This document shows positions 1-64,000 of a stretch of DNA of 64,000 bases, in pieces. How positions within the stretch are numbered: the stretch's first letter is position 1; each line of letters starts with the position of its first letter. Origin of the DNA: a virus; UHGV virus genome UHGV-1374671. The stretch is one strand, 5' to 3'. The notes under the pieces were generated by a model. The model did not search any database and was not told where the DNA came from. It worked only from the letters and a program-made list of their open reading frames with translations. A program made the translations under genes and the position numbers.

Positions 1-2
1 AG

Positions 3-1088
3 CAGACGCAGGAGATCAAGAAGTACGTCGAAGGGGATCTGGCGTTCACCGACGCTGCGAAGAACACCCCGAAGGATCAGGTCCAGGAAATCCCGGGCGC
101 CCAGTCGCTGAATGCGACCCCGGAAAGCGCTCTGGCCGCCACCGGCACCAAGGTTGAGAACATCACCGCCGACGGCTGCCCGACCGGCACCCCGCAGGAA
201 CAGGCGAAAAAGGCGTCCGATTATCGTGCGCAGCTCGCCGGTATTCTGAAGCAGACCCAGCAGAAGAAGGCCGCCCAGGTTCAGAAGCAGGCTTCTTTTA
301 CCGAAGCCGACTTCCGCACCGGCACTGAGGTCATGGAAAAGTTCGCGTCGCTGACCCCGAATTCCACCCAGGAGGACATCCTCGCTGCGCAGGAAGATCT
401 GATCAAGCTGGCGAACACCAACCCGATCTTCGGCATCATTCGCGATCGCATCATCCAGACCAAGATGGCTGCGGACATTGATGCGCTGGCGGAAGCCGAG
501 GGAATCTCTCCGGAAGAAGCCGCTGCGGAGATGCAGGCCGCTGCGGACGCTGACCCGTCCATGATGGCGGCGCTGGAAGACGAGGCGAACGGTGAAGCCG
601 TGGCCGAGCTGGCAGAAGCCGAGGAAGCGACCGACGGACTGATGACCGAGATCCAGGGCATGGCCGACGCCGCGTCCCAGACCCTTGGCGAGGAAGTCAC
701 CCCGGACGACATCGTCGCCGCTGCTGAAGAGACCGACCGCATGGCTGCTGAACTCGGCGTTCCGCCGGAAGTGCTGATTCAGGCCGCGCTTGACGAGATG
801 ACCGGCGAAGCGGCCGCTGCGGAAGTTACCCCGGAAGACGAAGCCAACGCCCAGCAGATTCTCGATGCTGCCGCCGCCGAAGGCATCTCTCCGGAAGAAG
901 TGATCCAGATGGCCACCAACGAGCTGGAAGGCGGCTCGGCGGTGGAGGAAGACGCTGCTGCGGCCCCGGCTGCGGAAGAGCCCAAAGAAGAACCCACCGA
1001 GAAGGCAGCCAGTCTGCAGAAACGTGCGGGGACCTTGCGTGCGGAGTTCGTCCGTCAGATGCGCGCTCAGCGGCGGAGTCAGAAGTAA
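3..1088 (+). CDS. Ala/Glu-rich acidic scaffolding (or protease-scaffold) protein, 5'-partial (frame open from window start)
   Basis: Frame 3 open from base 3; very acidic, A/E-rich low-complexity, helical; lies immediately upstream of capsid genes. Confidence 0.5.
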   Translation, partial: QTQEIKKYVEGDLAFTDAAKNTPKDQVQEIPGAQSLNATPESALAATGTKVENITADGCPTGTPQEQAKKASDYRAQLAGILKQTQQKKAAQVQKQASFTEADFRTGTEVMEKFASLTPNSTQEDILAAQEDLIKLANTNPIFGIIRDRIIQTKMAADIDALAEAEGISPEEAAAEMQAAADADPSMMAALEDEANGEAVAELAEAEEATDGLMTEIQGMADAASQTLGEEVTPDDIVAAAEETDRMAAELGVPPEVLIQAALDEMTGEAAAAEVTPEDEANAQQILDAAAAEGISPEEVIQMATNELEGGSAVEEDAAAAPAAEEPKEEPTEKAASLQKRAGTLRAEFVRQMRAQRRSQK

Positions 1089-1104
1089 GGGAAGGAGGTC
1101 TGTA

Positions 1105-1557
1105 ATGGACTCGAATATGGATGCCCTTACAAAGCTGGCATCTGAGCTTACCGACCGCGTCGAAGCTCTTGAGAAGCAGAACGCACAGCTCTGCTCCGAG
1201 AACAAGGCGCTGAAGGAAAGCCAGGTGAAGCAGGCGGCTGCCACCGTGGTCTCGGAAGAGGTTGCGGCGAAAACCTGCGAACTGCTGGTGAAAGCCGGCA
1301 GCATCCAGCAGGATCAGGTGGAAGCGACCAAGCAGGCGTTTCTGCACGATCCGGAAGCAGCGCACCGCACAATTGAGGGTTTTGTTGACGCTCTCACTCA
1401 GGAGAAGGCAGCATCGAGCTCGGAAGAGCAGGAAGCTGACGACGTGAGTGGAGGTCGTCTGGCGGCTCCGTTGAGCGGTCAGGAAAAGACCGCCGAGGAT
1501 TCATGCCTCGACCGGATGTCCCAGATCCTCAACATGGGACACAGCAATCGCTGGTAA
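1105..1557 (+). CDS. coiled-coil head-assembly/scaffold-associated protein
   Basis: RBS GGAAGGAGG 6 nt upstream of ATG 1105; heptad-like coiled coil; position between scaffold and capsid. Confidence 0.45.
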   Translation: MDSNMDALTKLASELTDRVEALEKQNAQLCSENKALKESQVKQAAATVVSEEVAAKTCELLVKAGSIQQDQVEATKQAFLHDPEAAHRTIEGFVDALTQEKAASSSEEQEADDVSGGRLAAPLSGQEKTAEDSCLDRMSQILNMGHSNRW

Positions 1558-1586
1558 CAGCAGAAACAATAAGGAAGGGTAATCAA

Positions 1587-2171
1587 ATGTCTGCGATTAC
1601 GAGAACCGACTTTACTCGGCAGTATGAGCACGTGGCGGCCATCGCGCACGGCGCCCACCCTGAGTATCGCCTTGAGTTCGATGCCTTCGTGAAGAACGAA
1701 GCGGCCTCGAAGGGCATCTATCAGGGTTCCGTTGTCAGCCTCAACGCTGACGGCGAGTACGTCATCGGCTGCGGAGCCGGTACCGGAATGAACTTCCCGG
1801 TCCCCTGCATCTCGATGAAGAACATCTTTGATCCGGATGTGACGGCCGGCGTTAAGGGCAAGACCTATCAGTCTTCGACCTACAGCGCCATTGGCGGCAA
1901 GATCACCGCGATCCCGTGCACCGGTGGATATGAGATCGAGACCACGGAGTTCAAGACCGACTCGACCTATCACCCGAACGACGCGCTCACCGCGCTGACC
2001 GGGGCTGATATCGGCAAGATCGGACTGGCTACCAAGCAGCCGGGTGACACCGAGCCGTATGTCGGTTTCGTGTCCCAGGTGCCGTACACGGACCGCAACA
2101 CCAACGGTTCGCGTCTGTCGTTCTGGACGAATTTCATCCCGGCCCGGTTCGCAACTGCTGCTGGCGCGTAA
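1587..2171 (+). CDS. capsid-associated (decoration-like?) structural protein
   Basis: RBS AAGGAAGGG; 194 aa; lambda-like order scaffold-decoration-major capsid. Confidence 0.4.
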   Translation: MSAITRTDFTRQYEHVAAIAHGAHPEYRLEFDAFVKNEAASKGIYQGSVVSLNADGEYVIGCGAGTGMNFPVPCISMKNIFDPDVTAGVKGKTYQSSTYSAIGGKITAIPCTGGYEIETTEFKTDSTYHPNDALTALTGADIGKIGLATKQPGDTEPYVGFVSQVPYTDRNTNGSRLSFWTNFIPARFATAAGA

Positions 2172-2187
2172 GGAAGGAGCATAAGAA

Positions 2188-3150
2188 ATGTATAACCAGG
2201 AAAAACTCGCTTCCATTTCGGAAGACATCAAGGCGAAGCTGCTCTCCGGCGATAAAGAGCTGCAGAAGACCGCCGGCCTTGCCGCCAGCGAATACTTCCG
2301 CACGGAAATCCGTGAAAACGGTATCCGCCGCCAGATCACCCCGCCGACCACTGTGACCCGTGAGAACTTCGACACCGTCGAAGACACGGACTTCCCGGTC
2401 ATGTTCGTTGAAATTGCGCCGAAATCGGCGGGCGCTCGCAAGGTGTCCTTCGAGACCGGTCCGCGCGGCAATGTCATTCACGGGAAGAAAGCCCGTGTCG
2501 AGTTTGCGCGTATCATGACGGAGAAGTACTCCATCGACAAGATCCGCCTCGAGACCTACAAGATGCCGATCCTCGACATCTTCTACGACCTGATGCTCAA
2601 AGACATCATGGACGTGGAAGACGAGGTCACCCTTGCGGTCGACAACGACATCGTCGGTACCGTCGACACCGTGAACGACGAGATGGGCTGCTGCCGTTTC
2701 GTCCATGCCGGCCCGCTCAGCCGCGATGCGATGGTCCACCTCAAGAAAGGCATGAAGGTCGCCCCGGGCAACCTGCAGCCGGCCAAGTTCCTGATGAACG
2801 ACCTGACCCACTGCGACTTCGGCGTCTTCGGACGTGACGTCGTCGGCGGTGACATGGCCCAGGAAATGTTCATCAACGGCGTCACCCTGACCAAGGTCCA
2901 GGGCGTCGACACCGTCGTCACGACCAAGAAGAACCTGGTCAAGGCCGACGAAGTGTTCATCTACACCGATCCGCGCTACTACGGTGGGTTCTACACCTAC
3001 AAAGACGTGGCGATGGTCGTGGACGAGAAGGACGACATCTGGTTGACCTTCTTCGCGCACGAAACGGTCGGTGCGTCGGTCATCAACGCCGCTGGCGTCG
3101 CCAAGGCGCTGCTCAACGGCACGCTGAAGGACTGGTACACCGGTCAGTAA
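2188..3150 (+). CDS. putative major capsid protein
   Basis: RBS AAGGAAGGAG; 320 aa; followed by a strong intrinsic terminator; gene order. Confidence 0.55.
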   Translation: MYNQEKLASISEDIKAKLLSGDKELQKTAGLAASEYFRTEIRENGIRRQITPPTTVTRENFDTVEDTDFPVMFVEIAPKSAGARKVSFETGPRGNVIHGKKARVEFARIMTEKYSIDKIRLETYKMPILDIFYDLMLKDIMDVEDEVTLAVDNDIVGTVDTVNDEMGCCRFVHAGPLSRDAMVHLKKGMKVAPGNLQPAKFLMNDLTHCDFGVFGRDVVGGDMAQEMFINGVTLTKVQGVDTVVTTKKNLVKADEVFIYTDPRYYGGFYTYKDVAMVVDEKDDIWLTFFAHETVGASVINAAGVAKALLNGTLKDWYTGQ

Positions 3151-3180
3151 GCGCACATTGATCTGACAAGATCGCAAATG

Positions 3181-3222
3181 AGGGGCTCTCGCTGCTGTAA
3201 ACAGTAAGAGCCCCTTATTTTG
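3181..3222 (+). terminator. rho-independent terminator after capsid gene
   Basis: AGGGGCTCT...AGAGCCCCT 9-bp stem followed by TTATTTTG. Confidence 0.7.
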
Positions 3223-3269
3223 TCCGTTATAGTAGGACTGCAATTCCCTATCACAGAAAGGATGTTACA

Positions 3270-4115
3270 ATGAATCAGTCTCCGATTTACACCGTGGTCA
3301 AAAACAACTCCAACGTCGACCGTACGATCCGCTGGACCGGTGAGGCGCCCATCTGGATCGGGGCCGGTGCAACCGTTGAAATTCCCTATGAGGCTTGGTC
3401 CAAAGCCGACCGCAACAAGCGCACTTCCATGATCGCCGACCTTCAGTCCGGAGCCACTTCCGTGTCTCTGAAAGTCCTGCAGGCGGATGGCTCCTATCTG
3501 GCTGTTCCGTATTCCGTGCCCACCATCATGACCAGCAAGTGCAGAGGCACTGCGACTGTCACGGTGAAGGACAAAGCTCTTGCCTTCAACGAGGACGACT
3601 CCCGTCACAATATCAAAGTCAAGTCCGGAGATGCTGAGAAGGCCGCTGAACATTACGGAGCCACCAAAGCCGCTGAAGAGCCCGTTACCGGAACTCGCAT
3701 CGAAGGTGCCAGCACCGATGGCTTCCAGAAGGACACTGATACGCTGGTGAAAAGCACCCGGGAAACGATTGCCGAAAGCGAGGCCCGTATGAAGGCCGAA
3801 GAAGAAGAGACCGCCGAGAAAGAGTCCCAGGCTGTTGAATCTGACACCGGAAAGCCTGTTGACGACGACAAGGATGACGAAAAGAACGATACCCAGGACA
3901 GCGCTTCCGATGGCGATGATGATGACAAGGAGGCCGAGCTGCCCGAGGATGCCGCCCGTAAGATCTTCGCTGAAAGCATCGCTGCGAAGAACTGGGAAGG
4001 AGCTCGTGGCGTCATGTGCACGTACTTTGGAGAGGACAAGGTCACCTTCAGCGCCAAGACCGTGTCTGCGATGAAGGACTGGGACGCCATTGTCGCCAAG
4101 TACAAGCTGGCGTAA
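3270..4115 (+). CDS. hypothetical virion protein with highly acidic D/E/K-rich central-C region
   Basis: RBS AAAGGATG; ORF 281 aa. Confidence 0.5.
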   Translation: MNQSPIYTVVKNNSNVDRTIRWTGEAPIWIGAGATVEIPYEAWSKADRNKRTSMIADLQSGATSVSLKVLQADGSYLAVPYSVPTIMTSKCRGTATVTVKDKALAFNEDDSRHNIKVKSGDAEKAAEHYGATKAAEEPVTGTRIEGASTDGFQKDTDTLVKSTRETIAESEARMKAEEEETAEKESQAVESDTGKPVDDDKDDEKNDTQDSASDGDDDDKEAELPEDAARKIFAESIAAKNWEGARGVMCTYFGEDKVTFSAKTVSAMKDWDAIVAKYKLA

Positions 4116-4133
4116 CCTGATCAGGTAACCAGG

Positions 4134-4192
4134 TGTGCCCGGGTATCTGTTCCAGTGCGGAGCTGCCCGGGCACGTTTGTTTCCTGACCCGT
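4134..4192 (+). terminator. stem-loop GTGCCCGGG...CCCGGGCAC followed by GTTTGTTT
   Basis: 9-bp inverted repeat with T-rich tail directly after stop of 3270..4115. Confidence 0.5.
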
Positions 4193-4246
4193 AAGCACTG
4201 GTAAAGTGCATTTTATTTTAAAGCTAAATACCTCAAGGAGGATAAC

Positions 4247-4525
4247 ATGGCGAGAGACATTTTTGGGCGTAAGCGCGGGGCTTCCGACCGTCAGGATCAC
4301 CCGGTTCCGTACGAGATCGACTCCAGTACCGGAGAGGGTGGCACCGTCAGATACACGCGGTTCTTCGACATGGGAGATGAGCCTTGCGGAATCATGAAGG
4401 AAGAATATACGGGTGAAATGCCCAATCCCACCTTCTATCGCTGCACTTGGGCCTTTGATAAATGGGACAACCGCACTAAAGCCACGTACATTCCGATTAA
4501 CCAGTGCTGGGACTACGAGAACTAA
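4247..4525 (+). CDS. hypothetical protein (92 aa)
   Basis: RBS AAGGAGGA before ATG. Confidence 0.5.
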   Translation: MARDIFGRKRGASDRQDHPVPYEIDSSTGEGGTVRYTRFFDMGDEPCGIMKEEYTGEMPNPTFYRCTWAFDKWDNRTKATYIPINQCWDYEN

Positions 4526-4537
4526 CGGGGGTTCCGT

Positions 4538-7500
4538 ATGGCGGAACAGGCCAAATACATAACTCTGAAGGACAACAAGCTCTCGTTAAAAGACTTGTTG
4601 ACTCAGATCAGTGCAGTGCTGGAAGATGGTGTTCCCGTACTGAAGATCACCAGCTCCATTCAGTTCTCCGATCAGGTGTCTGGTGTGGTTGGCGGTCTTC
4701 GGTACAACATGGAGACCTCCTCCGTCGAATACTCCAACGACGGAGGCGCCACATGGAATGCGCTGTCTTCGGAGTCGTTCTGGTGGGAGGCTGGAAAGTC
4801 TTACACAGTGGGCACTGTCGTACTGCACGCCACTGGCTGGTATGTATGCCGGATTGCAACGAACAACGCAATCCCAGGAACGTCCGCCGAATGGAACCTG
4901 CTCACTCCTGGCACGATTTTCCAATATGTCACCAGCTCTGCGCAACTGAAAGCGGCGCTGGAAACGGCGACCTCCAAAGTGACCATTATCATGAAGGGGG
5001 ACATCACCACTGCCGTCAGCGCCACTGTGACAGCCGGTACCGTTACGATTTATTCTGACGAGGCCACCACGATACGCAGCACGCTGACCATCGCGGCTCC
5101 GTCCAACGGTAACATTTACTGGCACTCTCAAGGAACCGAATTCAGTGGCGGTTCCATCACGATCACCAGCGGCACGCTGTGGATCGACAGGCTCAAGTGC
5201 ACGGTTGGCACCCAGGCAACGCTTACCGGCGACATCAAATATCAGCGCATCGACGGAACCTTCACCGGCGGCACAATCAACCGCTGGGTGGACATGGGAG
5301 TCGACGACCTGGTTCCTAAAGACCTGTCGACGCTGGAAGAGGTCGCTTACGCGGACGCGCTGAAGTTGTACGTGGACGCCGGCAACCAGTACGGGTATCT
5401 CACAATGGCCAGCTTTGCCACCAGAGTGGCCGAGCTGGCTGCGGCGTACTTCAACATTGATCTTACCGGCCCCCTCAGCTTGAAACCCAGTACGGCTCCC
5501 CGTGGCTATATCTTCTATGCCACGGACACTGGAGATTTGTACATCATGGGCGAGAACAACGTATGGGGGCCGCCCATTCATATCCAGGGGCCTGCTGGCG
5601 CTCAGGGGCAGATCGGCTACACCGTCATGCCAGCTGTCGACGCGGACGGCAATCTGTCCTGGAAGGCGATGCTCATCAACCAGACGGAAACTGGCCCTGA
5701 AGTGCCTCAGCCCGTCAACATCAAAGGCGCTGACGGCAAATCGGCTTTTGTGATCTGGAAAGAGGAGATGGGCAACCCAGGCAGCACCGTGGACGACTTC
5801 CTTGAAGCGCTGGGCATCGGTAATCGCCGCATGATCTTCACATATCTGGATGTGGTGGAACCCGACAAGAACGTCACCTTTCTTACCAAGTACCCGTTTA
5901 TCGCGGTGCTCGACAATATTGGTCTCCAATGGGAGCTGGCAAACGGTCGCGTTCATTACAACGACGATTCCGTCACCATCAACCTGACCGATGTGTACCA
6001 GGCCAAGGGGTTGGTGGATTCTCCTGCCAGCATCGACACAGGACTGGGAACATACGCACGGGACGTCACCAAGGATGCGGAAGGGGCTTTCGCCTGGTAT
6101 AATGCCCAGGTCGAGACTTCCACGCTGTTCACGGCCCTGCAAGAGCCTGCTGTGGCCTCGTATGCGTACACCAACCCTGAGCTTACTGAAAACCCTGTTG
6201 TCGTCAACGCGTACACACCGGAAGTCAAGTCTCCGACCATCGAAGGCAACTGGTACGGGTTGTTTGGCGGGGGTGGCGGCAATGATGGTGGTACCGGTGA
6301 TGTTGAGATCGTTGGAGTGGAAACCCTGCCCACCGGGTCCGACGCCACGTTGAAAGACACCCAGGAGAGCACCTCTCTTCATCGGAAGTACATCCTGGGC
6401 ATACCGGCGGGACCTACCGGATATTCATACAGCACTCCCAAGCCGTTCGATCTGACGGAAACGTATTATCCTCCCAGTGACGACCGCAGGTACTACACCA
6501 CGGTGCTGCACCAGGGAGGCACCTGGGTCTACATCGCCACCGAGGCATCCAGCGGACACACGCCTCCGGAGCTGCCTGCCACCAGCAATGAATGGTGGCA
6601 GCTGATAGCCAAACCTGGAGAAGACGGAGAGGATATCGGCAACGGGATCTCGGTTCATAAGTTCCAGACCAAGAAGCCGTCCTCCCAGTTGCAGCTTCAT
6701 CTCCAGATGATGCGGTCCCCGACTGGTGTGATCTCAGAGGCTGTGCTGTTCCTGGATACGCTGAACACGGCGGAAGACCGTGCAAAGGTACGGTGCTGGA
6801 ATCCGGAAACCACAGACTGGGAACTGATCACGGCAAACGGGTTCGGTCCGGTGTACAACAACAATCCGGTTAATGTGGACATGTCAGATACGAAACAGGA
6901 GCGATACCTGTTCTATCGCTGGGTAACAGCATCCAACACGTCGGCCACCTGGCAGTCCGCGATTTTCCCGAACTCAGGCACAATCGATTACCTGAACTCG
7001 CTTACGCCTGATGGGCATATCGACTTCACAGCGGCCAACCTGACGGACGGCAGGTATCTGCATCTGACTCCTGCCAGATTTGTACTGGCAGTCATCGACA
7101 ACAATGGAAAACAGTGGCCGTTGGCTTCCGATGAGGTCTCTTATGATTTCGTTACAGACGAGGTCATCGTTGATCTCCAGGGCGTGATGACCAGGTCTGG
7201 TGTGGAATCCATTGTCGGCACCTGGAAGCTGATCACCAACGTAGGTATCATGGAACAGCCTATTGTCGGGGATCACACGCACGACAACAAGCCGGCGCTT
7301 GATCTGATCGGGATCGACCTGCATGGGAACATCACCATCGACGGCGCCATCGTGGTTCCAGCCAACGAGCGCGGAGGCGGTCTGTATCTGATCGACCCGG
7401 AAAACTATGCCGACACCACTACGCTTGTGGATCCCGGCGAGTTTGCGGTGTCCATCGAGCTGGTGCGGCCAGGGGACTACAATGCCATCCGTATGTACCA

Positions 7501-7609
7501 GCAGCTGCACAGCGAAACCTACAACATCAGAATGGACATTCTGAATCCGTTTTCATACAACACTACGATCCCGCGTGTGAATCCCGGGGTCTTGCCTGAA
7601 GGAGAATAA
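4538..7609 (+). CDS. large virion-associated protein (1023 aa) with short collagen-like G-x-y run
   Basis: long ORF; GPAGAQGQIG motif; G/T/S-rich beta-like repeats. Confidence 0.55.
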   Translation: MAEQAKYITLKDNKLSLKDLLTQISAVLEDGVPVLKITSSIQFSDQVSGVVGGLRYNMETSSVEYSNDGGATWNALSSESFWWEAGKSYTVGTVVLHATGWYVCRIATNNAIPGTSAEWNLLTPGTIFQYVTSSAQLKAALETATSKVTIIMKGDITTAVSATVTAGTVTIYSDEATTIRSTLTIAAPSNGNIYWHSQGTEFSGGSITITSGTLWIDRLKCTVGTQATLTGDIKYQRIDGTFTGGTINRWVDMGVDDLVPKDLSTLEEVAYADALKLYVDAGNQYGYLTMASFATRVAELAAAYFNIDLTGPLSLKPSTAPRGYIFYATDTGDLYIMGENNVWGPPIHIQGPAGAQGQIGYTVMPAVDADGNLSWKAMLINQTETGPEVPQPVNIKGADGKSAFVIWKEEMGNPGSTVDDFLEALGIGNRRMIFTYLDVVEPDKNVTFLTKYPFIAVLDNIGLQWELANGRVHYNDDSVTINLTDVYQAKGLVDSPASIDTGLGTYARDVTKDAEGAFAWYNAQVETSTLFTALQEPAVASYAYTNPELTENPVVVNAYTPEVKSPTIEGNWYGLFGGGGGNDGGTGDVEIVGVETLPTGSDATLKDTQESTSLHRKYILGIPAGPTGYSYSTPKPFDLTETYYPPSDDRRYYTTVLHQGGTWVYIATEASSGHTPPELPATSNEWWQLIAKPGEDGEDIGNGISVHKFQTKKPSSQLQLHLQMMRSPTGVISEAVLFLDTLNTAEDRAKVRCWNPETTDWELITANGFGPVYNNNPVNVDMSDTKQERYLFYRWVTASNTSATWQSAIFPNSGTIDYLNSLTPDGHIDFTAANLTDGRYLHLTPARFVLAVIDNNGKQWPLASDEVSYDFVTDEVIVDLQGVMTRSGVESIVGTWKLITNVGIMEQPIVGDHTHDNKPALDLIGIDLHGNITIDGAIVVPANERGGGLYLIDPENYADTTTLVDPGEFAVSIELVRPGDYNAIRMYQQLHSETYNIRMDILNPFSYNTTIPRVNPGVLPEGE

Positions 7610-7610
7610 A

Positions 7611-8027
7611 ATGGCAATCGAGACTCACATTCACGCCTTCCCTTTGCTGGCTCCGGTGGATACCATCTACCCGGACGCGGTTGCCGTATGGGATCATGAC
7701 AGGAAGCGCGTGATCATCGGGGACGGCGTTACGATCAACGGCGTCAGGGTCGCCATGATGGAAGACCTGGTGGCGGCTACATCCGTTTTTCTTGAACAGG
7801 AGTTCGCGTCGTTGACCGCCACAGGGGACGCAGGATTCAACGGCGAGCTGTATGTACACCATCTGGTGGCGCCGTCCGGGACAATCTACACTGTGGCTTC
7901 CGGGGACTGTTACTGGAAGGAGGGATACACCTACGTGAAGATGGCTTCGTACATGCAGGCAGAGAATATGCCTACGTTTACCGGAACCTGGATCGCGGTC
8001 TACAACCCGCGTCCTACTGCGTCTTGA
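7611..8027 (+). CDS. hypothetical protein (138 aa)
   Basis: start overlaps upstream stop (TAAAATG). Confidence 0.5.
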   Translation: MAIETHIHAFPLLAPVDTIYPDAVAVWDHDRKRVIIGDGVTINGVRVAMMEDLVAATSVFLEQEFASLTATGDAGFNGELYVHHLVAPSGTIYTVASGDCYWKEGYTYVKMASYMQAENMPTFTGTWIAVYNPRPTAS

Positions 8028-8035
8028 AAAAGGAG

Positions 8036-8072
8036 AGCCTGCCGGCGCTTCGGAACCGGCAGGCCTGGAGGA
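8036..8072 (+). terminator. stem-loop CCTGCCGG-CGCTTCGGAA-CCGGCAGG
   Basis: 8-bp stem directly after stop; loop contains the GCTTCG motif; no clear T-run. Confidence 0.35.
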
Positions 8073-8178
8073 TAATGGATGCTTCGACCATCTCTGTTAT
8101 TACATATACGTCAAGTCCTGCTTAACCCGGCGTGTTTGGTAGGATAAAGAAAATAAACACGTCAGTTGGAGATATAAC

Positions 8179-8493
8179 ATGAGCTTATCCCCAGAGCAAT
8201 TCGAGGCACTTCTTCGAGCACTACGGTCACCGGAGGGATCCAATATTTCTATGTTGGTGTTTACAGGCATTATCGCGACAGTTGCTTTGCTCGGTGTCGT
8301 ATGGTTTATTATCAACCTCAGAATGAAACCGGTGGAACGTTTGGAAAAGCAGCTCGAAAGCATCCAGAAATTGCTGACGGAACTGACGTCCAAGATGTGG
8401 ACCACGGAGAACTTGGAAAACAAGGTGCGCGTCATTGTGCAGGAACATATTGGAAAGCACGAGAACTCCTGTCCTTATCGGAAAACCCGGTGA
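8179..8493 (+). CDS. small membrane protein (one TM helix + coiled coil)
   Basis: hydrophobic stretch MLVFTGIIATVALLGVVWFIINL; AT-richer upstream region. Confidence 0.5.
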   Translation: MSLSPEQFEALLRALRSPEGSNISMLVFTGIIATVALLGVVWFIINLRMKPVERLEKQLESIQKLLTELTSKMWTTENLENKVRVIVQEHIGKHENSCPYRKTR

Positions 8494-8509
8494 CAATTCC
8501 CTGTTCAGT

Positions 8510-8547
8510 ATAGGACCGCTTGCCGCAATATCGTAGGTAGGCGGTCT
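8510..8547 (+). terminator. rho-independent terminator
   Basis: GGACCGC...GCGGTCTTTTTATT. Confidence 0.55.
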
Positions 8548-8559
8548 TTTTATTGGAGA

Positions 8560-10188
8560 ATGCAAATGGCGGAAGACGATTCTTATCTCGATATACCAGA
8601 AGGTTACAAACCCTGGGTACTCGAAGAGGAGACAAAGGACGAGGACGGCAAGCCCATCACAATCCAGAAGCTCATCCTGGACGAGAACGGCAAGGTCATT
8701 CTCTGTGATGAGTGTCCGTGCCTGAAAAAGTGCTGGTGGCTGTACGAATCCACCTGCGAGATCGAGCAGGACCATGAGACAGGGGAGAAGACCGTCATAT
8801 GGGCGGAGCCTGAGTTGATCGCCGTGAACTGTATGCCGTCCCCTGAGATCGCCAACAAATGGTACTGGGTCAGCTACGGAACTGTATGGCAGTACGTTAC
8901 CAACGACCAGCAGTGCAAGGAATCCCTGAATCTTTGTGAGGAATTCACACCGCCCACGGTAGAGAAGCCGGATTTTGAGGATTGCTGCGAGTTCAACTAT
9001 GTCGGGGGTGGACCTACTGAGCTGCCGTTCGAGTGGGACCAGATCTTCGACAGGTTTGAAGAGGATGAGGAAGGATCCCTGTACCCAGTCTTCCGCCCCA
9101 TTAAAAAGTACAGGGACCTGACCAACGACGACAACGTCGTAATCGGCAGCGCAACGTCAGGGGACTGCGAGTGGTCGGAATGGACTGTGGAGTTCGAGAA
9201 CTTCCAAGGAACTCTCAATGCCAGGATCATTTTTCCGTGCGAGAATGCCGAGCCCAGGATCATGCAGCTTGGATCGGCCGAAGGAGGTCCATTATCAGCC
9301 AAGATCAATCTGTGTCCCACCTGGAAAGCGGAACTGTTCGTCACCACTGACTATGCTTGGAAATATAACACTGACTGGGAAGACCCGGAAGGCGTGCATG
9401 AGGACGCCAGATGGTGGGCGCTTGGCCTGCTCAAGTCACAGCGCTGCGCCAAGTACTGCTTTCTTGAATTCTTCGCACAGTGTCTCAGTCCACAAGGATT
9501 GGAGTTGTCCTGGTGCAAGGAGAACACCGCTCCTATCGTGCTTGGCCCCTTCAGTTCGGAATTCAATCCCCCGTTTCCATATAATCGTGGAGGATGGCTG
9601 GTACCGGATCCGGATAACCCGGACGGGCCATGGATACCGCCCATCACAGATGGCGACGAACCGAGCCAGGTAGCAACACTGGTTCAACTTATGTGCGCAT
9701 CCACGCACTTTCCGAACTGGCTGAAGAACAACTGCACTATTGAAATCACCTGCGAAGATTGGGAAACCCCGAAGCAGTGCGAAGAGCCGGAACCGGATAA
9801 CCAGTGCCCTGGATGGGCGAATCTGGCGTGTACCTGCTGCCACAATCCGTATTTCATGGGATTCAAGACCAATATGCGCTACCGCACTTGCGTCGGTTTC
9901 GACCATGACACCTGCACGTCGGTGTACGGGGGGTATACTGCGGTAGTGGATGAGAACGATCCGTGTTACTGCACAATCACAGCGTCTGATTCTGACTACG
10001 CCGATCGTTGGCCAGTGGGGAGCAGACATTCGTGCGACGCCGTAAGAACGGCCATGGGTGGAGAGCCCATTACCGACACGCTGTATGCCTGGGATGGGTG
10101 CGGCCCTGAGAACTCGATTGGCACCAGACTCAGTGGTGCCGTAACAGACATAAATTGGGATGAGTGGGATGCCGAACACAATAACTAA
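8560..10188 (+). CDS. Cys/Trp-rich protein (542 aa), possible metal-binding virion protein
   Basis: more than 30 Cys and many Trp, CxxC/CPC clusters; not a recognisable family by eye. Confidence 0.5.
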   Translation: MQMAEDDSYLDIPEGYKPWVLEEETKDEDGKPITIQKLILDENGKVILCDECPCLKKCWWLYESTCEIEQDHETGEKTVIWAEPELIAVNCMPSPEIANKWYWVSYGTVWQYVTNDQQCKESLNLCEEFTPPTVEKPDFEDCCEFNYVGGGPTELPFEWDQIFDRFEEDEEGSLYPVFRPIKKYRDLTNDDNVVIGSATSGDCEWSEWTVEFENFQGTLNARIIFPCENAEPRIMQLGSAEGGPLSAKINLCPTWKAELFVTTDYAWKYNTDWEDPEGVHEDARWWALGLLKSQRCAKYCFLEFFAQCLSPQGLELSWCKENTAPIVLGPFSSEFNPPFPYNRGGWLVPDPDNPDGPWIPPITDGDEPSQVATLVQLMCASTHFPNWLKNNCTIEITCEDWETPKQCEEPEPDNQCPGWANLACTCCHNPYFMGFKTNMRYRTCVGFDHDTCTSVYGGYTAVVDENDPCYCTITASDSDYADRWPVGSRHSCDAVRTAMGGEPITDTLYAWDGCGPENSIGTRLSGAVTDINWDEWDAEHNN

Positions 10189-10816
10189 AGATGTATGGAT
10201 GGGACACATCAAGGACCTGACCGGATGGGATGATTTTTCGATCAAGGTTCCTGTGATAGGTTTCCCGGACTGCAAGCAGCTGCCGCTGGGTTGGTTGGTG
10301 TCGTACACGACCACTGGCAAACACGGGTTTCAGTTCGACGTATGCACGGTCACCAAAACAGGCCAGTTGTACATGGTGCCCAGCAACGCCCCTGGAGTAT
10401 GCTTTTCGGATACCATGTACTGCCTGTCAGATCATTCTTCCAACAATCCCTGCAATTCTTATTTCTGGCATAACGAGGACAAGCAGTGGAAGTTCAAGAT
10501 AGAGGACGCTGTATTGGTGCAGAGCGTGTCGTTCGTGGACAAGGACACGCTGCTGGTGGTGTATCTGAGTTACAGCAATCAGATCGAGTCGTGCGTGGTC
10601 ACAGAACACGACGCCTGGTTTGTGGAATCCGTACATGGCGACTACATCTGGGCCCTGTGGAAAGACGGTGTGGACTGGATGGGCATAGATCATCTTGGAA
10701 ACACTGTGCGTTGCGAGCCCATATCCATTAACGGCAAGTTCAGCATAGGACCCTGGAAAAGCGGGTTCCTTCTCAATACCAATCCACTGGCGGCGTTGCC
10801 GCCCGATCTTCAATAG
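10160..10816 (+). CDS. Cys/Trp-containing hypothetical protein
   Basis: overlaps upstream stop; ATG 10160 or 10169. Confidence 0.45.
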   Translation: MSGMPNTITKDVWMGHIKDLTGWDDFSIKVPVIGFPDCKQLPLGWLVSYTTTGKHGFQFDVCTVTKTGQLYMVPSNAPGVCFSDTMYCLSDHSSNNPCNSYFWHNEDKQWKFKIEDAVLVQSVSFVDKDTLLVVYLSYSNQIESCVVTEHDAWFVESVHGDYIWALWKDGVDWMGIDHLGNTVRCEPISINGKFSIGPWKSGFLLNTNPLAALPPDLQ

Positions 10817-10825
10817 GAGGACGCA

Positions 10826-11539
10826 ATGGCGTGTTCTTGCAGAAAGCATACAAAAGAAGAGATAACCAGACCCAGGACTGTGAACATCCCGCATGTCGTG
10901 AAACCTGGAGAGTCCTGCATGTTCTGTGCGGAGAAGCATGTGGCCGTAGCCTGTGCAACGTTGCTGGCCGAGCAGCTGAGACCCTACACCAGGCAGGTCG
11001 TCATCGGGGAGCTGGAATGTGCCCGTAGGCACACCTTTCTGGAATACGGATCAGAGTGTGCCGTCATAACGGCCGCATTGAGGGCGTTTCTGTTGCGCAA
11101 TCCAGAAGCTACCGACATACTGACCGAAGCGCAGAAGGTGCTGAACAAGACGGTGTCCCGTATTGAGGCCGGAGAGGATACTGCCGGCAACCGCATGTAT
11201 GTGCCGAAGGACGGTCTGGACAGGGCAGCGCATCCTCTCATCGGGGAGCTTTACTTCTGCGCGGCATTTCGACTTGCCTTTGAGTGCGGGTACGAGTCCG
11301 TGAACCGGTCCATGATTGTCGGAGACCTGTCACTGGCCCAGGTTCACCTGTTTCGGTACAACTACAACTTTGCGGAACGTATCAGGGACATCCGGCACCG
11401 TATCCAACGCTCCGAGTTCAACAGCGTGACCAAGGATTGGATTATCCTGGCGCAGAACATGGACGTCACGCTCACTCCGAACATCGAGAAAATAACGGAA
11501 ACGTACGGGAAGGATCTGTCCTGGTATTTGGGGAATTGA
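10826..11539 (+). CDS. Cys-rich hypothetical protein (CxCxxH...CxxC N-terminus)
   Basis: RBS AGGAGGA before ATG. Confidence 0.5.
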   Translation: MACSCRKHTKEEITRPRTVNIPHVVKPGESCMFCAEKHVAVACATLLAEQLRPYTRQVVIGELECARRHTFLEYGSECAVITAALRAFLLRNPEATDILTEAQKVLNKTVSRIEAGEDTAGNRMYVPKDGLDRAAHPLIGELYFCAAFRLAFECGYESVNRSMIVGDLSLAQVHLFRYNYNFAERIRDIRHRIQRSEFNSVTKDWIILAQNMDVTLTPNIEKITETYGKDLSWYLGN

Positions 11540-11566
11540 CCTTAATGCTTCTATATGGAGGCCAAC

Positions 11567-12472
11567 ATGATTTGTATTGCAGAAAACAGCGGTGGAAAAG
11601 GTGGCGTGGCAGGCGGTGGCGGTTCCGCAGGGCAGAGTTCCGGAGTGGCATCCGGTGCGGCTGCGCACGGCTATGGATGGCCCGTGCTGGAAGTTGTGAC
11701 CGGTATGACCACCGATCTCACTGTTCAGCTTACCAAGGACTACAGCGGGGAGGTTGCCTCTGATCTGTCAGGCATAAAGCATGTCATTTTCCGCTGCCGT
11801 CCGTCCATGTGGTCCTTCAACAAGAAGATCCAGGTGGAGTGCGTGTATACTGAGGACGGTGTTGTCACAGTGCATCTCACTCCGAAAGAGCTGAACTACA
11901 ACAACGGCGTCTGGTACGCGGAGTTCCTCTGCTATGCGGACGATGAGATGAAAGTTCTGGTTCAGGACTATCGTGCGTATTTGTGCATCCGCAAGGGCAT
12001 GGACGGAAGTACCGAAGGGCCGAACACAATCACGGTCATGGACGTCAGGCTGGCGGTTATGGATACGTCTCCTGAAGCGAATTCGTTGCTCGACGACCTG
12101 GAGTTCTCCGATATGATGATCCTGCATGCAGTGGAGCGCTGTGTGAACGAATGGAACGAAACCCCGCCAGGGCTGTCCAAGACGTTCGACATGACCACGT
12201 TCCCGTACAAGGAGCATCTGATCAAGGGTGCGGTTGGCTTCCTGATGCAGGAAGTCGCCTATCGCTACACCCGGAACAGGATGCAGTATTCCGCTTCCGG
12301 GCTGCAGTTGGACACCAACGACAAGGGCCCGATGTACGTCCAGCTGGCGCAGGTCGCCAGACAGGAATGGAAGAACTTCGTCGCCCAGAAGAAGACGGAG
12401 CTCAACATGCACGAATGCTTCGGCACGTTCTCGCTGCCGTACTTCGGCAACAAATGGTACCTGGGTTGGTAA
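11567..12472 (+). CDS. Gly-rich N-terminus structural protein (neck/connector candidate)
   Basis: second ATG chosen because GGAGG lies 8 nt upstream. Confidence 0.45.
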   Translation: MICIAENSGGKGGVAGGGGSAGQSSGVASGAAAHGYGWPVLEVVTGMTTDLTVQLTKDYSGEVASDLSGIKHVIFRCRPSMWSFNKKIQVECVYTEDGVVTVHLTPKELNYNNGVWYAEFLCYADDEMKVLVQDYRAYLCIRKGMDGSTEGPNTITVMDVRLAVMDTSPEANSLLDDLEFSDMMILHAVERCVNEWNETPPGLSKTFDMTTFPYKEHLIKGAVGFLMQEVAYRYTRNRMQYSASGLQLDTNDKGPMYVQLAQVARQEWKNFVAQKKTELNMHECFGTFSLPYFGNKWYLGW

Positions 12473-12475
12473 CAG

Positions 12476-13405
12476 ATGGCAAATCCGTTTACATCATTGG
12501 AGTGCGCGATCCGGTATGACAATGCCAGGGTGCTGACCTGGGAAATGCTGCCGGGCGCCAACTATCCTCCTGATTTTATACTTCAAGTAGAAAATTCCAG
12601 GGCCGGCGGCCCATGGGAAGTACTGGCCACCGGATTGCGGGATGTATGCGCATTTGTGGATACGAGGCGCAGAAACTACAACAAGCAGATGAACGAGTAT
12701 TACCGGGTGCGTTTACTGTCCAAATGTACCGGTGACAACTGGGTGTCTGAAGTTGTGGAGTCCGGTAATTCCAAAGTGTACCCTTTCAGCACCGAAGCTC
12801 AGAATGTACTGAAACAGGTAGAGAAGGCTATCGAGTTGTCAGGATGCACCGGGGTCCTTCTGAAAAAGAAGACCTGGGGCTGCCGTTGCCCTATGTGCAC
12901 GGACTTTGACAATCAGTCCACTGTGAATGAGCACTGCCCGAACTGTTTCGGAACCGGCATCGACGGCGGTTTCTACAATGGAATAACCATGAACGTCATA
13001 AAGGATTCCATTAACTCCAGTGACGGGCCTACCGCGCATGGATACGGACAGTCCGAGATTGTTAAGGCCAGGTGCATTGCGTATCCCTGGATTCACTTTG
13101 GGGACATCTGGTGCGAGGACATCACCAACAACCGGTTCTACATCCTGGATGCCACGCCGACGTCGTCCTACAAACACATTCCGCTGATCTACTCGATCAC
13201 GATGTCCAGACTGGAGATGACGGATGCGCTCTACACTCCTCCGGCGGATGACAAGGTTCTTTTGAAGGATGTGTGGGAATCCTCGCAGGTGGAGTACACA
13301 CCGGAAACTTTGAAGAAGGAAGAAACACAGTCTGCGATCATGGCCGGCAATCCGGTGCCTCCGCCTCCGAGCGACTGGGATAAAGGACTGGGTGAATGTC
13401 TATAG
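12476..13405 (+). CDS. structural protein with C4 zinc-ribbon (CRCPMC...CPNC)
   Basis: ORF; four Cys in two CxxC pairs. Confidence 0.5.
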   Translation: MANPFTSLECAIRYDNARVLTWEMLPGANYPPDFILQVENSRAGGPWEVLATGLRDVCAFVDTRRRNYNKQMNEYYRVRLLSKCTGDNWVSEVVESGNSKVYPFSTEAQNVLKQVEKAIELSGCTGVLLKKKTWGCRCPMCTDFDNQSTVNEHCPNCFGTGIDGGFYNGITMNVIKDSINSSDGPTAHGYGQSEIVKARCIAYPWIHFGDIWCEDITNNRFYILDATPTSSYKHIPLIYSITMSRLEMTDALYTPPADDKVLLKDVWESSQVEYTPETLKKEETQSAIMAGNPVPPPPSDWDKGLGECL

Positions 13406-14067
13406 TCACAGATTACACGAAAGAGGCAACCACAAACACGATGGCTCCAGGCACCCTGCAGCAGTACCGGGCCATCCACTGGCTTCGCGGTGTGTTGCAG
13501 AACTTCATGACGGATCCGATCAACATCAAGGACGAGCGCCTCTGCGGGCTGCTCAAGATGCAGGACGGCATGAGCGATACGCAGTTGAGCGCCCTGTTCT
13601 CCGTTGGAGGTCCTTATTCTCAGAACTCGAAGAAGGCCGGTATCACTCCACAGATCCTGGTAGGCCTGGGTGCCACGTCGTACCCGATGCGCCCGATCAA
13701 TGACTTTGTAGGGGATGCTCAGGTGTCCCAGTTCGTGTACAACCCGCAGGGCGCTTCCTATCGAACCATCGAGATGACCGTGACAGTGGTCACTGAATCC
13801 TACGACGGTACGATCCTTCTTTGCGGCTTCATCGAGGACTTCCTGCTTATCAATGCCCAGGTGCTGGCTGCGGACAGCAGGATTCTGTCAACCATCAATG
13901 TGGCTGGAACCAGTGCACCGCAGGAGATCACGGCAGAACAGATCAAGAACGCAAAACCCATTTACCAGCAGGTGATCGGATTGCGTGCCACCGGAGGACT
14001 CAGCTGGACCACTGATACGCAGGGTCCGGTGTTCAGGGGCATTCATTTGTCGCAAAAACTCATTTAA
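13396..14067 (+). CDS. hypothetical tail/neck protein
   Basis: ORF immediately upstream of sheath. Confidence 0.45.
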   Translation: MSIVTDYTKEATTNTMAPGTLQQYRAIHWLRGVLQNFMTDPINIKDERLCGLLKMQDGMSDTQLSALFSVGGPYSQNSKKAGITPQILVGLGATSYPMRPINDFVGDAQVSQFVYNPQGASYRTIEMTVTVVTESYDGTILLCGFIEDFLLINAQVLAADSRILSTINVAGTSAPQEITAEQIKNAKPIYQQVIGLRATGGLSWTTDTQGPVFRGIHLSQKLI

Positions 14068-14126
14068 GTTTTACCGTGCAGCTTTATTGAAAAGTAGAAA
14101 ACGGATATCAAAGGCGCGAGCAGTGC

Positions 14127-16133
14127 ATGCTGACACCTGCTCAAGCGCAAATCGTCAGCAGAACGGGTACAATCATGGCACTTCAAAACTTTGACTTCCC
14201 CGGCGTGACTCTGAGACAGGAGTTTGCCGAGGCGTCCACTGGTACTACCAGTACGCTGGCTGTTGCCTGCGTAGGTCCGCAGTACAATCTGCACCGTGCT
14301 GACGTGGCCACTGAGGCTGCGAAGATCCCTCAGGAGAGCACTCAGTACGACCCTGACTCCGGTCTTACGGTAGCATCGCTTCCAGGCCGGGTAACGGATG
14401 CAACGCTCGACACCACTCCCAGCACCCAGCGGCTGGTGGTGAAGAACGGTGTGTTCACCTATACGGATTCACTCACTCCCACGCTCCAGGCTAACGGCAC
14501 GATCAAGTTCCCGCAGCCGGTTGCGGATGGCGGCGGTTTCACGGCCGCTGCCGCGTTCGGTACCCGGGGGGTCAAGGTGGGCGACCCGGTCATTCTGGAC
14601 TGGGGAACCACCAAGGTCAATACCGAGATCATTGGACTGGTTTCGGAAACCGGCAAGGGGTACAACACCATCGTGGTCAAGGAGCTCGACCAGCCGGATA
14701 GCGCCACACTGAGCAAAGTCAACTTCGGCGTCTATCAGGACGCTACCTTCCAGGCCGGTTCCGATACGTTCTCCATTGCGGCGAACGGAGCAATGACGAT
14801 TCAGGGCGGACTCACCGCTCCGATCAACGAGCTGTCCGGTATGGAGGGGACTCTGCAAGCCGGTGACTTCTATGTGGAGTACCGGGAGCTGACGCAGAAA
14901 TATGTCGGAAAACTGGGATCGGTTTCCAGCGCCGCCGACGTCGAGGCTGTTCTTGGCGGCGTCACTGCGGAGAACCCGCTGGCGCTGGCCACCTACTTTG
15001 CGGCGATGGCGTCCAAAGGCGTGACGGTGTACTTCTCCGCTACCCGGGACGATTCCTCGCAGTCATACCTGGACGCCATGGACTTCCTGGAAAAGTACAC
15101 TGCGGTGTACAGTGTGGTTCCGACCACGGAGGATAAGGACGTCATTCTGGCCGCCGCCGGTTCGGTGGTTGCGGTGTCCGAAGACGAGGAAAGCAAGATC
15201 CGTCGCACACTGTGGTTCGGAAACACCATCCCGGATCAGGTTCAGATCTGGGAGGGCAAGGGCACCCCGGCTGCGGTTGTCGAGGAAAATCCTCAGGTCG
15301 TCACCATGGAAGAGAACGTGTTCTACGAGCATCCGTTCCGCAAGGGCGATTACCTGATCAACAATGCCGACGGCAAGGCCTATGAAATCGCATCCACGGA
15401 CGGGATGTCCAAGGCCACGCTGGTAGCCGGTGCAGAAATTGCCGGTACGTCTCCGCTGAGTTTCCGCCTGGTGCGCGGCAACCCGCTGAACGAAGACCTG
15501 ATTGATGTGATTATCAGTCAGCGTTACGTGTCCAGCTACCGCGTTCAGTGCGTATGGGCAGACAACATCCTGTTCAACGGGGAGGTTGTCCCGAACTTCG
15601 CCGGAGCGGCAGCTGCAGCTGGTATGCGCGCTTACGAGGCTCCGCATCGTCCGCTGTCGAACCTGGGATACGTGTTCTTCTCCATCGAGGAGCCGCACGG
15701 ATTTACCCGGTCGCAGCTGAAGACCATCGGTTCCAACGGTATCTGGATCATCGCCAACAATGAAGACGGCACCCCGATCAATATGAAGCAGATCACCACC
15801 GCGATGCAGAACAACGTCAACGTCGACGAGGAAAGCATCGTGGCTAACGCAGACGAAATTGCGCTCGATCTGGTTCATGCCGGTGAGACCAGAGTCGGCA
15901 ACAGCAACATCAGCCCGGCGCTGATTGCTGCGCTCGATATGGAGATCACCACCCGCATGGAATCTCGCCTGCGGAACACCAGCGGAAGTGCTTATGTCGG
16001 TCCGCAGCTGCTCAGCTGGGAACTGCTCAACATCTATCAGGATACTGTCAATCTCGATTGGGTGTGGGCTGAGATCGAGTGCGAGCCGCCGAAACCGTTT
16101 AACAAGTTCAAAATGGTCATGCGGATCATCTAA
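14127..16133 (+). CDS. tail sheath protein (putative)
   Basis: 668 aa immediately followed by 176-aa tube-sized protein; start uncertain (ATG 14127 or 14176). Confidence 0.5.
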   Translation: MLTPAQAQIVSRTGTIMALQNFDFPGVTLRQEFAEASTGTTSTLAVACVGPQYNLHRADVATEAAKIPQESTQYDPDSGLTVASLPGRVTDATLDTTPSTQRLVVKNGVFTYTDSLTPTLQANGTIKFPQPVADGGGFTAAAAFGTRGVKVGDPVILDWGTTKVNTEIIGLVSETGKGYNTIVVKELDQPDSATLSKVNFGVYQDATFQAGSDTFSIAANGAMTIQGGLTAPINELSGMEGTLQAGDFYVEYRELTQKYVGKLGSVSSAADVEAVLGGVTAENPLALATYFAAMASKGVTVYFSATRDDSSQSYLDAMDFLEKYTAVYSVVPTTEDKDVILAAAGSVVAVSEDEESKIRRTLWFGNTIPDQVQIWEGKGTPAAVVEENPQVVTMEENVFYEHPFRKGDYLINNADGKAYEIASTDGMSKATLVAGAEIAGTSPLSFRLVRGNPLNEDLIDVIISQRYVSSYRVQCVWADNILFNGEVVPNFAGAAAAAGMRAYEAPHRPLSNLGYVFFSIEEPHGFTRSQLKTIGSNGIWIIANNEDGTPINMKQITTAMQNNVNVDEESIVANADEIALDLVHAGETRVGNSNISPALIAALDMEITTRMESRLRNTSGSAYVGPQLLSWELLNIYQDTVNLDWVWAEIECEPPKPFNKFKMVMRII

Positions 16134-16147
16134 AGGAGGCTCTCACA

Positions 16148-16678
16148 ATGAACGTCTTTACCAATCCTTACAACTCCACCCAAACCTGGTCCGCTCAGGG
16201 GGCCATTGTTACGTGGGGCGTTGGAAGCGGAGATGCCAACAGTCTCGGAGGATCTCAGATTCCGCTTATGATGCTGAATCTGAACATGTCGTATCAGCGT
16301 CAGGTTGCCAAGTTCTACCCGGTCAACGGGGATGCACAAGGCAACATGACAAAGTACAACATCAGCGGTGCCCCACAGGGCATGCTGCAGGTCGGAAGTA
16401 TTTACGGCCCGTCCAACTCCGGTCTGAGTGCATTTATTGAAGCTGTTGCCAAGGACTGCAAGCAGGACTCTGACACGGTACTGATCAAGATTCAGCCGTT
16501 TGGCAATCTGAACTGTTCCAGCTCCGGAGGTGGAAACACCTTTAACAATAGCAAGAACAGTTTCCTGCTGCGAGGTCTGGAACTGGAATCTCTCGGTATG
16601 CAGATCCAGGGCGGCGAAGTCGCTGTGGTGAACATGCCGCTGACTTTCAGCTTCACGTCTTTGGTCTGGGATATCTGA
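16148..16678 (+). CDS. tail tube protein (putative)
   Basis: 176 aa, RBS AAGGAGG, directly after sheath. Confidence 0.5.
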   Translation: MNVFTNPYNSTQTWSAQGAIVTWGVGSGDANSLGGSQIPLMMLNLNMSYQRQVAKFYPVNGDAQGNMTKYNISGAPQGMLQVGSIYGPSNSGLSAFIEAVAKDCKQDSDTVLIKIQPFGNLNCSSSGGGNTFNNSKNSFLLRGLELESLGMQIQGGEVAVVNMPLTFSFTSLVWDI

Positions 16679-16770
16679 GCTGATTAACAGTGACCTGCAC
16701 CTGGTCCCCCTTACTGCGGCCAACGCTAACGTAAGGGGGATCATTTATTTTGAACTGAAAGGGATACATT

Positions 16771-19281
16771 ATGGCGGATTCCTTGTTTGTCGGCACCATT
16801 GCTGCCAGCGCTCCTGACTACGGTGTCGTTCTGGTGTCCAGAGGACATACCACAATTGGCCTGGGCGATCTCGTAATCGCTCATCTGCCATACAGTGACG
16901 GGCAGTTCGGGGCCGTTCCCAAGATCGCGTTCCCAACAGGAACCGATGTGCTGTGCTGGCAGAACGAAAGCTCCTCTCATCTGGCTTACGTGCTGGGAGC
17001 CGCCAACAAGATGATCAGCGACAATGAGGAGTACACAGGCGGCAATCTGCTGTACCATATCGACAAGTTCCTGACCGGTGACGCCCGTGCGTTTGAGGAC
17101 ATGCTGAACGGTCTCATCAGCCAGTACAGAACCTATTTCAGGAATCACTCCCAGGGGGCCGACAGGGACATCCTTCCAGGGGACTTCGACGCACTGGATA
17201 GGGAAGGCCTGGCCGGACTGCACGTGGGTCGTCTGCTTGCCACACTGCGGGGCTCATCGGTGTCCTGCATTGACGTGTCGTCACTGACCAACGCGATACG
17301 CTCCATCGGCGTCACAATAGAGGAGCACACACTCAGGACAGAACGCGTGGTGGATAATGGCATAACGGCCAACAACAGGGCGCTGTCCACCAGTGAGGCA
17401 TTCGGCCTGAGAACCGGTGCCATTATGGAACAGTCCCCTGATGGAACCTCCTTGAGCCCAGTCAATCCCAGCGCCATACCGCTATACCGGTTCCAGTCAG
17501 TGGAAGGAGAAGCGCTACATGGGTCAGAAGATCTGGTTGTCAGTTTCCCGCAGGATACCGAGGTGCATGATTCCGGTACGGAGCCTCCTATTCTGGCCAG
17601 GGAAAGGACGGATCTTGGAGGGGCTATATCCAAAGCCAGTTCGCAAGGCATCCTAATGGCGAAGACTCCGCTCATTCCCGGCATTCATCAACTCGGATAT
17701 GGTGAGCAATCCGCGAAGTCTCCTGACAGCGGCACGTTCTACGATCTCAGGGAACCCTATGAAGCAGGAGACGAGGGCGAGGAAACCACGGAAGAAAAAG
17801 ACGCTTCACCGGAAGAGAAGGTGGACGACGCAGCACTCAACAAGCTGATTGAAACCCTGCTGTCAGAGGACTACAAGGCGCTGCTCAAGGAGAAGCTGGC
17901 TGCCAAAGGCCTGAAGCTGTCCACCATTGACAGCTCCATCTACGGCAAGATGGAGGAGCCGGATGAGATTAGCGGGATCACTACTGAAGCGGCGTATCCG
18001 TTGCCGAAGACGCTGACCCTGGTGGATCCTGCCACTGGAAACGAGCAGCTGTACTATGCGTCAGCGTCGTTCATCTCCCAGGAGTCCGACGGCAGCATCC
18101 TGATCTGTGACGGGTACGGCAGCGAGATCCGCATGTCCCGTGGTAACATCTACATCGCATCCGCACTGGATACCTTTATTCGGCCTGGCCGCGACCTAAG
18201 TGCCATGGTGCCGAGACATCAGTCGTTCAATTCGCAGGGTTCCTGTACGATCAACAGTTCGGACGCCATGTTTGTCAGAGCCGTCAACAGTCTGAAGATT
18301 GCAGGAGCCACTGGAGGTACCGGAGTGGTGACTCTGGAAAGCAAATCCACCCAGGCCGTGGACGTTCCAGGTGGTCTGGTGATCAAATCGAACTCGAATC
18401 TGTCCGTGACCGGCAAGGATCTCTATATCGGCAGAAACGCGCATGAAGGCAAAGCTCAGAACAGGGTAACCGAGCCGGAAGAACAGGGCATGATCATCCT
18501 GGACGCCGGCAGCAACGGCACCATCCTGGAGCGCAGTTTGGCACACACCATGGACTCCATGGAAGTAACGGTGGGCTCGCTGCAGGGATACAGCAACGCG
18601 GCGCTGGTGGTGAGACAGGGCAACATCGGACTCCTGGCAAGGTATGTGCAGATACCTGCGAATGTCGCTATTCAGGGCCTGAACGGACTCGCCACTGTTT
18701 CCGTCTATCGGGACGGGGACATGGTAGATCTTGCGCTGACCACATCCTCTGTATGCGGGGTCACCGTAAACGGCAGCATGATTGTGGACAAGGATTTCCA
18801 GGTCAACGACAGTATGAAGGTTGTCAACACATTGCTGGCCAAAAAGATAGGTTCTACATCCGAACTAAACGGATTGATAGAGTCCAAGGAAGCCGACAAG
18901 GTGTTCCGCAAAGAAGGGCTCGGCTCATCCGTTGCACCGTCCAGTGTCGGCCGTACCGTGTCCGGTATGCTGAAGCAGAGATCGAATACCCTGTATCAGG
19001 ATTACTTCGTGACCGGCAACCAGTTCTCGTTCCCGAAGGACTACGGGATCAGCTCCACCTTGCGTTTCCCAGGCATGGTATGGCAGGCCAGGGACTTCAG
19101 GTACAGCACATCTGAAGTGGTGTGGACAGAACAGTACATTAAGGACGCCAACAACGAGGAAACTGCTTGCTACCCAGGATATAATGTCTGGGAAGAAGCC
19201 ACGCTGTCCGTGACCGGCTATGAAACCAAAAAGCTGAAGGACAGCTACGTCATCAATGCTGAAAGGACTCCTGTAAGATGA
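16771..19281 (+). CDS. large hypothetical tail-module protein (836 aa)
   Basis: ORF between tube and chaperone genes. Confidence 0.5.
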   Translation: MADSLFVGTIAASAPDYGVVLVSRGHTTIGLGDLVIAHLPYSDGQFGAVPKIAFPTGTDVLCWQNESSSHLAYVLGAANKMISDNEEYTGGNLLYHIDKFLTGDARAFEDMLNGLISQYRTYFRNHSQGADRDILPGDFDALDREGLAGLHVGRLLATLRGSSVSCIDVSSLTNAIRSIGVTIEEHTLRTERVVDNGITANNRALSTSEAFGLRTGAIMEQSPDGTSLSPVNPSAIPLYRFQSVEGEALHGSEDLVVSFPQDTEVHDSGTEPPILARERTDLGGAISKASSQGILMAKTPLIPGIHQLGYGEQSAKSPDSGTFYDLREPYEAGDEGEETTEEKDASPEEKVDDAALNKLIETLLSEDYKALLKEKLAAKGLKLSTIDSSIYGKMEEPDEISGITTEAAYPLPKTLTLVDPATGNEQLYYASASFISQESDGSILICDGYGSEIRMSRGNIYIASALDTFIRPGRDLSAMVPRHQSFNSQGSCTINSSDAMFVRAVNSLKIAGATGGTGVVTLESKSTQAVDVPGGLVIKSNSNLSVTGKDLYIGRNAHEGKAQNRVTEPEEQGMIILDAGSNGTILERSLAHTMDSMEVTVGSLQGYSNAALVVRQGNIGLLARYVQIPANVAIQGLNGLATVSVYRDGDMVDLALTTSSVCGVTVNGSMIVDKDFQVNDSMKVVNTLLAKKIGSTSELNGLIESKEADKVFRKEGLGSSVAPSSVGRTVSGMLKQRSNTLYQDYFVTGNQFSFPKDYGISSTLRFPGMVWQARDFRYSTSEVVWTEQYIKDANNEETACYPGYNVWEEATLSVTGYETKKLKDSYVINAERTPVR

Positions 19282-20018
19282 TCGAGCAAGATATGTATGA
19301 GAAGGGACTGGAAATGATGGCAGCCGCTCATGAACAGGCAGCTGCCAGCCAGGCCAGGGAAGCCAATGCCGAACCCAAGTCGGACGACAAGGAGCAGCCC
19401 AAAAAGGACGAACCTGAACTGATGCTGTGTCCGTGCTGCAATAAGAGAACCCTGGTACGTCCTATCGAGGTGAAAGGGGAGCTGCTGGATCACTACATGG
19501 CCTGCATCCTGTCCGGAGAGCCTTTCTGGCGTGAGTACCCGATTTACAGGGGCCATATGCTGGTTACGGTGTCTCAGATCAACTCAGAGGATCAGGAGCT
19601 GATGGAAGCCGGGATCTCCTCGCTTGATTCTCTGTCCGCACTGTTGAACAAGGCCGCGAAGGTGGAACTCAACAAGCTGCAGTACCTGCAGAACCTGATC
19701 AAGCTCTACGGCAGTATCCAGACTATCAAAGTCAAGAGCAAGGACGGGTTTAAGGCGTTCCTTCCCAAATCGCATGTGCTGTCCGTCTGCGAAGGATTAA
19801 AAGACCTGGCGCTAAAACTGGTGACAGAGGAGGTCACCCCAGAGGACGCGATGCTGGAGGTGGACAAGGCGCACAAGGTGCTCACCAACCAGCAGCTGCT
19901 GTCGGCTGCCCCGCATCCGTTGCTGATGTCGGTTGTCGAGAGCCACAACTATCTGTACAATCTTCTGCTGGCGTCAGGATTCGACACAAATTTTTGGGAA
20001 GGTATCGAGTTAGCCTGA
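19278..20018 (+). CDS. tail assembly chaperone (G-like) with candidate -1 frameshift near 3' end
   Basis: position between tube and tape measure; slippery heptamer A_AAT_TTT at 19988-19994 with -1 frame open into next ORF. Confidence 0.45.
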   Translation: MIEQDMYEKGLEMMAAAHEQAAASQAREANAEPKSDDKEQPKKDEPELMLCPCCNKRTLVRPIEVKGELLDHYMACILSGEPFWREYPIYRGHMLVTVSQINSEDQELMEAGISSLDSLSALLNKAAKVELNKLQYLQNLIKLYGSIQTIKVKSKDGFKAFLPKSHVLSVCEGLKDLALKLVTEEVTPEDAMLEVDKAHKVLTNQQLLSAAPHPLLMSVVESHNYLYNLLLASGFDTNFWEGIELA

Positions 20019-20026
20019 TCCTGGCC

Positions 20027-20386
20027 ATGCCTGAATTCGATACCGCCGGTACGATTCGCAGATTCGCCAAAGACCCGAAGAATCTGGGAAACAAACAGGC
20101 ATGGAGATTTCTGCAGCGCAGAGCAAGGCTTTCTGTGAGCTGGGACGGTTTCCGCGCCGGCGGCGTGGATAATATGGAGCTGCTGTCCCAGATGCGACTG
20201 GGGGCGTATACTTCAGTCAACGACACCATATCCTCCGGGCCTTCCGGCAACGACATCACCACGGACAAAATTCTGGAAATGGATCCGAAGGAACGGGATG
20301 ACTGGTTCATCAGAATCTGCGACTCGGTGGGTGTCAAAGTTGACCCGGAAGCATTGATAAATGCACGTAAGGGTACGCAACAGTGA
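20027..20386 (+). CDS. downstream chaperone ORF (GT-like extension or separate gene)
   Basis: in the -1 frame relative to 19278..20018; frame open from 19994. Confidence 0.4.
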   Translation: MPEFDTAGTIRRFAKDPKNLGNKQAWRFLQRRARLSVSWDGFRAGGVDNMELLSQMRLGAYTSVNDTISSGPSGNDITTDKILEMDPKERDDWFIRICDSVGVKVDPEALINARKGTQQ

Positions 20387-23304
20387 GCTATCAATTTACC
20401 AATTTCAATCCGAGCGCTGCGTCCGTAACGACAGGCTCTGATTTGTTCAACCAAGGACTGGCTAAGGTTCTTGGTTCCATTATTCCCGGTGGGGAAGCTA
20501 TGGCGGGATTGGCGTCTCCTTTCCTGCAGCGCATGCTGGGCATACAGAACGACGTCCTGATGAACTCCGTCATCATGTCCAACATGACCACTTACGGAAC
20601 GTACCAGCAGAACATGAGCCGCATGGCCTCCATGATCGGACAGCAGAGCGCTGCTCCGTTCATGAACGCAGCTCAGAATCAGTTCCTGCAGGGCATCGCC
20701 CGTACCATGACGTCCGAGGAGGCCTACCGGCAGAAGTTTATTGAGGGCAAGACGAACGCCCCCACCTACCAGGCCTACATCAATAGCGAAGTGCAGGGAC
20801 TGAAGAACAACCCAATCACCAGCACCCTGTATAGCATGTTGGATCCGATGAGTATGAACGACGCCGGCAGGTATATGGGATACACTGCCACCAACATGAT
20901 CCAGGCTGGACTGGCCGCTGGCAACCGCAATGCGTTCGCCAATGTCAAGACGGTCATGCGCGGTCTGTTCCAGGACGAGAATGGGAATTACAATTTCAGC
21001 TCCAGTGATTACGGTGGCATGGGACAGACCGAAGTGACGGCTCTGATGGCGGCTCTCACCAAGAACACGGATTTCCTGAAAGACGCTGATCTGACCAAGG
21101 CCGGATCTCTTGGTGACGCAGCCAAGAGATTGAAGGACACTGTGCAGGAGTATGCCAAAGCGCTGGCCCCTCTGAAGGACGTGTTTGGAAAAGACATCCC
21201 AGGCATGCTCCAGTCCATTGAGGAGCTCACCGGACAGAGCATAGCCACCATGGATCCGGAAAGAGCCCGTTCCGTGGCCATCAGGGCCATCGACAGCACC
21301 AGCACGGGTAGATACTCGCTGCAGCACCTGACAGCGATCTCCGGAGTTATGAATCAGCAAATGAGAGGCATGAATGTTCCTACCCTGAACCGGCTGAACG
21401 CCACGCTGTATGCCAGCCGTGCATTGGACTACATGAAAGGAGGTGTCATGCCGAATTTCATGACTGCAGACGACTTCAACAACGCTGCGGCGAACCTCGC
21501 GCTGTCCACTGCCAGCTCCAATGGCGCGGACATGTTCGATCAGGCGTACTCACTGTGGGCTCACAACCAGGAAATGGCCGGCAAGGATTCCAGCATAGAC
21601 ACCTTCAAAGACATGGTGCAGAAAACGGCTGGTCCCAATGGAAATATGCTGAAGGCCGCCATGGCTGTCGCTGGTGCGAACAGTTCCATGGACCTGGAAC
21701 GCGGCATGAACTATTCAGGGTACAGGAACGCAAAAGAAACCGGACTGGGACAGGGCATGGCCTTCGATTCATACCTGAAGCAGGAGGGCAGAGTCGCCAC
21801 GGACTACGTGGCAGGCAACAAAGGGCTGCGTCAGTCCCTGGGAGCCATTGCCGGCAGGGAGATCGGATACGAAGAAACGTACCAAATGTTCCAGAAGACA
21901 CTGGATCTGGTTGACAAGGATGTCAGTCTTCTCAACATGAACGACACACAGCGCAGAGCCGCGTTGAAGCAACAGGGACTGACCGACGCCGAGATCAACA
22001 TGCAGAACGTCCTCATGACCCGTATCACCCAGGACTCCTGGTTCACGCCGTTTGTAGGACAGCTGTTCATGGTGGACGGCTTCCGCAAGCAGGAGCAGGC
22101 TCGCAACAAGGCGGCCGAGCGCAGAAGTCTGATAGAGTCCCTGGACGTCAGCATTGCACAGGACGAGAAAGGATTGTTCCGCAAGCTGTTCGTAGACGGC
22201 GGAAAAGGGTTGCGCGACGGCGCTGTCACTGATATGCTGGCCAATGTGCAGCGGCTCGGTCTGGCAGGCTCGAAAGAAGCCGTGCAGGAAATGGAAGCGC
22301 TTCTGGTGATTGGTGCCAGGGAGGCTAACAGAACCATCGGAACCATAGACGGGCGGGCCAAGACACTTGCTGATTACGGGAAAGAAGTCAGAGAACTGTA
22401 CAGCGAGGATTCTGACACATACAAGACCTGGGTCAGGATGCAGGAAGCGAAACAGAGAATGGGTGGTTCAAGGACTCCCATCACGTATGAGCGTTTCGTT
22501 TCCATCCGTGCCCAGGCCATGAAGGCACGTGACGAGAAGGCGAGACAGAATGCAGCCAGAGATCTGGGCGTGTACGGCAGCGATGTTGCCGGTTTGAGCA
22601 ATGCCGGGTTCCGCACCAATCTGGAAAGGTGGATGCAGCTGTCCCAGAAAGAGAATCTGACGGACGCCGAGAAAGAGGAAATGAACACCGCCGAGAGCAT
22701 GGTTGTTCTGTACAGGGATCTTGGCGAGGACGCTCTCACCAGGCATATAGAGTCGTACACGGATGAGGTGACCTCGGATGACGAGCGCAAGAGGATGCAG
22801 TTGTCCGCTGAGAAGGAACTGGCCACCGTCTACCGGAAGCACGGTCGACAGGCCACTCTGAACTTTGTACAGCGCCGCGCCATTGAGAACAAACTGTCGG
22901 ACATGAAGGACTCCTCGCAGCTACTTGAGATGTGGGCTAAGGCGCAGGATTATGCCGGGATTACGGAACAGACCTCCAGCATCGACGCGGACAAGATGAA
23001 CGAAGCCTATAAGCGCATGGAAGCGGATTACAAGGCTGGGCGCAATCTTGGAGGCAGGACCAAGGAGCAGGCGCTGGCTGACCTTGAACAGCTGCGTCAG
23101 GGTGTGAACGAGGCGTCCACGGCGGTGGGACTGGGCGCCGGCCAGCAGGGAGATCAATTCAATGTGCTGGCAACGGCCATTCAGGACCTTGTCGAGTGGC
23201 TGAAAACCAACAAGACAGTCAACACCAACAGCGCCACCAACACAAGCAATACGAGTAAGGAAGTGAAGCCAAACGCCGGCAGCGGCGCGTCCGGTACATG
23301 GTAA
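20383..23304 (+). CDS. tail tape measure protein
   Basis: 973 aa, A/G/M/Q/N-rich helical low complexity; position after chaperones. Confidence 0.6.
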   Translation: MSYQFTNFNPSAASVTTGSDLFNQGLAKVLGSIIPGGEAMAGLASPFLQRMLGIQNDVLMNSVIMSNMTTYGTYQQNMSRMASMIGQQSAAPFMNAAQNQFLQGIARTMTSEEAYRQKFIEGKTNAPTYQAYINSEVQGLKNNPITSTLYSMLDPMSMNDAGRYMGYTATNMIQAGLAAGNRNAFANVKTVMRGLFQDENGNYNFSSSDYGGMGQTEVTALMAALTKNTDFLKDADLTKAGSLGDAAKRLKDTVQEYAKALAPLKDVFGKDIPGMLQSIEELTGQSIATMDPERARSVAIRAIDSTSTGRYSLQHLTAISGVMNQQMRGMNVPTLNRLNATLYASRALDYMKGGVMPNFMTADDFNNAAANLALSTASSNGADMFDQAYSLWAHNQEMAGKDSSIDTFKDMVQKTAGPNGNMLKAAMAVAGANSSMDLERGMNYSGYRNAKETGLGQGMAFDSYLKQEGRVATDYVAGNKGLRQSLGAIAGREIGYEETYQMFQKTLDLVDKDVSLLNMNDTQRRAALKQQGLTDAEINMQNVLMTRITQDSWFTPFVGQLFMVDGFRKQEQARNKAAERRSLIESLDVSIAQDEKGLFRKLFVDGGKGLRDGAVTDMLANVQRLGLAGSKEAVQEMEALLVIGAREANRTIGTIDGRAKTLADYGKEVRELYSEDSDTYKTWVRMQEAKQRMGGSRTPITYERFVSIRAQAMKARDEKARQNAARDLGVYGSDVAGLSNAGFRTNLERWMQLSQKENLTDAEKEEMNTAESMVVLYRDLGEDALTRHIESYTDEVTSDDERKRMQLSAEKELATVYRKHGRQATLNFVQRRAIENKLSDMKDSSQLLEMWAKAQDYAGITEQTSSIDADKMNEAYKRMEADYKAGRNLGGRTKEQALADLEQLRQGVNEASTAVGLGAGQQGDQFNVLATAIQDLVEWLKTNKTVNTNSATNTSNTSKEVKPNAGSGASGTW

Positions 23305-23323
23305 ACAAGGGGCGGTAACAGTA

Positions 23324-23803
23324 ATGGCACTACAGCTTTTCAATTCAGGTATGGGAACAGTAAGCAAGACCGTGCTGGGTCAGCGTACTGCGTTCATCAC
23401 CTTTACAGATACGTTGAGAAAGGTTATCACAGCCACTGCTCCGGTTACCGGGGTGCGTGTTATGCAGCGGGTGGATTTTTCGGTTACGAAGTCGCTCAGC
23501 AAAGATTTCTTGATCTCGGCGTTCGGTGACCAGCCTGTGCAGATCGTGATTTCTGGAATGAGCATCTTCGCTGCCGGCTGTTCGGATGACGGCGACTCCT
23601 CAAACGCAATCCCGAAGTTCTACAGACAGAATCGAATCAGTACAGACCTGGATAAGCGTGTACAGGTCGGTATAGCCGGGCTGGGAAGCTCCAGTCAGGC
23701 GTTCAATTGCGCAGTGGTCGGGCTTGATTTGGAGGCGAACTCTGAGAACGCACAGGCCGGTACCAATACATACACGCTGACACTGGTTGGAGTTGAACTA
23801 TGA
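23324..23803 (+). CDS. tail protein (hypothetical)
   Basis: ORF, translationally coupled to next. Confidence 0.45.
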   Translation: MALQLFNSGMGTVSKTVLGQRTAFITFTDTLRKVITATAPVTGVRVMQRVDFSVTKSLSKDFLISAFGDQPVQIVISGMSIFAAGCSDDGDSSNAIPKFYRQNRISTDLDKRVQVGIAGLGSSSQAFNCAVVGLDLEANSENAQAGTNTYTLTLVGVEL

Positions 23804-24234
23804 CGAATCGCTTATACGGACTGCTGACCTACGGGCACAACCTGGAAGGTTCCTATTACAAAAAGCTGCATACTCCCGTTTTTCCTACGAATAATGGGAT
23901 TGAAATCCAGAAAATCATACTTTCCGGTGTACCTGAGGAAAGAATTCCAATGCTGGCCTGCTTTCTCTGCTACGAGGTGATGTTCACCGAATTCGGAGCT
24001 GAGATCAGGGAGCTGGACGGAAACAACACATACAACCCGGTGTCGAAGAACCCGAGTCTTGGTGTTCTTGACCAGAACAACCTGCTGCATGACCTGACAG
24101 GTCCAGTGTCCGACTACAAGTTCATGTATCGATATCTTGCGGATGATATTGTTTCCAGACTGTCCGTTCCTACCTGGCTGGACCTGATGGCGGCTGGTTG
24201 CCTGCAAATGCTGAGGGAAACGGAGAACAGCTGA
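23800..24234 (+). CDS. tail protein (hypothetical)
   Basis: ATGA overlap. Confidence 0.45.
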   Translation: MTNRLYGLLTYGHNLEGSYYKKLHTPVFPTNNGIEIQKIILSGVPEERIPMLACFLCYEVMFTEFGAEIRELDGNNTYNPVSKNPSLGVLDQNNLLHDLTGPVSDYKFMYRYLADDIVSRLSVPTWLDLMAAGCLQMLRETENS

Positions 24235-24235
24235 T

Positions 24236-25924
24236 ATGCCTGTTGTGAAGTCAAATCTGTCCAGTGATGCTGTTGGCATAATCCGACTTACCGCCGGTGG
24301 TTCCTCTTTTGTATGTACTGCCTTGCAGTATACGATGCGGATGAACAACATCCCGGTCGCAACTGTCACCATTGGAAGCGGAGCGTCTCTGCGGTCACCA
24401 GGAGGTCGTTATCAGACTCCGGAGGAATTGTTGTCCGCAGTGCTGGACAAGCGCAAGGCTGCGTACTCCGACATGGTTGAATGCGCTATGGAAGAGGTCA
24501 TCAACATTGGTGGAGTAAGGCGTACCACTACGATATTCAAAGGCGTGATCGTAACTGGGTCCCCTGTTTACAGGGCCGGCACCCCTACCACCAGAATGAT
24601 CCGGTTCATGTGCATGAACAAGGTCTGCAAGCTCTACACCAAGCCGTTGACCGAGTATGTCAACATGGCAGGCACAGAAGTGATCCAGAAATGGCAGAAG
24701 CGTGACCCGTTCGCAGTGGCCGGAGCTATGGAGCATAACAACCTGTACAGCACAGGAAAACTCAGCGTACCGCAGCTGCTGGAACGTTATGCGTCCAAGC
24801 TGAAGGATGCTACTGTTGTGGAGCGCGTTTCCACCATCACCGGAGCCGTGTTGAATGCAGCTTCCTATCAGGAGAGGGGTGAGACCACTGATTTCAACAT
24901 CGGCGAATACTTCTGCGGAAAGGCCAGGCCGAACACTGATGATTACGGAGATCAGTGTGGAGATGAGTTCAACTCCACATTCTGTCAATACTTGATCCAG
25001 GCCATGCAGAATTCCTCCATTTACGACGCCCTGCAGAGTGTGCTGACATCCGAGTCCTATATGTTGGATCTGCTTCCCAGATGGGACGGCGAGTCGAAAG
25101 AGGACTTCCGTATGGAGATCAGACCTTCCGAGGCCTGGAATCCTAGCGAACCGATCACCATCAAGGAATCTTCCGTCATCGGTATAGACTCCAATTACAA
25201 TCCGATTGCGTGTGTGAACACGCCTGAGGTGTTCATTGTGAACTTCAGTGACGCTGTCGAGTTTGCCATGGACAACATGCCGAACGGCCGTATTGGCCTG
25301 AACGGGGTGTACGCGATGAATGAGACCCTGTGCAACGCGCTCAAGCAGCGCTATCGGAGCGGGAACTCCTGGCTGTCGGCCGAAGATGGAAAACGCATGT
25401 ACAGGGCAAAGTTGTACACGGCCCCGTTCTGGATGCAGCCTGCCATTATCGACCCCAAAAAGGCGAGGAAAGGCACAGACGGCAAGAACTCGGTCAAGAA
25501 CGAGCTTCCTCCTATGGACCCGAAATCTGACAACGAGCAGCCAGATACTCCGGAACCCGCATCCGAGACCCAGAAAAGACTCAATGACATCGCAGACGAC
25601 ATTGCCGAGTCCCTGTTCGCGTTTATTTACGGGAGACAGGACAGATCCATAGTCAGTCTGTACCCGTCACTGCGTTTCGGATACGGTGACGTGTCCCTGG
25701 AAAACAATCTGGGAAAGGCGGTCGACATCGAGTTCACGCCGGACAGCAGAAACAGCTCTTCCGCTGCGAAATCCGTTATGAATATCAGGGGTATTCTGGA
25801 AGCTGTTCAGTACGATTACACCGCAGGACAGTCCACTTCCGCATCGTACACCATAGAACTGAAGTGCGTCCGTCCGCTGGACAAAAACGAGCCGGCTGTA
25901 CCTTGCAAGTTATACAAAGAATAA
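24236..25924 (+). CDS. baseplate hub/late-control-D-like protein (putative)
   Basis: 562 aa after tape measure gene. Confidence 0.35.
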   Translation: MPVVKSNLSSDAVGIIRLTAGGSSFVCTALQYTMRMNNIPVATVTIGSGASLRSPGGRYQTPEELLSAVLDKRKAAYSDMVECAMEEVINIGGVRRTTTIFKGVIVTGSPVYRAGTPTTRMIRFMCMNKVCKLYTKPLTEYVNMAGTEVIQKWQKRDPFAVAGAMEHNNLYSTGKLSVPQLLERYASKLKDATVVERVSTITGAVLNAASYQERGETTDFNIGEYFCGKARPNTDDYGDQCGDEFNSTFCQYLIQAMQNSSIYDALQSVLTSESYMLDLLPRWDGESKEDFRMEIRPSEAWNPSEPITIKESSVIGIDSNYNPIACVNTPEVFIVNFSDAVEFAMDNMPNGRIGLNGVYAMNETLCNALKQRYRSGNSWLSAEDGKRMYRAKLYTAPFWMQPAIIDPKKARKGTDGKNSVKNELPPMDPKSDNEQPDTPEPASETQKRLNDIADDIAESLFAFIYGRQDRSIVSLYPSLRFGYGDVSLENNLGKAVDIEFTPDSRNSSSAAKSVMNIRGILEAVQYDYTAGQSTSASYTIELKCVRPLDKNEPAVPCKLYKE

Positions 25925-25935
25925 GGAATACCGGC

Positions 25936-26742
25936 ATGGAAAATCTATTTGATCGAATTGTCAAAACCGTACCGCCGCCGAAGCCGGAAGACGTGGCTAA
26001 GCTCAACGAATTGGATGCAGCAAAGCAGCCCGACCCGACAAAACCGCTTCCGTTGAAGGACCTGGTTGCACGGTGGCAGAAAAACCCGACTTCGGAGGAC
26101 ACTTCCGAGATCCTTCATCAGCTGCAGCCTACCATCAAGTCAGCTATGACCAGTTACGCTCCTGGCATGGATAAACAACTGTCCATCAAGGCGGCCACAC
26201 TTGCGCTGGATGCAATGAAGACATACAATCCGGATAAAGGCGCCGATCCTACTACGCATGCGTTTCACAATCTGAAACGACTCAGCCGGCTCAGCGCCGA
26301 CAGGAACAGCATCATTCCGCAACCGGAGGGGGCCAGGTTGGAGACTCAGCGGTTGATGGAACTTGCGGCGCGTTTCGAGGACGAGAGGGGTCGTGAGCCC
26401 TCCTTTGGAGAGCTGGCGGACATGACAGGCCTGAGCACCAAGCGCGTTGCCAAGCTGATGAGCGGCAATACAGTCATCAACGACACCAGCAGTCTGTCGG
26501 AGGAATCCAAGGAGTCCACGTTCACTCAGAAGGATCTCACTGACGAGGACTATTTCGAGTATGTGTACTCCTCTGTCGGACCTGTTGATCAGAAGATCAT
26601 GGAATGGACGTCAGGAATGCATGGCAGACCGCAGCTGAGCAACGGGGAAATCGCCACTAAGCTGGGGATCAGCGCCGCAGCGGTGAGCCAGCGCAAAAAC
26701 AAGATCATGCAGATGATATCGGATGTGAGGGCCGTGCTATGA
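25936..26742 (+). CDS. sigma-70 family RNA polymerase sigma factor (FliA/sigma-28-like)
   Basis: region-2-like (DPTTHAFHNLKR), region 3 HTH (GELADMTGLSTKRVAKLM), region 4.2 HTH (GEIATKLGISAAAVSQRKNKIMQ). Confidence 0.6.
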   Translation: MENLFDRIVKTVPPPKPEDVAKLNELDAAKQPDPTKPLPLKDLVARWQKNPTSEDTSEILHQLQPTIKSAMTSYAPGMDKQLSIKAATLALDAMKTYNPDKGADPTTHAFHNLKRLSRLSADRNSIIPQPEGARLETQRLMELAARFEDERGREPSFGELADMTGLSTKRVAKLMSGNTVINDTSSLSEESKESTFTQKDLTDEDYFEYVYSSVGPVDQKIMEWTSGMHGRPQLSNGEIATKLGISAAAVSQRKNKIMQMISDVRAVL

Positions 26743-27104
26743 GTCAAGACGCCGCTATTCTGGCCGCTATAACCAGGGAAGAAGTTCAGGAGATCGATCG
26801 TCTGCTGTGGCCCATCATGTTCGGCACCGAGAAAGAGGTCGAAGAACCCAGCGCTCTTGACTCCACCATGCTGAACCGCGAGGAGGCTGACAAGATAGAC
26901 CAAATCACCGTGGCCACTACGTTGGGAGGAGAGGAGCTGCACGCAGCTTCCAGAGCATACTCCATTGTCCAGGAAGGTCAGCGTGTCCGCAGAGACGTCA
27001 ACATTGCCAGGGCGTCCAGAAAGGATCTGTGGTTCTCCCAGTTGGGCATCATGTTCAAACGGAAACGCCAGCTAGAAGCAAAACTGACCAAGGAGAAGAA
27101 ATGA
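26739..27104 (+). CDS. hypothetical protein (121 aa)
   Basis: ORF, coupled. Confidence 0.45.
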   Translation: MSQDAAILAAITREEVQEIDRLLWPIMFGTEKEVEEPSALDSTMLNREEADKIDQITVATTLGGEELHAASRAYSIVQEGQRVRRDVNIARASRKDLWFSQLGIMFKRKRQLEAKLTKEKK

Positions 27105-27472
27105 GCAAGGACATTCTGATGATACCAGACCAGTCCGGCGATGTTTCGTTCTCCATATTGGGAGAGCAGAACGATACCGGGTTGTCGCTGCTGCAGCGTC
27201 TGTACGTGATTCTGCTGTCTCCCAGCGGGGATGCTTACAGAGGCGGTTCCGGCATGTCGCTGCTTCAGTTCGCAGAGGGTGCCAACACCCCGCCTGATTC
27301 TGTGTTGAACTCGATGCTTGCTATTGCCTGCGCCAACGCGCTGAACCAGCTGGACGACGAGGACGCCCGTCATGTTTCGTCGTTCTCAGGTACGGCGTTG
27401 GATGCCAATATAACATTCGTGCTGGAGCTGACGGATGGAACCACAGTGAAAGGACTGCTGACAAATGCCTGA
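27101..27472 (+). CDS. baseplate assembly protein W/gp25-like (putative)
   Basis: 123 aa; position immediately before J-like wedge gene. Confidence 0.35.
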   Translation: MSKDILMIPDQSGDVSFSILGEQNDTGLSLLQRLYVILLSPSGDAYRGGSGMSLLQFAEGANTPPDSVLNSMLAIACANALNQLDDEDARHVSSFSGTALDANITFVLELTDGTTVKGLLTNA

Positions 27473-29012
27473 TACGTATATAGAACCTACACAGACTGAA
27501 TTCGATACCGCCGAACAGGTGGCCATCGATGTCGTGAACACCAATTCTCCTTCCGTGATGACCAAAACCGGTTCTGTGATCCGTGAGCTGGTGGTCCGGC
27601 CGCTCTCGTACCTGTTTGCCTGGTCGTCGAGCAACATAGCCAATCTGCAGGAAAAGTCCAGTGTCGAATATTTGATGACGTCGCAGGCCACTGACAATCC
27701 GCTGGCTGACCAGGTGGCGTCCAACTACTTCGTAACACGTAACACCGGTACGAGATCGAAAGGAATCATAACGCTGACGCTGAACACCGGGGTCACCAGA
27801 ATCGCCCAGGGATCCACATTCCAGGCCGGTGATCAGAAATTGATCACTGATGATCAGATTATTGTCACGTCCACTGAGATGACCGACGTTATCGAAGGCG
27901 TCACTTATGTGAAGTCCATTCCTCTTGGAGACGCGTACCTGGCGAACATCCCCGTGGTGGCTACCGCCGTCGGGAAGATCGAAGTTCCGGTAGGAACCCC
28001 TGTCGAAGTGGAGTTCATCAACGGCGTCGTCCTGGACGCGGAGCTGACGTCGGCGGTCACTGGCGGTTCCGACACTGAAACGGATGCATCCATGATGAAG
28101 CGAGCCAGGTACAATACGGCGGAGTCCGGCATCGGCTCCTATTTCGGGTTGAAGAAGAAGTTCTCAAAAGCTCCGGTCACTGTACTGGGGCTGTCCGTGG
28201 TAGCAGGCGAGGACACCCCGATGTTCCGCGCCAGATACAACAACGTGAATGTCAACCCTGGAGGGTTCGTGGACACGTACCTGAAGACACAGGTGCAGCC
28301 GTCCACCACCTCTGTGGTCGTCACTGCCACCAAAGGGTCCGACGGTCGCTATTCAGCACTCCTTACCGGAGACACCTGCTCCGGGTTCTACAGAGTCGTA
28401 TCCGTTGTCGCCGGCGGCGAGTATGTGGATTCCTTCTCGGTCGAGTTCGGAACGGCCAACAATATGTCCAACGCCGAGGGCAGCAGACTGTCCGTGGATC
28501 AGACGGCCACTGTCACGTTCACCAGTACAGCGACGGACGCTACGCTTGAGACCAGCATCATGGTCGAATACATGCCAGGCATCAGCCAGCTGCAGGAATA
28601 CATCGACAGCGACAACGAGCGCTTCATCGGACAGGACATCAAGGCCAAAGCCGCCGTACCTGTTGTCGTATCGTTCGACTGCGCGGTGCGCGGACAGGAA
28701 GAACTTTCCGAAGCCGACGTGGCGCTGCTGAAGCAGGCGATTGTGGATTACGTGAACAGCATCGAAGTCGGCACCAAAACCGTAAACTTCTCCGACATCA
28801 GAAAAGCCTGTCAAACCGTGCTGCCGACTGCGGAGCTGCGACTGCCGTGCATCATGTCGGCAGAGATGGTTCTCAAGGACGGTACGCTGGACACCTTCTA
28901 CACCAGAACCGGCATCCTTGACATCGGCAATCAGGCCAACGAAGGCTACTGGGATCCGCTGATGTGCTTCTTCAGCTTAACCTTGGACAAGGTCAGGATT
29001 TCGCAGATATGA
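27465..29012 (+). CDS. baseplate J/gp6-like wedge protein (putative)
   Basis: 515 aa; gene order. Confidence 0.4.
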   Translation: MPDTYIEPTQTEFDTAEQVAIDVVNTNSPSVMTKTGSVIRELVVRPLSYLFAWSSSNIANLQEKSSVEYLMTSQATDNPLADQVASNYFVTRNTGTRSKGIITLTLNTGVTRIAQGSTFQAGDQKLITDDQIIVTSTEMTDVIEGVTYVKSIPLGDAYLANIPVVATAVGKIEVPVGTPVEVEFINGVVLDAELTSAVTGGSDTETDASMMKRARYNTAESGIGSYFGLKKKFSKAPVTVLGLSVVAGEDTPMFRARYNNVNVNPGGFVDTYLKTQVQPSTTSVVVTATKGSDGRYSALLTGDTCSGFYRVVSVVAGGEYVDSFSVEFGTANNMSNAEGSRLSVDQTATVTFTSTATDATLETSIMVEYMPGISQLQEYIDSDNERFIGQDIKAKAAVPVVVSFDCAVRGQEELSEADVALLKQAIVDYVNSIEVGTKTVNFSDIRKACQTVLPTAELRLPCIMSAEMVLKDGTLDTFYTRTGILDIGNQANEGYWDPLMCFFSLTLDKVRISQI

Positions 29013-30331
29013 ATTGGATCGCCAAAACAAAGTACATACTGGGCAAGTTCTGGGTCACGTTATTTGGTGACTCTGATTTTATACTTGGAGTAGAAAAGCT
29101 CCATGCACTGTTCGGGCGGCTGAAGGAGAACTCGCTGTTTAACTTCAAAGAAGGCAAAATCTCTCGCAGCAAAGCGTTTAAGCAGGATATAGCCCCGGTT
29201 GTCATCTACATAGACTCCCTTCAAGTCAGGGCTCCTTATTCCTCCGTGGATTCCATCTTGAACGGGGGTACGATTGGGGGGTCACAGCAGAACGCCGGCT
29301 GGGTGGCCGAGTGTACTGCGGATATTGCGTACCCTGACTACCTTACCGATCACGCGGTGGACTTCACCAAAACACTGTTTGCCGGTATTGACTACGAAGT
29401 GAAGGGACGACAGTTCCTGTTCTATGTTGATCCGTCCACAATCGGGTTCCCAACTGTCAAGAGATCTGATCCAGACGGGACGCTGCATGTCTACTATGTC
29501 GTTTTCGGATGGCGTCGCCGCACGTATGCACAGAAGGACGCCGTTGCCGGTTTCCTGGACCCTGCGCTGTCTCCTTACGCGGACAAGGCCTGGGACGTGT
29601 ATATGAACGGCGCGACCTATTACAACACGAAGATGCTGCTCGGCGCCATCACCGGCGCCGTGATCTGCGAGAATGACGGTGTTGTAGATCATCTGTGGCA
29701 GGAACAGGATTACTGGTGCATGCTGGTGGGAGACAAGGTGTACAGCGCCAAGAACGGTATTCAGATCAACTTCGATCACGGCGACGACGTGAAACAAGGG
29801 GACATCCTGTTTGGAAGCATGCGTTTCTACAGCGGACGAGATCTTCCTCCCTATTCCGAGGTTCCTGGAATCCGTGTTCGTACTGATGTAGGCGGGATGA
29901 TCGCACCCAACAACGACACGGCAGCGTACCAGGTGGAAGGAGAGAACATTCTTCCGCTTACCGAGAGCGCTTCCAGGGTTCAGCTGTACAAGGACAGGGC
30001 ATATGAACTGTCCCAGGATCAGAAATGCCCGTATACGTCGATTCCAGCCACTGTGAACCCCTTCAAATTCATCATGCAGGATATGAGACGGGGTCGTGGT
30101 TGTTTTGCAATGCTGACCACCGACAGGCTTCAGAGCATTAATCCTGCCTTGCAGGTGATCCGGGAAGGGATCTGCGCGTCCGGCATCCTCAATGTATTTG
30201 TAAAGGCTGAAGGAGACACCGTAGGGGTCACTGTATCCGACTTCACAGCTGAAACTGGGAATGCGGCGGTGTCTGTGGATGCCACAATTACAATTCAGGA
30301 AGCCTCGGTTGAGGCAAGGGTGTTCATATGA
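29009..30331 (+). CDS. baseplate/tail protein
   Basis: ATGA overlap start at 29009. Confidence 0.4.
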   Translation: MNWIAKTKYILGKFWVTLFGDSDFILGVEKLHALFGRLKENSLFNFKEGKISRSKAFKQDIAPVVIYIDSLQVRAPYSSVDSILNGGTIGGSQQNAGWVAECTADIAYPDYLTDHAVDFTKTLFAGIDYEVKGRQFLFYVDPSTIGFPTVKRSDPDGTLHVYYVVFGWRRRTYAQKDAVAGFLDPALSPYADKAWDVYMNGATYYNTKMLLGAITGAVICENDGVVDHLWQEQDYWCMLVGDKVYSAKNGIQINFDHGDDVKQGDILFGSMRFYSGRDLPPYSEVPGIRVRTDVGGMIAPNNDTAAYQVEGENILPLTESASRVQLYKDRAYELSQDQKCPYTSIPATVNPFKFIMQDMRRGRGCFAMLTTDRLQSINPALQVIREGICASGILNVFVKAEGDTVGVTVSDFTAETGNAAVSVDATITIQEASVEARVFI

Positions 30332-30771
30332 TGTCGCAATGGCTAAAGGACGGCAAACGCTTTATCTCGGAACTCATAGCAGGCTCTCAAAAGAAAATCA
30401 ACGGCATGTATATCGAGTACAGGCCGTTTAAGGAAAACGGCGGACTTAATAAGGACGCGGCATACTATGAGAACCTGTTGAAAAGTCCGGATTCAGGCTT
30501 TGCTCGTATCGCCATCCAGAGTGCGACAGTCGGTACGGACGGCGTCATTCAGTTCACCGCTTTGCTTACAACAGAAGACCTGAAAGGCGGCGCTATCACG
30601 GAGAATACCGTTCTGACCAGCGCCACCCTGGTGCATATGCCGTCAGAGTGCATGGTCGACGATGTGCTGATCTATAATGCCCTGTTCGGCGGTCGGTACG
30701 GCAACCTTCCCATCAAAGTGGTCAAGGGCGCCTATACAACTGTGAATGTACGCCTATCGTTAGGAGATTGA
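30328..30771 (+). CDS. hypothetical tail protein
   Basis: ORF coupled. Confidence 0.45.
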   Translation: MMSQWLKDGKRFISELIAGSQKKINGMYIEYRPFKENGGLNKDAAYYENLLKSPDSGFARIAIQSATVGTDGVIQFTALLTTEDLKGGAITENTVLTSATLVHMPSECMVDDVLIYNALFGGRYGNLPIKVVKGAYTTVNVRLSLGD

Positions 30772-30772
30772 C

Positions 30773-32716
30773 ATGGCCGAAAATGACACTTTCACGCTGC
30801 CGAGGATTTCGGCCGGCGTTTCCGGAGAAGCTGCCATCGATGCGCTAAACGCGCCTGTTGAAGCCACCGAGGATGCACTCAACCAGCTGAGCGCCCGTAT
30901 CAGCAATCAGAACAACAAAAGCGCAGTCATCCGCCAGTACGTGCCCATTGCGGAAGGAGTGCTTCCCGGCACGCTGGTGTACTACGACACCGAGACCGCC
31001 AGGTTCGCGCCGGCCATTGCCGAGCTGCTCGGAACGCCCGGTGAGAACGGGGCGTCTGTCGAGTCCCCGAAAGCGCGCTGCGAAGGGTTGATCCTGTCGA
31101 TTGATTCCAGTGGAGTCACCGGTACGATGCTCTGCGGTGGGTACTATGAGTCTGTATCAGTGGCTCAGGCCTGTCTGGGCGTTAACGCGGTTGCCGGCAC
31201 GTATTACCTATCCCCGTTCAACGCAGGCAAGGCCGTGACCGACACCTATGGTCATTTGCGACAGGCCATCCTCTCGTACTACGGAAACGGAAAGTTCAAT
31301 CTGAACGTGTTCTATCTGGCGCACGACAACCACTTTCACGGCAGCTCAGTGCTGTCAGGAATGTGGGTCGCGGCAGATCACTTCGAGGACAAGGGCGTGA
31401 CTCCGCCGGAAGGAGCTGCGTATGTGTACGACGGAGCAGGTGACCTGAGCTTCGACAACCTGGGACAGCTTACGGCTGCCACGACTGCCGTGTTCTACAA
31501 GGGCGTGCTGCAGGTACCTGGAAGCGACTTCCTGGTGGACAAGGGATACCTGTGGTACAAGGGAAGCACACCTCCTGGCACGAACGAGGTCACCATCTTC
31601 AACCACTACCCGTTCGCATACAACAGCCCGATTGTCAGAAGCGTGGAGTCCATGAACGCCGCGCTGTCCGTCACCAACCGCAACGGACTGATCCAGCTTA
31701 CGATGTCGGATTTCGTTGCCGGCACTGTCGCCAAGAACGCCATGGCGATCTCCGCGATTTCCGGCAACCGCATTTTGTACACTCCTGTGGTTACGGAAGC
31801 GAACCAGGGACCCGGCATTCTGGTGACCAGAGCTGCCGACGGCAGCGTAACCATTGCCGCATCCAACCTGGTTGGCAACCCGATCGACGCGTACAGCATC
31901 AATCACAACGGAACCAATATGACCAGTGACGGTACGTTTACTTACGTCACGTTCCCCAGGACCCGCAGCAGCGAGTTCGTAATGTCGCTCCCGGTGAAAG
32001 ATGTTTCGTCCGGTACCAAGATGAAGGCCACTGCTTGGGGAATCTGTGCCGGCAACGGCGCTACGTTCGATGTGAAGATCTACTTCGTGCCCACTCCTGG
32101 AGCTTCCTCTCCTGCTCAAATCCCGTCTTCTCCGAGCGCGACCACCACGTTGTCGTTCTCAGGGCAGTCAGGACAGCTTACCTATGCGGAGACTCCTGCG
32201 GTGGTTGAATTTGAAGGTGACGGGATGCTGGTTGCCTCGGTGGCGATCCAGAGTGCGCCGAATACCGACATCAGGTTGCTGCGCGTGGGTTTCAAACTGG
32301 ATATTGTGAAGGCCGAATCCGGAGACGACGAGGAAGAACCGCCTGTGGACACCACGAATGCGATTACCGGTACGCTGGCGTCCGGATACACGGCGTCCAA
32401 GTACGATCTCGTGTACGTAGTGGACGGCAGGCTCGCACTGTGCAGAAGCAATAATGTGGCCAGTGCAAACAGCTGCGTCGGCATGGCGCTGGCGAACGCA
32501 AGCACCGGTGACTCTCTGGAGTACATCATCACCGGCATTGTACAGGACCCGTCCTTTGCGTTCAATCCAGGGCAGCCTGTCTATGTCGGGCTGGACGGCA
32601 AGATGACTCAGGCCGACCTGTCGCAGACTGCCGCGTACGTGCAGAAGGTCGGCATGGCGCTCACTGCGGTGGCCGTGCAGATCAGACTGGAAACCGCTGT
32701 AATCACGGAGAAATGA
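30773..32716 (+). CDS. tail fibre/receptor-binding protein (putative)
   Basis: 647 aa, G/S/T/A-rich beta-like. Confidence 0.4.
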   Translation: MAENDTFTLPRISAGVSGEAAIDALNAPVEATEDALNQLSARISNQNNKSAVIRQYVPIAEGVLPGTLVYYDTETARFAPAIAELLGTPGENGASVESPKARCEGLILSIDSSGVTGTMLCGGYYESVSVAQACLGVNAVAGTYYLSPFNAGKAVTDTYGHLRQAILSYYGNGKFNLNVFYLAHDNHFHGSSVLSGMWVAADHFEDKGVTPPEGAAYVYDGAGDLSFDNLGQLTAATTAVFYKGVLQVPGSDFLVDKGYLWYKGSTPPGTNEVTIFNHYPFAYNSPIVRSVESMNAALSVTNRNGLIQLTMSDFVAGTVAKNAMAISAISGNRILYTPVVTEANQGPGILVTRAADGSVTIAASNLVGNPIDAYSINHNGTNMTSDGTFTYVTFPRTRSSEFVMSLPVKDVSSGTKMKATAWGICAGNGATFDVKIYFVPTPGASSPAQIPSSPSATTTLSFSGQSGQLTYAETPAVVEFEGDGMLVASVAIQSAPNTDIRLLRVGFKLDIVKAESGDDEEEPPVDTTNAITGTLASGYTASKYDLVYVVDGRLALCRSNNVASANSCVGMALANASTGDSLEYIITGIVQDPSFAFNPGQPVYVGLDGKMTQADLSQTAAYVQKVGMALTAVAVQIRLETAVITEK

Positions 32717-32719
32717 TAA

Positions 32720-33718
32720 ATGGGTTGGAACGCGCTGGAATGGCTGAACGAGAATATGCACCGCAACTATCCCATTGTGGACGATGCGGTAGTGAACGGA
32801 GTAACTGGAGAGTCCCTGCCGTCCAGCCTTATCGTTGACTTCTCATTGCTGATCCCTCCGCTGGACGATACGGACGCTGCGAACAGGTTCTACGTGTCCG
32901 AGGTTAACCAGACCGGAGGCTACGTACAGATCGCCATCTCCTACTGCATGCCGTCCGGAGGAGTGTTCGTGGTGGCCAGAACCCAGAACATCTCGATCGA
33001 CGTGCAGTCCGGCGATCCGGTGGAATCCAGAACGTTCCCGTTGATCGCAGCCAATACGATTCCTGATGGATACTCCCAACTGCGGGATCTCACCGGGCGC
33101 CTTATCATAGGCACCTGTCAGGACATCATAGGCAAGGGATCTTTCACGTTCAACTACGAGAACTCCACGCTGCTGAGCACGTTGATCACACAGTCAATTG
33201 CCGGTATCCAGCATATCACAGTGGTGGACAAGGACGACAACTCCACGTTGCTTGCAGGAGATTTTGTCATTCGCGCCGGGGACGGCATCAACTTCGCCGT
33301 ATCGCAGGAATACAATTCAGAGGCCGGTGAGTACATGGACGTTCTTACGATCAGCCGTGTACCGACGGAGGCGGAGACCAGTGCGGAATTCAAATCCGTG
33401 GACGACATTTTGAGAGCGCTGGCTGAGGAATACGGGAATCCGATCAAGAGCATCAACGGAGCCACTCCGGACTCGTCAGGAGCCATCGTCATCCAGGGAG
33501 GCGACTGCACCAGCATCACCACCACGGAGAACGGTATCGCGATCTCAAATCCGTGTTCCAAACCCTGCTGCTCGGAAGCGTCCACATCAGACGCGCAGAT
33601 GGCCTTGCAGCTGCTGGAGGAAGCTCGTACACGCCTGACCGGGTACTTCGAGTCCGTATCGACCAACATAAACGCGATCCAGTCCCGTCTGGCCTCCCTG
33701 ATCGCCTCCAGGAGGTGA
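32720..33718 (+). CDS. tail fibre-associated protein
   Basis: ORF. Confidence 0.4.
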   Translation: MGWNALEWLNENMHRNYPIVDDAVVNGVTGESLPSSLIVDFSLLIPPLDDTDAANRFYVSEVNQTGGYVQIAISYCMPSGGVFVVARTQNISIDVQSGDPVESRTFPLIAANTIPDGYSQLRDLTGRLIIGTCQDIIGKGSFTFNYENSTLLSTLITQSIAGIQHITVVDKDDNSTLLAGDFVIRAGDGINFAVSQEYNSEAGEYMDVLTISRVPTEAETSAEFKSVDDILRALAEEYGNPIKSINGATPDSSGAIVIQGGDCTSITTTENGIAISNPCSKPCCSEASTSDAQMALQLLEEARTRLTGYFESVSTNINAIQSRLASLIASRR

Positions 33719-33721
33719 CCA

Positions 33722-35071
33722 ATGGCCATCAGACGCATTTACATCCAGGACAACAACAAGAACAACCTCAAGACCATCGACGGAAACTTGACGCTGAAGG
33801 GCACCAAGTCGGACTGGGAAACGCAGGACCTTAATCTTGAAGTGAACCAGGTCACGAAAGAGATCACCATCTCCAGTCCCGGATACAGCGATATCTATAC
33901 CCAGGCTTACGATTCGTTCACCGCCACGCAGATGATCACCAACATCAACGGGGTTCACGCCACCGACGACGGAAACTTCTTTATGCTGGGGTCTGAGTGC
34001 ACCAGCTGGAGGTACGGGAATTCGGATTCCGATCTGGAAGGGGCGGGCAGCATTATCTCCGTACTGGATCTGTGTCCCACCTGCGTCAGCTGCGACGCCG
34101 CCATCAAACTGAAGAAGCAGATCGAGTATTACAAGATGGTGTTCAACGCGCTAAAGGACGCCCAGCTGTATTACGATGATATTCTTCAGCTCAGAACTCA
34201 GTACCTGGCTGCGAACAGACTGGCACTGCCTTCCAACTGCGCGGAAGCCGTGGCCACACTGGATCCGAAGTTCCTGGAGTCACCGGAGATCAAGGGATTG
34301 AGCCTGTTCCAGCAGTATGCCACGTTGGTCCACATGTGGAACTACGTGGTGAGTCAGAACAACGCTTCCATTGAGATTCACAACACTCCTGAGGACTCTG
34401 CCGGATTCTACGTACAGACGAAAAGGTCGCTGCCGAGCTGCAATCGTCAGAGCACCATCAAGTGCACGATTGAAGTCAGGCTGAACAGCGGACAGGCCGG
34501 GCTCAGCATGTATGTGCATGAACCGGTGACTGAGTTCAAACCCTTCAAGGACGAGGGAGGCGTAACCGAGCACCAGGCGACTGTTACCCATGTCGGGTTC
34601 ACGGAAAAGCGTGTCGAAACCAATTTCGCACCTGCATCATGCGCCGGCACCTATGTGCTTACTGTGAAGTTCCTGCCTTTCATTTACTCGTTCATGCTGG
34701 ACAAGTACGGGAACCAGATCAACATCCGCGATTTTGCATGGAGCATCTTATCAGAGGAAGGCTCTGTTCCTGGAAGCGGGGGCGAGGACACTGACTTTGA
34801 GAACACCACGTACAATCTCGGCGCCAAATACACCACGGCTCAGATCATGCAACCGACGGAGAAGAATTATAACGACGCCAAGACGTATCCGTCCAAATCA
34901 GTCGCCACCAGAAACATCTGGGAAGTGCGCATAACCTGGCAGCTGGAAGGCAGCATCAACAAGACGTTCGTCGACACGTACTATTACGCATGCAACGGCG
35001 TTCGTGAGTATATGGACGGCATCTTGAAAGACTCCGACCTGATCTCTATTGCGTCTGGGAGCTACTTATGA
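33722..35071 (+). CDS. tail fibre/baseplate protein
   Basis: ORF. Confidence 0.4.
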   Translation: MAIRRIYIQDNNKNNLKTIDGNLTLKGTKSDWETQDLNLEVNQVTKEITISSPGYSDIYTQAYDSFTATQMITNINGVHATDDGNFFMLGSECTSWRYGNSDSDLEGAGSIISVLDLCPTCVSCDAAIKLKKQIEYYKMVFNALKDAQLYYDDILQLRTQYLAANRLALPSNCAEAVATLDPKFLESPEIKGLSLFQQYATLVHMWNYVVSQNNASIEIHNTPEDSAGFYVQTKRSLPSCNRQSTIKCTIEVRLNSGQAGLSMYVHEPVTEFKPFKDEGGVTEHQATVTHVGFTEKRVETNFAPASCAGTYVLTVKFLPFIYSFMLDKYGNQINIRDFAWSILSEEGSVPGSGGEDTDFENTTYNLGAKYTTAQIMQPTEKNYNDAKTYPSKSVATRNIWEVRITWQLEGSINKTFVDTYYYACNGVREYMDGILKDSDLISIASGSYL

Positions 35072-35850
35072 TCAACACGTACATCAACGACAACGTAAAC
35101 GTACCGTATCCGTTTTTCGGTATGGGGTCCCTGCCGTTCCCCATGTGCTGCATCGTCGGGTTCGGCATCTGCATTCACGGACCGCTTACCGGGCTGATCT
35201 TCATATCGTCGCTGGAGATCACCAACAGCTCGATCAAGGCTGTCGTTGTAATGGGAAGCACCATCCTGGGTACCGTGGAGTGCCGGTCGTATTCCGGAAA
35301 CAGGACTTCGGCTATCCAGGCAACGCAGTCCGACGTTCAGCTGTCAGGGTTCATGACCATCGGTGACATCCCGAAGACGGCTATCGGTCACTATGATGGG
35401 GTGTTCCCGATCGATCCGTCTTGTATAACCAACATGCCTGATGCAGTGTTCGGATACCACAGGGCTGTGGAGATCAACGGAACATCTTACACGATCGGAC
35501 AGCAGTTGGAGATCTCGGCGTCCGGTCTGTTGTCGATCTCCGGAAACACCATTCAGGGAACGAACCAGGTCACGAGCGCCAACCTGACGACGTTCGACTA
35601 CATGAACGACTACTCCATGGTGAAGACCGTAAACGGCATGTCCTTTCATCCTCACACGGAGTCCAACATACCGACGCTGACCTTCAAGACGGACTATCCT
35701 GATTGTGTGAAGTTCGACGTGATAGGCGGGGCCGGCATGCCCGAAGAAGGAGATGTGGATGAAGGCATCGGGGACGTTACGGTACTGGTGATCAATGGAA
35801 CCAAGAAGTTTCCGAACTGCTACAAGCAGGAAGATGACGAGGCCCTGTAA
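35068..35850 (+). CDS. tail protein
   Basis: ORF. Confidence 0.4.
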   Translation: MINTYINDNVNVPYPFFGMGSLPFPMCCIVGFGICIHGPLTGLIFISSLEITNSSIKAVVVMGSTILGTVECRSYSGNRTSAIQATQSDVQLSGFMTIGDIPKTAIGHYDGVFPIDPSCITNMPDAVFGYHRAVEINGTSYTIGQQLEISASGLLSISGNTIQGTNQVTSANLTTFDYMNDYSMVKTVNGMSFHPHTESNIPTLTFKTDYPDCVKFDVIGGAGMPEEGDVDEGIGDVTVLVINGTKKFPNCYKQEDDEAL

Positions 35851-35865
35851 GGAGACCTGACAGAA

Positions 35866-36603
35866 ATGCTGAACTCATTCAACATAGACAGATCCGATTC
35901 CGAGATCAACACCAATTTCCCATTCCAGTGGCAGTGCAGGCTGCAGCTTGGATCCGTACAGCTGCCATCAGGTCTGATACGCTCCATTCGAGTGCATTGC
36001 ACGGAAGGCATACTGCCCCCTGTGAGGCTTCACAAGGTCCAGATCAACGGCGACAACGGAACGGCCGAGTTTCGTGATTCACAGGGCGTATCCGTCTGCT
36101 TCTGGAAATTTTCTTACAAGTCATCCGACACTCGTATCAGTGCGTTTCTGACGAACAGTTACAACGTGATCAGCGGACATATCGTGTGCTCGGAAGAATT
36201 GCCGGCCATGCTGTTCTCGATTGCGGCTGCCAATAATAACGAGGTGACCACAGAGAGCGACGATTTCCTGTTGCTGCCCCAGTGTCACACCTCCAGTTTG
36301 TCCGGGTACTGCAAGGCGTTCAAGATCGGTGATACTGTTTACAACAGCGATCTTACAATCAAGTCAGGTGCTTACACCAGTTCAGAATTCAAGGGCGGCG
36401 TGTACTCCATAAGCCTGCTTGGCAAATACGCAGTAGACACGGATTCCGCCATGAACAGGGACGGTATCATGCAGTTGAGCGTGAACGGTGAGACCTATTA
36501 CGTTGGTGGACGACACCTGCTTATCCGGGCGGGAATGACGTCGAACCTGAGAGTGGTGATGGCGAACTCCGCAATAACGCTGAAGGGGGTGCAGGATGAT
36601 TGA
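35866..36603 (+). CDS. tail protein
   Basis: ORF. Confidence 0.4.
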   Translation: MLNSFNIDRSDSEINTNFPFQWQCRLQLGSVQLPSGLIRSIRVHCTEGILPPVRLHKVQINGDNGTAEFRDSQGVSVCFWKFSYKSSDTRISAFLTNSYNVISGHIVCSEELPAMLFSIAAANNNEVTTESDDFLLLPQCHTSSLSGYCKAFKIGDTVYNSDLTIKSGAYTSSEFKGGVYSISLLGKYAVDTDSAMNRDGIMQLSVNGETYYVGGRHLLIRAGMTSNLRVVMANSAITLKGVQDD

Positions 36604-37330
36604 GGCTGTAAAGGATCTTGCGGTCAGCTACCCGTTTATCCCTGGAAGCACGGTGCCTGAGGCGCTGAAGCACATCAAGGACGCCAGGATCATCTTTGAG
36701 CTGCCGGCAAACACGTATCGACAAGGCGACAGCAATACGATGCAGTTCTACGCCGAGCTGGTCAGCATTGATCCGAGCAAGGCTGTGTTCCATGTTGTGT
36801 GCACACCGTTCTCGGTGGACGAGAACGTGACAGTGCCTGTCAACGTGGGAATCTTCAATGTTCCGATGGGCAACAATTACGTGCTGGTGGACGAGCCTGT
36901 GACTTATACCGGGTCTCACACGCTGCATCCGGATTGCCTGATCTTCTTCCAGAAAGCTCCCAAGCTCAGTGCGGCTGATAGGACCGCTGTACGGTCTGAT
37001 GATTCGTATTCTTCGGAAGTGTACGGTTTTGGGCCAACCATAGCCTTTGCGGACGGGTACAATGTGAACGTGTCCGGCAACGAAAGCACGGTGGTGTTCA
37101 ACGGAGGAGAAGGAAGCGGACTCGGCATCTGGCTGACGTCTCCGTGGGTCGACGTTAAGGACTCCACCTTGAGAGCCGCAGTAGGCCTTCGCACCATAAA
37201 CGGAAAGAACGGCAACGTCCAGATCAACGGAAGCCAGTCAGTCGGCGTCGAGGGTACCGGAGGCATCGAGCTGGTGATTAACCCGCTGCCTTATCCAGAA
37301 GACGATGAGGACGAAGAGGTCACCCCATGA
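36596..37330 (+). CDS. tail protein
   Basis: ORF. Confidence 0.4.
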   Translation: MIEAVKDLAVSYPFIPGSTVPEALKHIKDARIIFELPANTYRQGDSNTMQFYAELVSIDPSKAVFHVVCTPFSVDENVTVPVNVGIFNVPMGNNYVLVDEPVTYTGSHTLHPDCLIFFQKAPKLSAADRTAVRSDDSYSSEVYGFGPTIAFADGYNVNVSGNESTVVFNGGEGSGLGIWLTSPWVDVKDSTLRAAVGLRTINGKNGNVQINGSQSVGVEGTGGIELVINPLPYPEDDEDEEVTP

Positions 37331-38487
37331 TCAGGATCAAAGAGAACAGGTGCGGTTACGCCGGATACAAGTGCGTCGGTATTGAAGAGCTGAAAGAACC
37401 GTTCCGGTATAAAAAACTGGTGTGCGACACCGAGATAAACCGTACCGAGTTCCCTGTGCAGGACTGGTCCGAGGATACGCCTGACGAGGCCAAGTATCAT
37501 CTCATAGACAACTACAAGAACATCCCGACCCTGCTGAAGGGTTTCATGATGACCAGCAGCACTCTGATCGATATGGACGTTGCCGTGTCCTACCCTGAGA
37601 AAGAGTGCCGCACCAATGTGAACCCGTTCCTTACCGTTAATGGCGAGGTCGGATTCCTGGACATGTTCAACGAGTACAGCGACCGGGTCAAGGGCCGCAC
37701 CGAGGGCAGCGAATACGTTGATTTGAAGACCAACATGCTGTGCTTCAACACGAATCCAGGAACGGCTGAAACAGAGGGCACTGACGGGGATGAGTTGATG
37801 TTCGAGCCTGGCATCATTGAGCCCATGCTCGACACGGAATTTTCTCCTGTCGGAATTGAACTCAGCACAGGTGTGGACGCCAGTCTGGACGGTATCATGC
37901 TCGCGATTGCCATGCTTACCAAGTGGCGTACTGTCATCGAGGGCAAGATCAACGATATCTACACCCGGCTCGGTCATATCACCGGGATCAGAAACATGCT
38001 CATCTCGATGCAGATGGAAAGTATCTGCGACGACTTCCGGATTGAACTGGTATCAGGAGATCCTATTCAGTGGACCGGATCCAAACGCGAACCTCGGTAC
38101 CGCGTAGGGGATGGTTACGTATATGTGAACGGCAATCCGATATACGTCAGTGGACGGTCAGCAGAGGGAGAGTTCTACATGTACATAAACCTGTACAAGG
38201 AAGGAACCGACCCGGAAGCGACAATCACTGCAGAGATGGAGACCGAGCCGAAAGGAGACTTCTCTCTTGGCATAGGCGGCGTCAAGATGACGTACAAGAC
38301 TCAGCGCGGAGTGCCTACCTATCGTGTATATCAAATTTGGCAGGAAGGCTGCATGTTTGAAATCGACATGGTACGCACCAATGACGAGGGCTTCCTGTTC
38401 CGTACACTATCCGGTGATTCCCCGTACAAGGCATATCCATACGGTACCTGTCCGAAGGAAGGCGATGAAGACAATCCGAGCTCGTAA
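37327..38487 (+). CDS. tail protein
   Basis: ORF. Confidence 0.4.
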   Translation: MIRIKENRCGYAGYKCVGIEELKEPFRYKKLVCDTEINRTEFPVQDWSEDTPDEAKYHLIDNYKNIPTLLKGFMMTSSTLIDMDVAVSYPEKECRTNVNPFLTVNGEVGFLDMFNEYSDRVKGRTEGSEYVDLKTNMLCFNTNPGTAETEGTDGDELMFEPGIIEPMLDTEFSPVGIELSTGVDASLDGIMLAIAMLTKWRTVIEGKINDIYTRLGHITGIRNMLISMQMESICDDFRIELVSGDPIQWTGSKREPRYRVGDGYVYVNGNPIYVSGRSAEGEFYMYINLYKEGTDPEATITAEMETEPKGDFSLGIGGVKMTYKTQRGVPTYRVYQIWQEGCMFEIDMVRTNDEGFLFRTLSGDSPYKAYPYGTCPKEGDEDNPSS

Positions 38488-38561
38488 ATATTGATAGTTG
38501 TGCTACATTATTGGGTATACGGAGTATACGCAATTTGGCTTAACTAGCAAAGGACACAGCT

Positions 38562-39299
38562 ATGGCGATTCATGGGTGTCACAGTTGTGGGGTAGACATT
38601 TCACAGTACAAGAGCTATGAAGAAAGTCCATGCGCCACATGCAAGCTGACAAAAGAGCACAACAAGACTCACCGTCCGGAGCTGTTTGACAGCGGTATTG
38701 ACGTCTCCACGGCGGAAGAGCAGGAAAAACTCGAAGTACAAGAGGACAGCGACACTGTATTGCTGCTTCAGCGACTGGGATGCGGTAAAGAGGACAAAGA
38801 CAAGGCCATCCATCTCCTGATGGAGGTCATACAGAACCAGGTTTACATTACCGCGTCCAACATCATCATCAAGATGTTGAAGCTGGCGAAGATCAGTCCG
38901 ATCATGTTTGAAGTCGTTCTTAAGAAAATGCAGTTCCCGTACATGAGCTACTCGGAAATAGGGGACAGCATGAATCCGCCATGCAGTAAACAGAACGTGC
39001 TCTATCATCTTAAGCACGCGGTTGAACTGTTCCCCGACCTGAACAACGCGCTGCTGACTGACACCAGATTCAGCGCCGGCAGGTACGCACTTCAAACCGT
39101 AGCCAATCGTTACCGCCAGATACAGGGCAAACGAAAAATACACGGCTTGATTTACAGCAACGACCCGGCTATGCGTGCCCATGCCATGACTGAGTTGAAT
39201 GCGATACTGTCTGCTCCGTTCATGATAAGTGACGCCATTGTAGATTTTGATCTGTACACCAAAGACGAGGAACATAATGAGCGCACCGCTGCGAATTGA
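38562..39299 (+). CDS. zinc-ribbon + sigma region-4-like HTH protein (putative late transcription regulator)
   Basis: N-terminal CxxC...CxxC; C-terminal YSEIGDSMNPPCSKQNVLYHLKHAV resembles sigma region 4.2. Confidence 0.4.
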   Translation: MAIHGCHSCGVDISQYKSYEESPCATCKLTKEHNKTHRPELFDSGIDVSTAEEQEKLEVQEDSDTVLLLQRLGCGKEDKDKAIHLLMEVIQNQVYITASNIIIKMLKLAKISPIMFEVVLKKMQFPYMSYSEIGDSMNPPCSKQNVLYHLKHAVELFPDLNNALLTDTRFSAGRYALQTVANRYRQIQGKRKIHGLIYSNDPAMRAHAMTELNAILSAPFMISDAIVDFDLYTKDEEHNERTAAN

Positions 39300-40473
39300 C
39301 GTAAACCAGGAAGTATTCAAAATCAAAGACCCCAGGGTGGACAAGTTGAAGGCCGGGAAGCTGTCCGCAGAGGGGTTCTCTTTTCTGTTGTCCGACAGGG
39401 ATCCTTTCGTGCTGATCGGACACACCATCTATGTGCTGACAGAGCAGGAGTTCTATGCGCTGCGCGCCGTGTATCCGATTAATGAAATCACTGAGGAAGG
39501 GTTTCACAAGATTCTCGAAATTGAAGACCTGTCGTTCATGCACCAGGTGGACAGAGAATTCATGGAGCTCGTGAAGCGCGAGCTTCCTACCTGTCCCAAA
39601 TGCAAGTACAAGCGTTACCAGGACGCCGTGTACAAGCTGGCTAAGAAATACAACCTCAAAATGATCAACGAGGTGCCTGGCGAGGATGCTCCTGACATGA
39701 ACAGCTGGGCTCAATATCCTGAGACCACTGAACCTGTCATCTCATACGTGTCCGCCTTGCTGGATCACATGTACAGGGTTCCGAAACAGCAGCGTCGCGA
39801 CTGTCTGGACTGTGTGGAAAAGCATGTGTCGCAGGCCTGGATACTCGGCAACGAGGCCCTTATGGGGTATCCGTCCCACCTTGCACTTGCCGTCGGACAT
39901 CTAAGTGAGGCGCTGGATGAGATGCCGAAGGACTTCACCGCGCTGCACGACACCATTGAGTTCTGCTTGGGCAAGACCAACGTAATGCGCCAGGCCTTCA
40001 TCCCTGTCGGTCTGATCCTGCCTCTCATAAACGCCGCCAGGCAGCACCAGGGTACGGAGTTCGAGAAGGAATCCGACGACGTCACTGAAGCCCGCAGCGC
40101 AGTGATGGAGATCGATTTCACGTTCCATATGCGTGAGGAGCTGGTAAATGCAGACAGGAACACGTTGTCCAGAGTGACGACCATGATAGCAGACGCCGAC
40201 AAAATTATACTGGAGTATAAAACCTCTCCAAGCTACAAGAACAGAATCATTTGGGAAGGTGCGTTGTCCTGTGCCGCCGACAACCTGGCATCAGTTGCCC
40301 CGGAGTTTGCAAATATGCTTCGCAACCGCAGGCTGTTATTCGTTGCCGATCCCAGCATTGCACAGGACGCCGGCTACAGATTCACCGATGTGCTGATCTA
40401 TCTGAAAGAACTGATGGATCAGAATGACGTGGAACCCTCGGAGTTCAGCTCGTCGTCCTCGAAGTCATTGTAG
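39277..40473 (+). CDS. hypothetical protein (approx. 399 aa) with CPKC motif
   Basis: ORF; start at ATG 39277 overlapping upstream stop. Confidence 0.45.
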   Translation: MSAPLRIDVNQEVFKIKDPRVDKLKAGKLSAEGFSFLLSDRDPFVLIGHTIYVLTEQEFYALRAVYPINEITEEGFHKILEIEDLSFMHQVDREFMELVKRELPTCPKCKYKRYQDAVYKLAKKYNLKMINEVPGEDAPDMNSWAQYPETTEPVISYVSALLDHMYRVPKQQRRDCLDCVEKHVSQAWILGNEALMGYPSHLALAVGHLSEALDEMPKDFTALHDTIEFCLGKTNVMRQAFIPVGLILPLINAARQHQGTEFEKESDDVTEARSAVMEIDFTFHMREELVNADRNTLSRVTTMIADADKIILEYKTSPSYKNRIIWEGALSCAADNLASVAPEFANMLRNRRLLFVADPSIAQDAGYRFTDVLIYLKELMDQNDVEPSEFSSSSSKSL

Positions 40474-40796
40474 GCGTTAACCAGGGTGCGGATGTCGTGC
40501 TGCACCCTGTCCAACACGGCACTGGCCAACGTGACCGTATCGAAGATCATCGTTATGTCGTCAGTGCGGAAGTAGCAGTTGTCGCCTGGAATGCTGTCCG
40601 GGAATTCAACCATCTCCGACGGGGAACATACGTGACTGAACCGGTATAAGGGCTTCAACTTGTCAGCGCTCCTGGGAAGAAGTTCGATGGCGAAAATTTT
40701 TGGGGAAATGCCTTCAGCCTCCACATACAAGTGCAGCTTCGTGTATCCCTTGCGGGCAGTGGTGATCTTGTGATTGAGTTTTATAGAGACGCTCAT
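40419..40796 (-). CDS. hypothetical protein (125 aa), inverted cassette gene 2
   Basis: minus-strand ORF filling a 620-bp gap free of plus-strand ORFs. Confidence 0.4.
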   Translation of the reverse strand: MSVSIKLNHKITTARKGYTKLHLYVEAEGISPKIFAIELLPRSADKLKPLYRFSHVCSPSEMVEFPDSIPGDNCYFRTDDITMIFDTVTLASAVLDRVQHDIRTLVNAYNDFEDDELNSEGSTSF

Positions 40797-40803
40797 GACA
40801 TCC

Positions 40804-41037
40804 TCACTTTATCAAGACTCCGCCGATCATGCACGGAAGCGGAAACAGCTGTCGGCACGCTTCCACAAATATCGGATCGTTAGCATATTTAGTCGCTGCC
40901 AGTCTCAATGCGGCGTTCACGTTCACATTAGCGTGCCCGCACTTTCCGCAACGCTTCCAGGCTGCTGACGCGGCACTTATCATAGGAAAGCCCTGTAGAT
41001 TGGCGTTGAGAAGAGTTTTCTCGGCATTGCTTAACAT
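40804..41037 (-). CDS. hypothetical small protein (77 aa) with CGKCGH motif, inverted cassette gene 1
   Basis: minus-strand ORF, 7 nt upstream of 40419..40796. Confidence 0.4.
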   Translation of the reverse strand: MLSNAEKTLLNANLQGFPMISAASAAWKRCGKCGHANVNVNAALRLAATKYANDPIFVEACRQLFPLPCMIGGVLIK

Positions 41038-41095
41038 AAGAACCTTTCAACCCTGACTTTATCTTAAAAATACAGTTTCCAGAAGGGACAATAAC

Positions 41096-42013
41096 ATGAA
41101 CAACTTGAGTGACAGCTGTTTCGCATACCAGTCCATGCGAAAATATCCGATCCATACCAAAGAGGCCGCGTGTAACTCGTATCAGGAGTTTTCCAAAGAG
41201 GCGAGCTGCTATCCGAAAGCGCTGGCCGACTCCATTAAGAAGCGCTTTCAAAAGGCCGCAGAGTATCACGAGATCGATCTGGAGTCCCTCACCAAGGAGG
41301 CTTCAACCACTCCCAGGGAAACGATCACCTTCAAGGGCGTTGATGGCAACATTACGATGTCCAAAATCGCGTCCGCAAGCGACATTCCGGCTGCAATGGA
41401 GAAAATCCTGGAATACAGAGCGGTAACCAAGCGAGCCAACCTCCAGGAGGCTGCAAAGTACGTTATTTGGGCTGCTGCGAACACTGATTTCGACATGGAC
41501 TCCGATGACATGCGCAAAATTGCCCATATCGCAGGGCTGGGAGTCGGTGACCGGGAGCAGATCCAGGCAGAATTTGAGAAACGGGCCACTTTGAACATTC
41601 TGGATGGCGAATCCAAGGACGCGTTTTGGAAATTTGCTTCCGAATTGAAGGATCTCAGCGACGAGGACTTCTATTCCGAGGGCAATTTGAACAAAATGTG
41701 CTCGATTTTGGAAGAAATCGACACGCTGTACGACAATACGCACAAGTACGGAACCCAGCTCAAGCGGCCTGAGGATATTGTTTTTGCCCAGACCATGGAC
41801 GATCTCATCAAAGAAGCGCATGATCTGCTCCTGATCCCGTCCATCGACGCCACAATCAGCAAAACGGCGCTCCTGGAGCGTGCCGACAAGGCGAATTCCT
41901 TCTTCAAGACCTATCTTGGACAGGAAAAAGAACTCTCCGGAGACGATTTGTTCGGAAAAGTGGCGTCTCTGGATGCTGAAATCGCAGCCGCGCTGCTGGA
42001 AAGGATCGCATGA
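41096..42013 (+). CDS. hypothetical protein (305 aa)
   Basis: ORF. Confidence 0.5.
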   Translation: MNNLSDSCFAYQSMRKYPIHTKEAACNSYQEFSKEASCYPKALADSIKKRFQKAAEYHEIDLESLTKEASTTPRETITFKGVDGNITMSKIASASDIPAAMEKILEYRAVTKRANLQEAAKYVIWAAANTDFDMDSDDMRKIAHIAGLGVGDREQIQAEFEKRATLNILDGESKDAFWKFASELKDLSDEDFYSEGNLNKMCSILEEIDTLYDNTHKYGTQLKRPEDIVFAQTMDDLIKEAHDLLLIPSIDATISKTALLERADKANSFFKTYLGQEKELSGDDLFGKVASLDAEIAAALLERIA

Positions 42014-42630
42014 GCGAGCTTCCGATCAACAAAGACACGTTTGTGACCACCATGGCGCTGCTCGGGGTGCGCGAACTGGGGCTGGAATCCCTGGACTGGG
42101 AGCCGGAAATCCTCAGAGACGCCTTCGAGGACGCCTATGGGATCAAAAAACTGTCCCAAAAGCTGTTCGACAAGCTGAACTGCGGGTATACGCTGATCGG
42201 TACTGACTCGTTCACGTCGTCCATAGAGGCGTTTCTGGCGGCTACGGCGGTTATGAACAACCGCGTGTTCGAGGCGGACGAGATTCCCTACTGTACTTTT
42301 GAGATGTGCGCCTGGAGCGTGTGGGAATACATCAACCTGATGGGCGACATCGAGGACGGGAAACCAACTGATCAGTTCAGTCCTGACATCATTGAGTACA
42401 TTCGCCAGGCCGCAAACGAGAACGGGATCTCCAGATTCCCCTTGTGGCTAAAGTTTGCGGAGCCAGAGAACAACCTTCCTGACCTGTCCGGCGACATCGA
42501 CCAATTCGAGATGTATCAGGAGCGACAAAACGACCGTATCAGTGACATGAATGGGTTCGTTACCAAGCGTCAGGAAGATCTTACAGCTGAACTTACGAAA
42601 ATGCAGGAACTTGGTTTTCTGGGGAACTGA
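42010..42630 (+). CDS. hypothetical protein (206 aa)
   Basis: ATGA overlap. Confidence 0.5.
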   Translation: MSELPINKDTFVTTMALLGVRELGLESLDWEPEILRDAFEDAYGIKKLSQKLFDKLNCGYTLIGTDSFTSSIEAFLAATAVMNNRVFEADEIPYCTFEMCAWSVWEYINLMGDIEDGKPTDQFSPDIIEYIRQAANENGISRFPLWLKFAEPENNLPDLSGDIDQFEMYQERQNDRISDMNGFVTKRQEDLTAELTKMQELGFLGN

Positions 42631-42631
42631 C

Positions 42632-43057
42632 ATGATCAAACTTACCTACACGAAAGTGGCTGCTCTCAGGAAGTTGGCTTATGGCGGGGATATGGGAGAC
42701 GGTTCCTATTACGACCGCACGTACATCCCGCTTCCAGGACTGGATGAGTGGGACCCGGAGCTGAACAAGGAGTATAACAACGCTGATGCGCTCATCAAGG
42801 AGCTGGACAGTTGGCTCCCGATGTACAAAAGACATCTCAAGTCCTTTGCCAAGGACCCGGACAACTCCGTCATGGTCAGTCAGCACGCATACAACGTGAA
42901 CGACAATGGGGACGTGGACGAAATCCCTCTGTCGGAGTGGGTGGCCCGCTACAATGCTGCCAAAAAGGCAAAAGATCCGAAAGCGCTGCGGGATATCGGC
43001 TCATACGCCTTCTACAGGTACGCTGAGCCCAGGAAGAAATTTCTGGGCATTTTCTAA
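42632..43057 (+). CDS. hypothetical protein (141 aa)
   Basis: ATG overlapping stop TGACATG. Confidence 0.45.
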   Translation: MIKLTYTKVAALRKLAYGGDMGDGSYYDRTYIPLPGLDEWDPELNKEYNNADALIKELDSWLPMYKRHLKSFAKDPDNSVMVSQHAYNVNDNGDVDEIPLSEWVARYNAAKKAKDPKALRDIGSYAFYRYAEPRKKFLGIF

Positions 43058-43146
43058 CGAAAATAGCTTAAAATCGCCCACTTTTAGGGCATAATAAGGT
43101 GGATGGAATTTAACATCCGGTTGCTGGGACCTTAACCGGCTGATCT

Positions 43147-43179
43147 GCTCCTTCTCATCGAAGGAGCGTTTTCATTTTT
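43147..43179 (+). terminator. rho-independent terminator ending the long plus-strand operon
   Basis: GCTCCTTC-TCATC-GAAGGAGC followed by GTTTTCATTTTT. Confidence 0.7.
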
Positions 43180-43300
43180 ACACTGGCTTGATTTGATCGG
43201 TGATTCGCCGACCGTGTTGATCGTCACAAAGCGGTACTGAAGTCGCAGCATGACGAACTGGATCCTGGTCAGGAACCGTTCTGAGAATCAGACGCTCATC

Positions 43301-43332
43301 CTTCCCAGCCTCGCTTGCGGAGCTGGGAAGGA
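43301..43332. repeat. 10-bp inverted repeat CCTTCCCAGC...GCTGGGAAGG with 12-nt loop
   Basis: seen directly. Confidence 0.6.
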
Positions 43333-43465
43333 ACATCGTCTCTCAAAGAGTAAACTCTTCGAGTGAACTCTTCGAGTGAAGCGACACGCTTCAGATTCCC
43401 AGAACTTACTTCCGACCAGGATCCATATTTATACTGCGTGAAGCCAGATTTTCTGATTTGAGTTG

Positions 43466-43482
43466 TCCTATGCTTCGTAGGA
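43466..43482. repeat. hairpin family member 1: TCCTA-TGCTTCG-TAGGA
   Basis: 5-bp stem, invariant 7-nt loop. Confidence 0.6.
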
Positions 43483-43696
43483 TTGAATGTTTAGTGCGTG
43501 AATGCATTGAAATTACAATCGTTCTTTCACACGCAGCGAACGGGATCCCTTCGTTTCCTTCCTCGGTAACGGCACGCCGTTACCGGATACGTCAACGAAA
43601 GGGATCCCTCACGCTGCATTGTTCATTCTCAGACTGCAAGAAATCAGAACAGCCGGTACGTTGGGGCTGTAAATCCAATGAGCAAACTGGAACTTT

Positions 43697-43713
43697 GCAT
43701 ATGCTTCGTATGC
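43697..43713. repeat. hairpin family member 2: GCATA-TGCTTCG-TATGC
   Basis: 5-bp stem, same loop, different stem sequence. Confidence 0.6.
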
Positions 43714-43937
43714 TGATGAACCTGGTAACTGACACCAGTAAGTATCGATGTGACATGGGCTGCGCTCTGAGTCGCGATCTGTTCACCGGGCTTAAAACTC
43801 GCAGCCTGGCGGCTGCGTGTTCACAGCCACGTTCACAAACGCGACTCAGAGCGCTTTTCGCCCTTGTCTTGAATATGTCACCGCCATCAATAGCAGTTTG
43901 CATTTTCTACTCCAGATATAAAATCCTCTATGACCCG

Positions 43938-43954
43938 GTATGTGGTTCGCATAC
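43938..43954. repeat. hairpin family variant: GTATG-TGGTTCG-CATAC
   Basis: loop variant TGGTTCG. Confidence 0.45.
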
Positions 43955-44290
43955 AAGCCCAGCAGTCAGATTTGCCTGTTGAAATGTGAAACCCTGCGAG
44001 AACCATGAACCTTCCTGGAAGTGGTTTTCCAGGAAGTTCATTTCGTCTCGCTGTCTCGGGTTTCAGATAGAGGTGTGTTTGTTGAATTTCTGTATGATTC
44101 GTACAGGTGATGTAGTGTACGACTGTCCATGTAAACAGCATGGTCGTTACCACTATTACGACTCAACTGGACCTACCGTCTGGCGCCCGCTACCTTAACC
44201 GGAATGCGAGGCGCCTGACGACGGTCCATTGAGTCTACATAGTTATAACAACCGCTTCAGAACAAACACCGTCCTTACTGATTTTGAATT

Positions 44291-44309
44291 TTGCCGTGCT
44301 TCGCGGCAA
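44291..44309. repeat. hairpin family member 3: TTGCCG-TGCTTCG-CGGCAA (preceded by TTGAATT)
   Basis: 6-bp stem. Confidence 0.6.
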
Positions 44310-44475
44310 TGTGTGCGGCACCAAATCCAGTGTCGGAAACAAGGTTCTGCATACAAACCGGCTCCCTCCTGAATTTCTGCCTTAGATGCGGGGATCGCCC
44401 CCGCATCTACAGCCAAAATTCAGCGGGTTCCGGCTTGACTTTGAACCATTAGAAAATCAGTCGATTACTTGAATT

Positions 44476-44494
44476 CTTTGGTGCTTCGCCAAAG
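44476..44494. repeat. hairpin family member 4: CTTTGG-TGCTTCG-CCAAAG (preceded by TTGAATT)
   Basis: 6-bp stem. Confidence 0.6.
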
Positions 44495-44666
44495 TGCGCG
44501 TATGTCTGGAATACGTGTTTAAACAAGAATGAGCTTGCATCAGTACGACGACCAGTCATGCAGCGCCTTCGTCTTCTTTCAGAAGTACAAAGGACGCATG
44601 CAGACTGGCGTCTCCCTATCCCCAAGCATATTCTTCAGAAGTAATCAAATTACGCGAATTGACTAG

Positions 44667-44683
44667 GTCAGTGCTTCGCTGAC
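44667..44683. repeat. hairpin family member 5: GTCAG-TGCTTCG-CTGAC (preceded by GAATTGAC)
   Basis: 5-bp stem. Confidence 0.6.
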
Positions 44684-44858
44684 ACGGGAAAACGTAGCGG
44701 CATCCCTGATGGAGTAATGACGTTCATTTACCTGCAGGATACCAGCCTACACGAACACATCGATCCCTTGGCTTCCGTCGAGCTTCGACGAAGCTCAGAC
44801 TCCACCAAGGAGATCTTATGTTATTCGTTACGGCCTGGACACCTGCTGGCAATTCATC

Positions 44859-45239
44859 TCATTTTGAATTCGCGTTCTTTCCGGCTTCCCGTTTCTCGAA
44901 TTCAAGCGCGACAGCGGGAATCGGCATGTTCAGCTTTCTGCGTTGCTCACAGGCCTCCAGAATGCGTATGCGGAAGTCCTTGGCGATGTCCGCCAGCGTA
45001 TCCCATCCTCTGATCCCGTACCTGAAATAGTGTGAGACAGTGAGCTGGGTGTCGTTGTACTTCTCGATAGCCTTTCCAAGCGGGAAGATCACGTCCCGCT
45101 GGCCTTGCCTTCCACGAAGCACGATATCGCCGTTCACAGCCTCCAGTAAACCGATTCCACCAAAGGTCTGCGTGGAATCCTGCAGACTGGAATATCTGTC
45201 TGCTTTCGGCTTTCCTGCTTCTTTTTTTACATTGTCCAT
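44859..45239 (-). CDS. hypothetical protein (126 aa), downstream of terminase on minus strand
   Basis: minus ORF; possible HTH; not assigned as the terminase small subunit because it follows rather than precedes the terminase large-subunit gene. Confidence 0.4.
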   Translation of the reverse strand: MDNVKKEAGKPKADRYSSLQDSTQTFGGIGLLEAVNGDIVLRGRQGQRDVIFPLGKAIEKYNDTQLTVSHYFRYGIRGWDTLADIAKDFRIRILEACEQRRKLNMPIPAVALEFEKREAGKNANSK

Positions 45240-45250
45240 GCTGGCGCTCC

Positions 45251-47086
45251 TTATATGAACTGGTTGTCAGGTGTTATTACGGATGCTCTCAAATCCACGG
45301 CTTCCTTGAAGCGCTCGAAATCCCCTCTGGGACCAAACACTTCGTCGTCCATGATCTTGTTGTGGTTCTCGTCGAAGTCCAGTACGGACGCGTCGTATCT
45401 GGAGCCGATTTTGGGATATGCTCCGAAGTGGTCCCATATCTGGGAGCATCCGAAGTTGACGGCATGCGCGAAGTCGTCAGGCGCTCCCGGCTTCTTGATG
45501 ATCAGCACGACGGTTTCGTTCCCCATGGACTTTCTGGGATCCTCCCGAAGGGCCAGCAAATCGCGCTGGAAGGCCTTCTCATCGGTTTCGGCGAATCCGG
45601 GCAGTCTGACCCGGGTTGCCTTGATCGACATCACTGTGATCGCCAGAGAGCGGCTTTTATCAAGGGTGTAGTAGTACAGGTCCGACTCACGCATCCCGGT
45701 ATGGGGAACCATCACATCCCCGGCACGGGGCCTGACGTAGTTGATGGGAATGACGATCAGCCCGGGAATGTCCCGCAGCCCCTGGTGGTTCATGATCTCC
45801 AGCCGGGCGAACCCGGCCCCGCCGTTGTCGTAAGTGAAGGCGTCGGCACCGGTTCCCCGTATCCAGTCCATGATCTCGTTCGCTTCATCGGTAGGAGTGA
45901 CGCCGTGCTTGATGCGCTTCCCGTACAGCACGTCGATCACGTCCGAATCCCGCCGCAGCCCCAGCACGGCATACGCGGTGTACGAATCGCTGACCATGGA
46001 ACCGCCTGACCAGTCCACCGCAACCGTGATGTACGAGTACAGATGCTTCAGCCCACGTACATCGGCAGGACGCTGCACGGAGATGTCATGCGTGGCCTTC
46101 TGCAGGTCGGACATGGTCAATGGGCTGGTGGCCGCATCGTAGGGCCACCCGAACACTTCGTTGTACAGCGCCAGCGGCGCATAGTTCTCGATCTTGTCCA
46201 GCAGCTTGTTCCACTTGTCCTGCGACAGGATGTGAAGCGGGTGCACTGTCTGCGAGATGTGATATCCGGGAAACGACAACTGGCGTTCCGGTCTGGCGTG
46301 CACGTATCCGCCGTTCTTGGGAAACACCGGCTTTCCGCAGTGGGCGCATACCGGGCCGTGCTTGCCGATCATCTTCAGCAGGTGCTGTTCCGGGTTCGGG
46401 ATGTTGAACTTGTTGCAGTGCTCGCAGCGGATCACCCACTCGGCCTGGCTGGAGCGGTTCCACAGCAGCGCCAGTGTGGTATCGGTGGTTTTGGGTGTTC
46501 CGGTGTACCGGGCGAAGCCCCAGAAAATCGAGGCCGACATCATCTCGTTACCGATGTCAATGAACTCGTACTCAATGTCTTGCACTTCATCCCACGTGGT
46601 GCTGGCCACGTTCGAGATACCGCGAGCCCGATCCGGTGACTCGAACATATGTTCTGCATAACACATGGATCCATTTTTAAATTCGCGTAAAGCCATTTTC
46701 TGCAATTCCGTGCTCTGAATGAACTGGGTTCGGATAGGGCAGGAGGAAAGGAGGGGTCTGTAAACAGTATTCACTAAACGCTGCACCTGGTCCGCTCTGG
46801 GCTGGATCAGCACTGTGTGGTAGTAGGGAATCAGCATGTTCCTGAGTCCGATATCGGCGGATATGCTGTACGACTTACCAAGCTGGCGGCCGCACATGTA
46901 AACAGAATGGGGAGACTGGACTGTGCTGAACATCGGTGCGAACTGATAGTGCAGATGCAGCGTCATGGGCTTTCCATTCAGCCGGAACAAGCATAGGAAA
47001 GGGATCAACGTCTTCAGTGATCCCTTCCTGATCTTATCGTAGGCATCCGCAAAGATGCTGTTCAGTTTTGTCGTTGAATTCGTCAT
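45251..47086 (-). CDS. terL: terminase large subunit
   Basis: Walker A CGRQLGKSY, Walker B-like DEVQDIE, C-terminal RNaseH-like nuclease (VAVDWSGG...DNGGAG); 611 aa. Confidence 0.7.
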   Translation of the reverse strand: MTNSTTKLNSIFADAYDKIRKGSLKTLIPFLCLFRLNGKPMTLHLHYQFAPMFSTVQSPHSVYMCGRQLGKSYSISADIGLRNMLIPYYHTVLIQPRADQVQRLVNTVYRPLLSSCPIRTQFIQSTELQKMALREFKNGSMCYAEHMFESPDRARGISNVASTTWDEVQDIEYEFIDIGNEMMSASIFWGFARYTGTPKTTDTTLALLWNRSSQAEWVIRCEHCNKFNIPNPEQHLLKMIGKHGPVCAHCGKPVFPKNGGYVHARPERQLSFPGYHISQTVHPLHILSQDKWNKLLDKIENYAPLALYNEVFGWPYDAATSPLTMSDLQKATHDISVQRPADVRGLKHLYSYITVAVDWSGGSMVSDSYTAYAVLGLRRDSDVIDVLYGKRIKHGVTPTDEANEIMDWIRGTGADAFTYDNGGAGFARLEIMNHQGLRDIPGLIVIPINYVRPRAGDVMVPHTGMRESDLYYYTLDKSRSLAITVMSIKATRVRLPGFAETDEKAFQRDLLALREDPRKSMGNETVVLIIKKPGAPDDFAHAVNFGCSQIWDHFGAYPKIGSRYDASVLDFDENHNKIMDDEVFGPRGDFERFKEAVDLRASVITPDNQFI

Positions 47087-47316
47087 AATTGCCTGCCTGG
47101 TATGTGTTCACGCTCTGCTTACAGTAGACTTGAACACAAACCCAGGAGCACTAAGATGCTGGTACAGGCACAGAAGTATATGAGATCCAAACATGTGATC
47201 CCGGCAGACAGATACCTGAAGAAAGACTCTTTGGGAACGGACCGAACGCAGGAGACAAGGAGGCCTGACAGAACGGACGTCGTGTCTGTGCAGAAACCGA
47301 ACAAACAAAGATCACA

Positions 47317-47703
47317 TTGAGCAGAACACTCAACAACAAAGTATGGGCACTGATCGGTCTGCTGATCGCAGTGCCCGTTTTCATTTCACCGGTAACGGTT
47401 GTCCTGACCGTCGGAATCATGCTGTACTGCCGCGCCAACATGGCGCGCGCACTGAACCCGTGGATCAAATCCGGGCTCATGTTCGTACTGGCTGTTCTGA
47501 TGCTCAGCGTACTCAGCGCTTACGACCCGACGTGGAAGATCTGGTTCTGGACCGTGAACACGGCACTCATGCTGACCGTCTGCATGCACTTCATCGGGGG
47601 CATACTGGATGAAGCCAGGAACAGAAGGGAAACCAGAAGACTCGACTCGGAGGTCGTGGATCCTGAGTGGTACAATCCGAAGACCGGTAAGTGGGAACGA
47701 TAA
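47317..47703 (+). CDS. small multi-pass membrane protein (holin-like?)
   Basis: 3-4 predicted TM helices; 128 aa. Confidence 0.45.
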   Translation: MSRTLNNKVWALIGLLIAVPVFISPVTVVLTVGIMLYCRANMARALNPWIKSGLMFVLAVLMLSVLSAYDPTWKIWFWTVNTALMLTVCMHFIGGILDEARNRRETRRLDSEVVDPEWYNPKTGKWER

Positions 47704-47934
47704 CCTGATTCAAATGCAGGGCTCTGGAGGCCGGGATAGGTCTTACCCATACAATGAGAGGGGTAACGACCTAAGTCGCGCCACAGGGCCCTTTCCGTTG
47801 AATTCTGGGCATTTTGGACGACTACTGACGAAATTCATTGCAACGACAGTATCCGATCATGTCATTTTCAACATGCCTGGCAACAGGCGGAGAACAACAA
47901 GAGAAAACCATGAAGAAATTCACTTAGTAACGCC

Positions 47935-47962
47935 TAAATTAGACGCGTCTAAAAAATTTTTA
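47935..47962. terminator. palindrome TAGACGCGTCTA followed by AAAAAATTTTT (bidirectional terminator-like)
   Basis: seen directly. Confidence 0.4.
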
Positions 47963-48128
47963 CAAGAAAGAAGTGATCAAGAAAGAACTGGGTGCGAGAA
48001 TCCCCGCACTGTCCACGGCAAATCATCTGAGGATCCTTGCGAGCACTGCTTGGTTCACGGGGCTTGAGGGCAGTTCCGGCATAGCCCGACAAGACCCCCA
48101 CAAGTACGGTATACCCGGCACGCCTAGT

Positions 48129-48150
48129 GTACTTAAATAAATTTAAGTAC
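48129..48150. promoter_or_regulatory. AT-rich perfect palindrome GTACTTAAAT-AA-ATTTAAGTAC (operator-like)
   Basis: 10-bp arms. Confidence 0.4.
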
Positions 48151-48184
48151 CTTAGTCGCGCCCGTGCATACGTACACGTGAGAG

Positions 48185-48660
48185 CCAGTCCAGCCATGGC
48201 GGAGCTCTCCCCTCCCCCATGACCAATCAGCGCCGCAGGCTCTCGAGACGATTTCCGCCGGGACGGCGGAAATTCTCGCCGCGTAGCGCGCGCTAGCGCG
48301 CTGAATGCGCACGCGCAGGCGCGATAGAAGATCGCGCGATCTTCTACGCGCGCCTCCCCGGCGCATACCTGCGGATCTGCGCACGCATTATGCGTGCGCT
48401 ACCCGCATCGCAGGACTTGCGCGTGCGCATTATGCCTGCCGCCCGAAATACCGCACGCCTTGTAACACGCGAAACTGGTGATGCGCTTGCGCATACCGCG
48501 CAGCGCGCGAGGATGAAGCCCGGTCCAGCGCCTGACGAAGCCTCCAACCTGCGGTATACCCACCCTTGCCCCTTCGGGCACAACCGCTAGCGCGGTTGCC
48601 AAGGCATTGGGGATAACGCAGGTTTCGGCTTCTAACCCAGCCATGCCTGCTGACGCAGGA
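48185..48660. repeat. GC-rich non-coding island containing at least five distinct perfect palindromes, flanked by 9-bp direct repeat CCAGCCATG (48190 and 48637)
   Basis: palindromes TTTCCGCCG-GGA-CGGCGGAAA, GCGCGCTAGCGCGC, AGAAGATCGCGCGATCTTCT, GCGCACGCAT-T-ATGCGTGCGC, AACCGCTAGCGCGGTT; only Arg-rich spurious ORFs. Confidence 0.55.
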
Positions 48661-48711
48661 TAGCTGGGAGCCAGAGGGTGGTTGGAAGAGAAAACTGACG
48701 GTCACATCAGG

Positions 48712-48830
48712 TGAAACGCAAATAGAGCGATTTTGAGGCCCACATAGCTGTCACCCCATGTCGTTGCCCGGTTTTGAGACCGATCGCCATCAGAAGGGCC
48801 TCAGAATTGATTTATCTGGTATTCGCACCG
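48712..48830. repeat. direct repeat copy A (~110 bp, starts CAAATAGAGCGATTTTGAGGCCCACATAG)
   Basis: 29-nt identical head then ~75% similar body vs copy B. Confidence 0.6.
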
Positions 48831-48885
48831 GATACCTGACCCGGCTTTCGCACCACCATCAGCTGATCCAGGTCTAAGCGCCGGT

Positions 48886-48960
48886 GAAAACACCGGATTC
48901 AGACGCCGGAAAACGACCGATTCAGCGCCAGGAGAACCACCGGATTCAGCGACCCTGTTC
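48886..48960. repeat. three spaced CCGGATTCAG/CCGATTCAG iteron-like repeats
   Basis: seen directly. Confidence 0.45.
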
Positions 48961-49007
48961 ACGACTGTTAATCCCTGCGCCAGGTTTTCATGCCAGGTTT
49001 ATCGGGA

Positions 49008-49125
49008 TTCAAATAGAGCGATTTTGAGGCCCACATAGATCGACCCCTAGTGAGAGCCCGTTTTCGACCACGTCGTCGATCAGAGACAGTCAGGAATCGA
49101 TTTATCGGGCATTTCCATCAAGTTG
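49008..49125. repeat. direct repeat copy B
   Basis: see copy A. Confidence 0.6.
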
Positions 49126-49286
49126 TTGATCCGGCAACTGTCCATCAGACCCGTACCAGGATGAAACCGGGTCGCCGACATGCGCTTCTCAACCGGGTTC
49201 AGGTTGTAGTGTATGTGCACGTCCGACGACCAGGTTCACGAGCCTGGTTATTTAGTCATAAAAAGTTTAACATAAGGAGGTTATAC

Positions 49287-50420
49287 ATGTTCGAGAAGAT
49301 ACTGTTCATGGCTGACTGTCACATCAGGTCACGCACATGGACGAACTTCATGCAGCTCCAGGGAGACGCCTACTGCGCGCTGCAGAAAGTGTCCGATCAG
49401 CTGGCCGCCATGAAGAGCCCGCCGAAGGTGCTCGTAGTCGGAGGAGACTGGTTCGACGGAAACCGACCCAGTTCGTGGGACGTCAGGGAGACGTTCCGGT
49501 TTCTGAGTCAGTTCGAGCTGGTGTTGTTCGTGAACGGGAATCATGACAAGGTCGAGCCTTCGTTTCTGGAGATTCTCCAGGGACTGGGCTGTACGAACGT
49601 CAGGGTCGAGAATCTGCAGAACCAGCCCGGTCGCGTACTCCAGTTCGATAACCAGTTTTTCATAGCTGGACTGAATTGGGTGGAGAACGCTGATCAGCTG
49701 AAAGCGGCGATAAGGGAGATCGCCGTGGAGTACAAATCGCTCGGTACAGACCAGCCGCTGTACCTGGTTCTGCACACCAGCTTTCAGCATCTGCTCGGTT
49801 ACGAGGGCTCGTACAAGCTCACGATTCAGGACGTCGAGGAGATCTTCGGAGACAGCCAGGTTCGTGTGCTTGTGGGAGACATTCATACCCGTGACCTGAC
49901 TCACATCAGCAACATGAACGGAAGCTACGTTCACAGTCCAGGATCGCTGTATCCCAGGAGCTTCGACAAGGTGAACGAGGAGTACGCCGTGTCGTTGATC
50001 GACACGGGCACGGGAGAGATCAGGGACCTCGACTGTCGTGTCAGGCTCTACTACCGATACGATTACAAGAGCCGTGACGAGCTCGATCAGCTGGTCGAGA
50101 TCGCGAAGCAGGAAAGCAAGGACCTTCCACTGCCGCCGTTTATCAGGGTCGTCGTTCCGAAGGATTCTGAAGTCAAGATTCTTCAGACGGACTACGAGGA
50201 CGTCGTCATCCAGGTCGTAACCGAGGATGTTGAGGACCAGGAGGAAGTCACCGCCAGACAGCTCCAGGAACAGTACACGCTTGCCCAGGCCGTTGCCGAG
50301 GAGGCGAACGAGGACGACGACATCAGGGATCTCGCCGTGGCGCTGATTTCAGCAGACGACCCGCTGGCCGAGATCGAGGGCTGGTTGAAGTTCTGGAATG
50401 TCGTCAGATCAACGATATGA
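49287..50420 (+). CDS. sbcD: SbcD/Mre11-family nuclease (calcineurin-like phosphoesterase)
   Basis: RBS AAGGAGG; motifs DCH, GDWFD, GNHD. Confidence 0.65.
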   Translation: MFEKILFMADCHIRSRTWTNFMQLQGDAYCALQKVSDQLAAMKSPPKVLVVGGDWFDGNRPSSWDVRETFRFLSQFELVLFVNGNHDKVEPSFLEILQGLGCTNVRVENLQNQPGRVLQFDNQFFIAGLNWVENADQLKAAIREIAVEYKSLGTDQPLYLVLHTSFQHLLGYEGSYKLTIQDVEEIFGDSQVRVLVGDIHTRDLTHISNMNGSYVHSPGSLYPRSFDKVNEEYAVSLIDTGTGEIRDLDCRVRLYYRYDYKSRDELDQLVEIAKQESKDLPLPPFIRVVVPKDSEVKILQTDYEDVVIQVVTEDVEDQEEVTARQLQEQYTLAQAVAEEANEDDDIRDLAVALISADDPLAEIEGWLKFWNVVRSTI

Positions 50421-50429
50421 GGTCATAGC

Positions 50430-52439
50430 ATGTTCAAGTTATCGAGAGTGCGTTTGCACAACATCTGCCAGTACGACGATGCGGACATTCCGATAGAGGG
50501 CGGACTGACTGCTGTGTGCGGCAAAAACGGGGCTGGCAAGAGCAACTGCATCAGGGCCATCGCCTACGGGCTCACCGGATTGGTGGACGGTTCCTGGGGC
50601 AATCAGCAGAAGCTCCAGAAGGACGGCACCGCCGATCCTGGCTGGGTTGAGGTGTACCTGACAGGAACCGAGGATCTGGTCGTCAGGAGATTTTCTACTT
50701 CGAGTACAAAATTTCCGGATCGGATTCTGAAGACGGTCAACGGAGTGGTAACCGAGGTCGCTGTCCGCCGCAAGGAGGTGGACAAGTACATGACGGGCGT
50801 GTTCGGCATTCCAGTGCCGCTCATGTTCCAGATCATGTGGGGAAGACAGGGCAGGCTGGACGATCTGCTTACGTCTCCTCCGGCGCTGGTGAACACGTTC
50901 CTGGCTGCGGTGTTCGACACCAAGAAGCTGGACAAGCTCAGAGAGAAGCTCAAGATCCAGATCGACACGATAGCTAACATCCCGGCCGACAGCGTGACCC
51001 TGCTTGAGCGATACAAGGCCGAGCGGGAAGCGCTGCCGTCAGTGGAGAGCCTGGCGGCGTCACTGGAGTCCAGCAAGGCAGCTCTGCATGATGCGGAGGC
51101 CAGACTGGAGGAGCTGAACGACACGATGAAAGCCGGCATCACGAAAGCGTCCCTGGATGGGTGCATCGCGATGTACACAGAAGAGCTTCAGACGTCCGAG
51201 AACTGGCTTTCCAGCAATCCTGAGACGCCTGAACCGTCTGTGCCGTCCATAGACGCGGCAACCGTTGATGTCAGCCTTGCAGGCGCTTCCAACGAGCTTT
51301 CCCAGCTGCAGAACCGGCGTAACCACACTGAGCTCACGCTGCGCAACCTGGAGGCAGGTCTTCCGGTCAAGAAGACCAATCTGCAGGATCTTCGTGACAG
51401 CCATCAGTCTATTCTGGACAAGATGTCGGTGCACGACTCCGAGTGCCGGCTGTGCAAGGGCCATATCGTGGACCACGTCAGTTACGACGCAGCGCGCTGG
51501 AAGATGCTGACCGGGTACACTACCCAGGAACAGTACGAGAAGGCCTTCACGGGCAAGGAAAGCACCCTTCTGGCCGTTATAAGCGCGGACGAGGATGCCA
51601 TCCGGACAGCCAGCCAGATGATCGATGCCATGGATGTGGAGATCTCGAAGCAGCAGGAGCTGCTTCAGAACCTGTCGGAATTGAAGGCGGCACATGAGGC
51701 GCATGCAAGATGGTCTGCGACCAACGAGCTGCGAATCATGCACACCGAGAAATCTAAAGGTCTTAATGAAGCACTTGACAAGTACAGGTCGATGACTCCG
51801 ATAGACGACTCGATTCCTCAGGACATCGCCGAGCTTTCCAGCAGAGTCGACCAGCTCAGAACCGAGGTGGAGACCAGGCAGAAAGCACTGTTCAAAACAG
51901 AGGCGGATTTGAAGTATTACGACAGGTCCATCCAGGACTACGAGAAAGCGGCTCAGAGCTACCAGATCAACTCAGAGGCCCGCAGAGTGCTCACTACGAT
52001 CCGTGACATATACTCTCAGGGACGGGCCCAGGCCAGGTACCTGCGTTCCAAGATCCAGCAGCTGAACAGGCGGATCGGTTCCTACATGGAACAGACCGGC
52101 ATGCCTTTCAGCCTGTATTTGAACGAGGACACCCACGTGTTCGAGTATGTGACTGACAGCGGATTCACGCACCCGGCAGCCCACCTGTCCGGAGCTCAGA
52201 AAAGCATCTCGTCTGTCGTTCTTCAGATGGCTATGCTGTCTGTAATCGGGCCCCAGATGAACCTGTTTCTCGTTGATGAGCCATCCGAGGCTCTTGATGA
52301 TGAAAACAAGATTGTCATGAGTTCGTTGTTCCAGAGGCTCAACAACTTACTACCGTCCATGGACGGAGTGATGCTGATTGTGACCCGAGATTCGCTCATT
52401 ATTGAGAGTTGTGAAAATGTCATAAATGTAGGAGATTGA
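50430..52439 (+). CDS. sbcC: SbcC/Rad50-family ATPase
   Basis: Walker A GKNGAGKS, central coiled coil with CxxC zinc hook, C-terminal LFLVDEPSEALD. Confidence 0.65.
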   Translation: MFKLSRVRLHNICQYDDADIPIEGGLTAVCGKNGAGKSNCIRAIAYGLTGLVDGSWGNQQKLQKDGTADPGWVEVYLTGTEDLVVRRFSTSSTKFPDRILKTVNGVVTEVAVRRKEVDKYMTGVFGIPVPLMFQIMWGRQGRLDDLLTSPPALVNTFLAAVFDTKKLDKLREKLKIQIDTIANIPADSVTLLERYKAEREALPSVESLAASLESSKAALHDAEARLEELNDTMKAGITKASLDGCIAMYTEELQTSENWLSSNPETPEPSVPSIDAATVDVSLAGASNELSQLQNRRNHTELTLRNLEAGLPVKKTNLQDLRDSHQSILDKMSVHDSECRLCKGHIVDHVSYDAARWKMLTGYTTQEQYEKAFTGKESTLLAVISADEDAIRTASQMIDAMDVEISKQQELLQNLSELKAAHEAHARWSATNELRIMHTEKSKGLNEALDKYRSMTPIDDSIPQDIAELSSRVDQLRTEVETRQKALFKTEADLKYYDRSIQDYEKAAQSYQINSEARRVLTTIRDIYSQGRAQARYLRSKIQQLNRRIGSYMEQTGMPFSLYLNEDTHVFEYVTDSGFTHPAAHLSGAQKSISSVVLQMAMLSVIGPQMNLFLVDEPSEALDDENKIVMSSLFQRLNNLLPSMDGVMLIVTRDSLIIESCENVINVGD

Positions 52440-52458
52440 TAATCATGGAGTTGCAAAA

Positions 52459-53736
52459 ATGAAAATTGTACTGGCCGATACAGTGATCACTGTGTTCGGG
52501 TGGCTCAATGTGATGGATCAGATCGGAAAGTACAAGCTGAAGATCCGCAAGACTCCTCAGGAGATCCGTGAGGAGAAGGAGATCAGACGACAGCGGTACG
52601 GAAGCGACGCCCATAAGGTGAATCCTATGCGGTACGAAGATCGCACCGTGATCGCCAAGAATCCGTCTGATCCTACCATCGCATACTTTCTCCCAGGGCT
52701 GTGGCCACGGGTGAAAGGCTATCTGGATACGCAGAAGATTACATACGAAATCGAGGACAAAAGGGATCCTTCCATCAGGCCTGACCCGGACTATTCAAAA
52801 CTGGCCGGAGCGACATTGAGACCAGGACAGGATACCGCCTTGGCCCTGATTACGTCGTTGGATTGTGGGCTAATAAATACCAGCACGGCATGGGGAAAAA
52901 GCCATCTAATATCTTTTATATGCAAGGTTTATCCCACGCTTAACATTGTCGTCACCACTGGATCCACCACGGTGGTCTCAACTCTGTACGAATATCTGTG
53001 CAAGCAGCTGCCCGGCCAGGTCGGTTACCTGTACGCCAGGGGCAACACCACGCATGGAAAACGGGTGATTGTGACCACGCTGAAGTCGTTGCCGAACATC
53101 TCTCCTGAGCGCGTCCAGTTGCTGTTGTGCGACGAGTGTCATGCCTGCGGAGACAACGAGGCCGGCAGGGCAGTGTCCAAGTTTGTGTTCAGCCGCAGAT
53201 TTGGATTCTCCGCCAGTCCGATCCGCAATGACGGCTCCAGAATCGTTATGGAGTCCATCTTCGGACCTGAGATCATGAAGATGACCTACCAGGAGTCTGT
53301 TGACGTTGGAAACATCGTTCCCATGAAGTACCTGATGCTGCCTTGTCACAAAGGGCCAACCAGCTTGTGCGACAAGCCGGGCATGGACGATGTATTCAAG
53401 AAGCGCTTCGGGTACTGGTGCAACTACAACAGGAACAGGGCTATTGTGGAACTGGTCTACGACATCAAGCAGGTGTATGAGGGCCAGATTTTGATAATGG
53501 TCGGTTCACTGGAACACGCAATTCAGTTGCACATTATGCTGCCCTGGTTCAAGGTCGCTCATTATGGCGCAACTGACTTGGACGAACTCAAGAAAAAGAA
53601 GTTCTCCAAAGACAAATACTCCGACATTGACTTTTCTCAGTACAAGATGAGCCAGAAGCAGCTGGACATTATGCGGGCCGCCTTTGCAAAAGGTACGCTC
53701 AGGTACGTGATCTGCACCAAAGTGTTTAAACAAGGT
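52459..53736 (+). CDS. SF2 DECH-box DNA helicase, exon 1
   Basis: motif I TAWGKSHL, motif II DECH; ORF runs into intron and hits stop 24 nt inside it. Confidence 0.6.
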
Positions 53737-54002
53737 AAACATCAATGCCTCGCAGCATAGGAATGTGCTGTCGTGAGCCGCTTAATTGCTGGGAACTCCG
53801 ACCGGGTAATGCCGAGGACAATCAGCAGCGAAGTCCTGAAAAGTAGGAAACGTTCAACGACTATCCCTGCGGGGAGTACACGCAAGTGCGTGGAAACAGC
53901 GGCCACCCAGAACGGGTGAAGATATAGTCTGACCTTGCATGGTAACATGCAGCTGGATTAACAATCCGGGCTGAGCGTAACGAACTCAGTTGAACACAAA
54001 AG
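53737..54002 (+). ncRNA. group I self-splicing intron (266 nt, no ORF) in helicase gene
   Basis: AATTGCTGGGAA P3/P4-like element, UAGUC P7-like element, P1 pairing exon CAAGGU with intron GCCUCG giving G.U at 5' splice site, intron ends in G; exon junction restores helicase motifs V-VI in frame. Confidence 0.6.
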
Positions 54003-54284
54003 GTTGATTTTAAAGCACTTACGGTGTTGTTCCGTGGAGACGGCGACGTGTCTGGTGTGGAATGTATCCAGATCCCTGGCCGAGTTGCCCGTCTGTCGGA
54101 AGGCAAGGACTGCGGTTACCTGATCGACGTCAATGACACGTTCAGCACTTGGTCCAGAGAGCGGTCACAGGCCAGAGAGAAGCAATATCAGGAGCAGAAA
54201 TGGACGAAGATAACAAGGGAGGATCTGCTGGATGATCTCCGTAGACTCACTGAAGGCAACCCTGACAGGGCTTCTGGGGAGTAG
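54003..54284 (+). CDS. SF2 helicase exon 2 (motif VI QIPGRVAR)
   Basis: in-frame continuation after predicted splice. Confidence 0.55.
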   Translation, partial: VDFKALTVLFRGDGDVSGVECIQIPGRVARLSEGKDCGYLIDVNDTFSTWSRERSQAREKQYQEQKWTKITREDLLDDLRRLTEGNPDRASGE

Positions 54285-54756
54285 GGTTCCCAGTGGATTC
54301 CCGTTCGAGTTGGTTGCCAAATCCCTGTTGAAGCAGGAGAAGGCAAGGGACATCAAGCTCAGTTCCTATGGGTATCTGATGTATGCCATCGATCACTACG
54401 GCGCCGGCATCCTGTACCGGAACATACTGGCGTCCAACAAGACGATCGAGGGCTATGCAGCGGAGGCCGACAAGTACAGAACCGACATGCCTGTCATGCT
54501 GGTCAATGCGGCACAGTACGTGGAGCATATCTTCAATCTGATTCCTGACATGGAAACATGCTTCAGGAAGCTGGAGGATATGACATTCCCGTATGTGCTG
54601 TATGTGCTGTTCACAGCCGGAGGCCAAGAGGAGCTTGTCACAAAGTACAAGGAGGACTTCGAGGAGCATATGCACAGATACCCGTCCACGCTGGATCTGC
54701 TGCCTGAGTCCTATAAGAAAGTCGGTACGGAGGTCAGCGATGCAGACGTTAAGTAA
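54232..54756 (+). CDS. hypothetical protein (174 aa)
   Basis: ORF; 5' end overlaps helicase exon 2, true start may be further downstream. Confidence 0.4.
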   Translation: MISVDSLKATLTGLLGSRVPSGFPFELVAKSLLKQEKARDIKLSSYGYLMYAIDHYGAGILYRNILASNKTIEGYAAEADKYRTDMPVMLVNAAQYVEHIFNLIPDMETCFRKLEDMTFPYVLYVLFTAGGQEELVTKYKEDFEEHMHRYPSTLDLLPESYKKVGTEVSDADVK

Positions 54757-56215
54757 GGTTGAGCTGGCGTTCCTGTCCGTGATCGGATATCCTGAACTCA
54801 CTTCCAAGGCGCTGAAGCTGTGTGCTGACAAGGTGATCCTGTTCGATAAGAACACGCACCCTCATGTGAGCATGATGTGGTCTGTTTACCTGAACACGTT
54901 GAAGAAGTACAAGAAGAAGTTCGGGTTGAAGGTATCCCATGATCTCATTGCAGGCGACCTGGACGAGGCGATCAAGAACGACGAGGACATGCCTGAGGAG
55001 GTGTTGTCCAGTTGTGAGACCATTCTCAACCGACTGGTAACTGGTCAGCTGCCGTCCAGGGAGGAAGGCATCGCGTTGATCCAGTCTCTGGTGAACCTGG
55101 ATGCCAACCGCAAGATCAGCGCCCAGGTGCTGAAGAACGCGGATCTGGAGGCCATCCAGAAAACCCTGGATTCGTCGAAGCGGGTCATGACCATACTGGA
55201 CAACACAGAGGATCTGAACAAGGGCAGGATCCTGTTCAATCCGTTCAATGAGATCCAGAACCTGGCCAAGCACGTGGTGCGGATCCCGACAGGCATCAAC
55301 TTCCTGGACATCGCATCCAGCGGTGGAGGCCGGTCCCAGGAGCTGTGGCTTCTTCTTGGTCCGTCAGGAGGAGGCAAGTCGACGTTCTCTGTTCAGTATT
55401 CCGCATCGCAGGCTCTGATGGGCAACAATACGCTGTGGGTCACTTACGAGCAGAGCATGGAAGGAGACTTGGCCGAGCGACTTATCGCCAACGTGACGGA
55501 CTGCAGTCTGGATGACATCCGTGATATCGGGTTCGACAATTTGAGCCAGGATATCAGGAACAAGTTCTGGGCTGCTGTGAACGGCTCCGAGGAGCACCTG
55601 AAAGTGTTGGACATGACCAGAATGGAGTTCGACCAGGAAGATCCTGCCGATGACTCCGGCATCTACTCGGTATGGAAGCGCATCAAGGAGCTGAAAGCGG
55701 AGGGATGGAGCCCGAAGACGGTCCTCATAGACTGGTTCGGCGCAATGATGTCCATGATCGGAACTGTAACCGGTCAGGACTTGTCCAAGGCGTACAGGTT
55801 CCTGGCTCAGCATCAGATCGACATTGCCCGCAAGATGGTCAAGGACGAGGATATCATGTGCATCTTCACACATCAGACCGACATGCAGACACAGCATGCC
55901 AGGCCGACCTATCCTCCCGACAAGACCAACTCGAAGGACATGAAAGACCTGTGCAACTACATGGACATCGTTCTCACACTTGGAAACAGGGACAAGAACG
56001 ACATCCAGTATTTCAATGCGGCCAAAGCCCGTAAGGGCGCGTCCGTCCTGCAGACGGTGCAGCTCATTGGAGAGAAGGCCAGGTTCAAGAAAGCCGACGG
56101 CTGGCTTCCAAACCGGGATGGGAACTTCTACCGACCCTCGGATGAGTACACATCAGACGAGGACGACGATATACAAGACGAGACTGCAAGGTCGTATACA
56201 AGAGAGATCATGTAG
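54740..56215 (+). CDS. DnaB-family replicative helicase
   Basis: RecA-like domain: Walker A LLGPSGGGKSTF, YEQSMEGDLAERL; start at ATG 54740 is a guess. Confidence 0.55.
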   Translation: MQTLSKVELAFLSVIGYPELTSKALKLCADKVILFDKNTHPHVSMMWSVYLNTLKKYKKKFGLKVSHDLIAGDLDEAIKNDEDMPEEVLSSCETILNRLVTGQLPSREEGIALIQSLVNLDANRKISAQVLKNADLEAIQKTLDSSKRVMTILDNTEDLNKGRILFNPFNEIQNLAKHVVRIPTGINFLDIASSGGGRSQELWLLLGPSGGGKSTFSVQYSASQALMGNNTLWVTYEQSMEGDLAERLIANVTDCSLDDIRDIGFDNLSQDIRNKFWAAVNGSEEHLKVLDMTRMEFDQEDPADDSGIYSVWKRIKELKAEGWSPKTVLIDWFGAMMSMIGTVTGQDLSKAYRFLAQHQIDIARKMVKDEDIMCIFTHQTDMQTQHARPTYPPDKTNSKDMKDLCNYMDIVLTLGNRDKNDIQYFNAAKARKGASVLQTVQLIGEKARFKKADGWLPNRDGNFYRPSDEYTSDEDDDIQDETARSYTREIM

Positions 56216-56239
56216 TTTGGTTCGATTGTGACTTGACTT

Positions 56240-56272
56240 TTTTTCGTTTTGGTGTTATGTTGCGAACGAGCA
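56240..56272. promoter_or_regulatory. 10-bp stem hairpin GTTATGTTGC-GAACGA-GCAACATAAC preceded by TTGACTTTTTTT
   Basis: seen directly between DnaB-like gene and next ORF. Confidence 0.35.
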
Positions 56273-56299
56273 ACATAACCTGAACGAAGGAGGTCGGTC

Positions 56300-56701
56300 A
56301 TGAAACAACCCGAGTTCGAGAAGCTCTGTAAGGATCTGGCCCGCATATGGACCAGAAAAGACGGGGCCCTGGCGAAGCTGGGCAGCTGCTCTGAGAGCAC
56401 TGGCTCGTACATCTTGTGCATCGGAGCGAAGAACAATACAGGGTTCTCCGCTCACTATTGCGTTGTGTGGGAAGGAGACAACAAGGCGTTTGAAGGCCGT
56501 CTCCATTCCATCGAACTCAGAAAATTCCTCACATCGAAACACCTCTGTTTCGCAGAGGTAACCACTTCACGCATGCTGGATCAGAACAAGAAAGGTCTGA
56601 TCAACTGCTACGGAAAGAAGGAGTCGTGCTGCAAGCTGAACTGCTCTGTACGCGACAGGAAGCCGTTCCAGGTGACTGAGACGGTGGCAACCACTCTGTA
56701 G
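56300..56701 (+). CDS. hypothetical Cys-containing protein (133 aa)
   Basis: RBS GAAGGAGG. Confidence 0.5.
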   Translation: MKQPEFEKLCKDLARIWTRKDGALAKLGSCSESTGSYILCIGAKNNTGFSAHYCVVWEGDNKAFEGRLHSIELRKFLTSKHLCFAEVTTSRMLDQNKKGLINCYGKKESCCKLNCSVRDRKPFQVTETVATTL

Positions 56702-56747
56702 CGCTCCCGGTATTGCCGGGCAGCGTGCATGTCCGGGAGGAAAGCAA

Positions 56748-57878
56748 GTGTTGAACAAACCACTCTATGACACGCTTGTGCGCATGTTCAAGCGTGTCGA
56801 AATCGCCAACGAAGGGCAGCATGCACGGGTCAGCAGGAAAGCGGGTACCGTGTCGGCGTGGTGTATTGAAAGGAACAACGAACACGGTGAGCAGTACCGT
56901 GTGAATTGTCCTTTCTGCGACGACCGGAACAAGCACCTCTACATTTCGTATCTGTCCTACATTCGTCCAGTCGTGAACGGTCAGGTGCTTCAGGTAGGCA
57001 AATTGAGAGCCCAGTGCTTTCGCAGAGGCTGTCTGAAGAAGATTGAGAACAGAGAATGGCTCGAAGGGCAGATCGCTATGTACAGGTTAGCTCTTGGAGC
57101 AGGTGCGGAAATTCCAAACATTGAAATCTCGGAAACAGACTCGGAAACCCTTCCCAGATACGAGGTGTCGGACGACATTTCCGTGGATGGGTTCAAGACA
57201 TGGGTACCTGATTATGAGCCGATCACAGCGCAGTCCAGGAGTGACATTCTGGAGTACCTGGCGGCTCGTCGTGTGTCCATGGATGACGTGGAATGGATGA
57301 GACTCGGCTGGGGGCCTGTCAAGTCCCCGCGTTCAGGCAACTACCTGAACAACGGCAGTCCGTTCATTCTGATTCCGATGATACAGAACAACCAAGTGAA
57401 GGGCATCCAGGGCAGGTGCCTTCCCCAGTACCTGAAGGAGGACGGCATCAAATACTGGATTCACCCTGCCTGCAGAAAACGTACTGTTGTGCTGAACATC
57501 GACATTGCCAGACAGCTCGGCCTTGGTGTCGTCTGTGAAGGCGCTTTCGATGTGCTCAGCATTGGTAAACCGGGCGTATGCACCTTTGGACATACACCAT
57601 CAGAAACGCAAAGGCGGTTGCTTACCACGTTCTCACAGGGCATCATATGGTGTCCTGACACGGACGTGACGCCGAGGCTGAATCCTATTCAGATCGCCAG
57701 GGAGCATGTTGCTGTCTGGAACGCGTCCAATGCGTTTCCGAAAGGTGCGCACGTCGTAGAACTGTCCCAGAAAGATGCCGGCAGTATGTCCCGGCAGCAA
57801 GTATGGGAGGAGATCGTTTCCCAGGTTCCTGCTCATATGCAGGACTTCCTGCTGGAGAGGATCATCCCAAACCTATAG
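56748..57878 (+). CDS. DnaG-type DNA primase (CHC2 zinc finger + TOPRIM)
   Basis: CPFCDD...H...C zinc motif; TOPRIM EGAFDVLS...DTD; GTG start with GGAGG upstream. Confidence 0.6.
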   Translation: MLNKPLYDTLVRMFKRVEIANEGQHARVSRKAGTVSAWCIERNNEHGEQYRVNCPFCDDRNKHLYISYLSYIRPVVNGQVLQVGKLRAQCFRRGCLKKIENREWLEGQIAMYRLALGAGAEIPNIEISETDSETLPRYEVSDDISVDGFKTWVPDYEPITAQSRSDILEYLAARRVSMDDVEWMRLGWGPVKSPRSGNYLNNGSPFILIPMIQNNQVKGIQGRCLPQYLKEDGIKYWIHPACRKRTVVLNIDIARQLGLGVVCEGAFDVLSIGKPGVCTFGHTPSETQRRLLTTFSQGIIWCPDTDVTPRLNPIQIAREHVAVWNASNAFPKGAHVVELSQKDAGSMSRQQVWEEIVSQVPAHMQDFLLERIIPNL

Positions 57879-57895
57879 GAACAGAGGAGATCGAG

Positions 57896-58924
57896 ATGCA
57901 AGACTTAGGCGTCGTCGACGTCAGCATGCGGCACTTTGTCGGGCCGGTTCACATCCGGGTATGGGAGCCCGGAGATCCGTTCCCGACACTGGGGCCTTCC
58001 GTTGGCGTTGACACAGAAACCGAGCTGATCACGGACACGGTGAAGGACCCGCCGGTAGTTGTTACCGGCGTGTTCGACCCTGCGAACTCGAATTGCTGGA
58101 TCGTTTACTGGCAGCATACCGCAGCGTTCATGCGGGAGCTGAACAAGCGCGACATCCAGCAGAGGTACTTCAACGTCGGGTTCGACGAACAGGTGCTCGA
58201 CAACGAGGACGAGGAGAAGAGCCTTCTGACGGCTGTCGACGCAAGGCGGGTGCGTGATATGCAGATCCGCATTCACCTGCACGAGATCGCCACGCTGGGT
58301 TGGATCCGAGGCAATCTGTACAACCTGGCGGACTGTGCTCTGCACTTCCTGAATGTGACGCTGGACAAGGGTGATCCGGACGACTACGAGAACTCTGCAC
58401 GAATGACGTTTCGGCGGCATAATAAAGATGGGAGCGTTTATCGCATAACGGATGAACAGGCCAAATACCTGTGTTATGACTGCGCTTCCACCTGGGGTCT
58501 CGGAGAATCGGTACCGGAACAGCCAACCGAGGTGGAACATACCAAGGGCATGATCGTCCTGGCACACATCAGCACCAACGGCATTCAGGTCGACCCTGTA
58601 GTGTTCGACGCCATGGAGGAGAAGCTGTTCAAAGCCAGGGACGAGGCCAGGCTTCGTCTGCTGGCGTTTGGATTCCCAGATCCGTACAAGGACGTCAAGA
58701 AGGAGGCCGCAGCCGAGCGTCAGCTTTTCTACTCGGAATACAAAAAGCTGTGTGAATCGGCAGGACTGGAGTGCCATCTCGGCATGGAGGAACAGACACT
58801 CGATGACGAAGACGAAACCGTCATTCAGGTTCCTAAAATACCAAAGAAGGACTCTCTCAGGCTGATGGTCTGCTACCTGTATCGATGCTTCACGTTCGTA
58901 CACAATACCAAGAACGCGGCGTAG
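57896..58924 (+). CDS. family-A DNA polymerase N-terminal 3'-5' exonuclease domain (exon 1 or separate exo gene)
   Basis: Exo I VGVDTETELI, Exo III YLCYD; stop codon TAG coincides with first bases of intron-like sequence. Confidence 0.55.
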   Translation: MQDLGVVDVSMRHFVGPVHIRVWEPGDPFPTLGPSVGVDTETELITDTVKDPPVVVTGVFDPANSNCWIVYWQHTAAFMRELNKRDIQQRYFNVGFDEQVLDNEDEEKSLLTAVDARRVRDMQIRIHLHEIATLGWIRGNLYNLADCALHFLNVTLDKGDPDDYENSARMTFRRHNKDGSVYRITDEQAKYLCYDCASTWGLGESVPEQPTEVEHTKGMIVLAHISTNGIQVDPVVFDAMEEKLFKARDEARLRLLAFGFPDPYKDVKKEAAAERQLFYSEYKKLCESAGLECHLGMEEQTLDDEDETVIQVPKIPKKDSLRLMVCYLYRCFTFVHNTKNAA

Positions 58925-59247
58925 GTACCTTTGCGGCGTGAGCCGCATCGAAGAAGAAAGTGAATTGCTGGAAGCCTAAACCGGGAGTGTAGCCCGGCAT
59001 GGTAATCAGCAGCCAATCAACCGGATCGCTAAACTGGATTCAACCATCCAGCATGCACCGGGGAAAAGGTTCAACGATCATCGGGGTGTCCACCTGATAA
59101 GCGGCCCCGTTAGCGTGCAAGCGTGCGCGAAGTGCTCCGTGACGGGAAACCGTCACGATGATATGATCTGTGCTACCCGAAAGGGATAGGAAGCCCCAGC
59201 CTGATCAGCTGGATAAGCCGGGTGAGCGTAGCGAACTCACTTGAACA
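58900..59247 (+). ncRNA. group I intron ribozyme core homologous to helicase intron (5' part of IStron)
   Basis: blocks GTGAGCCGC, AATTGCTGG, CCGGG...GCCCGG, AATCAGCAGC, GTTCAACGA, CAGCTGGAT, GAGCGTAGCGAACTCACTTGAACA co-linear with 53737-54002; exact 5' splice site unresolved. Confidence 0.55.
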
Positions 59248-59272
59248 AGAACCATGAGGTCTTATGAATCGA

Positions 59273-59292
59273 CGTAAATTCTCACATTTACG
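59273..59292 (+). repeat. IS left-end subterminal hairpin CGTAAAT-TCTCAC-ATTTACG
   Basis: perfect 7-bp stem ~25 nt inside predicted left end. Confidence 0.5.
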
Positions 59293-59293
59293 C

Positions 59294-59321
59294 TTGATAT
59301 TGTTGACGTACATGCTATATT
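59294..59321 (+). promoter_or_regulatory. sigma-70-like promoter TTGATA-16-TATATT for tnpB
   Basis: seen directly; ~35 nt upstream of GTG start. Confidence 0.45.
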
Positions 59322-59355
59322 AGAACCAGGTACTATAATACACGGAAGTTTTGAA

Positions 59356-60462
59356 GTGATAAGCAGAGCTCATACAATCAAGCTGAAACCCAATAAAGCA
59401 CAGGCGATCATGCTGGCCAAGACGGCCGGTACTGCCAGGTATGCCTACAACTGGGGATTGGCCAAGTGGAATGAGCTGTACGAAGCCGGTGAGAAGTGCA
59501 GTGCTTACAGCCTGATGAAACTTTGGCAAGAAGGCAGACCTGACTGGGCATTGGAAGTGGGCGCTGCGTGTTTGCAGCGCCCGTTCATGCACCTGGAAGG
59601 CGCCTTCAAAGCGTTCTTCAGAGGACAGCGTAAGCACCCAACCTTTCACAAGAAGGGTTTGCGGGACGGGTTCTACGTCCCGAATACTCATTTCAAACTC
59701 CGTGGTAACAAGGTTCAGCTACCCAAGTGCGGACTTGTCAGAATGACCGAGCGTATTCGTTACGCGGATGTGAAGGTTGTTTCTTCGGCAGTCAAGCACC
59801 AGGCAGACGGCTGGTATGTCGTAATCCAGGTCGAGCTTGAAGAGGAACACAGAACCGAATCCGACTCTTTTGTCGGAGTCGATGTCGGATGTACCCAGCT
59901 CGCAACAGCGAGCGACGGTACGACCTGCTGCTCACCGGCCAAGCTCAAAGACCTGGAACGTCAGCTGAAACGTAGACAGCGCTTGCTGGCACGCAAAGCC
60001 AAGGGCTCCAACAATCGAGCGAAAGCGAGATTGAAGGTAGCCCGTACCTGGCAACGAATCAACAATATCAAACAAGACACAGCTCACAAGTTCACTGCAC
60101 TCATTGCCAAGAACCACGGCACTGTTTGCATTGAAAAGCTGGATGTGAAGAGTATGCAATCAGGAGACAACGCCCTCGTAAGAAAGGGCGTGCATAACTC
60201 CTGCATGTCGGAAATCCTGAGACAACTCAAGTACAAGTGTAACAACTTTATTGAAGTTGACAAGTATTTCCCGTCCAGTAAGACTTGTTCGAACTGTGGG
60301 CACATAAACGCTGAACTGACCCTTGGGGATCGCACGTATAATTGTCCGGGCTGCGGACTGAAAATCGACAGGGATCTGAACGCAGCGTTGAACCTCCGTA
60401 AGGAGGGTCTGAGGATTTACACGGTGGGTCACACCGGCAGTGCCTGTGGAGTTGCCCGGTAA
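59356..60462 (+). CDS. tnpB: TnpB (IS605 OrfB family RNA-guided endonuclease)
   Basis: RuvC-I VGVDVG, RuvC-II E in CIEKLD, zinc finger CSNCGH...CPGCG, RuvC-III DRDLNAALNL; N-terminal OrfB helix-turn-helix region; GTG start after GGAAG. Confidence 0.75.
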   Translation: MISRAHTIKLKPNKAQAIMLAKTAGTARYAYNWGLAKWNELYEAGEKCSAYSLMKLWQEGRPDWALEVGAACLQRPFMHLEGAFKAFFRGQRKHPTFHKKGLRDGFYVPNTHFKLRGNKVQLPKCGLVRMTERIRYADVKVVSSAVKHQADGWYVVIQVELEEEHRTESDSFVGVDVGCTQLATASDGTTCCSPAKLKDLERQLKRRQRLLARKAKGSNNRAKARLKVARTWQRINNIKQDTAHKFTALIAKNHGTVCIEKLDVKSMQSGDNALVRKGVHNSCMSEILRQLKYKCNNFIEVDKYFPSSKTCSNCGHINAELTLGDRTYNCPGCGLKIDRDLNAALNLRKEGLRIYTVGHTGSACGVAR

Positions 60463-60559
60463 CGGGCGGCGCTGAAGCAGGAAGATTCATAAGAATCGTG
60501 AACAGAACCACTCGGACGAGCCTGACGAGCTCCAGCTGTGTGCCGAGAACGTCAAAATC

Positions 60560-61453
60560 GTGTGCGAAATGGAGAAACCGTCACTGCGGAAAGACGCCAG
60601 GAACATGTACTCGAAGCTCCTGGAGGACTACGAGATCATGGCGTTCGACCAGGCCACCAAGGGAATCGTCATGCCGTCGTTTGTGGCGCATCTGATGGAG
60701 CACTACAACAAGCAGCGTGATTCCGGAGAGGTCGCAGCAAAGGGCTACGACTTCGGAGCCGCAGTCAAGTACGCCAGCGAGTACATCGACGATCATCCTG
60801 AATGGCTGTCGAAATCCGAGCAGATAGGTCCCAGCAAATTCTTCCAGAATCATGTGAAGGGCATCATGGAGGCCAATCCGAAGCTGGAGCTGGAGACCAC
60901 TCCCAAGAGTGGGGCAGTCAAGCTGACACTCAAGGACAAGTGGCGGTTGGAGGACAACGGCATCAAGGACAAGTTCTTGGATGCTTACATTGACTTCAAT
61001 CATTGCCAGAAATATTTAAGTACCTATATGAACCGTTTGTTCATCAAAGGGGATAATCGGATACATGCCAGGTTCACAAATATTTTGCGGACCGGACGTA
61101 CCAGCTGCACCGGACCTAACTTGCAGAATTATCCCAGCAGGGACAAGGTGTTTCCGTTGAAGAACATCTTCTGTCCTTACGATGGCATGCTGTTGTGTGC
61201 TACCGACTTCTCGTTTATTGAGTTGTGTGGCTTTGCCCAGTCCTGTTACAGCAGGTTTGGGTTCAGCGTTATGCGCGACGTCATCAACGCAGGTCTGGAT
61301 CCGCACCGCTGGTTCGCAGCGGTGATGGACAAGCTGATCAAGCCGGACCTGACGCACAAGGACGACCCGAAATGGGTCGCGGAACTGAAAGGATTTTTGA
61401 AAGCAAATGTAGACGATTCAAGACGACAAAAGGCCAAAATGGCCAATTTCGGT
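60560..61453 (+). CDS. family-A DNA polymerase palm/fingers segment (pre-motif A RIHARFTNILRTGRTSCTGPNLQNYP, motif A DFSFIELC, motif B RRQKAKMANFG)
   Basis: frame open from 60476 immediately after tnpB; ORF stops 6 codons after NFG inside motif B. Confidence 0.6.
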
Positions 61454-61672
61454 CGACCATCAAGGCCGAATTAAAACTGCGGAATTAAGCGGGGAACTCT
61501 CATTGAGACGATCCGAACCGAAGCCTGGAAGGGATTCCAGTCAGGGACAGAGCATACCGGCAGGGGAAGAACTCCCATCAGCCGACACGAGGCCGCAGCA
61601 ACTGGAGAAACAACTCTGGTTGAAAAGATATGCCGAGCTGTGTGGCGACATACAGAAGTGCTGGATAAAAAG
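61454..61672 (+). ncRNA. small group I-like intron (~215 nt) interrupting polymerase motif B
   Basis: interrupts conserved NFGxxYG motif with stops in all frames; shares GCGGGGAACTC and CGAAGCCTGGAAGGGATTCC blocks with the other two introns; boundaries approximate. Confidence 0.45.
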
Positions 61673-62328
61673 CCGGCACGATAACAAAACTGTTTCCAGG
61701 AGCACTGGGTGTCAAGACTTTCTACAGGAACTGCAGGGAGTCCGGCGTACACCTGACCATGGAAGAAGCTGAATTCATGCGGGATGCGTGGATCAGCACT
61801 TTCAAGGAAATGAAGTTCCACATGAAGCCAGAGAAGTTGCGTAACTCGACAGGGTTCGGCAACCAGTTCGGCTTCAGGGACGACGAAGAAGAGTACATCG
61901 ACCCGTCCGAGCAGGACAGGCAGTTGTACAGGGCAAAATTAATTAATGGAATGGTTAGAAACAGGTGCAGTTTCAATGCGGCCTGTAATATGCAATTCCA
62001 AGGGCTCGTGGCATTTGGCGCGAAGCTGGCAGGCTGGAATCTAGTAACTCACGGATACGAACATAGAGTAGTCAATTTCGTACACGACGAATTTCTGTAC
62101 TGCCTGTATCCGGAGGAGCTCAAGGTCCACATCCCTGTCATTGAGCGCCTGATGATCGACGGGATGAGAGTTGCCATCCCGGATGTTAAAGTAGGAGTGG
62201 AATCCAGCGTCATGCGTCATTGGGACAAGAAGGCGACGGAATTCCACGACGTGAAGTGGGACGAGCAGGGAAGACCGCTCATTGAAGAGCCGCTGTTCGT
62301 CCAGAGTGTTCTCAAAATGGCCCAGTAG
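61673..62328 (+). CDS. family-A DNA polymerase C-terminal segment (O-helix tail...motif C VHDE)
   Basis: KLFPGALGVKTF...EEAEFMRDAWISTF continues the post-motif-B region; HDEFLY = motif C. Confidence 0.55.
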
Positions 62329-62356
62329 GGCGAACGAAAACGAAAGGTACGCAAGA

Positions 62357-63862
62357 ATGAAAACGACAATTGGTGCAACCACCCGCAGCAACCGCAGCGA
62401 GTACGTATCCATCGTCAAGAAGGAGTTCCGCAAGGGCTACACCATCCCCATGATTCCCTATCAGACGAACGGCATCATCAGCAAGTCGCTGTGGCCGTCC
62501 CGGGATCAGATGGTCCGGATCGTTCCAGGATACGATCCCGTCACCGGCCAGGTGTTCAGCCAGAACATCAACGCCAACGAATACTGCACGGACGCCAACC
62601 TGCAGGACTACCTCAGCGACACGTTTATCCTGTCCACCGTTGTGAACGGATTCGGCGCTTCCCGTCAGACCTTCATCACTGACTTCGCTCCCGGTTCCCC
62701 GGACGAGGAGAAGTGGGGAGGCGACACTCCGATTCACTGGTTTATCCGTAACATGTTCTACAGCGTGAACAGCAAGAGTAAACGGAAACCCAAGTACCAG
62801 CCCATCAATGAATGGAACATCTGGTGCGGCAAGAACGGGACCATTTCGTTCGACAAGGCTGCCCTCATGTTCCAGGCGCTGATGTACAAGATCAACGGCA
62901 AGGAGATGCAGGACGAGAACGAGCAGCCGCTGGTGGACGAGTATGGCAATGCGTTGCCGCTGTTCGGCATTGTGACCATCGACAACGTGGCATCGATCAA
63001 CCTGCTGATGCAGGCGCTGGTCGAGCCTACGAATCCTGCCCTGCCGCTGGATGCCATCAACAATAACAAGTATGGGGGTCTCGCTGAAATGAACGGCAAT
63101 ATGTTGTTCCTGAACAGCGTGAAGGATCCGGAATCCGGCAAGAGCATGATGCGCCCGTCCGTTCAGCTTCCCGGCAAGGGCTGGACTGCGACACCGCTCC
63201 CGTTGTCCGAGGATAATGTTAAGGCGCTGTGGCGTCCGTGGGAGCAGATCCTGCACTACATGACCGCTGAGGAACAGCTGAAGCTGCTGGCTGCGGAATT
63301 CGGAGCTGACACCGTGAACTATCTGATCGGTACTGATCCGAAGTTCGCGGATCTGCAGATGCCGGATGAAATTGCCAAGGCAGGTTTCGGCCGGTATGCG
63401 CAGTTCTGCGGCGGTGTGTCTGTACCGCAGAAGATCACGCTCCAGCAGAACACTGCTCCGGCTGCGAATGGCGGACTTGCTGCTCCCGGGATTGCGATGC
63501 CTGGTGCCAGTGTGGCTATTCCCGCCGTTCCTGCTGCTCCTGCCGCTCCTGCTGCTCCGGCAGTTCCCAAGGCTGCTGGCTTGGCTGCTCCCAGGCCGGC
63601 CGTTCCGGTGCCTCCATCCCCGGTTGCAAAGCCGGCGGTATCGGTGCCCGGTATGGCTGTGAGTAACGCAGTCGATCCCAAGAAGATCGCCGAGGAGGTC
63701 AGGAAGATGAAGGCGGCTGGAATCAATACCCCGGTTACCCCGGCCTCCAGAGAGCTCGAGGATCAGGCTGCCGCAGCTGCCACGCTGCTCGAAGGAGATG
63801 ACGAGGATCTGGAACAGGTTGTTCCCGAGTTTGTAGAAGACCCCACTGAAACCGAGGAATGA
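62357..63862 (+). CDS. candidate single-stranded DNA-binding protein (globular domain + P/A-rich linker + acidic C-terminal tail)
   Basis: architecture only: PAAPAAPAVP linker and DDEDLEQVVPEFVEDPTETEE tail typical of SSBs; position in replication module. Confidence 0.3.
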   Translation: MKTTIGATTRSNRSEYVSIVKKEFRKGYTIPMIPYQTNGIISKSLWPSRDQMVRIVPGYDPVTGQVFSQNINANEYCTDANLQDYLSDTFILSTVVNGFGASRQTFITDFAPGSPDEEKWGGDTPIHWFIRNMFYSVNSKSKRKPKYQPINEWNIWCGKNGTISFDKAALMFQALMYKINGKEMQDENEQPLVDEYGNALPLFGIVTIDNVASINLLMQALVEPTNPALPLDAINNNKYGGLAEMNGNMLFLNSVKDPESGKSMMRPSVQLPGKGWTATPLPLSEDNVKALWRPWEQILHYMTAEEQLKLLAAEFGADTVNYLIGTDPKFADLQMPDEIAKAGFGRYAQFCGGVSVPQKITLQQNTAPAANGGLAAPGIAMPGASVAIPAVPAAPAAPAAPAVPKAAGLAAPRPAVPVPPSPVAKPAVSVPGMAVSNAVDPKKIAEEVRKMKAAGINTPVTPASRELEDQAAAAATLLEGDDEDLEQVVPEFVEDPTETEE

Positions 63863-63864
63863 AA

Positions 63865-64000
63865 ATGGCCGTGAGCTTCATTGACTCATTGATGGACGAT
63901 CTTGTCAAGGACGACAAGGAAGGCGCCATCATGACAGTTCAGGAGCTCCGTGAGCATCAGTACGGGATACCGTTGCGTTACTATGCGCAGCGGTATCTTT
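63865..64000 (+). CDS. hypothetical protein, 3'-partial
   Basis: ATG 63865 after GAGGAATGA; ORF runs off window. Confidence 0.4.
   Translation, partial: MAVSFIDSLMDDLVKDDKEGAIMTVQELREHQYGIPLRYYAQRYL

Follow-up and report, generated by a model that had tools for sequence, protein, structure and literature searches.

The window analysed here is a 64,000-nt stretch of the larger genome of a large uncultured gut phage (UHGV-1374671), in which a gene-free gap of 1.8 kb adjoins the terminase gene. ORFs of the + strand stop at 43057 and a − strand ORF of 126 aa has its 3′ end at 44859, so that the flanking ORF ends converge; with stops in all frames, the description of this region as non-coding and convergent is borne out. 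Each frame of both strands contains several kinds of stop codon and thus no frame would be opened by reassigning any single one of them. ARAGORN returned no tRNA genes across the window, and a search of Rfam 15 gave nothing in the gap array at gathering score and only weak matches to generic hairpin models at E-values up to 10. Comparison of the gap with 50,697 phage records by blastn gave zero matches. GC content is 0.47–0.49 with a smooth GC skew, and the genes of the window include those for baseplate J, a divergent sigma factor (25864–26742) and a DnaG-type primase (56748–57878); the largest ORF (1023 aa) is without a family match.

A sigma70-like promoter lies at the left end of the gap (Table 1) and is also found at the syntenic spot in the related phages L006, L040, L056 and L002, in the last of these 5′ of a tRNA cluster. 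It is followed by an intrinsic terminator which is predicted to end a short leader transcript. Inspection of four relatives (L001, L002, L009 and L015) by eye likewise gave a GC-rich, terminator-like hairpin whose T-run ends 4–12 nt before the first of the repeated units described below.

Table 1. Coordinates of the features in and beside the gene-free gap. Modules comprise the upstream box and the small hairpin; bit scores are those of the covariance model.
Feature	Coordinates	Strand	Sequence or structure	Score or basis
Promoter, sigma70-like	43068..43095	+	TTAAAA-N16-CATAAT inside CCACTTTTAGGGCATAAT; would head the RNA-gene region	promoter scan
Intrinsic terminator	43146..43179	+	stem 43146–43168 and T-run; unit 1 begins 8 nt later	terminator scan
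Unit 1 module	43187..43216	+	box CTTGATTT, TCGG-TGATTCG-CCGA	25.0 bits
Unit 1 body	43290..43341		long imperfect hairpin	
Unit 2 module	43457..43486	+	box TTTGAGTT, (G)TCCTA-TGCTTCG-TAGGA(T)	25.4 bits
Unit 2 body	43533..43617		long nested hairpin	fold
Unit 3 module	43688..43717	+	degenerate box TGGAACTT, GCATA-TGCTTCG-TATGC	17.0 bits
Unit 3 body	43762..43854		long hairpin, perfect 15-bp outer arms, inner hairpin 43780–43837	
Unit 4 module	43929..43958	+	box TATGACCC, GTATG-TGGTTCG-CATAC	20.7 bits
Unit 4 body	43984..44068		long hairpin	
Unit 5 module	44081..44110	+	box GTTGAATT, CTGTA-TGATTCG-TACAG	25.0 bits
Unit 5 body	44142..44253		long imperfect hairpin	fold
Unit 6 module	44283..44312	+	box TTTGAATT, TTGCCG-TGCTTCG-CGGCAA	28.3 bits
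Unit 6 body	44369..44423		long hairpin	
Unit 7 module	44468..44497	+	box CTTGAATT, CTTTGG-TGCTTCG-CCAAAG	28.7 bits
Unit 7 body	44547..44613 (approximate)		long imperfect hairpin	RNAfold structure
Unit 8 module	44658..44687	+	box ATTGACTA, GTCAG-TGCTTCG-CTGAC	28.4 bits
Unit 8 body	44762..44815		long hairpin, then T-rich ttatgttattcgtt	sequence and fold

A syntenic array of small hairpins

The original prediction listed six small hairpins in the gap, all of which are present where it had placed them, and missed two further copies at 43197–43211 and 44090–44106 (units 1 and 5). The resulting eight hairpins all lie on the + strand between 43187 and 44687, with zero copies elsewhere in the 64 kb. 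Their loop centres fall at 43204, 43474, 43705, 43946, 44098, 44300, 44485 and 44675, giving spacings of 270, 231, 241, 152, 202, 185 and 190 nt. On its own, the heptamer TGCTTCG shows no enrichment (12 copies in the window vs 9.5 expected). The full hairpin form, a stem of at least 4 bp enclosing TGNTTCG, occurs eight times against a mean of 0.11–0.18 and a maximum of 2 in 600 shuffled sequences, far enough above expectation for chance to be excluded. A covariance model run over the whole window with filters off returned the same eight copies only (17–28.7 bits; the next best match scores 14.8), and none of them is at a gene start anywhere in the 64 kb.

The apex of the hairpin is conserved, as had been noticed, but the supposedly invariant 7-nt loop is not an unpaired heptamer: it contributes two further base pairs and a triloop. 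The first of these pairs covaries (T.G, C-G, A-T or T-A), the second is always G-C, and the triloop reads N-T-N, such that the apex can be written as a G-C-closed triloop in the heptamer N-G-N-T-N-C-N′ with an invariant central T. The whole hairpin comprises 8 bp, of which six covary freely, one is Y.G or Watson-Crick and one is the invariant G-C. An upstream box had also been proposed and is confirmed, with its distance fixed from the loop and not from the base of the stem. This T-G-A box occupies positions −15 to −13 from the loop centre, exactly 9 nt upstream of the apex, and about 30% of copies have A, C or G in place of its T. On the 3′ side, the small hairpins have no T-run or U-tract, and no base is conserved between +9 and +25.

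Comparison with related phages, a check proposed with the prediction, showed the hairpin array to be kept and syntenic. The relatives are rumen and human-gut phage contigs with 46–81% identity in neighbouring proteins, and they carry 4–11 units in the corresponding place, in every case running opposite to the large terminase gene (TerL). All 78 covariance model matches in 247 kb of related loci sit in these arrays, on the strand opposite TerL. The array is thus syntenic across the phage family and the motif is confined to it; a lineage of the L040 type is without the hairpin. Matches in MAGs suggest Lentisphaeria as candidate hosts. The neighbouring 126-aa protein is conserved across the same family, and ARAGORN identified tRNA clusters just upstream of the array, on the same strand, in L001, L002, L003 and L005.

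Selection on the small hairpin and folding of the unit bodies

The claim that covarying stems around a conserved loop reflect a selected single-stranded structure, whether RNA or ssDNA, is strongly supported, and the small hairpin is under selection. Between the window and L056, a relative at about 81% identity, 17 of the 56 stem pairs are altered on both sides and still paired. Unit 2 has a different stem in L056 (ATTCA/TGAAT) in which pairing is kept, and the stems of its orthologues of units 3, 7 and 8 read ATACG/CGTAT (with the box TTGAACGT), TCCGG/CCGGA and GAGCAG/CTGCTC, respectively; compensatory changes are seen in unit 1 (a swap within the stem), unit 5 (A-T to G-C) and unit 6 (C-G to T-A). 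Across 70 copies, seven of the eight stem positions covary, with four to six pair types in each of these seven. When TGA-N10-GNTNC was collected with no pairing requirement, 55 of the 57 matches within arrays had at least 5 of 7 flanking positions paired, whereas the 159 matches outside arrays paired at random.

The structure forms on the + strand, on which the wobbles in the stems are G.T in 54 cases and A.C in 8 (binomial p ~8e-12). Wobbles make up about 13% of stem pairs and this bias favours an RNA over a ssDNA form of the hairpin, falling short of proof since DNA hairpins also tolerate G.T pairs. The eight hairpins fold as RNA with −6.5 to −10.2 kcal/mol (−7.4 kcal/mol for unit 2) and a triloop; as DNA, the + strand gives only −2.9 to −6.8 kcal/mol and the − strand −1.9 to −5.5. 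Conservation around the hairpin is asymmetric. Identity between orthologous units of the window and L056 is 0.63–0.84 from −40 to −11, 0.61–0.64 in the hairpin and 0.34–0.39 from +10 to +39, and the pair L004/L017 has the same pattern; this asymmetry suggests that the unit-specific 5′ flank is tied to the hairpin. As a general observation, some 30 nt on the 5′ side of each hairpin are kept between orthologues and the 30 nt on the 3′ side are not.

The eight units are arranged in tandem, are 150–270 nt in length and each contain a long imperfect hairpin within a fast-evolving stretch. Of the long hairpins described originally, the one near 43301 and the nested one at 43530–43620 are both found, with the limits given in Table 1, and the 15-bp inverted repeat is perfect (43762–43776 and 43840–43854). 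A tandem repeat is present too, but its unit is 13 nt and not 14, in 2.5 copies at 43348–43380. In unit 4, the inner part of the long hairpin (44011–44036), together with the TTCATTTCGT after it, is scored as a terminator on the + strand. In unit 6, the 5′ arm of the long hairpin opens with a near copy of that unit's own box and stem arm, and the long hairpin of unit 8 closely precedes the point at which the convergent 126-aa ORF ends. Overall, the unit bodies are strongly folded on both strands, with z about −6. In 38 of 45 units, it is the antisense strand that folds better, but dinucleotide shuffles give the same strand bias, and this edge is therefore a matter of base composition; assigning a strand to the long hairpins from folding energy was accordingly rejected. 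Nor do their helices have a strand preference in G.T versus A.C, in single mismatches or in orthologous substitutions, so they provide no independent support for a + sense RNA. The idea of one terminator per unit was also discarded: the strongest inner hairpins are without T-runs in either direction (mean of 2.4 T downstream vs 2.35 A upstream), and a cruder per-unit terminator scan was dominated by composition.

Possible functions of the array

With a stem-loop that is shared and selected, and an array kept at the same place in relatives, the units probably constitute an undescribed set of small structured RNAs. Our preferred reading, held tentatively, is that the gap is a rightward-transcribed array of such RNAs sharing one handle for recognition by a protein or RNase. 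Among the roles first suggested, the small-RNA cluster agrees best with the context, in view of the neighbouring tRNA genes on the same strand and the conserved promoter upstream. The gap would then form the distal end of a conserved region of RNA genes, with transcription running from left to right from the promoter at 43068–43095 and the tRNA genes of some relatives lying between promoter and array. Each unit would begin with an A/G-rich stretch of about 25–30 nt, unit-specific and conserved between orthologues, for which the folding of one unit predicts a largely single-stranded state. The U-G-A box would follow, then at its exact 9-nt distance the apex of the 8-bp hairpin, and finally the fast-evolving stretch with the long imperfect hairpin. 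The small hairpin may act in RNA as a common handle for one protein or ribonuclease, which would contact the apex and the UGA box at fixed geometry and mark, excise or stabilise the individual units. These would derive either from a longer precursor or from weak transcripts of the single units. The outcome would be eight different small structured RNAs with one common recognition element. Transcription of the gap, action of the hairpin as RNA and not as ssDNA, and the existence of a partner protein are all inferred. The array is framed by the + sense terminator before the first unit and by the hairpin and T-rich tract after the last; a terminator placed directly ahead of unit 1 does not sit easily with a read-through precursor.

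If the units are RNAs, the shared handle implies a dedicated protein partner, for which the hairpin could be used as bait; the recognition element would be the invariant G, U and C of the apex with the box 9 nt away. The neighbouring 126-aa protein was considered for this role and set aside, having no Pfam or PHROG match, an AlphaFold model with a mean pLDDT of 74 and no PDB fold match with an E-value below 0.5. Such RNAs would represent an undescribed family of phage non-coding RNAs in large (roughly 110–190 kb) rumen and human-gut phages. In an improbable variant, they would form a CRISPR-independent set of guide-like or decoy RNAs, with the A/G-rich stretch as the working part and the UGA box and 3′ hairpin as a handle for a dedicated protein that binds such hairpins specifically and might also cut them; 8–11 different RNAs would in this way target nucleic acids or proteins of the host or of competitors. 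Matches of k-mers of the array to the remaining window sequence, which might have pointed to antisense targets, are at chance level.

A possible but unlikely alternative is that the hairpins are ssDNA initiation sites of the type used by phage N4, extruded on the + strand and read together with the 5′ TGA box by a phage polymerase. The reader could be an RNA polymerase, the host RNA polymerase with a phage sigma factor or the phage primase, and the phage does encode a DnaG-type primase and a divergent sigma factor. Synthesis would proceed leftward from at or near the box, and the units would give short non-coding or primer transcripts. The architecture agrees with the published description of N4 early promoters, in which a GC-rich heptamer is centred on a 3-nt loop, the inverted repeats are free in sequence but pair, and a conserved flank extends to the start (PMC4496689). 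The N4 promoters P1 and P2 read stem-GC-TYC-GC-stem, and P1 contains TGCTTCG. Transcription from N4-type promoters starts about 11–14 nt from the loop centre, and the box lies on the 5′ side of the folding strand, where an enzyme using that strand as template would be expected to start; the fixed box spacing and the asymmetric conservation both suit a promoter. Of the N4 features, the hairpin (stem of 5–7 bp) with a 3-nt loop in a GC-rich heptamer and free complementary arms is found here, but a stable template-strand hairpin with a central purine and a location 5′ of early genes are not. The central loop base of the folding strand is T, where N4 requires a purine on the template strand; the opposite strand does have a central A, but there the 54 wobbles would become A.C mismatches. 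Cruciform extrusion is unlikely in view of the wobbles and of the weak DNA folds, which in most copies lie between −2 and −4 kcal/mol. Furthermore, no N4-type or T7-type polymerase and no polymerase motifs were found in the ORFs of the window (64 kb of the ~174.5-kb genome), no ORF is served by the hairpins in either direction, the gene starts are without the motif, and transcription to the left would run antisense to the late operon, as well as to the tRNA genes of relatives. The covariance model built here has no match in the N4 early region. The early promoters of N4 and LUZ7, used by a virion RNA polymerase, do share with the array the 3-nt loop, free arms, one-sided conserved flank and strand specificity (PMC4496689, PMC9163698). 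N4 promoters differ in number (3–9 per genome), in lying at the genome end, 5′ of genes for early proteins, and in needing a giant virion polymerase, whereas the phage units form one gene-free array of 8–11 copies by tRNA genes, with wobbles and a 5′ conserved flank. Should the units be ssDNA initiation sites after all, N4-style hairpin recognition would extend to an unrelated phage group, the window having a baseplate J gene, in which no giant virion polymerase was found. Under either reading, the element is a marker of the phage family and a good seed for a new covariance model.

The same order of box and hairpin admits a further and distinctly improbable interpretation, that each unit is a nut-like RNA site at which a boxA-like UGA box and a boxB-like hairpin load an antiterminator or regulator onto RNA polymerase. 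This would control whether polymerase reads through the hairpins that follow, and might also control transcription that converges on the terminase operon. The lambdoid nutL and nutR sites (lambda, P22) consist of a box and, at a fixed distance, a hairpin with conserved apex and covarying stem. The array has this box-spacing-hairpin logic, its structure forms in the RNA sense, its units contain strong hairpins, some with T-tracts, and it is aimed at the 3′ end of the p126-TerL operon. Both systems would have a linear box followed by an RNA hairpin, protein-read in the lambdoid sites, with conserved loop and covarying stem, but the lambdoid sites differ in loop type and box and stand at the start of protein-coding operons. 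The array has a G-C-closed NUN triloop and not a GNRA-like pentaloop, its (T)TGA box is unlike boxA, it is present as 8–11 copies in tandem where an operon has one or two nut sites, and there are no genes beyond it to be expressed. Pfam and PHROG gave no match to an N-, Q- or LoaP-like protein in the window ORFs scanned, such proteins being small and divergent. A hairpin-type promoter remains a minority reading, and so does an origin, as had been suggested, or a priming role. Highly improbable in our estimate, an origin or priming role would make the hairpins priming or loading sites on displaced + strand DNA (as in ssoA or G4-type ssi), and the array part of a replication origin beside the replication module. 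Structure and loop are strand-specific and conserved within divergent, highly folded DNA; DnaG-type primases start at trinucleotide sites, which the box (Y)TG resembles; and genes for SbcCD, a helicase, DnaB, primase and PolA lie 4–18 kb to the right. However, 8–11 copies are far above the known needs of ssi or sso, the loop is unlike the ssoA CS-6 hexamer, the locus has no iterons, AT-rich unwinding element or GC-skew switch, and the array is linked to tRNA genes and a promoter, not to replication genes. Barely credible is a terminase recognition site (a pac or cos accessory) or a set of chance palindromes, the latter excluded by the shuffle test. The array does adjoin TerL and the contigs of some relatives end near it, but the recurrent independent contig ends (L028, L033 and L041) lie 0.7–1.2 kb upstream of TerL, on the opposite side from the array. 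Double-stranded DNA sites, moreover, keep their arms and not their centre, and in the array the arms vary and the centre is fixed; a packaging site, as originally proposed, is unlikely for such a strand-specific structure.

Known elements to which the array bears some likeness were compared with it. Arrays processed by CRISPR/Cas6 are also tandem and in one orientation, with a short hairpin beside a unit-specific segment, and nuclease processing is plausible for the phage units as well. These are, in contrast, 150–270 nt long, contain long hairpins and are orthologously stable; their stems differ between units, so that the copies are not sequence repeats as in CRISPR. A CRISPR array, in which near-identical direct repeats of 25–40 nt alternate with spacers of similar length, was rejected on these grounds, the copies sharing only box and apex at a spacing of 152–270 nt and no cas domains being found. 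The T4 species 1 and 2 RNAs are stable non-tRNA RNAs beside the phage tRNA cluster. They are similarly non-coding and from a transcription region in common with phage tRNA genes, but are single genes with no signature hairpin or tandem layout. In the literature, the only related concepts found were the N4/LUZ7 hairpin promoters and the PeSLs of T4-like phages, which have conserved stems and near-consensus sigma70 −35/N17/−10 elements and are scattered between small ORFs (PMC4122927). PeSL cassettes resemble the array as a recurring stem-loop with a promoter-like box in phage intergenic DNA (PMC4122927); they were rejected since the array has variable stems and a conserved apex, no −10 at the right distance from TTGA and no ORFs.

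Several other identities were tried and rejected. The small hairpins are without a U-tract and so are not intrinsic terminators, and they are not tRNA-like, having no cloverleaf. The likeness to a retron msr-msd does not go beyond a conserved box with a G, a hairpin with a triloop and the presence of a long hairpin, and no reverse transcriptase family is among the Pfam results for the window ORFs. Integron attC sites, REP/RAYT and parS fail on the absence of cassettes, the single orientation or the variable arms. Hidden coding, an alternative code or a selenocysteine TGA with a SECIS-like hairpin does not accord with the multiple kinds of stop, with hairpins in different frames and with a TGA box whose T is often replaced, and small ORFs behind a purine-rich box were dismissed because start codons are inconsistent across the L001 units (read by eye). 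A genome-wide class of promoters or terminators, the first of the roles originally offered, is not supported, the motif being confined to one array and its syntenic counterparts and lacking both a U-tract and a sigma70 −10. The GG-N10-GC spacing of sigma54 does not fit by eye, and TTGA as a sigma70 −35, with or without the hairpin looped out, lacks a conserved −10 at the required distance. Sigma70-like matches that might serve as per-unit promoters occur 5′ of the box in only 10 of 95 units. Hexamers resembling a −10 are in weak excess at −40 to −21.

Hairpin copies in the gene-free gap

All six hairpins of the original prediction are present in the window, and two further hairpins fit the pattern, giving a total of eight copies that lie on the + strand throughout at a spacing of 152-270 nt. 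The hairpin form is above shuffle expectation (8 copies, where 600 shuffles averaged 0.11-0.18 and never exceeded 2); the bare heptamer TGCTTCG, counted across the window, is not enriched (12 observed vs 9.5 expected). In the gap that bears the copies, no single stop-codon reassignment opens a reading frame, and the gap has no tRNA and no Rfam match.

Positions of the features discussed, in window coordinates
Feature	Position	Strand	Remarks
Divergent sigma70-family protein	25864-26742	+	PHROG 351 at 7.6e-9; Pfam regions 3 and 4 just under cut-offs
Hairpin-bearing gap	43058-44858		Between the last + strand ORF of the long late operon and a - strand gene pair
Sigma70-like promoter	43068-43095		TTAAAA-N16-CATAAT, CCACTTTTAGGGCATAAT
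Terminator with T-run	43146-43168		Scan match
Further hairpin	43197-43211	+	Fits the pattern
Further hairpin	44090-44106	+	Fits the pattern
Unit 6 box and 5' stem arm	44285-44296		TGAATTTTGCCG
Near-exact recurrence	44370-44381		TGAATTTCTGCC
126-aa ORF (p126)	44859-45239	-
Large terminase (TerL)	45251-47086	-	Lambda gpA-type
TerL segment	45535-46582		1048 bp
Second gene-poor stretch	48130-48560, 48719-49038		Upstream of TerL
Direct repeat	48719, 49010		Exact, 29 nt, CAAATAGAGCGATTTTGAGGCCCACATAG
Helicase-family ORFs	52459-53760, 54024-54284
Group I intron	53727-53952		Rfam RF00028, 88 bits
373-aa ORF	57803-58924		No family match
Group-I-like sequence	58873-59189		26 bits, below gathering score
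TnpB/IS605 OrfB gene	59356-60462		PHROG 506 at 8e-103
Family A DNA polymerase fragments	60560-61474, 61759-62328

The heptamer had been described as an invariant 7-nt loop. Comparison across relatives shows instead that the two outermost bases pair with each other (T.G, C-G, T-A or A-T), that bases 2 and 6 form an invariant G-C pair, and that the middle is an N-T-N triloop in which the central T is invariant. Each of the eight copies, folded as RNA, has 7-8 bp capped by a triloop, with energies between -6.5 and -10.2 kcal/mol. The predicted upstream TTGAATT box holds up as a T-G-A that occupies positions -15 to -13 relative to the loop centre, a distance that is constant with respect to the loop and not to the stem base; none of positions +9 to +25 is conserved.

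Units of the array share one layout: a conserved module in which an AGAA-type box near -40 precedes the TGA box and hairpin, a weak A-rich box near +32, and a long imperfect hairpin spanning about 55-110 nt. Unit bodies are much more structured than shuffles on both strands (z about -6). Between the window and L056, a related phage, identity is 0.63-0.66 at -40 to -21 from the loop centre, 0.84 at -20 to -11, 0.61-0.64 in the hairpin and 0.34-0.39 at +10 to +39, and a second pair of related loci (L004 and L017) has the same profile along the unit. The 30 nt upstream of the hairpin are unlike between units and kept between orthologues, a pattern that ties this unit-specific flank to its hairpin. 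When unit 6 is folded, most of the bases that make up the 5' flank of hairpin 7 stay unpaired. Separately, the box and 5' stem arm of unit 6 recur near-exactly at the start of that unit's own long hairpin, and internal duplication is a possible origin of the long hairpins.

Selection on pairing, and the related phages

The original prediction of a selected structure is borne out by two comparisons. The 95% paired figure from our first collection of copies is circular because that collection demanded pairing, and the unbiased test used the linear motif TGA-N10-GNTNC gathered with no pairing requirement. Within arrays, 55 of 57 matches have at least five of seven flanking pairs; for the 159 matches outside arrays, pairing is random (mode 2-3). 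Across seven orthologous hairpins compared between the window and L056 (56 stem pairs), 33 pairs are unchanged, 17 are altered on both sides and 2 on one side with pairing kept, and 4 are lost, mostly outermost. The hairpin structure is therefore under selection. Non-Watson-Crick stem pairs read on the + strand of the window comprise 54 G.T and 8 A.C (p ~8e-12 against base-composition expectation), which places the hairpin in + strand nucleic acid.

A search of 50,697 deposited phage records gave no nucleotide match to the phage, whose proteins mostly belong to no family. TerL relatives from IMG/VR and metagenomes are rumen and human-gut contigs, the long ones about 110-192 kb, and two closer genome contigs were found via the 126-aa protein: L057, near-identical to the window phage at 174,509 nt, and L056, with about 81% identity in that protein. 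The gene order p408-p305-p206-(RNA region)-p126-TerL...SbcD is kept among relatives. Conservation in related phages is likewise evident, with 4-11 hairpins in nearly every locus that has enough flank, between p206 and p126 and invariably antiparallel to TerL. Trained on 70 copies, a covariance model gives 78 matches (E <=0.01) in 247 kb of loci, all in arrays and on the strand opposite TerL, and none in the L040 lineage (about 47% TerL identity) or in phage N4. With filters off it returns only the eight copies in the window; since its training set held most of these or their orthologues, the informative part is the absence of matches elsewhere. The hairpin structure is conserved across a phage family and matches no described family.

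The promoter that heads the region is conserved at the same place in the distant relatives L002, L006, L040 and L056. The window terminator lies about 50 nt 3' of it, and the pair would, by our estimate from these positions, yield a leader RNA some 75 nt long. In four loci (L001, L002, L003 and L005), tRNA genes with the same orientation as the hairpins lie in the interval between the promoter position and the array. Unit 1 begins 4-12 nt past a + sense intrinsic terminator, a scan match in the window and, in L001, L002, L009 and L015, a GC-rich hairpin and T-run before the first unit read by eye; the last unit closes with a hairpin and T-rich tract ahead of the convergent ORF. Taken with the promoter and tRNAs, these boundaries make the whole region look like a rightward RNA-gene region. 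At the syntenic site of L040 (7950-11100, - strand) the same promoter and several tRNA genes occur with no signature hairpin, and the array is therefore specific to one clade; other repeats found there include a segment of about 370 bp present twice and, as read by eye, repeated CTACAGAA / TAGAAA boxes. The tRNA region of L002 (14100-17800, - strand) also holds several extra GGTTCGAATCC-type T-arm fragments, seen by eye and uncalled by ARAGORN, which may be degenerate or unusual tRNAs.

Candidate roles of the array

The best fit, which we hold tentatively and at somewhat less than even confidence, is an array of small structured RNAs for which the box and hairpin would serve as a common handle. 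The region would be transcribed rightward, the hairpin would act as RNA, and one protein or ribonuclease would read the handle on each RNA; these steps, like any role of the RNAs, are inferred rather than observed. Three points weaken this reading: no promoter or terminator recurs consistently from unit to unit, wobble pairs in the long hairpins favour neither strand, and no partner for the hairpin was found, the neighbouring 126-aa protein matching no family and no fold.

The main rival is hairpin initiation on single-stranded DNA as in coliphage N4, whose early promoters have a GC-rich heptamer centred on a 3-nt loop, flanking inverted repeats that need only pair, conservation reaching +1 and recognition on the template strand (PMC4496689); those of LUZ7 are similar (PMC9163698). 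The likeness in design is real, as both systems combine a GC-rich heptamer and 3-nt loop with arms that are free if paired, and N4 P1 and P2 read stem-GC-TYC-GC-stem, P1 containing TGCTTCG in a register off by one base. However, the window yielded no N4-type polymerase, the hairpins serve no genes and have no copies at gene starts, leftward transcripts would run antisense to tRNA and late genes, and the central base of the folding strand is T. The wobble pairs also argue against extrusion, as do the weak DNA folds (-2.9 to -6.8 kcal/mol for the + strand and -1.9 to -5.5 for the - strand). A DNA-level reading is kept alive by two proteins encoded in the window, a DnaG-type primase and the divergent sigma70-family protein, whose gene lies mid-structural operon just 5' of the baseplate genes. 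We regard N4-type initiation as unlikely, with nut-like sites, priming signals and packaging sites less likely again.

Other features of the window

The 1048-bp TerL segment has 94-99% nucleotide identity to four human-gut contigs (L019, L020, L027 and L049) that have no nucleotide match to the window outside it, and two contigs assigned by binning to uncultured Lentisphaeria (L054 and L055) match the same residues at 95-96% protein identity. The GC of the segment is about 0.60 vs about 0.50 around it; the segment has the look of a recent mosaic exchange and offers a clue to the host. The second gene-poor stretch contains a very GC-rich run of palindromes; the relatives' contigs L028, L033 and L041 end 0.7-1.2 kb upstream of TerL, and a genome end or cos region may therefore lie there. 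The group I intron interrupts the helicase gene. Further along, the group-I-like sequence, with the 373-aa ORF upstream, is followed by the TnpB gene and, just downstream, by the family A polymerase fragments; mobile elements appear to have split the DNA polymerase gene.

Follow-up and report, generated by a model that had tools for sequence, protein, structure and literature searches.

The GC-rich palindrome island is real. It forms the rapidly changing center of a control region that lacks genes and is conserved in a family of uncultured gut and rumen phages with genomes of about 165-190 kb. The sequence analyzed here, referred to as the window, is a 64-kb portion of the genome of an uncultured phage of about 175 kb. 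The module to which the island belongs (approximately 48117-48660, about 0.55 kb) is non-coding, is conserved in position and is under purifying selection, and selection also favors dyad symmetry and the alternation of purines and pyrimidines in it. The reading considered most likely, at a probability slightly short of even, is that the module acts at the DNA level, as a replication origin and/or a supercoil-sensitive regulatory region.

The island lies within a 1.6 kb ORF-free control region (47704-49286, not assigned to a strand), which extends from the stop codon of a small membrane-protein gene to the start codon of sbcD and can be aligned end to end with two clades. On its upstream side the region abuts an ORF encoding a 128-aa membrane protein (47317-47703, plus strand, codon score +0.17), directly preceded on the 5' side by a small conserved basic ORF (47156-47320, plus strand); homologues of these genes (47156-47703) are readable in L008 and L004. 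On the other side, sbcD-like (49287-50420) and sbcC-like (50430-52439) genes, both on the plus strand and both identified by Pfam and PHROG matches, start a replication block, headed by the control region, in the order sbcD-sbcC-helicase-DnaB-primase-polymerase. The gene for the terminase large subunit (TerL, 45251-47086, minus strand) is divergently transcribed and is a neighbor located outside the module; the closest cultured relatives of this TerL belong to the Herelleviridae. The distances given in the initial annotation, 1.1 kb from the island to TerL and 0.63 kb to sbcD, are both correct. The statement that the island has no credible ORF was also borne out: the ORFs found in it have codon-usage scores from -0.06 to -0.26, none of them positive, as is also the case over the whole control region, against +0.13 to +0.34 for real genes, and independent gene callers placed no gene within the control region in either an identical contig (L063) or three relatives (L064, L067 and L073).

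Comparison of the region with cultured phages and plasmids, by using megablast and blastn, revealed no match, and none was obtained by exact scans of IMG/VR with one palindrome, the 29-nt repeat described below and a 24-mer from a conserved block. GTDB genomes contained neither a DNA match to the region nor a relative of sbcD, and therefore provide no clue to a prophage or a host.

The island proper, i.e. the variable GC-rich core, spans 48240-48530 and has a GC content of 0.656. Its higher GC was confirmed, with values of 0.62-0.675 per 200-nt window over 48200-48699 against 0.54 for the whole window. The GCGC tetranucleotide occurs 57 times per kb within the island and 4.3 times per kb elsewhere (13-fold), and GCTAGC is present in two copies within the island and in none in the rest of the window; an enrichment in CTAG is not general across the phage family. 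Five perfect palindromes had been reported. Sequence checks found four of them perfect and in place, namely ATTTCCGCCG-GGA-CGGCGGAAAT (48251-48273), GCGCGCTAGCGCGC (48288-48301, listed as 48285-48302 among the parts of the core), TAGAAGATCGCGCGATCTTCTA (48325-48346) and GCGCACGCAT-T-ATGCGTGCGC (48379-48399), while the fifth, AACCGCTAGCGCGGTT, is imperfect: CAACCGC-TAGC-GCGGTTG (48581-48598) forms a stem-loop whose 7-bp arms enclose a loop of 4 nt. The half-repeat described downstream of GCGCACGCAT-T-ATGCGTGCGC is indeed present, as a degenerate second copy at 48418-48441, and a further core palindrome was found at 48481-48494.

The density of these elements was evaluated against 2000 dinucleotide-preserving shuffles. 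Six palindromes with arms of at least 7 and distinct centers were found in 48200-48620, where the shuffles had a mean of 0.42 and never reached six; for arms of at least 9, three were observed against 0.04. The entire 64 kb has 34 palindrome records, 10 of which fall in the 500-bp bin containing the island. One dyad, CGCAT-T-ATGCG (48384-48394), is unique in the window; a nearly identical sequence lies at 48426-48436. The form CGCAT-N-ATGCG is found once per locus in three lineages, including the L006-type clade and L029, always upstream of sbcD at 206-433 nt, and clade 2 contains two GCGCAT-A-ATGC copies about 40 nt apart.

Within clade 1, approximately 3-5% of the core columns are variable; the figure is about 4.7% for the island, rises to 10.8% when the whole region is considered and reaches 30-40% in nearby stretches. 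Identity of the core to clade 2 is only 40-68%, and the clade 2 core, similar in length and with a GC content of 0.62, has palindromes of its own.

A conserved left block (48060-48236) is 82-90% identical to clade 2 (63% over the full region) and contains an AT-rich dyad, the second copy of a 13-nt motif, an alternating purine-pyrimidine run and a GAGAGC...GCTCTC hairpin. The dyad corresponds to the AT-rich palindrome GTACTTAAATAAATTTAAGTAC, previously noted outside the island and found at 48129-48150; it is a perfect palindrome, GTACTTAAAT-AA-ATTTAAGTAC, with an imperfect extension spanning 48117-48162. Dyad symmetry is upheld by compensatory substitutions and by a symmetric indel: in L064, L077 and L079 one base is deleted in each arm (GTACTTAAT-AA-ATTAAGTAC), leaving the symmetry intact. 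An ATAC-N3-GTAT core is common to the AT dyads of six lineages, and these shared half-sites point to sequence-specific recognition by a protein. As for the 13-nt motif, CCTAAGTCGCGCC, the reported repeat exists, and its copies are located at 47770-47782 and 48150-48162, the positions given for it having been off by 2 and 1. The first copy (plus strand) is identical in clade 2 and lies within a block (47743-47822) showing 82-85% identity between clades.

The alternating run, CGTGCATACGTACACGTG (18 nt, 48163-48180), is the longest in the window. In clade 2 an AC is replaced by GT, two transitions which preserve the alternation. The sequence upstream of sbcD contains the longest alternating run of the locus, 18-31 nt in length, in 12 of 16 lineages. 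Runs of at least 12 nt occur there at 2.37 per kb, against 0.26 per kb elsewhere, and the corresponding values for palindromes with arms of at least 8 are 2.12 and 0.23 per kb. Purine-pyrimidine alternation is structurally meaningful in DNA and, to our knowledge, not in RNA.

The module precedes the sbcD/sbcC-like genes in every relative, and the relatives share its architecture upstream of sbcD: AT-rich dyad, longest alternating run (in the 12 of 16 lineages mentioned above) and GC-rich hairpin core. Nine-mers of the island are 3.4 times denser upstream of the sbcD genes of relatives than elsewhere, with 62 found against 26 +/- 7.5 for shuffled islands. In more distant relatives, the position upstream of sbcD is occupied by a homologous but shorter module. 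The association with sbcD holds in more than 12 lineages, in which TerL is only 46-69% identical to that of the window.

The hypothesis of a packaging site, formulated in the initial annotation, is weakened by two genomes in which sbcD is 11.7 and 14.4 kb away from TerL: in both the module is found at sbcD, so that it accompanies this gene and not the terminase. The same observation counts against a broader explanation, which we consider improbable, according to which the region is a landmark of virion DNA, i.e. the boundary of a long terminal repeat, a site of recognition or cutting by the terminase, or a T5-like injection-stop site. In its favor, the Herelleviridae package genomes with long terminal repeats, which in K-like phages are bracketed by TAAGTACCTGGG / CCCAGGTACTTA (PMC6022877, PMC4111496), and the right arm of the AT dyad, TAAGTACCTTAG (48143-48154), matches 9 of the 12 bases (TAAGTACCT) of this bracket repeat, in a phage with a related terminase lineage. 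The match, made post hoc, is within chance, a 9-mer being expected about 0.5 times per 64 kb; the motif is here the arm of a local 22-bp palindrome, instead of one of two paired copies kilobases apart, and no inverted partner exists in the 64 kb, the other TAAGTACC (61017) being a direct copy within the polymerase gene. The repetition of the 12-mer ATTTAAGTACCT in direct orientation, at 48141 and 61014, was likewise ascribed to chance, because about 120 such 12-mer pairs are expected in 64 kb.

Several independent assemblies end inside the region, at -76 (L061), -91 (L066), -144 (L065), -344 (L076), -358 (L070, a 186.7-kb contig) and -1037 (L075), as might be expected at a landmark of virion DNA; these ends differ in position, and could stem from repeats or hairpins. 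In addition, the replication genes immediately downstream are unlike the terminal-repeat content of K, SPO1 and T5. A likeness to the injection-stop region of T5 (Repeat Region 3), judged by motif inspection only, lies in the T5 region being more conserved than the neighboring ORFs and in T5 encoding SbcCD homologues (bioRxiv 10.1101/866236). The T5 region is located in, and straddles, the left terminal repeat and contains 8 DnaA boxes (bioRxiv 10.1101/866236); the module described here is located upstream of sbcDC, and the ordered set of about 8 DnaA boxes typical of T5 is missing from 47704-49286, where no DnaA box was detected, against one in the whole window.

The stretch between the module and sbcD (48700-49286, plus strand) is made up of two tandem units of about 291 nt, A and B, the latter ending in the ribosome-binding site of sbcD. 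Each starts with an exact 29-nt repeat, CAAATAGAGCGATTTTGAGGCCCACATAG (48719-48747 and 49010-49038). Unit alignment revealed a third, degenerate occurrence of the 22-29-nt motif CAAATNNAGNGNTNTNGAGGCC, named unit C, at 47711-47739 (plus strand); the motif has three matches in 64 kb, all within the control region, against 0.05 expected. Inspection for repeats also detected three tandem sequences of about 23 nt ending in ACCGGATTCAG (48877-48949, plus strand). This triplet varies more than any other stretch within clade 1, with 15-20 of every 50 columns variable, and is missing from clade 2. The 29-nt pair is conserved, in no more than two full copies, one of them dispensable, unit A being missing in the relative L074. 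An RNA hairpin in the repeat units was considered and rejected, because its stem is not kept in unit B.

A 9-bp direct repeat, CCAGCCATG, brackets the island, with copies at 48190-48198, within the conserved GAGAGC...GCTCTC hairpin, and at 48637-48645, within the stem of a hairpin spanning 48632-48672 (both plus strand). The repeat is present as reported, but the probability of about 0.002 assigned to it was too low by over two orders of magnitude: the repeat is not improbable, because exact direct repeats of a 9-mer occur in 52% of the 480-bp windows of the genome, and seven such pairs occur in the stretch containing the island. The 9-bp repeat is a chance match. Both copies are contained in blocks showing 82-98% identity between two clades that share only 74% identity at the level of the sbcD protein, no break in conservation occurs at either of them, and the sister clade, clade 2, has CCAACCACG and CCAGACACC in their place. 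The variable core begins at 48240 and ends at 48530, 50 and 107 nt away from the repeat copies.

These data bear on the proposal that the island is a mobile or foreign insertion, MITE-like or IS-derived, with a 9-bp target-site duplication. Besides the bracketing repeat, its composition, which departs from that of the genome in GC, GCGC and CTAG within GCTAGC, and the presence elsewhere in the genome of mobile elements, namely a TnpB gene and a group I intron (53727-53952), would fit such an origin. The repeat is at chance level and is not conserved in clade 2, and conservation continues unbroken across both of its copies; the island lacks terminal inverted repeats, has no second copy in the 64 kb and has no match in the phage, plasmid, IMG/VR and GTDB collections. 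A search for an empty site, suggested as a check, found none in L064, L067, L073-75, L077, L079 and L068, and the shorter homologous core of distant relatives is also GC-enriched. Insertion was rejected as extremely unlikely, the repeat being a chance match within conserved blocks and neither an empty site in these relatives nor another copy in the window or in these collections having been found.

The part of the module adjacent to the core contains a 102-nt block (48534-48635, plus strand), folding as a rod which ends in a three-way junction and includes the stem-loop at 48581-48598. The block is 98% identical between clades 1 and 2, and its consensus fold has 35 Watson-Crick pairs. A covariance model found it in L055 and L068 (E 3e-7 to 8e-7), where 14 of the 35 pairs are changed on both sides and 96% of the cells are paired, against 1-4 pairs when the partners are slid; this covariation comes from two lineages only, in an alignment fitted to the model, and a DNA hairpin or dyad would give the same signal. 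A second, extended model produced no significant match in L056, L069-72, L054, L015, L042, L029 and L060. The block is present in some clades and was not found in most relatives.

Such a structure raises the possibility that the module is transcribed, probably on the plus strand toward sbcD, as a structured RNA of about 0.5 kb, either the leader of the operon or a stand-alone lncRNA. The palindromes would then be RNA hairpins and the 102-nt block the core domain, and a leader could act in processing, antitermination or translational control. We regard this as the chief and a serious rival of the DNA-level reading, somewhat less probable than it. Structure prediction, proposed as a check, gave a fold energy far below that of shuffled sequences on both strands (z = -8.4 and -7.6). 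Against an RNA, searches of Rfam at permissive thresholds, for the window and seven relatives, returned chance-level matches only (in the window 19-24 bits against thresholds of 48-62), the sole true match in the window being the group I intron. Two near-invariant blocks on either side of a hairpin domain variable in length and sequence, as seen here, are typical of large RNAs. The hairpin loop at 48588-48591 varies while the stems are kept, and the first hairpin (48251-48273) is maintained in clade 2 through TT/AA -> CC/GG changes; structure retained while the sequence changes favors a folded strand over a sequence-specific duplex site. In the helix formed by 48304-48317 and 48418-48431, three of four substitutions yield G-U on the plus strand.

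On the other hand, about 80 pairs, from the local hairpins and from the three-way-junction block, are exclusively of the Watson-Crick type, G-T being absent, which fits DNA symmetry better than a typical RNA. Two palindromes are symmetric through their centers, a feature not required of a hairpin, and both the conserved alternation and the sequence-conserved AT half-sites are properties of DNA. The minus strand folds more stably, wobble-compatible mismatches are equal on the two strands, and the loop sequence is CUUC or UUUC, not the UUCG tetraloop; wobble pairs, loop sequences and fold energy, taken together, led to no decision on the strand. Promoters and terminators were counted at chance level by a scan, and no convincing ones bracket the module.

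A precedent for a transcript exists in phage K, where lnc002/lncRNA2, an ORF-free RNA of 543-1154 nt transcribed from an early promoter of its own, exceeds all other transcripts in abundance and maps near the putative origin and the terminase (PMC11598898, PMC9241854); its fold z-score is -3.6. Phage K is also a large myovirus and belongs to the terminase group nearest to this TerL among cultured phages. In both phages, about 540 nt of conserved, ORF-free sequence are found a few kb away from the start of the terminase gene, in the divergent direction. The two regions differ in several respects. There is no sequence similarity (best blastn E = 0.39), the K region is 30% GC, against 65% here, and adjoins tRNA and lysis genes, the order of repeats and RNA is reversed, and no architecture of palindromes or alternating tracts is reported for it; transcription is demonstrated in K, while the module is known from sequence. 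The authors of the Kayvirus work likened their RNAs to ROOL and GOLLD (PMC9241854). These Rfam families are also several hundred nt long, highly structured and found in phages of gut or rumen Firmicutes; the module has no match to their covariance models even at E <= 1, is not located beside tRNA genes and lacks G-U pairs. That the module represents an undescribed family of ornate structured RNAs of about 0.3-0.55 kb, located at the start of the replication/recombination operon in a widespread phage group and a high-GC counterpart of the Kayvirus lncRNAs, possibly acting as replication primer or regulator at an adjacent origin, is a tentative proposal, to which we give less credit than to a DNA-level function. 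Such RNAs would combine a three-way-junction domain that hardly varies with a GC-rich hairpin domain in rapid evolution.

The preferred reading, an origin or another cis-acting DNA site, is compatible with the evidence. A dimeric phage protein would bind the AT-rich dyad, and the alternating tract and the perfect GC palindromes could flip to Z-DNA and cruciforms under negative supercoiling. Paired dyads such as CGCAT-W-ATGCG may be additional protein sites, and the elements together would mark the start of replication, or of early transcription of the replication module. Candidate sequences for unwinding are the AT dyad and a stretch with a GC content of 0.40 (47800-47999). Some viral and plasmid origins, such as HSV oriS and lambda ori, contain an AT-rich dyad flanked by protein-binding dyads. 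The module resembles them, being non-coding, in single copy, located beside replication genes and composed of an AT palindrome adjoining GC dyads and repeated motifs; as a candidate origin it differs from them in having neither a recognized initiator gene, none being found among the neighboring genes, nor a conserved iteron array, nor a skew switch. A GC-skew plot, also suggested as a check, showed no switch at the island: cumulative skew climbs through the window, which covers 64 of about 175 kb, with a small local dip at 48.5 kb. The putative origin of phage K consists of two 28-bp direct repeats, intergenic and 2.5 kb from the terminase (PMC11598898); similarly, two exact direct repeats of about 28-29 nt, 190-290 nt apart, characterize both phages, here as the 29-nt pair, 291 nt apart and located after the island.

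Counting against a DNA-level function are the lack of DnaA boxes in 47704-49286, of a GC-skew switch and of a recognized initiator gene; the poor conservation of the only iteron-like tandem repeats (48877-48949), lower than that of any other part, and their loss or absence in the sister clade; the 102-nt junction block, more reminiscent of an RNA or of a folded single strand than of a protein site on duplex DNA; and the very high transcription of ORF-free regions of about 0.5 kb in the related cultured Kayvirus phages (PMC11598898, PMC9241854). Cutting of the palindromes by the phage SbcCD, starting recombination-dependent replication, was also considered and set aside, because palindromes of 14-22 bp were judged too short for known SbcCD substrates.

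Large virulent phages of gut and rumen are almost wholly uncultured, and we know of no replication origins or regulatory RNAs described for them. The analysis defines, across a family of such phages, a position-conserved non-coding module, composed of an AT dyad, an alternating tract, compensated GC hairpins and a 98%-conserved 102-nt junction block. Should it be a structured RNA, it would represent a new large class, tied to the unexplained abundant lncRNAs of therapeutic Staphylococcus phages. If it is an origin, it would provide a handle for replicon engineering and for reading the replication state from metagenomic coverage. Selected purine-pyrimidine alternation, prone to form Z-DNA, beside SbcCD genes is unusual, and is relevant to the role of non-B DNA in replication and recombination.

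The 64-kb window is a piece of a large uncultured tailed phage. No close cultured phage was found: identity of its terminase large subunit (TerL; 45251-47086, minus strand; PHROG 675, E 1e-38) to any of them is at most 26%, with Herelleviridae providing the majority of matches. Metagenomic relatives are contigs of 165-192 kb from rumen and human gut, and a Logan contig from run ERR636350 carries an identical 9.1-kb stretch of the window. TerL and the plus-strand genes diverge at about 47100; the latter comprise a small conserved basic ORF, a 128-aa membrane-protein ORF (47317-47703), an sbcD-like gene (49287-50420) and an sbcC-like gene (50430-52439), followed by helicase, DnaB-like, primase and family A polymerase genes. 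Since the 1583 nt between the membrane-protein ORF and sbcD are free of genes, the GC-rich palindrome island (48185-48660) has a gene of the same orientation on either side and lies within a long stretch devoid of ORFs.

Other features of the genome were recorded alongside. A group I intron (53727-53952, plus strand; Rfam RF00028, 88 bits, E 4e-21) is found at the end of a helicase ORF of 433 aa (52459-53760); as the helicase is uninterrupted, at 518-519 aa, in two related loci (L064 and L067), the gene of the window appears to be intron-split. A TnpB-type transposase gene (59356-60462, plus strand; OrfB_IS605, Cas12f1-like TNB domain, HTH_OrfB_IS605; PHROG 506, E 8e-103) is flanked by family A DNA polymerase gene fragments (60560-61474 and 61759-62328, possibly also 57803-58924). 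TerL is mosaic (45535-46590): four human-gut contigs (L019, L020, L027, L049) are 94-99% identical over residues ~167-517 only and unrelated to the window on either side, and in loci L004/L005 (7598-10001) about 1.9 kb splits TerL after residue 167, a pattern suggestive of middle-exon exchange at a hotspot for an intron, an intein or a homing endonuclease. The 23-nt motif GATTTTATACTTCAAGTAGAAAA has three copies (12572-12594, 29075-29097 and 50689-50711, plus strand; 0-3 mismatches), against a chance expectation of none; the copies lie in three different ORFs, sbcC included, with the in-frame reading DF(I/L)L.V(E/Q)(N/K), and a similar sequence is located upstream of an ATG in locus L009. Downstream of the terminase operon, the clade of loci L006 (12350-13164) and L007 (12292-13532) carries dense clusters of short perfect hairpins, many with G(T/C)AAC centres (e.g. 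TAACACGTAACGTGTTA, GAAGTCGCAACGACTTC); the palindrome excess at 43500-45000 of the window is weaker than these clusters.

The island is real and non-random. As initially annotated, it is GC-rich (0.62-0.675 over 48200-48699, against 0.54 overall) and contains no credible ORF: codon-usage scores are negative for all six ORFs overlapping it, and gene callers call nothing there. Four of the five palindromes described as perfect are so, whereas the fifth is a stem-loop (stem 7 bp, loop 4 nt). Six palindromes with arms of at least 7 were counted within 48200-48620, against 0.42 in dinucleotide-preserving shuffles, none of which (0/2000) matched that count. GCGC is enriched 13-fold and, within the window, GCTAGC is restricted to the island. 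The island also has the densest purine-pyrimidine alternation of the 64 kb (0.69, about 4.8 sd above the mean), and the longest alternating run in the window (48163-48180) is flanked by an AT-rich dyad (48129-48150) and the island.

Relatives recovered by means of the sbcD protein form two groups. In clade 1 (L064, L077, L079) sbcD is about 95% identical to that of the window and the non-coding region about 93%; in its sister, clade 2 (L067, L073-L075), the values are 74% and 63%. The alignment to clade 2 consists of sharp blocks, with 82-90% identity at 48080-48200, 90-98% at 48538-48657, well over adjoining protein-coding DNA, and only 40-68% in the core (48240-48530). The clade 2 core is nonetheless similar in length (331 vs 311 nt), has a GC content of 0.62 against 0.52 for its locus, and holds GC palindromes of its own. 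Few parts of the ORF-free region vary less within clade 1 than the island, where ~4.7% of columns are variable, compared with 10.8% for the whole region and 30-40% at 48800-49000. The dyad symmetry of the palindromes is under selection. Each arm of the AT-rich palindrome is shorter by one base in the clade 1 relatives, the dyad still being perfect; the hairpin 48251-48273 is kept in clade 2 despite TT/AA to CC/GG changes, and polymorphisms in palindromes 48325-48346 and 48379-48399 are located at their centres.

One possibility raised initially was an inserted element, bracketed by an improbable 9-bp direct repeat. The repeat is present (48190 and 48637), but a 9-mer repeat is found in half of the 480-bp windows of the genome. 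Insertion was ruled out, because both copies lie inside conserved blocks and differ in sequence in clade 2, and no relative shows an empty site; this reading is exceedingly improbable.

The island is, instead, a part, expanded in its lineage, of a candidate cis-acting module that is conserved but unannotated (about 48117-48660). All lineages examined have the same ingredients in the ORF-free DNA that precedes sbcD, in divergent sequences: an AT-rich dyad, with an ATAC-N3-GTAT centre common to six lineages, and a long run of alternating purines and pyrimidines (e.g. ATGCGCATACGTGCGTATACGCG, TATACACGTGTGTATACACGTGTGCGTG), which has GC-rich dyads adjoining or nearby. In 12 of 16 lineages the alternating run that is longest in the locus (18-31 nt) is found upstream of sbcD. 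Such runs are 9-fold denser in the sbcD-upstream DNA than elsewhere, as palindromes likewise are. CGCAT-N-ATGCG is single in the window and single per locus in two distant lineages, each time upstream of sbcD, and the sbcD-upstream regions of relatives contain 62 island 9-mers, against 26 +/- 7.5 for shuffled islands. Genomes in which 11.7 or 14.4 kb separate TerL from sbcD still have the module with sbcD, so it is part of the replication/recombination block rather than of the packaging genes.

Further repeats populate the ORF-free region: a 22-29-nt motif in three copies (47711, 48719, 49010; 0.05 expected), two tandem units of ~291 nt each, and a conserved 13-nt repeat (47770 and 48150). Unit A (48706-~49000) is absent from L074, so the tandem duplication is polymorphic. 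A conserved non-coding block (47743-47822, also 47609-48067) following the membrane-protein gene matches L004 at -640 to -505 from sbcD, where it was read as the C-terminal coding part of a longer membrane-protein homologue (CGCCACAGGGCC..., GND...ATGP, shifted frame); either the gene of the window has perhaps undergone a frameshift or truncation, or CAGRGGCCNTTTCCGGCCAAATT, a motif of which L071 and L072 carry several copies, is possibly a repeated element in its own right. Six independent assemblies (L061, L065, L066, L070, L075, L076) end within the non-coding region, at differing positions 76-1037 nt upstream of sbcD; one of them is a 186.7-kb contig. These ends may stem from repeats, hairpins, low coverage or a physical end.

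The conserved block 48534-48635 (102 nt) is predicted to form 35 Watson-Crick pairs and to fold as a rod with a three-way junction at its end. Its covariance model detected one significant homologue lineage (L055 and L068, E 3e-7 to 8e-7), with sbcD 49% identical and the match in the same place upstream of it, and no relatives beyond these and clades 1 and 2. Both-side changes occur in 14 of 35 pairs, with 96% of cells paired, whereas sliding partners by 1-3 columns left 1-4 such pairs and 28-47% of cells paired; as the alignment is model-fitted and includes just two lineages, this covariation is taken as supportive rather than conclusive. These changes, the variable hairpin domain flanked by conserved blocks and the hairpin retaining its shape with altered sequence argue for a structured RNA or, failing that, a folded single strand; this is the main rival reading, somewhat less probable than the DNA-level one that follows. 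Strand tests did not discriminate between the strands, and no Rfam family matches the module.

A DNA-level origin or regulatory element is the favoured reading, plausible but tentatively held. Alternation of purines and pyrimidines, which is conserved here, is a duplex-DNA property (Z-DNA propensity, flexibility), the sequence of the AT half-sites is kept, no G-T occurs among about 80 pairs, and two palindromes are symmetric right up to their centres. The DNA-level and RNA readings each fit most of the data. Phage K, of the nearest cultured group, offers precedents for both near its terminase, without sequence similarity to the window: a silent intergenic region where two 28-bp direct repeats make up a putative origin, and, at a distance of about 600 nt, an ORF-free region of 543 nt whose transcript is the most abundant one during infection (PMC11598898, PMC9241854). 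A third analogue is T5, with a conserved untranslated repeat and palindrome region at its terminal-repeat boundary (bioRxiv 10.1101/866236); that the module is itself a genome terminus or repeat boundary is improbable. The remaining probability goes to mixed roles, such as an origin that also has a transcript serving as primer or regulator, or to something not considered. The module does not represent a new principle, but it is well defined and can be tested, in a phage family about which little is known, and there is a genuine chance that it is an unusual non-B-DNA origin or a large structured RNA of a new kind.

Follow-up and report, generated by a model that had tools for sequence, protein, structure and literature searches.

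A predicted endonuclease-free td-type group I intron within motif V of a phage SF2 helicase gene

Overview

In the window, the whole 64-kb stretch of viral DNA analyzed here, positions 53737..54002 very probably constitute a T4 td-type group I intron (subgroup IA) that has no endonuclease gene. It splits motif V of an SF2 helicase gene that is XPB/UvsW-like and belongs to the replication module. A first-pass annotation, made from the sequence alone, had proposed a 266-nt ORF-less group I intron at this position; this proposal is borne out by the Rfam score, by P1, P10 and the terminal G, by an intron-less relative, by gap-free protein alignment, and by covariation. Gene callers break the helicase and the DNA polymerase into fragments in this uncultivated phage lineage. 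Annotating the intron rescues the full-length helicase and, together with two neighbouring elements, the full-length DNA polymerase as well.

The phage is distant from cultured relatives. No terminase from a cultured phage exceeds 26% identity to its own, and tblastn searches with the helicase and the terminase return only proteins 22–27% identical. The crAss-like phages are known for their dense introns and inteins (PMC7886860); none of the best terminase matches is to this group. Relatives of the helicase occur on viral contigs of up to approximately 225 kb. No tRNA genes were found in the 64-kb window. At 43762..43854, the 15-nt arms of a perfect inverted repeat (GCGCTCTGAGTCGCG / CGCGACTCAGAGCGC) flank a 63-nt spacer; this repeat causes sub-threshold palindromic 'MIR7486' matches on both strands.

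The insertion and its boundaries

More than 80 uninterrupted helicase homologs (~519 aa) give gap-free alignments to the spliced protein over the ...QG|V[D/N]F... junction. Among them, P0001 is 96% identical and is encoded on a 123-kb contig (L001) that is syntenic with the window at a DNA identity of 91–95%. The blastn alignment to L001 is interrupted precisely at 53736|54003, a point at which the L001 sequence runs on (11278|11279). The L001 flanks at this junction, CAAGGT|GTTGATTTT, are identical to the window flanks, with exactly the 266 nt missing; the intron-less site reads ...TTTAAACAAGGTGTTGATTTTAAAGC.... The spliced junction predicted in the first-pass annotation, CAAGGT|GTTGATTTT, is the sequence found in intron-less DNA. 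Since the bases on the two sides differ, the intron boundary cannot slide. No terminal repeats or target duplication were found at the boundaries in comparison with L001, and the intron does not stand out in base composition within 52000-62500. Four public contigs, each assembled independently, carry the intron-containing allele unchanged, and one of them (L050) is 100% identical over 7.3 kb.

Around the junction (-278 to +22; 53458..53758, ~300 nt), divergence from L001 is approximately 3 per 100 nt, as opposed to 10–18 differences per 100 nt further upstream in the same gene. This low-divergence tract may reflect recent recombination or exchange, or a co-conversion tract, with which it is compatible without being proof.

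The interrupted helicase gene

The arrangement of the gene, based on the ORF list, splice arithmetic, and Pfam domains of the spliced product, is as follows:

52459..53736, plus strand: helicase exon 1, 426 codons, ending ...KVFKQG, with U53736 as its last base
53737..54002, plus strand: predicted group I intron, 266 nt, without an endonuclease gene (Rfam RF00028; exactly absent from L001)
53758..53760, plus strand: in-frame TAG in the P2 loop, ending translation of unspliced RNA
54003..54284, plus strand: helicase exon 2, VDFKAL...QIPGRVAR..., stop codon included

As had been noted from the sequence, the helicase ORF (52459..53760) stops shortly after ...KVFKQG, with the TAG at 53758-53760 lying 24 nt into the insert. 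Exon 2 had been described as following in frame. This is correct after removal of 53737..54002 (266 nt = 3n+2), which joins exon 1 in frame with VDFKALTVLFRGDGD...QIPGRVAR to give a 519-aa protein, but in the genome itself exon 2 occupies a different frame from exon 1. Of the other in-frame 3' ends at a G from 53940 to 54030, three lead into stop codons and three would remove conserved residues. The spliced 519-aa product contains the Pfam ResIII and Helicase_C domains. In exon 2, we found no start codon of its own with a ribosome-binding site.

A family profile finds XPB-type helicases (6p4f, E = 2e-22) as well as T4 UvsW. In the profile alignment, STkVFkQG|VN is aligned to XPB ASTVFDEGVDVP, which is motif V, and motif VI (QIPGRVAR) follows approximately 23 codons downstream of the insertion site. 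This places the intron within motif V (STxVFxQG|V[D/N]F) rather than, as originally suggested, between V and VI. Compared with L001, the spliced gene has 147 nucleotide differences and 19 amino-acid changes, of which exon 2 accounts for 19 and 2, respectively, both of the latter conservative. The small number of amino-acid changes per nucleotide difference indicates that both exons are under purifying selection. The helicase is conserved across the whole phage group.

Ribozyme anatomy

The Rfam scan suggested in the first-pass annotation places the insert well above threshold: Intron_gpI (RF00028), for which the gathering score is 50, matches at 88.1 bits (E = 4e-21) over model positions 1-253. 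A sub-threshold score, named there as a sign against the intron, was thus not obtained. This match spans 53727..53952 and is the only one at the gathering threshold in the 64-kb window. The helices assigned are:

53733..53750, plus strand: P1, exon AGGU plus intron A (53733-37) paired with the internal guide UGCCU (53746-50)
53741..53746, plus strand: 5' strand of P10, AUCAAU, pairing at 6 of 6 positions with the first exon 2 bases, GUUGAU (54003-54008)
53751..53773, plus strand: P2 hairpin, from the minimum free energy (MFE) fold; missing from the L007, L047 and L049 versions described below
53777..53903, plus strand: P3, GCCGCU (53777-82) paired with AGCGGC (53898-903)
53787..53853, plus strand: P4-P6 domain; the endonuclease ORF of relatives lies between its P6/P6a strands
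53787-92 with 53822-27, plus strand: P4, UGCUGG/UCAGCA
53797-99 with 53816-18 and 53803-05 with 53812-14, plus strand: P5 and P5a
53828-30 with 53851-53 and 53834-38 with 53844-48, plus strand: P6 and P6a
53859..53929, plus strand: P7, a pseudoknot helix with P3, GACUA (53859-63) paired with UAGUC (53925-29), flanked by J6/7 and J8/7 (GAAGAUAUAGUC)
53864-75 and 53879-92, plus strand: P7.1 and P7.2, both co-varying (helices 9 and 10 of the alignment described below, 94–95% paired)
53904-18, plus strand: P8, CACCC/GGGUG
53935..53990, plus strand: P9 (53935-52), P9.1 (53953-69) and P9.2 (53970-90) hairpins, with ~72% identity to their T4 td counterpart
54002, plus strand: terminal (omega) G, with the 3' splice site after it

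P1 is formed by A53733-U53750, two G-C pairs, the U53736.G53747 wobble at the 5' splice site, and A53737-U53746, and thus includes the pairing of exon AGGU (53733-36) with intron GCCU (53747-50) that had been recognized in the first reading. P3 encloses the P4-P6 domain, the 5' strand of P7, and P7.1/P7.2, and P7 in turn spans P7.1, P7.2, the 3' strand of P3, and P8. The reported P3/P4 consensus match corresponds to AATTGCTGGGAACTCC (53784-53799), which aligns to J3/4-P4-J4/5-P5 of the Rfam consensus; the UAGUC noted as P7-like is the 3' strand of P7, for which GACUA is the partner; and the element ends, as stated, in G (G54002). J3/4, J6/7, J8/7 and P7 agree with the consensus. In a base-by-base check from P1 to P9, all core helices are perfect stems of Watson-Crick or G.U pairs. 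An unconstrained MFE fold (-89.3 kcal/mol) recovers the nested helices P2-P6, P7.1, P7.2, P8, and P9-P9.2, with a z-score of -2.9 that is only moderate for a plain fold.

The listed ORFs within the intron are one of 48 aa (53773..53919, plus strand) and one of 68 aa in antisense, and no endonuclease was found. Based on the presence of P7.1/P7.2 and the relatedness to td, which were the two IA2 criteria tested, the intron probably belongs to subgroup IA, T4 td type.

Homologous introns at the motif V site

The alignments of 11 homologs stop exactly at residue 426. Homologous introns interrupt this same codon boundary in at least eight other lineages (at least nine including the window) whose helicases have amino-acid identities of 49–82%, and the site is unoccupied in L001 (96% amino-acid identity) as well as in the majority of homologs. 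A scan of IMG/VR returned uninterrupted helicase genes only and no further introns. The related introns are:

L002: partial, 88.5% nucleotide identity to the first 96 nt of the window intron
L003: 434 nt, Rfam 79.4 bits
L004/L005: 1,108 nt
L007/L008: 1,105 nt
L009: 1,090 nt
L047: 1,200 nt
L049: 1,120 nt
L006 and L048: partial

The extra sequence of the long versions is located between positions ~97 and ~112 of the window intron, i.e., between the P6/P6a strands. By sequence, the nearest relatives of the window intron are those of L003 and L004, one of which is ORF-bearing.

In an alignment of 10 intron cores, 85.2% of cells are paired, compared to 35–42% when partners are slid. Both sides have changed in 47 of the 74 pairs, including four of the six P3 pairs. 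The covariation score is 0.453 versus at most 0.155, and none of 500 shuffles reaches the observed values. The P1 guide follows the exon across lineages (AAGGU/GCCU versus AGGGU/GCCC[U]), and the P10 of each relative fits the exon 2 of its own lineage.

These data bear on whether the 266 nt could be some other insertion, such as a miniature transposon or an assembly artefact, with a coincidental resemblance to a group I intron. The probability of this is negligible given the Rfam E-value (4e-21), a fold backed by covariation, the occurrence of the allele on four independently assembled contigs, and boundaries without terminal repeats or target duplication; the Rfam score, the L001 boundary comparison, and the covariation already effectively refute it.

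Proposed splicing pathway

The group I intron is predicted to be catalytically competent and to splice, by steps modeled on the standard group I pathway. The 5' exon end AGGU would pair with the internal guide GCCU to form P1, and a free guanosine bound at P7 would attack after U53736. P10 (AUCAAU x GUUGAU) would then align exon 2, and the exon 1 3'-OH would attack after G54002, producing ...CAAGGU|GUUGAUUUU... and a continuous 519-aa helicase. On RNA that is still unspliced, the TAG located 24 nt into the intron would stop ribosomes.

Alternatively, the insert could be a group I relic that does not splice, leaving the helicase truncated at residue 433 or in two pieces and the gene dead or split. 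The absence of an endonuclease gene would suit an element in the decay phase of the homing cycle, and the diverged core of the third element, in the polymerase gene, demonstrates that such cores exist in this genome. However, every core helix of the helicase intron is intact and its J3/4, J6/7, J8/7 and P7 fit the consensus. Moreover, exon 2 differs from L001 by just the two conservative amino-acid changes among its nucleotide differences, lacks a start codon and ribosome-binding site with which it could be translated separately, and belongs to a helicase conserved throughout the phage group. We consider a relic highly improbable and a splicing intron the better description of 53737..54002.

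Endonuclease ORFs and the origin of the ORF-less form

The introns of L004, L007, L047, and L049 each contain an HNH/EndoVII-like ORF of 291–320 aa that matches HNH/endonuclease VII PHROGs (E = 1e-14 to 5e-17); Pfam returned nothing for these ~290-aa ORFs, so their identification comes from PHROGs. The endonucleases are 34–57% identical to one another. Because relatives of ~1.1 kb at the same site carry the HNH gene, the window copy represents the endonuclease-free form of a homing intron family. In a non-exhaustive scan of the window, no candidate for a trans-acting endonuclease was identified. For the direction and mode of mobility, we infer that the window intron persists by vertical descent plus recombination, or by homing driven in trans during co-infection.

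The window copy likely arose by loss of the endonuclease ORF, a scenario that we favor over an ancestral ORF-less state. In the latter, less probable scenario, the ORF-less intron is ancestral at the site, the HNH gene invaded the P6a loop later and elsewhere, and the window copy never had an endonuclease. Such later invasion is the accepted route to composite mobile introns (PMC3984707). The apparent relic in the window does not discriminate between the two: the C-termini of the relatives' endonuclease ORFs run into the ribozyme core, and the 48-aa ORF of the window shares their terminal peptide (RKRSTTIPAGST...), but the conserved core itself encodes this peptide, and core sequence alone thus accounts for the frame. 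Outside the core, only L003 has an endonuclease remnant, a stretch in its 170-nt insert with a match to endonuclease residues ~236-268. The weakness of this similarity leaves room for an ancestral ORF-less intron, while its retention argues against one, as does the inclusion of an ORF-bearing form among the nearest relatives of the window intron (L003, L004). Endonuclease-bearing versions are also present in at least five diverged lineages and are mutually homologous, suggesting that the ORF is old at this site.

Whether selection keeps the ORF-less intron, as opposed to merely tolerating it, is a more speculative matter. By splitting the motif V target, the intron could make the helicase gene immune to the HNH homing endonucleases of relatives, although we regard this benefit as doubtful. 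With similarly little confidence, and by analogy, the intron might be seen as a shield in the competition between co-infecting phages, the counterpart of the PhiPA3 'weapon' against phiKZ (PMC11620839). If correct, this could also explain the occurrence of three introns within 8 kb of the replication module. Across related phages, this single insertion site is found empty, endonuclease-bearing, with an endonuclease in a recoded code, partly deleted, and fully ORF-less, and these states are useful for work on homing-intron life cycles and on the part that such introns play when phages compete.

The recoded state is that of L009, in which the intron (3800..4889 of L009, equivalent to ~9347..10436 of L051) encodes an HNH endonuclease that reads through 296 codons to a TGA without a frameshift. 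It is 45% identical to intact homologs and contains 21–23 in-frame TAGs and no other stop. The terminase homolog of this phage (L051 1742..3541, minus strand) contains 26 in-frame TAGs, and its replication-module genes contain none. Because its in-frame TAGs are shared with the terminase homolog and absent from replication-module genes, the endonuclease appears to use the late, TAG-recoded code inside an early, standard-code helicase gene; a parallel TGA case has been described for Agate phages (bioRxiv 10.1101/2021.08.26.457843). A decayed endonuclease gene was considered for this ORF and ruled out, since each in-frame stop is a TAG, a codon that this phage recodes. A search of 19 kb of sequence found no suppressor tRNA.

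Inteins and a fused endonuclease in the helicase gene

Many members of the helicase family are 800–890 aa long and contain intein domains of the Hom_end type (PF05203/PF05204) at or adjoining the Walker A motif (TAWGKS; query residues ~138-149). These are P0019, P0027, P0038, P0053, P0056, P0060, P0066, P0081, P0094, P0104, P0106, and P0107, of which the last two have both the intein and the motif V interruption. In L002, which at 82% amino-acid identity is the closest relative with the intron, an endonuclease ORF of the GIY-YIG/NUMOD3 (SegE-like) type (189..1475) is fused in frame upstream of helicase residue 228, at motif II (DECH), and the motif V intron is also present after this fusion. 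Motif II is thus a third hot spot for mobile elements in the gene.

Comparison with known introns

The T4 td intron belongs to subgroup IA2 and carries I-TevI, a GIY-YIG endonuclease. The 3' half of the window intron is 72.5% identical to it over 144 nt from P7 to P9.2 (E = 4e-11), with no detectable nucleotide similarity in the 5' half. The two share the P1-P10 architecture, P7.1/P7.2, and the P9.1/P9.2 tail, and both occupy a conserved motif of a DNA-metabolism gene in a large phage. The td endonuclease ORF region lies between the P6/P6a strands, as in the relatives of the window intron. In contrast, the td host gene is thymidylate synthase rather than an SF2 helicase, and the endonucleases of the window intron's relatives are of the HNH/EndoVII type, with none in the window copy.

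A nucleotide search with the whole gene against annotated phages matched the intron and not the exons. The best nucleotide matches among annotated phage records are introns of the phiKZ family of jumbo phages (e.g., PHIKZ072.1), which show 71–72% identity along a 183-nt segment that starts in the 3' P4 strand and reaches P9.2. These reside in other host genes of another phage lineage and, unlike the window copy, encode HNH endonucleases. The PhiPA3 intron endonuclease acts in competition between co-infecting phages (PMC11620839). There is also precedent for introns in helicase genes, as those of the Staphylococcus myophages Romulus, Remus, K, and G1 are interrupted by group I introns (PMC5526547), although the window helicase is only ~22–27% identical (tblastn) to the helicases of cultured phages. 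Phage introns as a rule insert into conserved motifs of DNA-metabolism genes (PMC3984707). Given the likeness to td and phiKZ introns, the helicase-gene precedent, and this rule, the helicase intron is of an already known kind; it is an ordinary example of a well-known type of element and leaves the knowledge of group I introns unchanged.

Related elements in the DNA polymerase gene

Compared to L001, the DNA polymerase A gene of the window contains two exact window-specific insertions, each of which follows a U and ends in G:

58883..60505, plus strand: related element 1 (site 1), 1,623 nt; group I core (58883..~59255) plus TnpB gene; junction TAT|AAC (CYLY|NHSD)
59356..60462, plus strand: TnpB (IS605 OrfB) ORF in element 1; Pfam OrfB_IS605, Cas12f1-like TNB, and HTH
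61454..61692, plus strand: related element 2 (site 3), 239 nt, diverged and group I-like, in motif B (KAKMANFG|FPGALGVKTFY)

The first-pass annotation counted two more copies of the helicase intron in the polymerase region and concluded that the family had spread within the replication module. The insertions are real, group I-type, and of the same broad class, but neither is a close copy of the helicase intron. At the Rfam gathering threshold, no second intron is detected in the window, and Rfam misses the 61454..61692 element entirely; the polymerase elements were detected with permissive settings, a family-specific nhmmer profile, and a custom covariance model. Element 1 has a core homologous to that of the helicase intron: Rfam gives 26.3 bits, which is below threshold, nhmmer an E-value of 1.6e-11, and our own covariance model 45.5 bits (E = 4e-9). 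Detection of the 61454..61692 element is marginal (own covariance model 15.6 bits, E = 0.05; nhmmer E = 0.011), yet it is the third-best covariance-model match in the window, against a background of at most 7.3 bits, and falls inside an independently defined insertion. Its P1, P3, P7, P8, and P9 are perfect stems and its P4 is weak. P7 co-varies among the three window elements (GACUA/UAGUC, GAUCA/UGAUC, and GCAUA/UAUGC). By these sequence measures, only the 58883..60505 element is clearly related to the helicase intron, with the 61454..61692 element only marginally detectable as such.

L001 lacks all three window introns and has a 280-nt group I intron of its own (16763..17042, Rfam 94.8 bits) at a third polymerase site (GGACCT|AACTTG); the window is uninterrupted at the corresponding position (61117|61118). 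Based on these differences, intron content turns over rapidly between genomes that are 91–95% identical.

Element 1 is an IStron-like chimera of a ribozyme and TnpB. Its TnpB gene is apparently intact, with a near-full-length match to ISDra2 TnpB (E = 1.6e-44) and GVDVG, IEKL, and DRDLNAALN RuvC motifs read from the alignment. IStrons combine a group I intron with an IS200/605-family element, and include CdISt1 as well as CbISt3/4 in C. botulinum phages; the ends of group A IStrons are TTGAT/ATTAT/TTTAT ... TCAG (PMC4227781). Like these, element 1 has an IA-type ribozyme at its 5' end and TnpB (ORF B) toward its 3' end, and it begins after ...TGTAT and ends ...ACAG, close to group A; it differs in lacking TnpA. 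No unambiguous P1 could be assigned by hand.

We also considered the helicase intron as a miniature IStron that uses the neighbouring TnpB in trans via its own guide RNA. This was rejected on similarity: in sequence comparison, the helicase intron resembles element 1 over just 47 nt of the ribozyme's P9.1/P9.2 tail and does not resemble its TnpB 3' or right-end region at all. With neither this similarity nor any IS component, the helicase intron is not an IStron.

The putative guide RNA end of element 1 is AACCACUCGGACGAGC, and its TnpB putatively targets TGTAT-AACCACTCGG.... In the empty site 1 of L001, the last base of the putative target-adjacent motif differs (TAC, not TAT), and the first 20 bases of the would-be guide target contain three differences.

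Follow-up and report, generated by a model that had tools for sequence, protein, structure and literature searches.

The gene for a family A DNA polymerase in the phage genome UHGV-1374671 is interrupted, after its exonuclease part, by DNA that carries both a group I ribozyme and a gene for TnpB. The question raised by this locus is whether the insert is one mobile element or two, and how the polymerase is made in its presence. We use "window" for the whole 64,000-nt stretch that was analysed, and the features of the element and of the polymerase gene described below lie on its + strand. We are highly confident that positions 58883-60505 are one composite, phage-borne mobile element, an IStron of the IS200/IS605 type, for which splicing, a guide RNA and homing can be predicted. 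The exact ends, an in-frame join, covarying RNA structures, an intact nuclease and the occurrence of the unit at many sites were observed directly. IStrons have been described since 2000, and the conflict between splicing and guide-RNA production in them was reportedly dissected in 2023-24. The element class is thus already known and the phage-borne family is a new member of it.

Ends of the element and the interrupted polymerase gene

Exon 1 of the polymerase gene, with the 3'-5' exonuclease part, covers 57896-58882 according to the open reading frame list, the start of homologues (MQ(D/E)LG) and collinearity with contig L088. Its last codon is TAT and its last base U58882, while the exonuclease reading frame runs on for 39 nt inside the intron, to a TAG at 58922-24. 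Exon 2 (60506-61453) was placed by reading frames, by collinearity with L088 from 60506 and by gap-free protein alignment, and it opens on a codon boundary, AAC CAC TCG (NHS).

The ends of the element were fixed by an empty allele. L088 is a near-identical phage contig in which the polymerase is uninterrupted at the element site; it is collinear with the window over 56214-58881 and 60506-61223, with flanks 91-95% identical and a single base between the two segments, nucleotide 2661 (C), the counterpart of T58882. The empty site reads TTTAC followed by AACCATTCGGACGCGC, and the element is 1,623 nt long. Contig L089 is likewise empty at the polymerase site. The empty alleles in these close relatives are without the ribozyme part and the TnpB part alike, have TAC and not TAT before the site, and carry 2-3 mismatches in the 16-nt target. 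The comparison suggests a 5' splice site after U58882 and an intron 3' end at G60505, and the right end of the element coincides with the only in-frame 3' splice site.

These boundaries differ from those of the preliminary description, which listed the insert as 58900-60481 and had it begin at the TAG junction, about 40 nt downstream of the true left end, and stop at 60481, 24 nt short of the true right end. It had also stated that no U-ending 5' exon gives an in-frame join with the omega-G; U58882 joined after G60505 does so. A 5' exon ending at T58922, at the TAG junction, allows no in-frame join without a stop or the loss of conserved residues, and the comparison with L088 puts the boundary at 58882/3. 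The reopening of the polymerase frame close to the tnpB stop was correctly described, at 60476, 14 nt downstream.

Excision of 58883-60505 leaves an open reading frame of 730 aa through the junction. The predicted spliced junction (protein ...MVCYLY/NHSDEP..., nucleotides ...CTGTAT/AACCACTCG, the slash marking the join) is in frame and gap-free when CYLY/NHSDEP is compared to many full-length homologues, for example P0001 (861 aa), and the full-length homologue P0003, 96% identical, is unbroken through it. A second small intron lies in the same gene at 61454-61692, and removal of both gives an 856-aa family A polymerase. No close relative was found among the annotated phages searched, an IMG/VR peptide-pattern scan with polymerase exon 2 gave no match, and a scan of GTDB genomes found no host.

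The group I ribozyme

The ribozyme core at 58883-59249 was recognised by Rfam, covariation and homology to the intron of a helicase gene in the window. The preliminary description had noticed an intron-like block after the exonuclease frame, and with the Rfam model Intron_gpI this block scores 26.3 bits (E=6e-4) over 58873-59189, below the gathering score of 50, so that a search at the gathering threshold missed it. Introns of sister copies reach 29-65.4 bits with the same model and the helicase intron (53737-54002), which is cargo-less and ends in ...UUGAACACAAAAG, scores 88 bits. The homology to the helicase intron extends, as had been reported, through TTGAACA at 59241-59247.

P1 spans 58879-58928: the exon/intron strand GUAUC (58879-58883) pairs with the internal guide sequence GGUAC (58924-58928), and the wobble pair U58882.G58925 marks the 5' splice site. 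Between the two strands lies an extension hairpin with a conserved UACACA loop. Exon strand and guide sequence covary among copies (GUAUC with GGUAC, GGAUC with GGUCC, GGAAUC with GGUUCC, GGUUC with GGACC), and the U.G pair is present in 10 of 11 copies, the remaining one having C.A. Two other pairings for P1 were discarded: GCGGCGU with GAGCCGC uses bases that already form the 3' strand of P2, and ACCUGU with GUAGGU, which would place the splice after U58880, is out of frame and without covariation.

The remaining helices are P2 (58933-46), P3 (58959-62 with 59133-36), P4-P6 (58966-59069), P7 (59074-80 with 59164-69), P7.1 and P7.2 (59082-59128), P8 (59139-56) and P9 to P9.2 (59173-59240), after which comes the invariant UGAACAAG (59242-49). 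Over 11 copies, 90.8% of the cells are paired, whereas sliding the partners leaves 33-45%; compensatory changes occur in 50 of 88 pairs, a number reached by none of 500 shuffles. Such changes were found in P1, P2, P7, P7.1, P7.2, P8 and P9 to P9.2; P7, P7.1 and P7.2 are 100% paired, as is P2, in which six pairs have them. The U.G in P1, a P3-P9 core with the P3/P7 pseudoknot, the presence of P7.1 and P7.2 and an invariant terminal G60505 are features of subgroup IA2, and we call the ribozyme IA2-like.

The putative P3 is an invariant 4-bp pairing, AGUG/UGCU, and its weakness counts against the IStron reading; the placement of P3 by Rfam contains mismatches. P10 (a pairing of the 3' exon to the bases preceding the guide sequence) and P9.0 were sought and gave no convincing candidate, which also counts against this reading, together with the position of G60505 at 1.25 kb from the active site of the ribozyme. 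The invariant UGAACAAG, which resembles the 3' end of the helicase intron, could be a rival, proximal 3' splice site, and this counts against the IStron reading as well, as does the Rfam score below the gathering threshold. AACCA follows both G59249 and G60505, a repeat that we take as chance because it is present in all copies whatever the site.

TnpB and its predicted promoter

The tnpB gene (59356-60462) starts with GTG and encodes 368 aa, as the preliminary description had it. It is the only open reading frame in the element with a family match; among the element's open reading frames none matched an intron-encoded protein homing endonuclease (LAGLIDADG, GIY-YIG, HNH or similar). The protein matches the Pfam families OrfB_IS605 (1e-23), Cas12f1-like_TNB (7e-18) and HTH_OrfB (HTH_OrfB_IS605; 5e-15) and aligns over its full length with the TnpB of ISDra2 (8bf8/8exa, E=1.6e-44). 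In this nuclease, of the type ancestral to Cas12, the catalytic RuvC triad (D176, E260, D340) and the zinc finger cysteines (C311, C314, C330, C333) are intact. D176 aligns with D191 of ISDra2, and E260 and D340 with the EHL and DRDEN motifs, whose residues we take to be E278 and D361. Save for two short metagenome contigs, no entry in the searched collections of annotated phages and species genomes exceeds about 36% identity to this TnpB. In the GTDB scan the nearest TnpBs are 59-60% identical and lie on metagenome-bin contigs of 4-5 kb, probably phage DNA, on which the intron is present too.

Upstream of tnpB, the segment 59252-59293 is common to intron-less copies of the TnpB insertion sequence and forms its left-end region; in the stand-alone copy L007 the homology starts near 59252, with CCACGAGGTC... 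The segment holds the 7-bp hairpin CGTAAAT/ATTTACG that had been read directly from the sequence (59273-59292). The TTGATA-16-TATATT promoter proposed earlier was also recovered, at 59294-59321: a consensus scan predicts a sigma-70-like promoter with 10 of 12 matches and an extended TG. It lies 5' of tnpB and 3' of the ribozyme, and the hexamer positions are invariant across copies.

The right end as an omega-RNA-like scaffold

The last ~128 nt of the element (60378-60505), which overlap the 3' end of tnpB, form an omega-RNA-like scaffold according to covariation and the ends of copies, and the scaffold stops exactly at the predicted splice site. It consists of a hairpin (60422-36), a stem (60443-47 with 60477-81) around a further hairpin (60451-70), a terminal hairpin (60484-97) and the invariant GUGAACAG (60498-60505), whose last base is the proposed omega-G. 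In 16 copies 94.3% of the cells are paired, compared to 41-45% when slid, and compensatory changes occur in 17 of 28 pairs in four helices, which no shuffle out of 500 reached. Miniature and ORF-less derivatives retain exactly this block. Close copies all end in ...GTGAACAG, followed by unrelated flanks, and distant copies in GTGACAG; the right-end pattern of the family is AAGAATCGTGAACAG.

The guide of a TnpB guide RNA corresponds to the DNA that directly follows the right end. By this geometry, the predicted guide portion of the omega RNA would be AACCACTCGGACGAGC at 60506-60521, the first 16 nt of exon 2.

Copies, spread and transposase

Related phage contigs contain the full unit of intron, tnpB and right end at nine or more further sites; in contig L002 it occupies the same polymerase site as in the window. 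These nine copies have identical ends and unrelated flanks, with no target duplication, and exact excision restores + strand open reading frames of 146-934 aa at eight of them. ORF-less and miniature derivatives that keep the outer ends were also found. One phage contig holds at least five copies (four of them full IStrons) and another at least four, among them insertions at different points in family A polymerase genes. Comparison of the window with L002 gives 84.5% identity for the element and 53-62% for the flanking polymerase exons, a gap that suggests horizontal spread. The would-be guides of these two copies at the same site differ at 5 of 16 positions, and simple guide-directed homing between the two phages would therefore fail, a point against the IStron reading. 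Occupied and empty alleles coexist in phages that are ~93% identical.

The bases preceding the element are TGTAT (three copies), CGTAT and AGTAT in the clade of the window and CGGAT, GGAAT, AGGTT, GGGAT and GGGTT in sister clades, having in common only the final T, with mostly A or T before it. Such variation (GTAT, GGAT, GAAT, GGTT, AGT) is unusual for a fixed target motif of TnpB or TnpA and is a point against the IStron reading. Intron-less copies of the same insertion sequence occur in L005, L007 and L009, whose flanks (AGGAT; sequences beside tRNA 3' ends) gave no single target motif and no definable left end.

The search for tnpA was negative both in the window and in the DNA retrieved around each of 14 full-length tnpB copies (the nine other IStrons, L008, L013 and three stand-alone insertion sequences). 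A tblastn search of the window and loci L001-L024 with Y1 TnpA sequences (IS608 and an ISDra2-like core) gave nothing below E=1. The elements are 1621-1643 nt long and therefore have no space for tnpA inside. We count the absence of tnpA against the IStron reading as far as the route to new sites is concerned.

Alternative explanations

It is unlikely that the locus consists of two nested, still independent elements, a polymerase group I intron hit later near its 3' end by a separate TnpB insertion sequence. Both parts do occur alone, the intron as the cargo-less helicase intron and the insertion sequence as the intron-less copies in L005, L007 and L009, with homology from near 59252, and the invariant UGAACAAG resembling the end ...UUGAACACAAAAG is retained at the inner junction; nesting of this kind is probably how the IStron family originated. 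However, the fused unit recurs at nine further sites, inner junction and outer ends unchanged, its outer right end is the only in-frame 3' splice site, deletion derivatives retain the outer ends and empty alleles are without both parts together. The preliminary description had called the insert a chimera, which is apt for its evolutionary origin and not for its present state, as today both parts move as one element. The IStron layout that it proposed has stood, with an empty allele, a recurrent unit, covariation in ribozyme and scaffold and a catalytically intact TnpB.

We find it hardly credible that the insert is left unspliced, with the exonuclease and polymerase parts made as separate proteins and the intron-like block a relic, even if split polymerases are known in some phages, the exonuclease frame closes with a stop of its own, the TAG at 58922, and GTG codons are present 3' of 60505. 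A relic would not be expected to keep its helices by many compensatory changes, the join keeps the frame exactly and aligns to uninterrupted homologues without a gap, inspection of the frame showed no plausible start codon at the 5' end of exon 2, and in-frame removal holds at other sites too. Domestication of TnpB as an RNA-guided regulator or a maturase-like splicing factor, instead of a nuclease that drives mobility, would agree with the absence of tnpA from every copy searched and with another IStron in which binding of TnpB near the 3' splice site affects splicing. We nevertheless consider it very improbable: the D/E/D triad and zinc finger are intact, each site has a different guide, and an element that is polymorphic in near-identical phages and common to divergent ones bears the signature of an active selfish element.

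Proposed mechanism and relation to known systems

In the composite IStron that we favour, the ribozyme (58883-59249) forms the left end, followed by tnpB with its own predicted promoter (59294-60462) and by the scaffold as right end, G60505 being both the last scaffold base and the proposed terminal G of the intron. The splicing, promoter use, RNA species, TnpB DNA motif, cleavage and homing that we infer could fit together as follows. Transcription of the polymerase gene would run through the element, and the guide sequence GGUAC of the ribozyme would pair with the exon end GUAU and the C after it and direct cleavage after U58882. Ligation of U58882 to A60506 would then, given removal of the 61454-61692 intron, yield the 856-aa polymerase. 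In unspliced transcripts tnpB and the scaffold would still be joined to ~16 nt of exon 2, and transcripts from the internal promoter, without the ribozyme and unable to splice, would contain the same tnpB, scaffold and guide parts. As the guide lies in exon 2, splicing would sever it, and splicing and guide-RNA production would therefore be mutually exclusive in one molecule; competition between the two is predicted from this geometry and from other IStrons (bioRxiv 10.1101/2023.11.20.567912).

TnpB with its guide RNA would cut element-free polymerase alleles at (N)GTAT followed by AACCACTCGGACGAGC, and repair from an element-bearing genome in a co-infection would copy the element in, that is, homing. 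We suggest tentatively, and with slightly more doubt than conviction, that TnpB with its guide RNA has come to act, in this group of large uncultured phages, in place of the protein endonuclease by which a phage group I intron homes, that the element passes from one co-infecting phage to another through RNA-guided cuts in intron-less alleles and needs no transposase of its own, and that it adapts to new sites by a ribozyme guide sequence co-evolving with the exon. If this were true, the empty alleles, with TAC and 2-3 target mismatches, would be resistant or not yet invaded. A review describes "intron homing by TnpB" as implied but untested (PMC13565253). The multi-copy phage family offers a natural system in which RNA-guided intron homing is directly testable in a phage cross, with natural pairs of occupied and empty alleles and an element far more conserved than its host gene between divergent phages.

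The closest known systems are the group A IStrons (CdISt1 of Clostridioides difficile and relatives; IA2 intron with IS200/IS605), which likewise open with an IA2-like ribozyme on the 5' side, tnpB (ORF B) being on the 3' side. As here, their splice sites are the element ends, the 5' exon U sits in a U.G flanked by P1 pairs, there is no target duplication, specificity is on the 5' side only, many unrelated genes are occupied and the 3' end is ...CAG (PMC4227781); tnpA is often missing from them, and none of the copies searched here has it. In contrast, group A IStrons reside in Firmicutes and Fusobacteria chromosomes and the present element in uncultured phages, they are preceded by TTGAT, ATTAT or TTTAT instead of (N)GTAT (in sister clades G(G/A)(A/T)T), and they end in TCAG instead of ACAG, sharing only CAG. 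A further difference is that here the guide sequence varies among copies, covarying with the exon. IStrons of the CboIStron/IS607 type (group B), including CbISt3 and CbISt4 of Clostridium botulinum phages, also combine an intron, TnpB and omega RNA; in them splicing cuts the guide from the scaffold, as predicted here, and they set the precedent for a phage genome. They differ in a serine TnpA, insertion after GG (TGGG), a last exon base G and the end CGG, whereas the present element has a U-ending exon and an ISDra2-like TnpB. ISDra2 itself also has a guide-RNA scaffold that reaches back into the 3' end of tnpB and terminates at the right end, and its RuvC triad is conserved, but it lacks an intron, contains tnpA and relies on the motif TTGAT. 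Its scaffold is longer, over 200 nt, than the ~130-140 nt conserved here.

In a survey from 2014 the IStrons found were confined to Firmicutes, Fusobacteria and two C. botulinum phages, and the range of the IS200/IS605 type would thus be widened to a family proliferating in large, probably virulent, uncultured phages. Group I introns of the T4 td/I-TevI type and of phage Twort resemble the present one in residing in conserved DNA-metabolism genes, in presence/absence polymorphism among close relatives and in being common to divergent phages. Where those introns encode a protein homing endonuclease, the present one has an RNA-guided nuclease and its guide as cargo, and target choice would track the flanking exon and not a fixed site recognised by a protein. 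The L088 polymerase has an intron of the same ribozyme family with a GIY-YIG gene, and one phage group thus presents one ribozyme in three cargo states: none (helicase), GIY-YIG (L088 polymerase) and TnpB with a guide RNA.

The polymerase gene and the ends of the element

The element at window 58883-60505 is a real IStron and a new, phage-borne member of this known class. It is located in a family A DNA polymerase gene consisting of three open frames (57803-58924, a second opening at 60476 and continuing to 61474, and 61759-62328), the first two of which are separated by an intron-like block and a 368-aa ORF. The preliminary description found no in-frame omega-G join from a U-ending exon, but the frame is kept when U58882 is joined to the base that follows G60505, which gives ...RLMVCYLY^NHSDEPDELQ... 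(^ marks junctions throughout) and leaves 730 aa open across the junction. When the 856-aa spliced protein (57896-58882 + 60506-61453 + 61693-62328) was used as a query, many uninterrupted homologues of 836-875 aa were gap-free over the junction, and the close relatives P0003 (96% identical) and P0006 (81%), from contigs L088 and L089, were likewise unbroken there.

Window 56214-58881 corresponds to L088 1-2660 (94.8% identity) and window 60506-61223 to L088 2662-3379 (91.5%), and this collinearity on both flanks places the insert exactly at 58883-60505 (1,623 nt). The IStron reading stands, but the ends proposed earlier, 58900-60481, are replaced. The empty site reads CTGCTATCTTTAC^AACCATTCGGACGCGCC in L088 and CTGCTACCTGTAC^AACCATTCGGATGCTCC in L089, and the window after joining CTGCTACCTGTAT^AACCACTCGGACGAGCC; the empty sites are independent proof of the insert ends. 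Copies elsewhere share the left end, from ...T^C(G/A)A onward, and all have the right end ...GTGAACAG, with unrelated flanks beyond.

Ribozyme, TnpB and predicted guide-RNA scaffold

The Rfam group I intron model matches 58873-59189 weakly: in a scan of 3.3 kb it gave 26.3 bits (E=6e-4), short of the gathering score of 50. Sister copies score 29 to 65 bits. In P1, the last four to six exon bases and the first intron base pair with a strand located some 45 nt into the element. Between copies the paired strands change in concert (window, GUAUC/GGUAC; other copies, GGAUC/GGUCC, GGAAUC/GGUUCC, GGUUC/GGACC and GGGUUC/GGACCC), and a U.G wobble is conserved, in the window U58882.G58925. A structure with P1 and its extension, P2, P3, P4-P6b, the pseudoknot P7, P7.1, P7.2, P8, P9, P9.1 and P9.2 was built by hand on an alignment of 11 full copies (the window, nine IStrons and one ORF-less copy). 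In these, 90.8% of the cells were paired, compared to 33-45% with partners slid by 1-3 columns, and two-sided changes occurred in 50 of the 88 pairs, a count equalled by none of 500 shuffles. Pairing reached 97-100% in P2, P7, P7.1, P7.2, P8, P9, P9.1 and P9.2. P3 is only an invariant 4-bp pairing; P10 and P9.0 were sought in the element ribozyme and neither was found. Judged by its covariation, the ribozyme is under selection. The position of P7.1 and P7.2, between P7 and P3', makes it IA2-like, and all described IStrons belong to that subclass (PMC4227781).

The homology to the helicase group I intron noticed earlier, extending to TTGAACA, is borne out by conserved blocks shared that far. 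An invariant internal sequence, UGAACAAG^AACCA (59242-59254), resembles the real 3' end, GUGAACAG^AACCA (60498-60510). It could serve as a proximal 3' splice site, yielding an exonuclease-only product ending ...CYLY-NHEVL-stop, or it may be a relic of an ancestral intron end.

The ORF at 59356-60462 (368 aa) has Pfam matches to OrfB_IS605 (1e-23), Cas12f1-like_TNB (7e-18) and HTH_OrfB_IS605 (5e-15), the three families characteristic of TnpB, and aligns over its full length to ISDra2 TnpB (8bf8/8exa; E=1.6e-44). D176 lies opposite D191 of ISDra2, E260 and D340 fall in motifs aligned to its EHL and DRDEN, and all four zinc cysteines (C311, C314, C330, C333) are present, in agreement with the intact TnpB of the preliminary description. 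The hairpin (59273-59292) and the promoter-like TTGATA-16-TATATT site (59294-59321, 10/12 matches) described there are also present.

The last 128 nt (60378-60505) were aligned in 16 copies, among them a solitary right end and two each of the miniature and ORF-less derivatives. In this alignment, pairing was 94-100% for three hairpins and for a stem enclosing one of them (slid controls 41-45%), and compensatory changes were seen in 17 of 28 pairs (0/500 shuffles), which marks the right end as a conserved structured RNA. The stretch reaches back into the end of tnpB and halts at the last base of the element, which is exactly where a TnpB guide-RNA scaffold lies. Miniature elements retain exactly 60364-60505, suggesting a scaffold of about 130-140 nt, and the predicted guide is the ~16 nt with which exon 2 opens (AACCACTCGGACGAGC).

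Copies, derivatives and mobility

Among TnpB relatives in IMG/VR, the whole block is a repeated unit. Nine further loci (L001-L004, L006, L010-L012, L014) resemble the window from a point between 58863 and 58949, without a break to 60505/60506 in most and for ~15-20 nt more in L002 and L004; an additional copy, L008, is interrupted by the contig end. Precise excision restores plus-strand ORFs of 146-934 aa at eight of the nine sites. The divergent phage L002 carries the element at the same polymerase site, with 84.5% identity in the element and 53-62% in the flanking exons, and L088 is empty there though its flanks are 91-93% identical (91.5-94.8% over the collinear segments). Such a pattern is characteristic of an intron that spreads horizontally. 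Another phage, L003, has an IStron after base 3516, at a different family A polymerase position (...DPFLEAY^VAYKHREK), L006 and L014 have it at two positions of one homologous gene family, and one phage contig has at least five copies, of which four are full IStrons, while a second has at least four.

ORF-less IStrons with full ribozyme and right end occur in L084 (about 985-1508 and 1-179) and L078 (about 3217-3721), the latter also keeping the promoter-like site. The 5' splice-site pair of L084 is C.A and not U.G (exon GGGAC^C with guide sequence GAUCCC), a double change. In the miniatures (L081 1260-1528; L086 3146-3420, reverse strand; L072 9640-9902), which are ~95% identical to the window element, the ribozyme core is deleted, so that P1 to P6 are fused directly to the last 143 nt; both ends are kept, P7 to P9 and tnpB are absent, and these copies are predicted to be incapable of self-splicing. 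Intron-less copies of the same insertion sequence are found in L005, L007 and L009, and solitary right-end scaffolds, with neither tnpB nor intron, in L005 (3613-3719) and L073 (ending at 2218, reverse strand). By eye, the solitary scaffold of L005 adjoins tRNA-gene-like sequences, and the intron-less copies in L005 and L009 directly follow apparent tRNA 3' ends. A search for a Y1 transposase in the window and in the fetched DNA of loci L001-L024 was negative.

The geometry of the element and published work on other IStrons (bioRxiv 10.1101/2023.11.20.567912) suggest how it could function. Read-through polymerase transcripts would self-splice at U58882 and G60505, restoring the polymerase, and unspliced transcripts would provide tnpB mRNA and the scaffold still attached to the exon-2 guide. 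Both outcomes would be mutually exclusive on one RNA, because splicing severs the guide from the scaffold. The same tnpB mRNA and scaffold-guide would come from transcripts that start at the putative internal promoter (59294-59321) and contain no ribozyme. TnpB with its RNA would then cut element-free alleles at the preceding motif and guide match, and recombination would copy the element into the cut allele. The element is invariably preceded by GTAT at four independent sites in the window clade (TnpB identity of 77% or more), and by G(G/A)(A/T)T in other clades. In both empty alleles, the final base of this motif is C rather than T and the 16-nt target has 2-3 mismatches, so that they may be poor targets.

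Relation to known IStrons

The element resembles group A IStrons (PMC4227781) in its architecture, IA2 ribozyme, ...CAG end, U-ending exon within a base-paired P1, specificity on the 5' side only, lack of target duplication and the frequent loss of tnpA. It departs from them in that none of TTGAT, ATTAT and TTTAT is the preceding motif, it ends in ACAG instead of TCAG, its guide sequence varies between copies and tnpA is in no copy. The setting in a phage also differs, as the IStrons of the 2014 survey were confined to Firmicutes, Fusobacteria and two C. botulinum phages, the latter of the IS607 group (PMC4227781). Interest in the element is moderate and lies chiefly in the natural opportunity it offers to test RNA-guided intron homing.

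Phage background and other intervening sequences

The window phage encodes a terminase large subunit and a baseplate wedge protein, but most large ORFs have no PHROG match and INPHARED held no similar record; it has almost no annotated relatives. Its SF2 helicase gene contains a cargo-less group I intron (53737-54002; Rfam 88 bits, match 53727-53952) of the same ribozyme family as the IStron, with the terminus ...UUGAACACAAAAG and splice sites read as CAAGGU^AAAC...CAAAAG^GUUGAU, giving the in-frame join ...TKVFKQG^VDFKALTVLFRGDG. A second intervening sequence in the polymerase gene (61454-61692, 239 nt) splits motif B (NFG^FPGALG) and has a candidate P1 (UUCGGU with GGCCGAA). An Rfam search of this sequence found nothing, but 61621-61689 matches the last 69 nt of an endonuclease-carrying intron that interrupts the large-subunit terminase gene in Staphylococcus phage BESEP2 and relatives, and therefore it is probably another group I intron.

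At the equivalent of window 61223^61224 (DFSFIE^LC), a polymerase position other than that of the IStron, L088 carries a 1,231-nt group I intron (3380-4610; Rfam 41.7 bits). This intron belongs to the ribozyme family of the IStron (77% identity to window 58954-59073), and its cargo is a GIY-YIG endonuclease gene and not TnpB; L089 has a same-family intron at this site. Where the window has just the 239-nt motif-B intron, L088 has ~920 extra bases (4843-5764) including a 341-aa ORF (4904-5929), which may be an intron-borne gene. In L089, an upstream gene (1-2322) has Hom_end_hint and Hom_end Pfam matches, suggesting an intein with a homing endonuclease, which would be a further selfish element in the same replication module.
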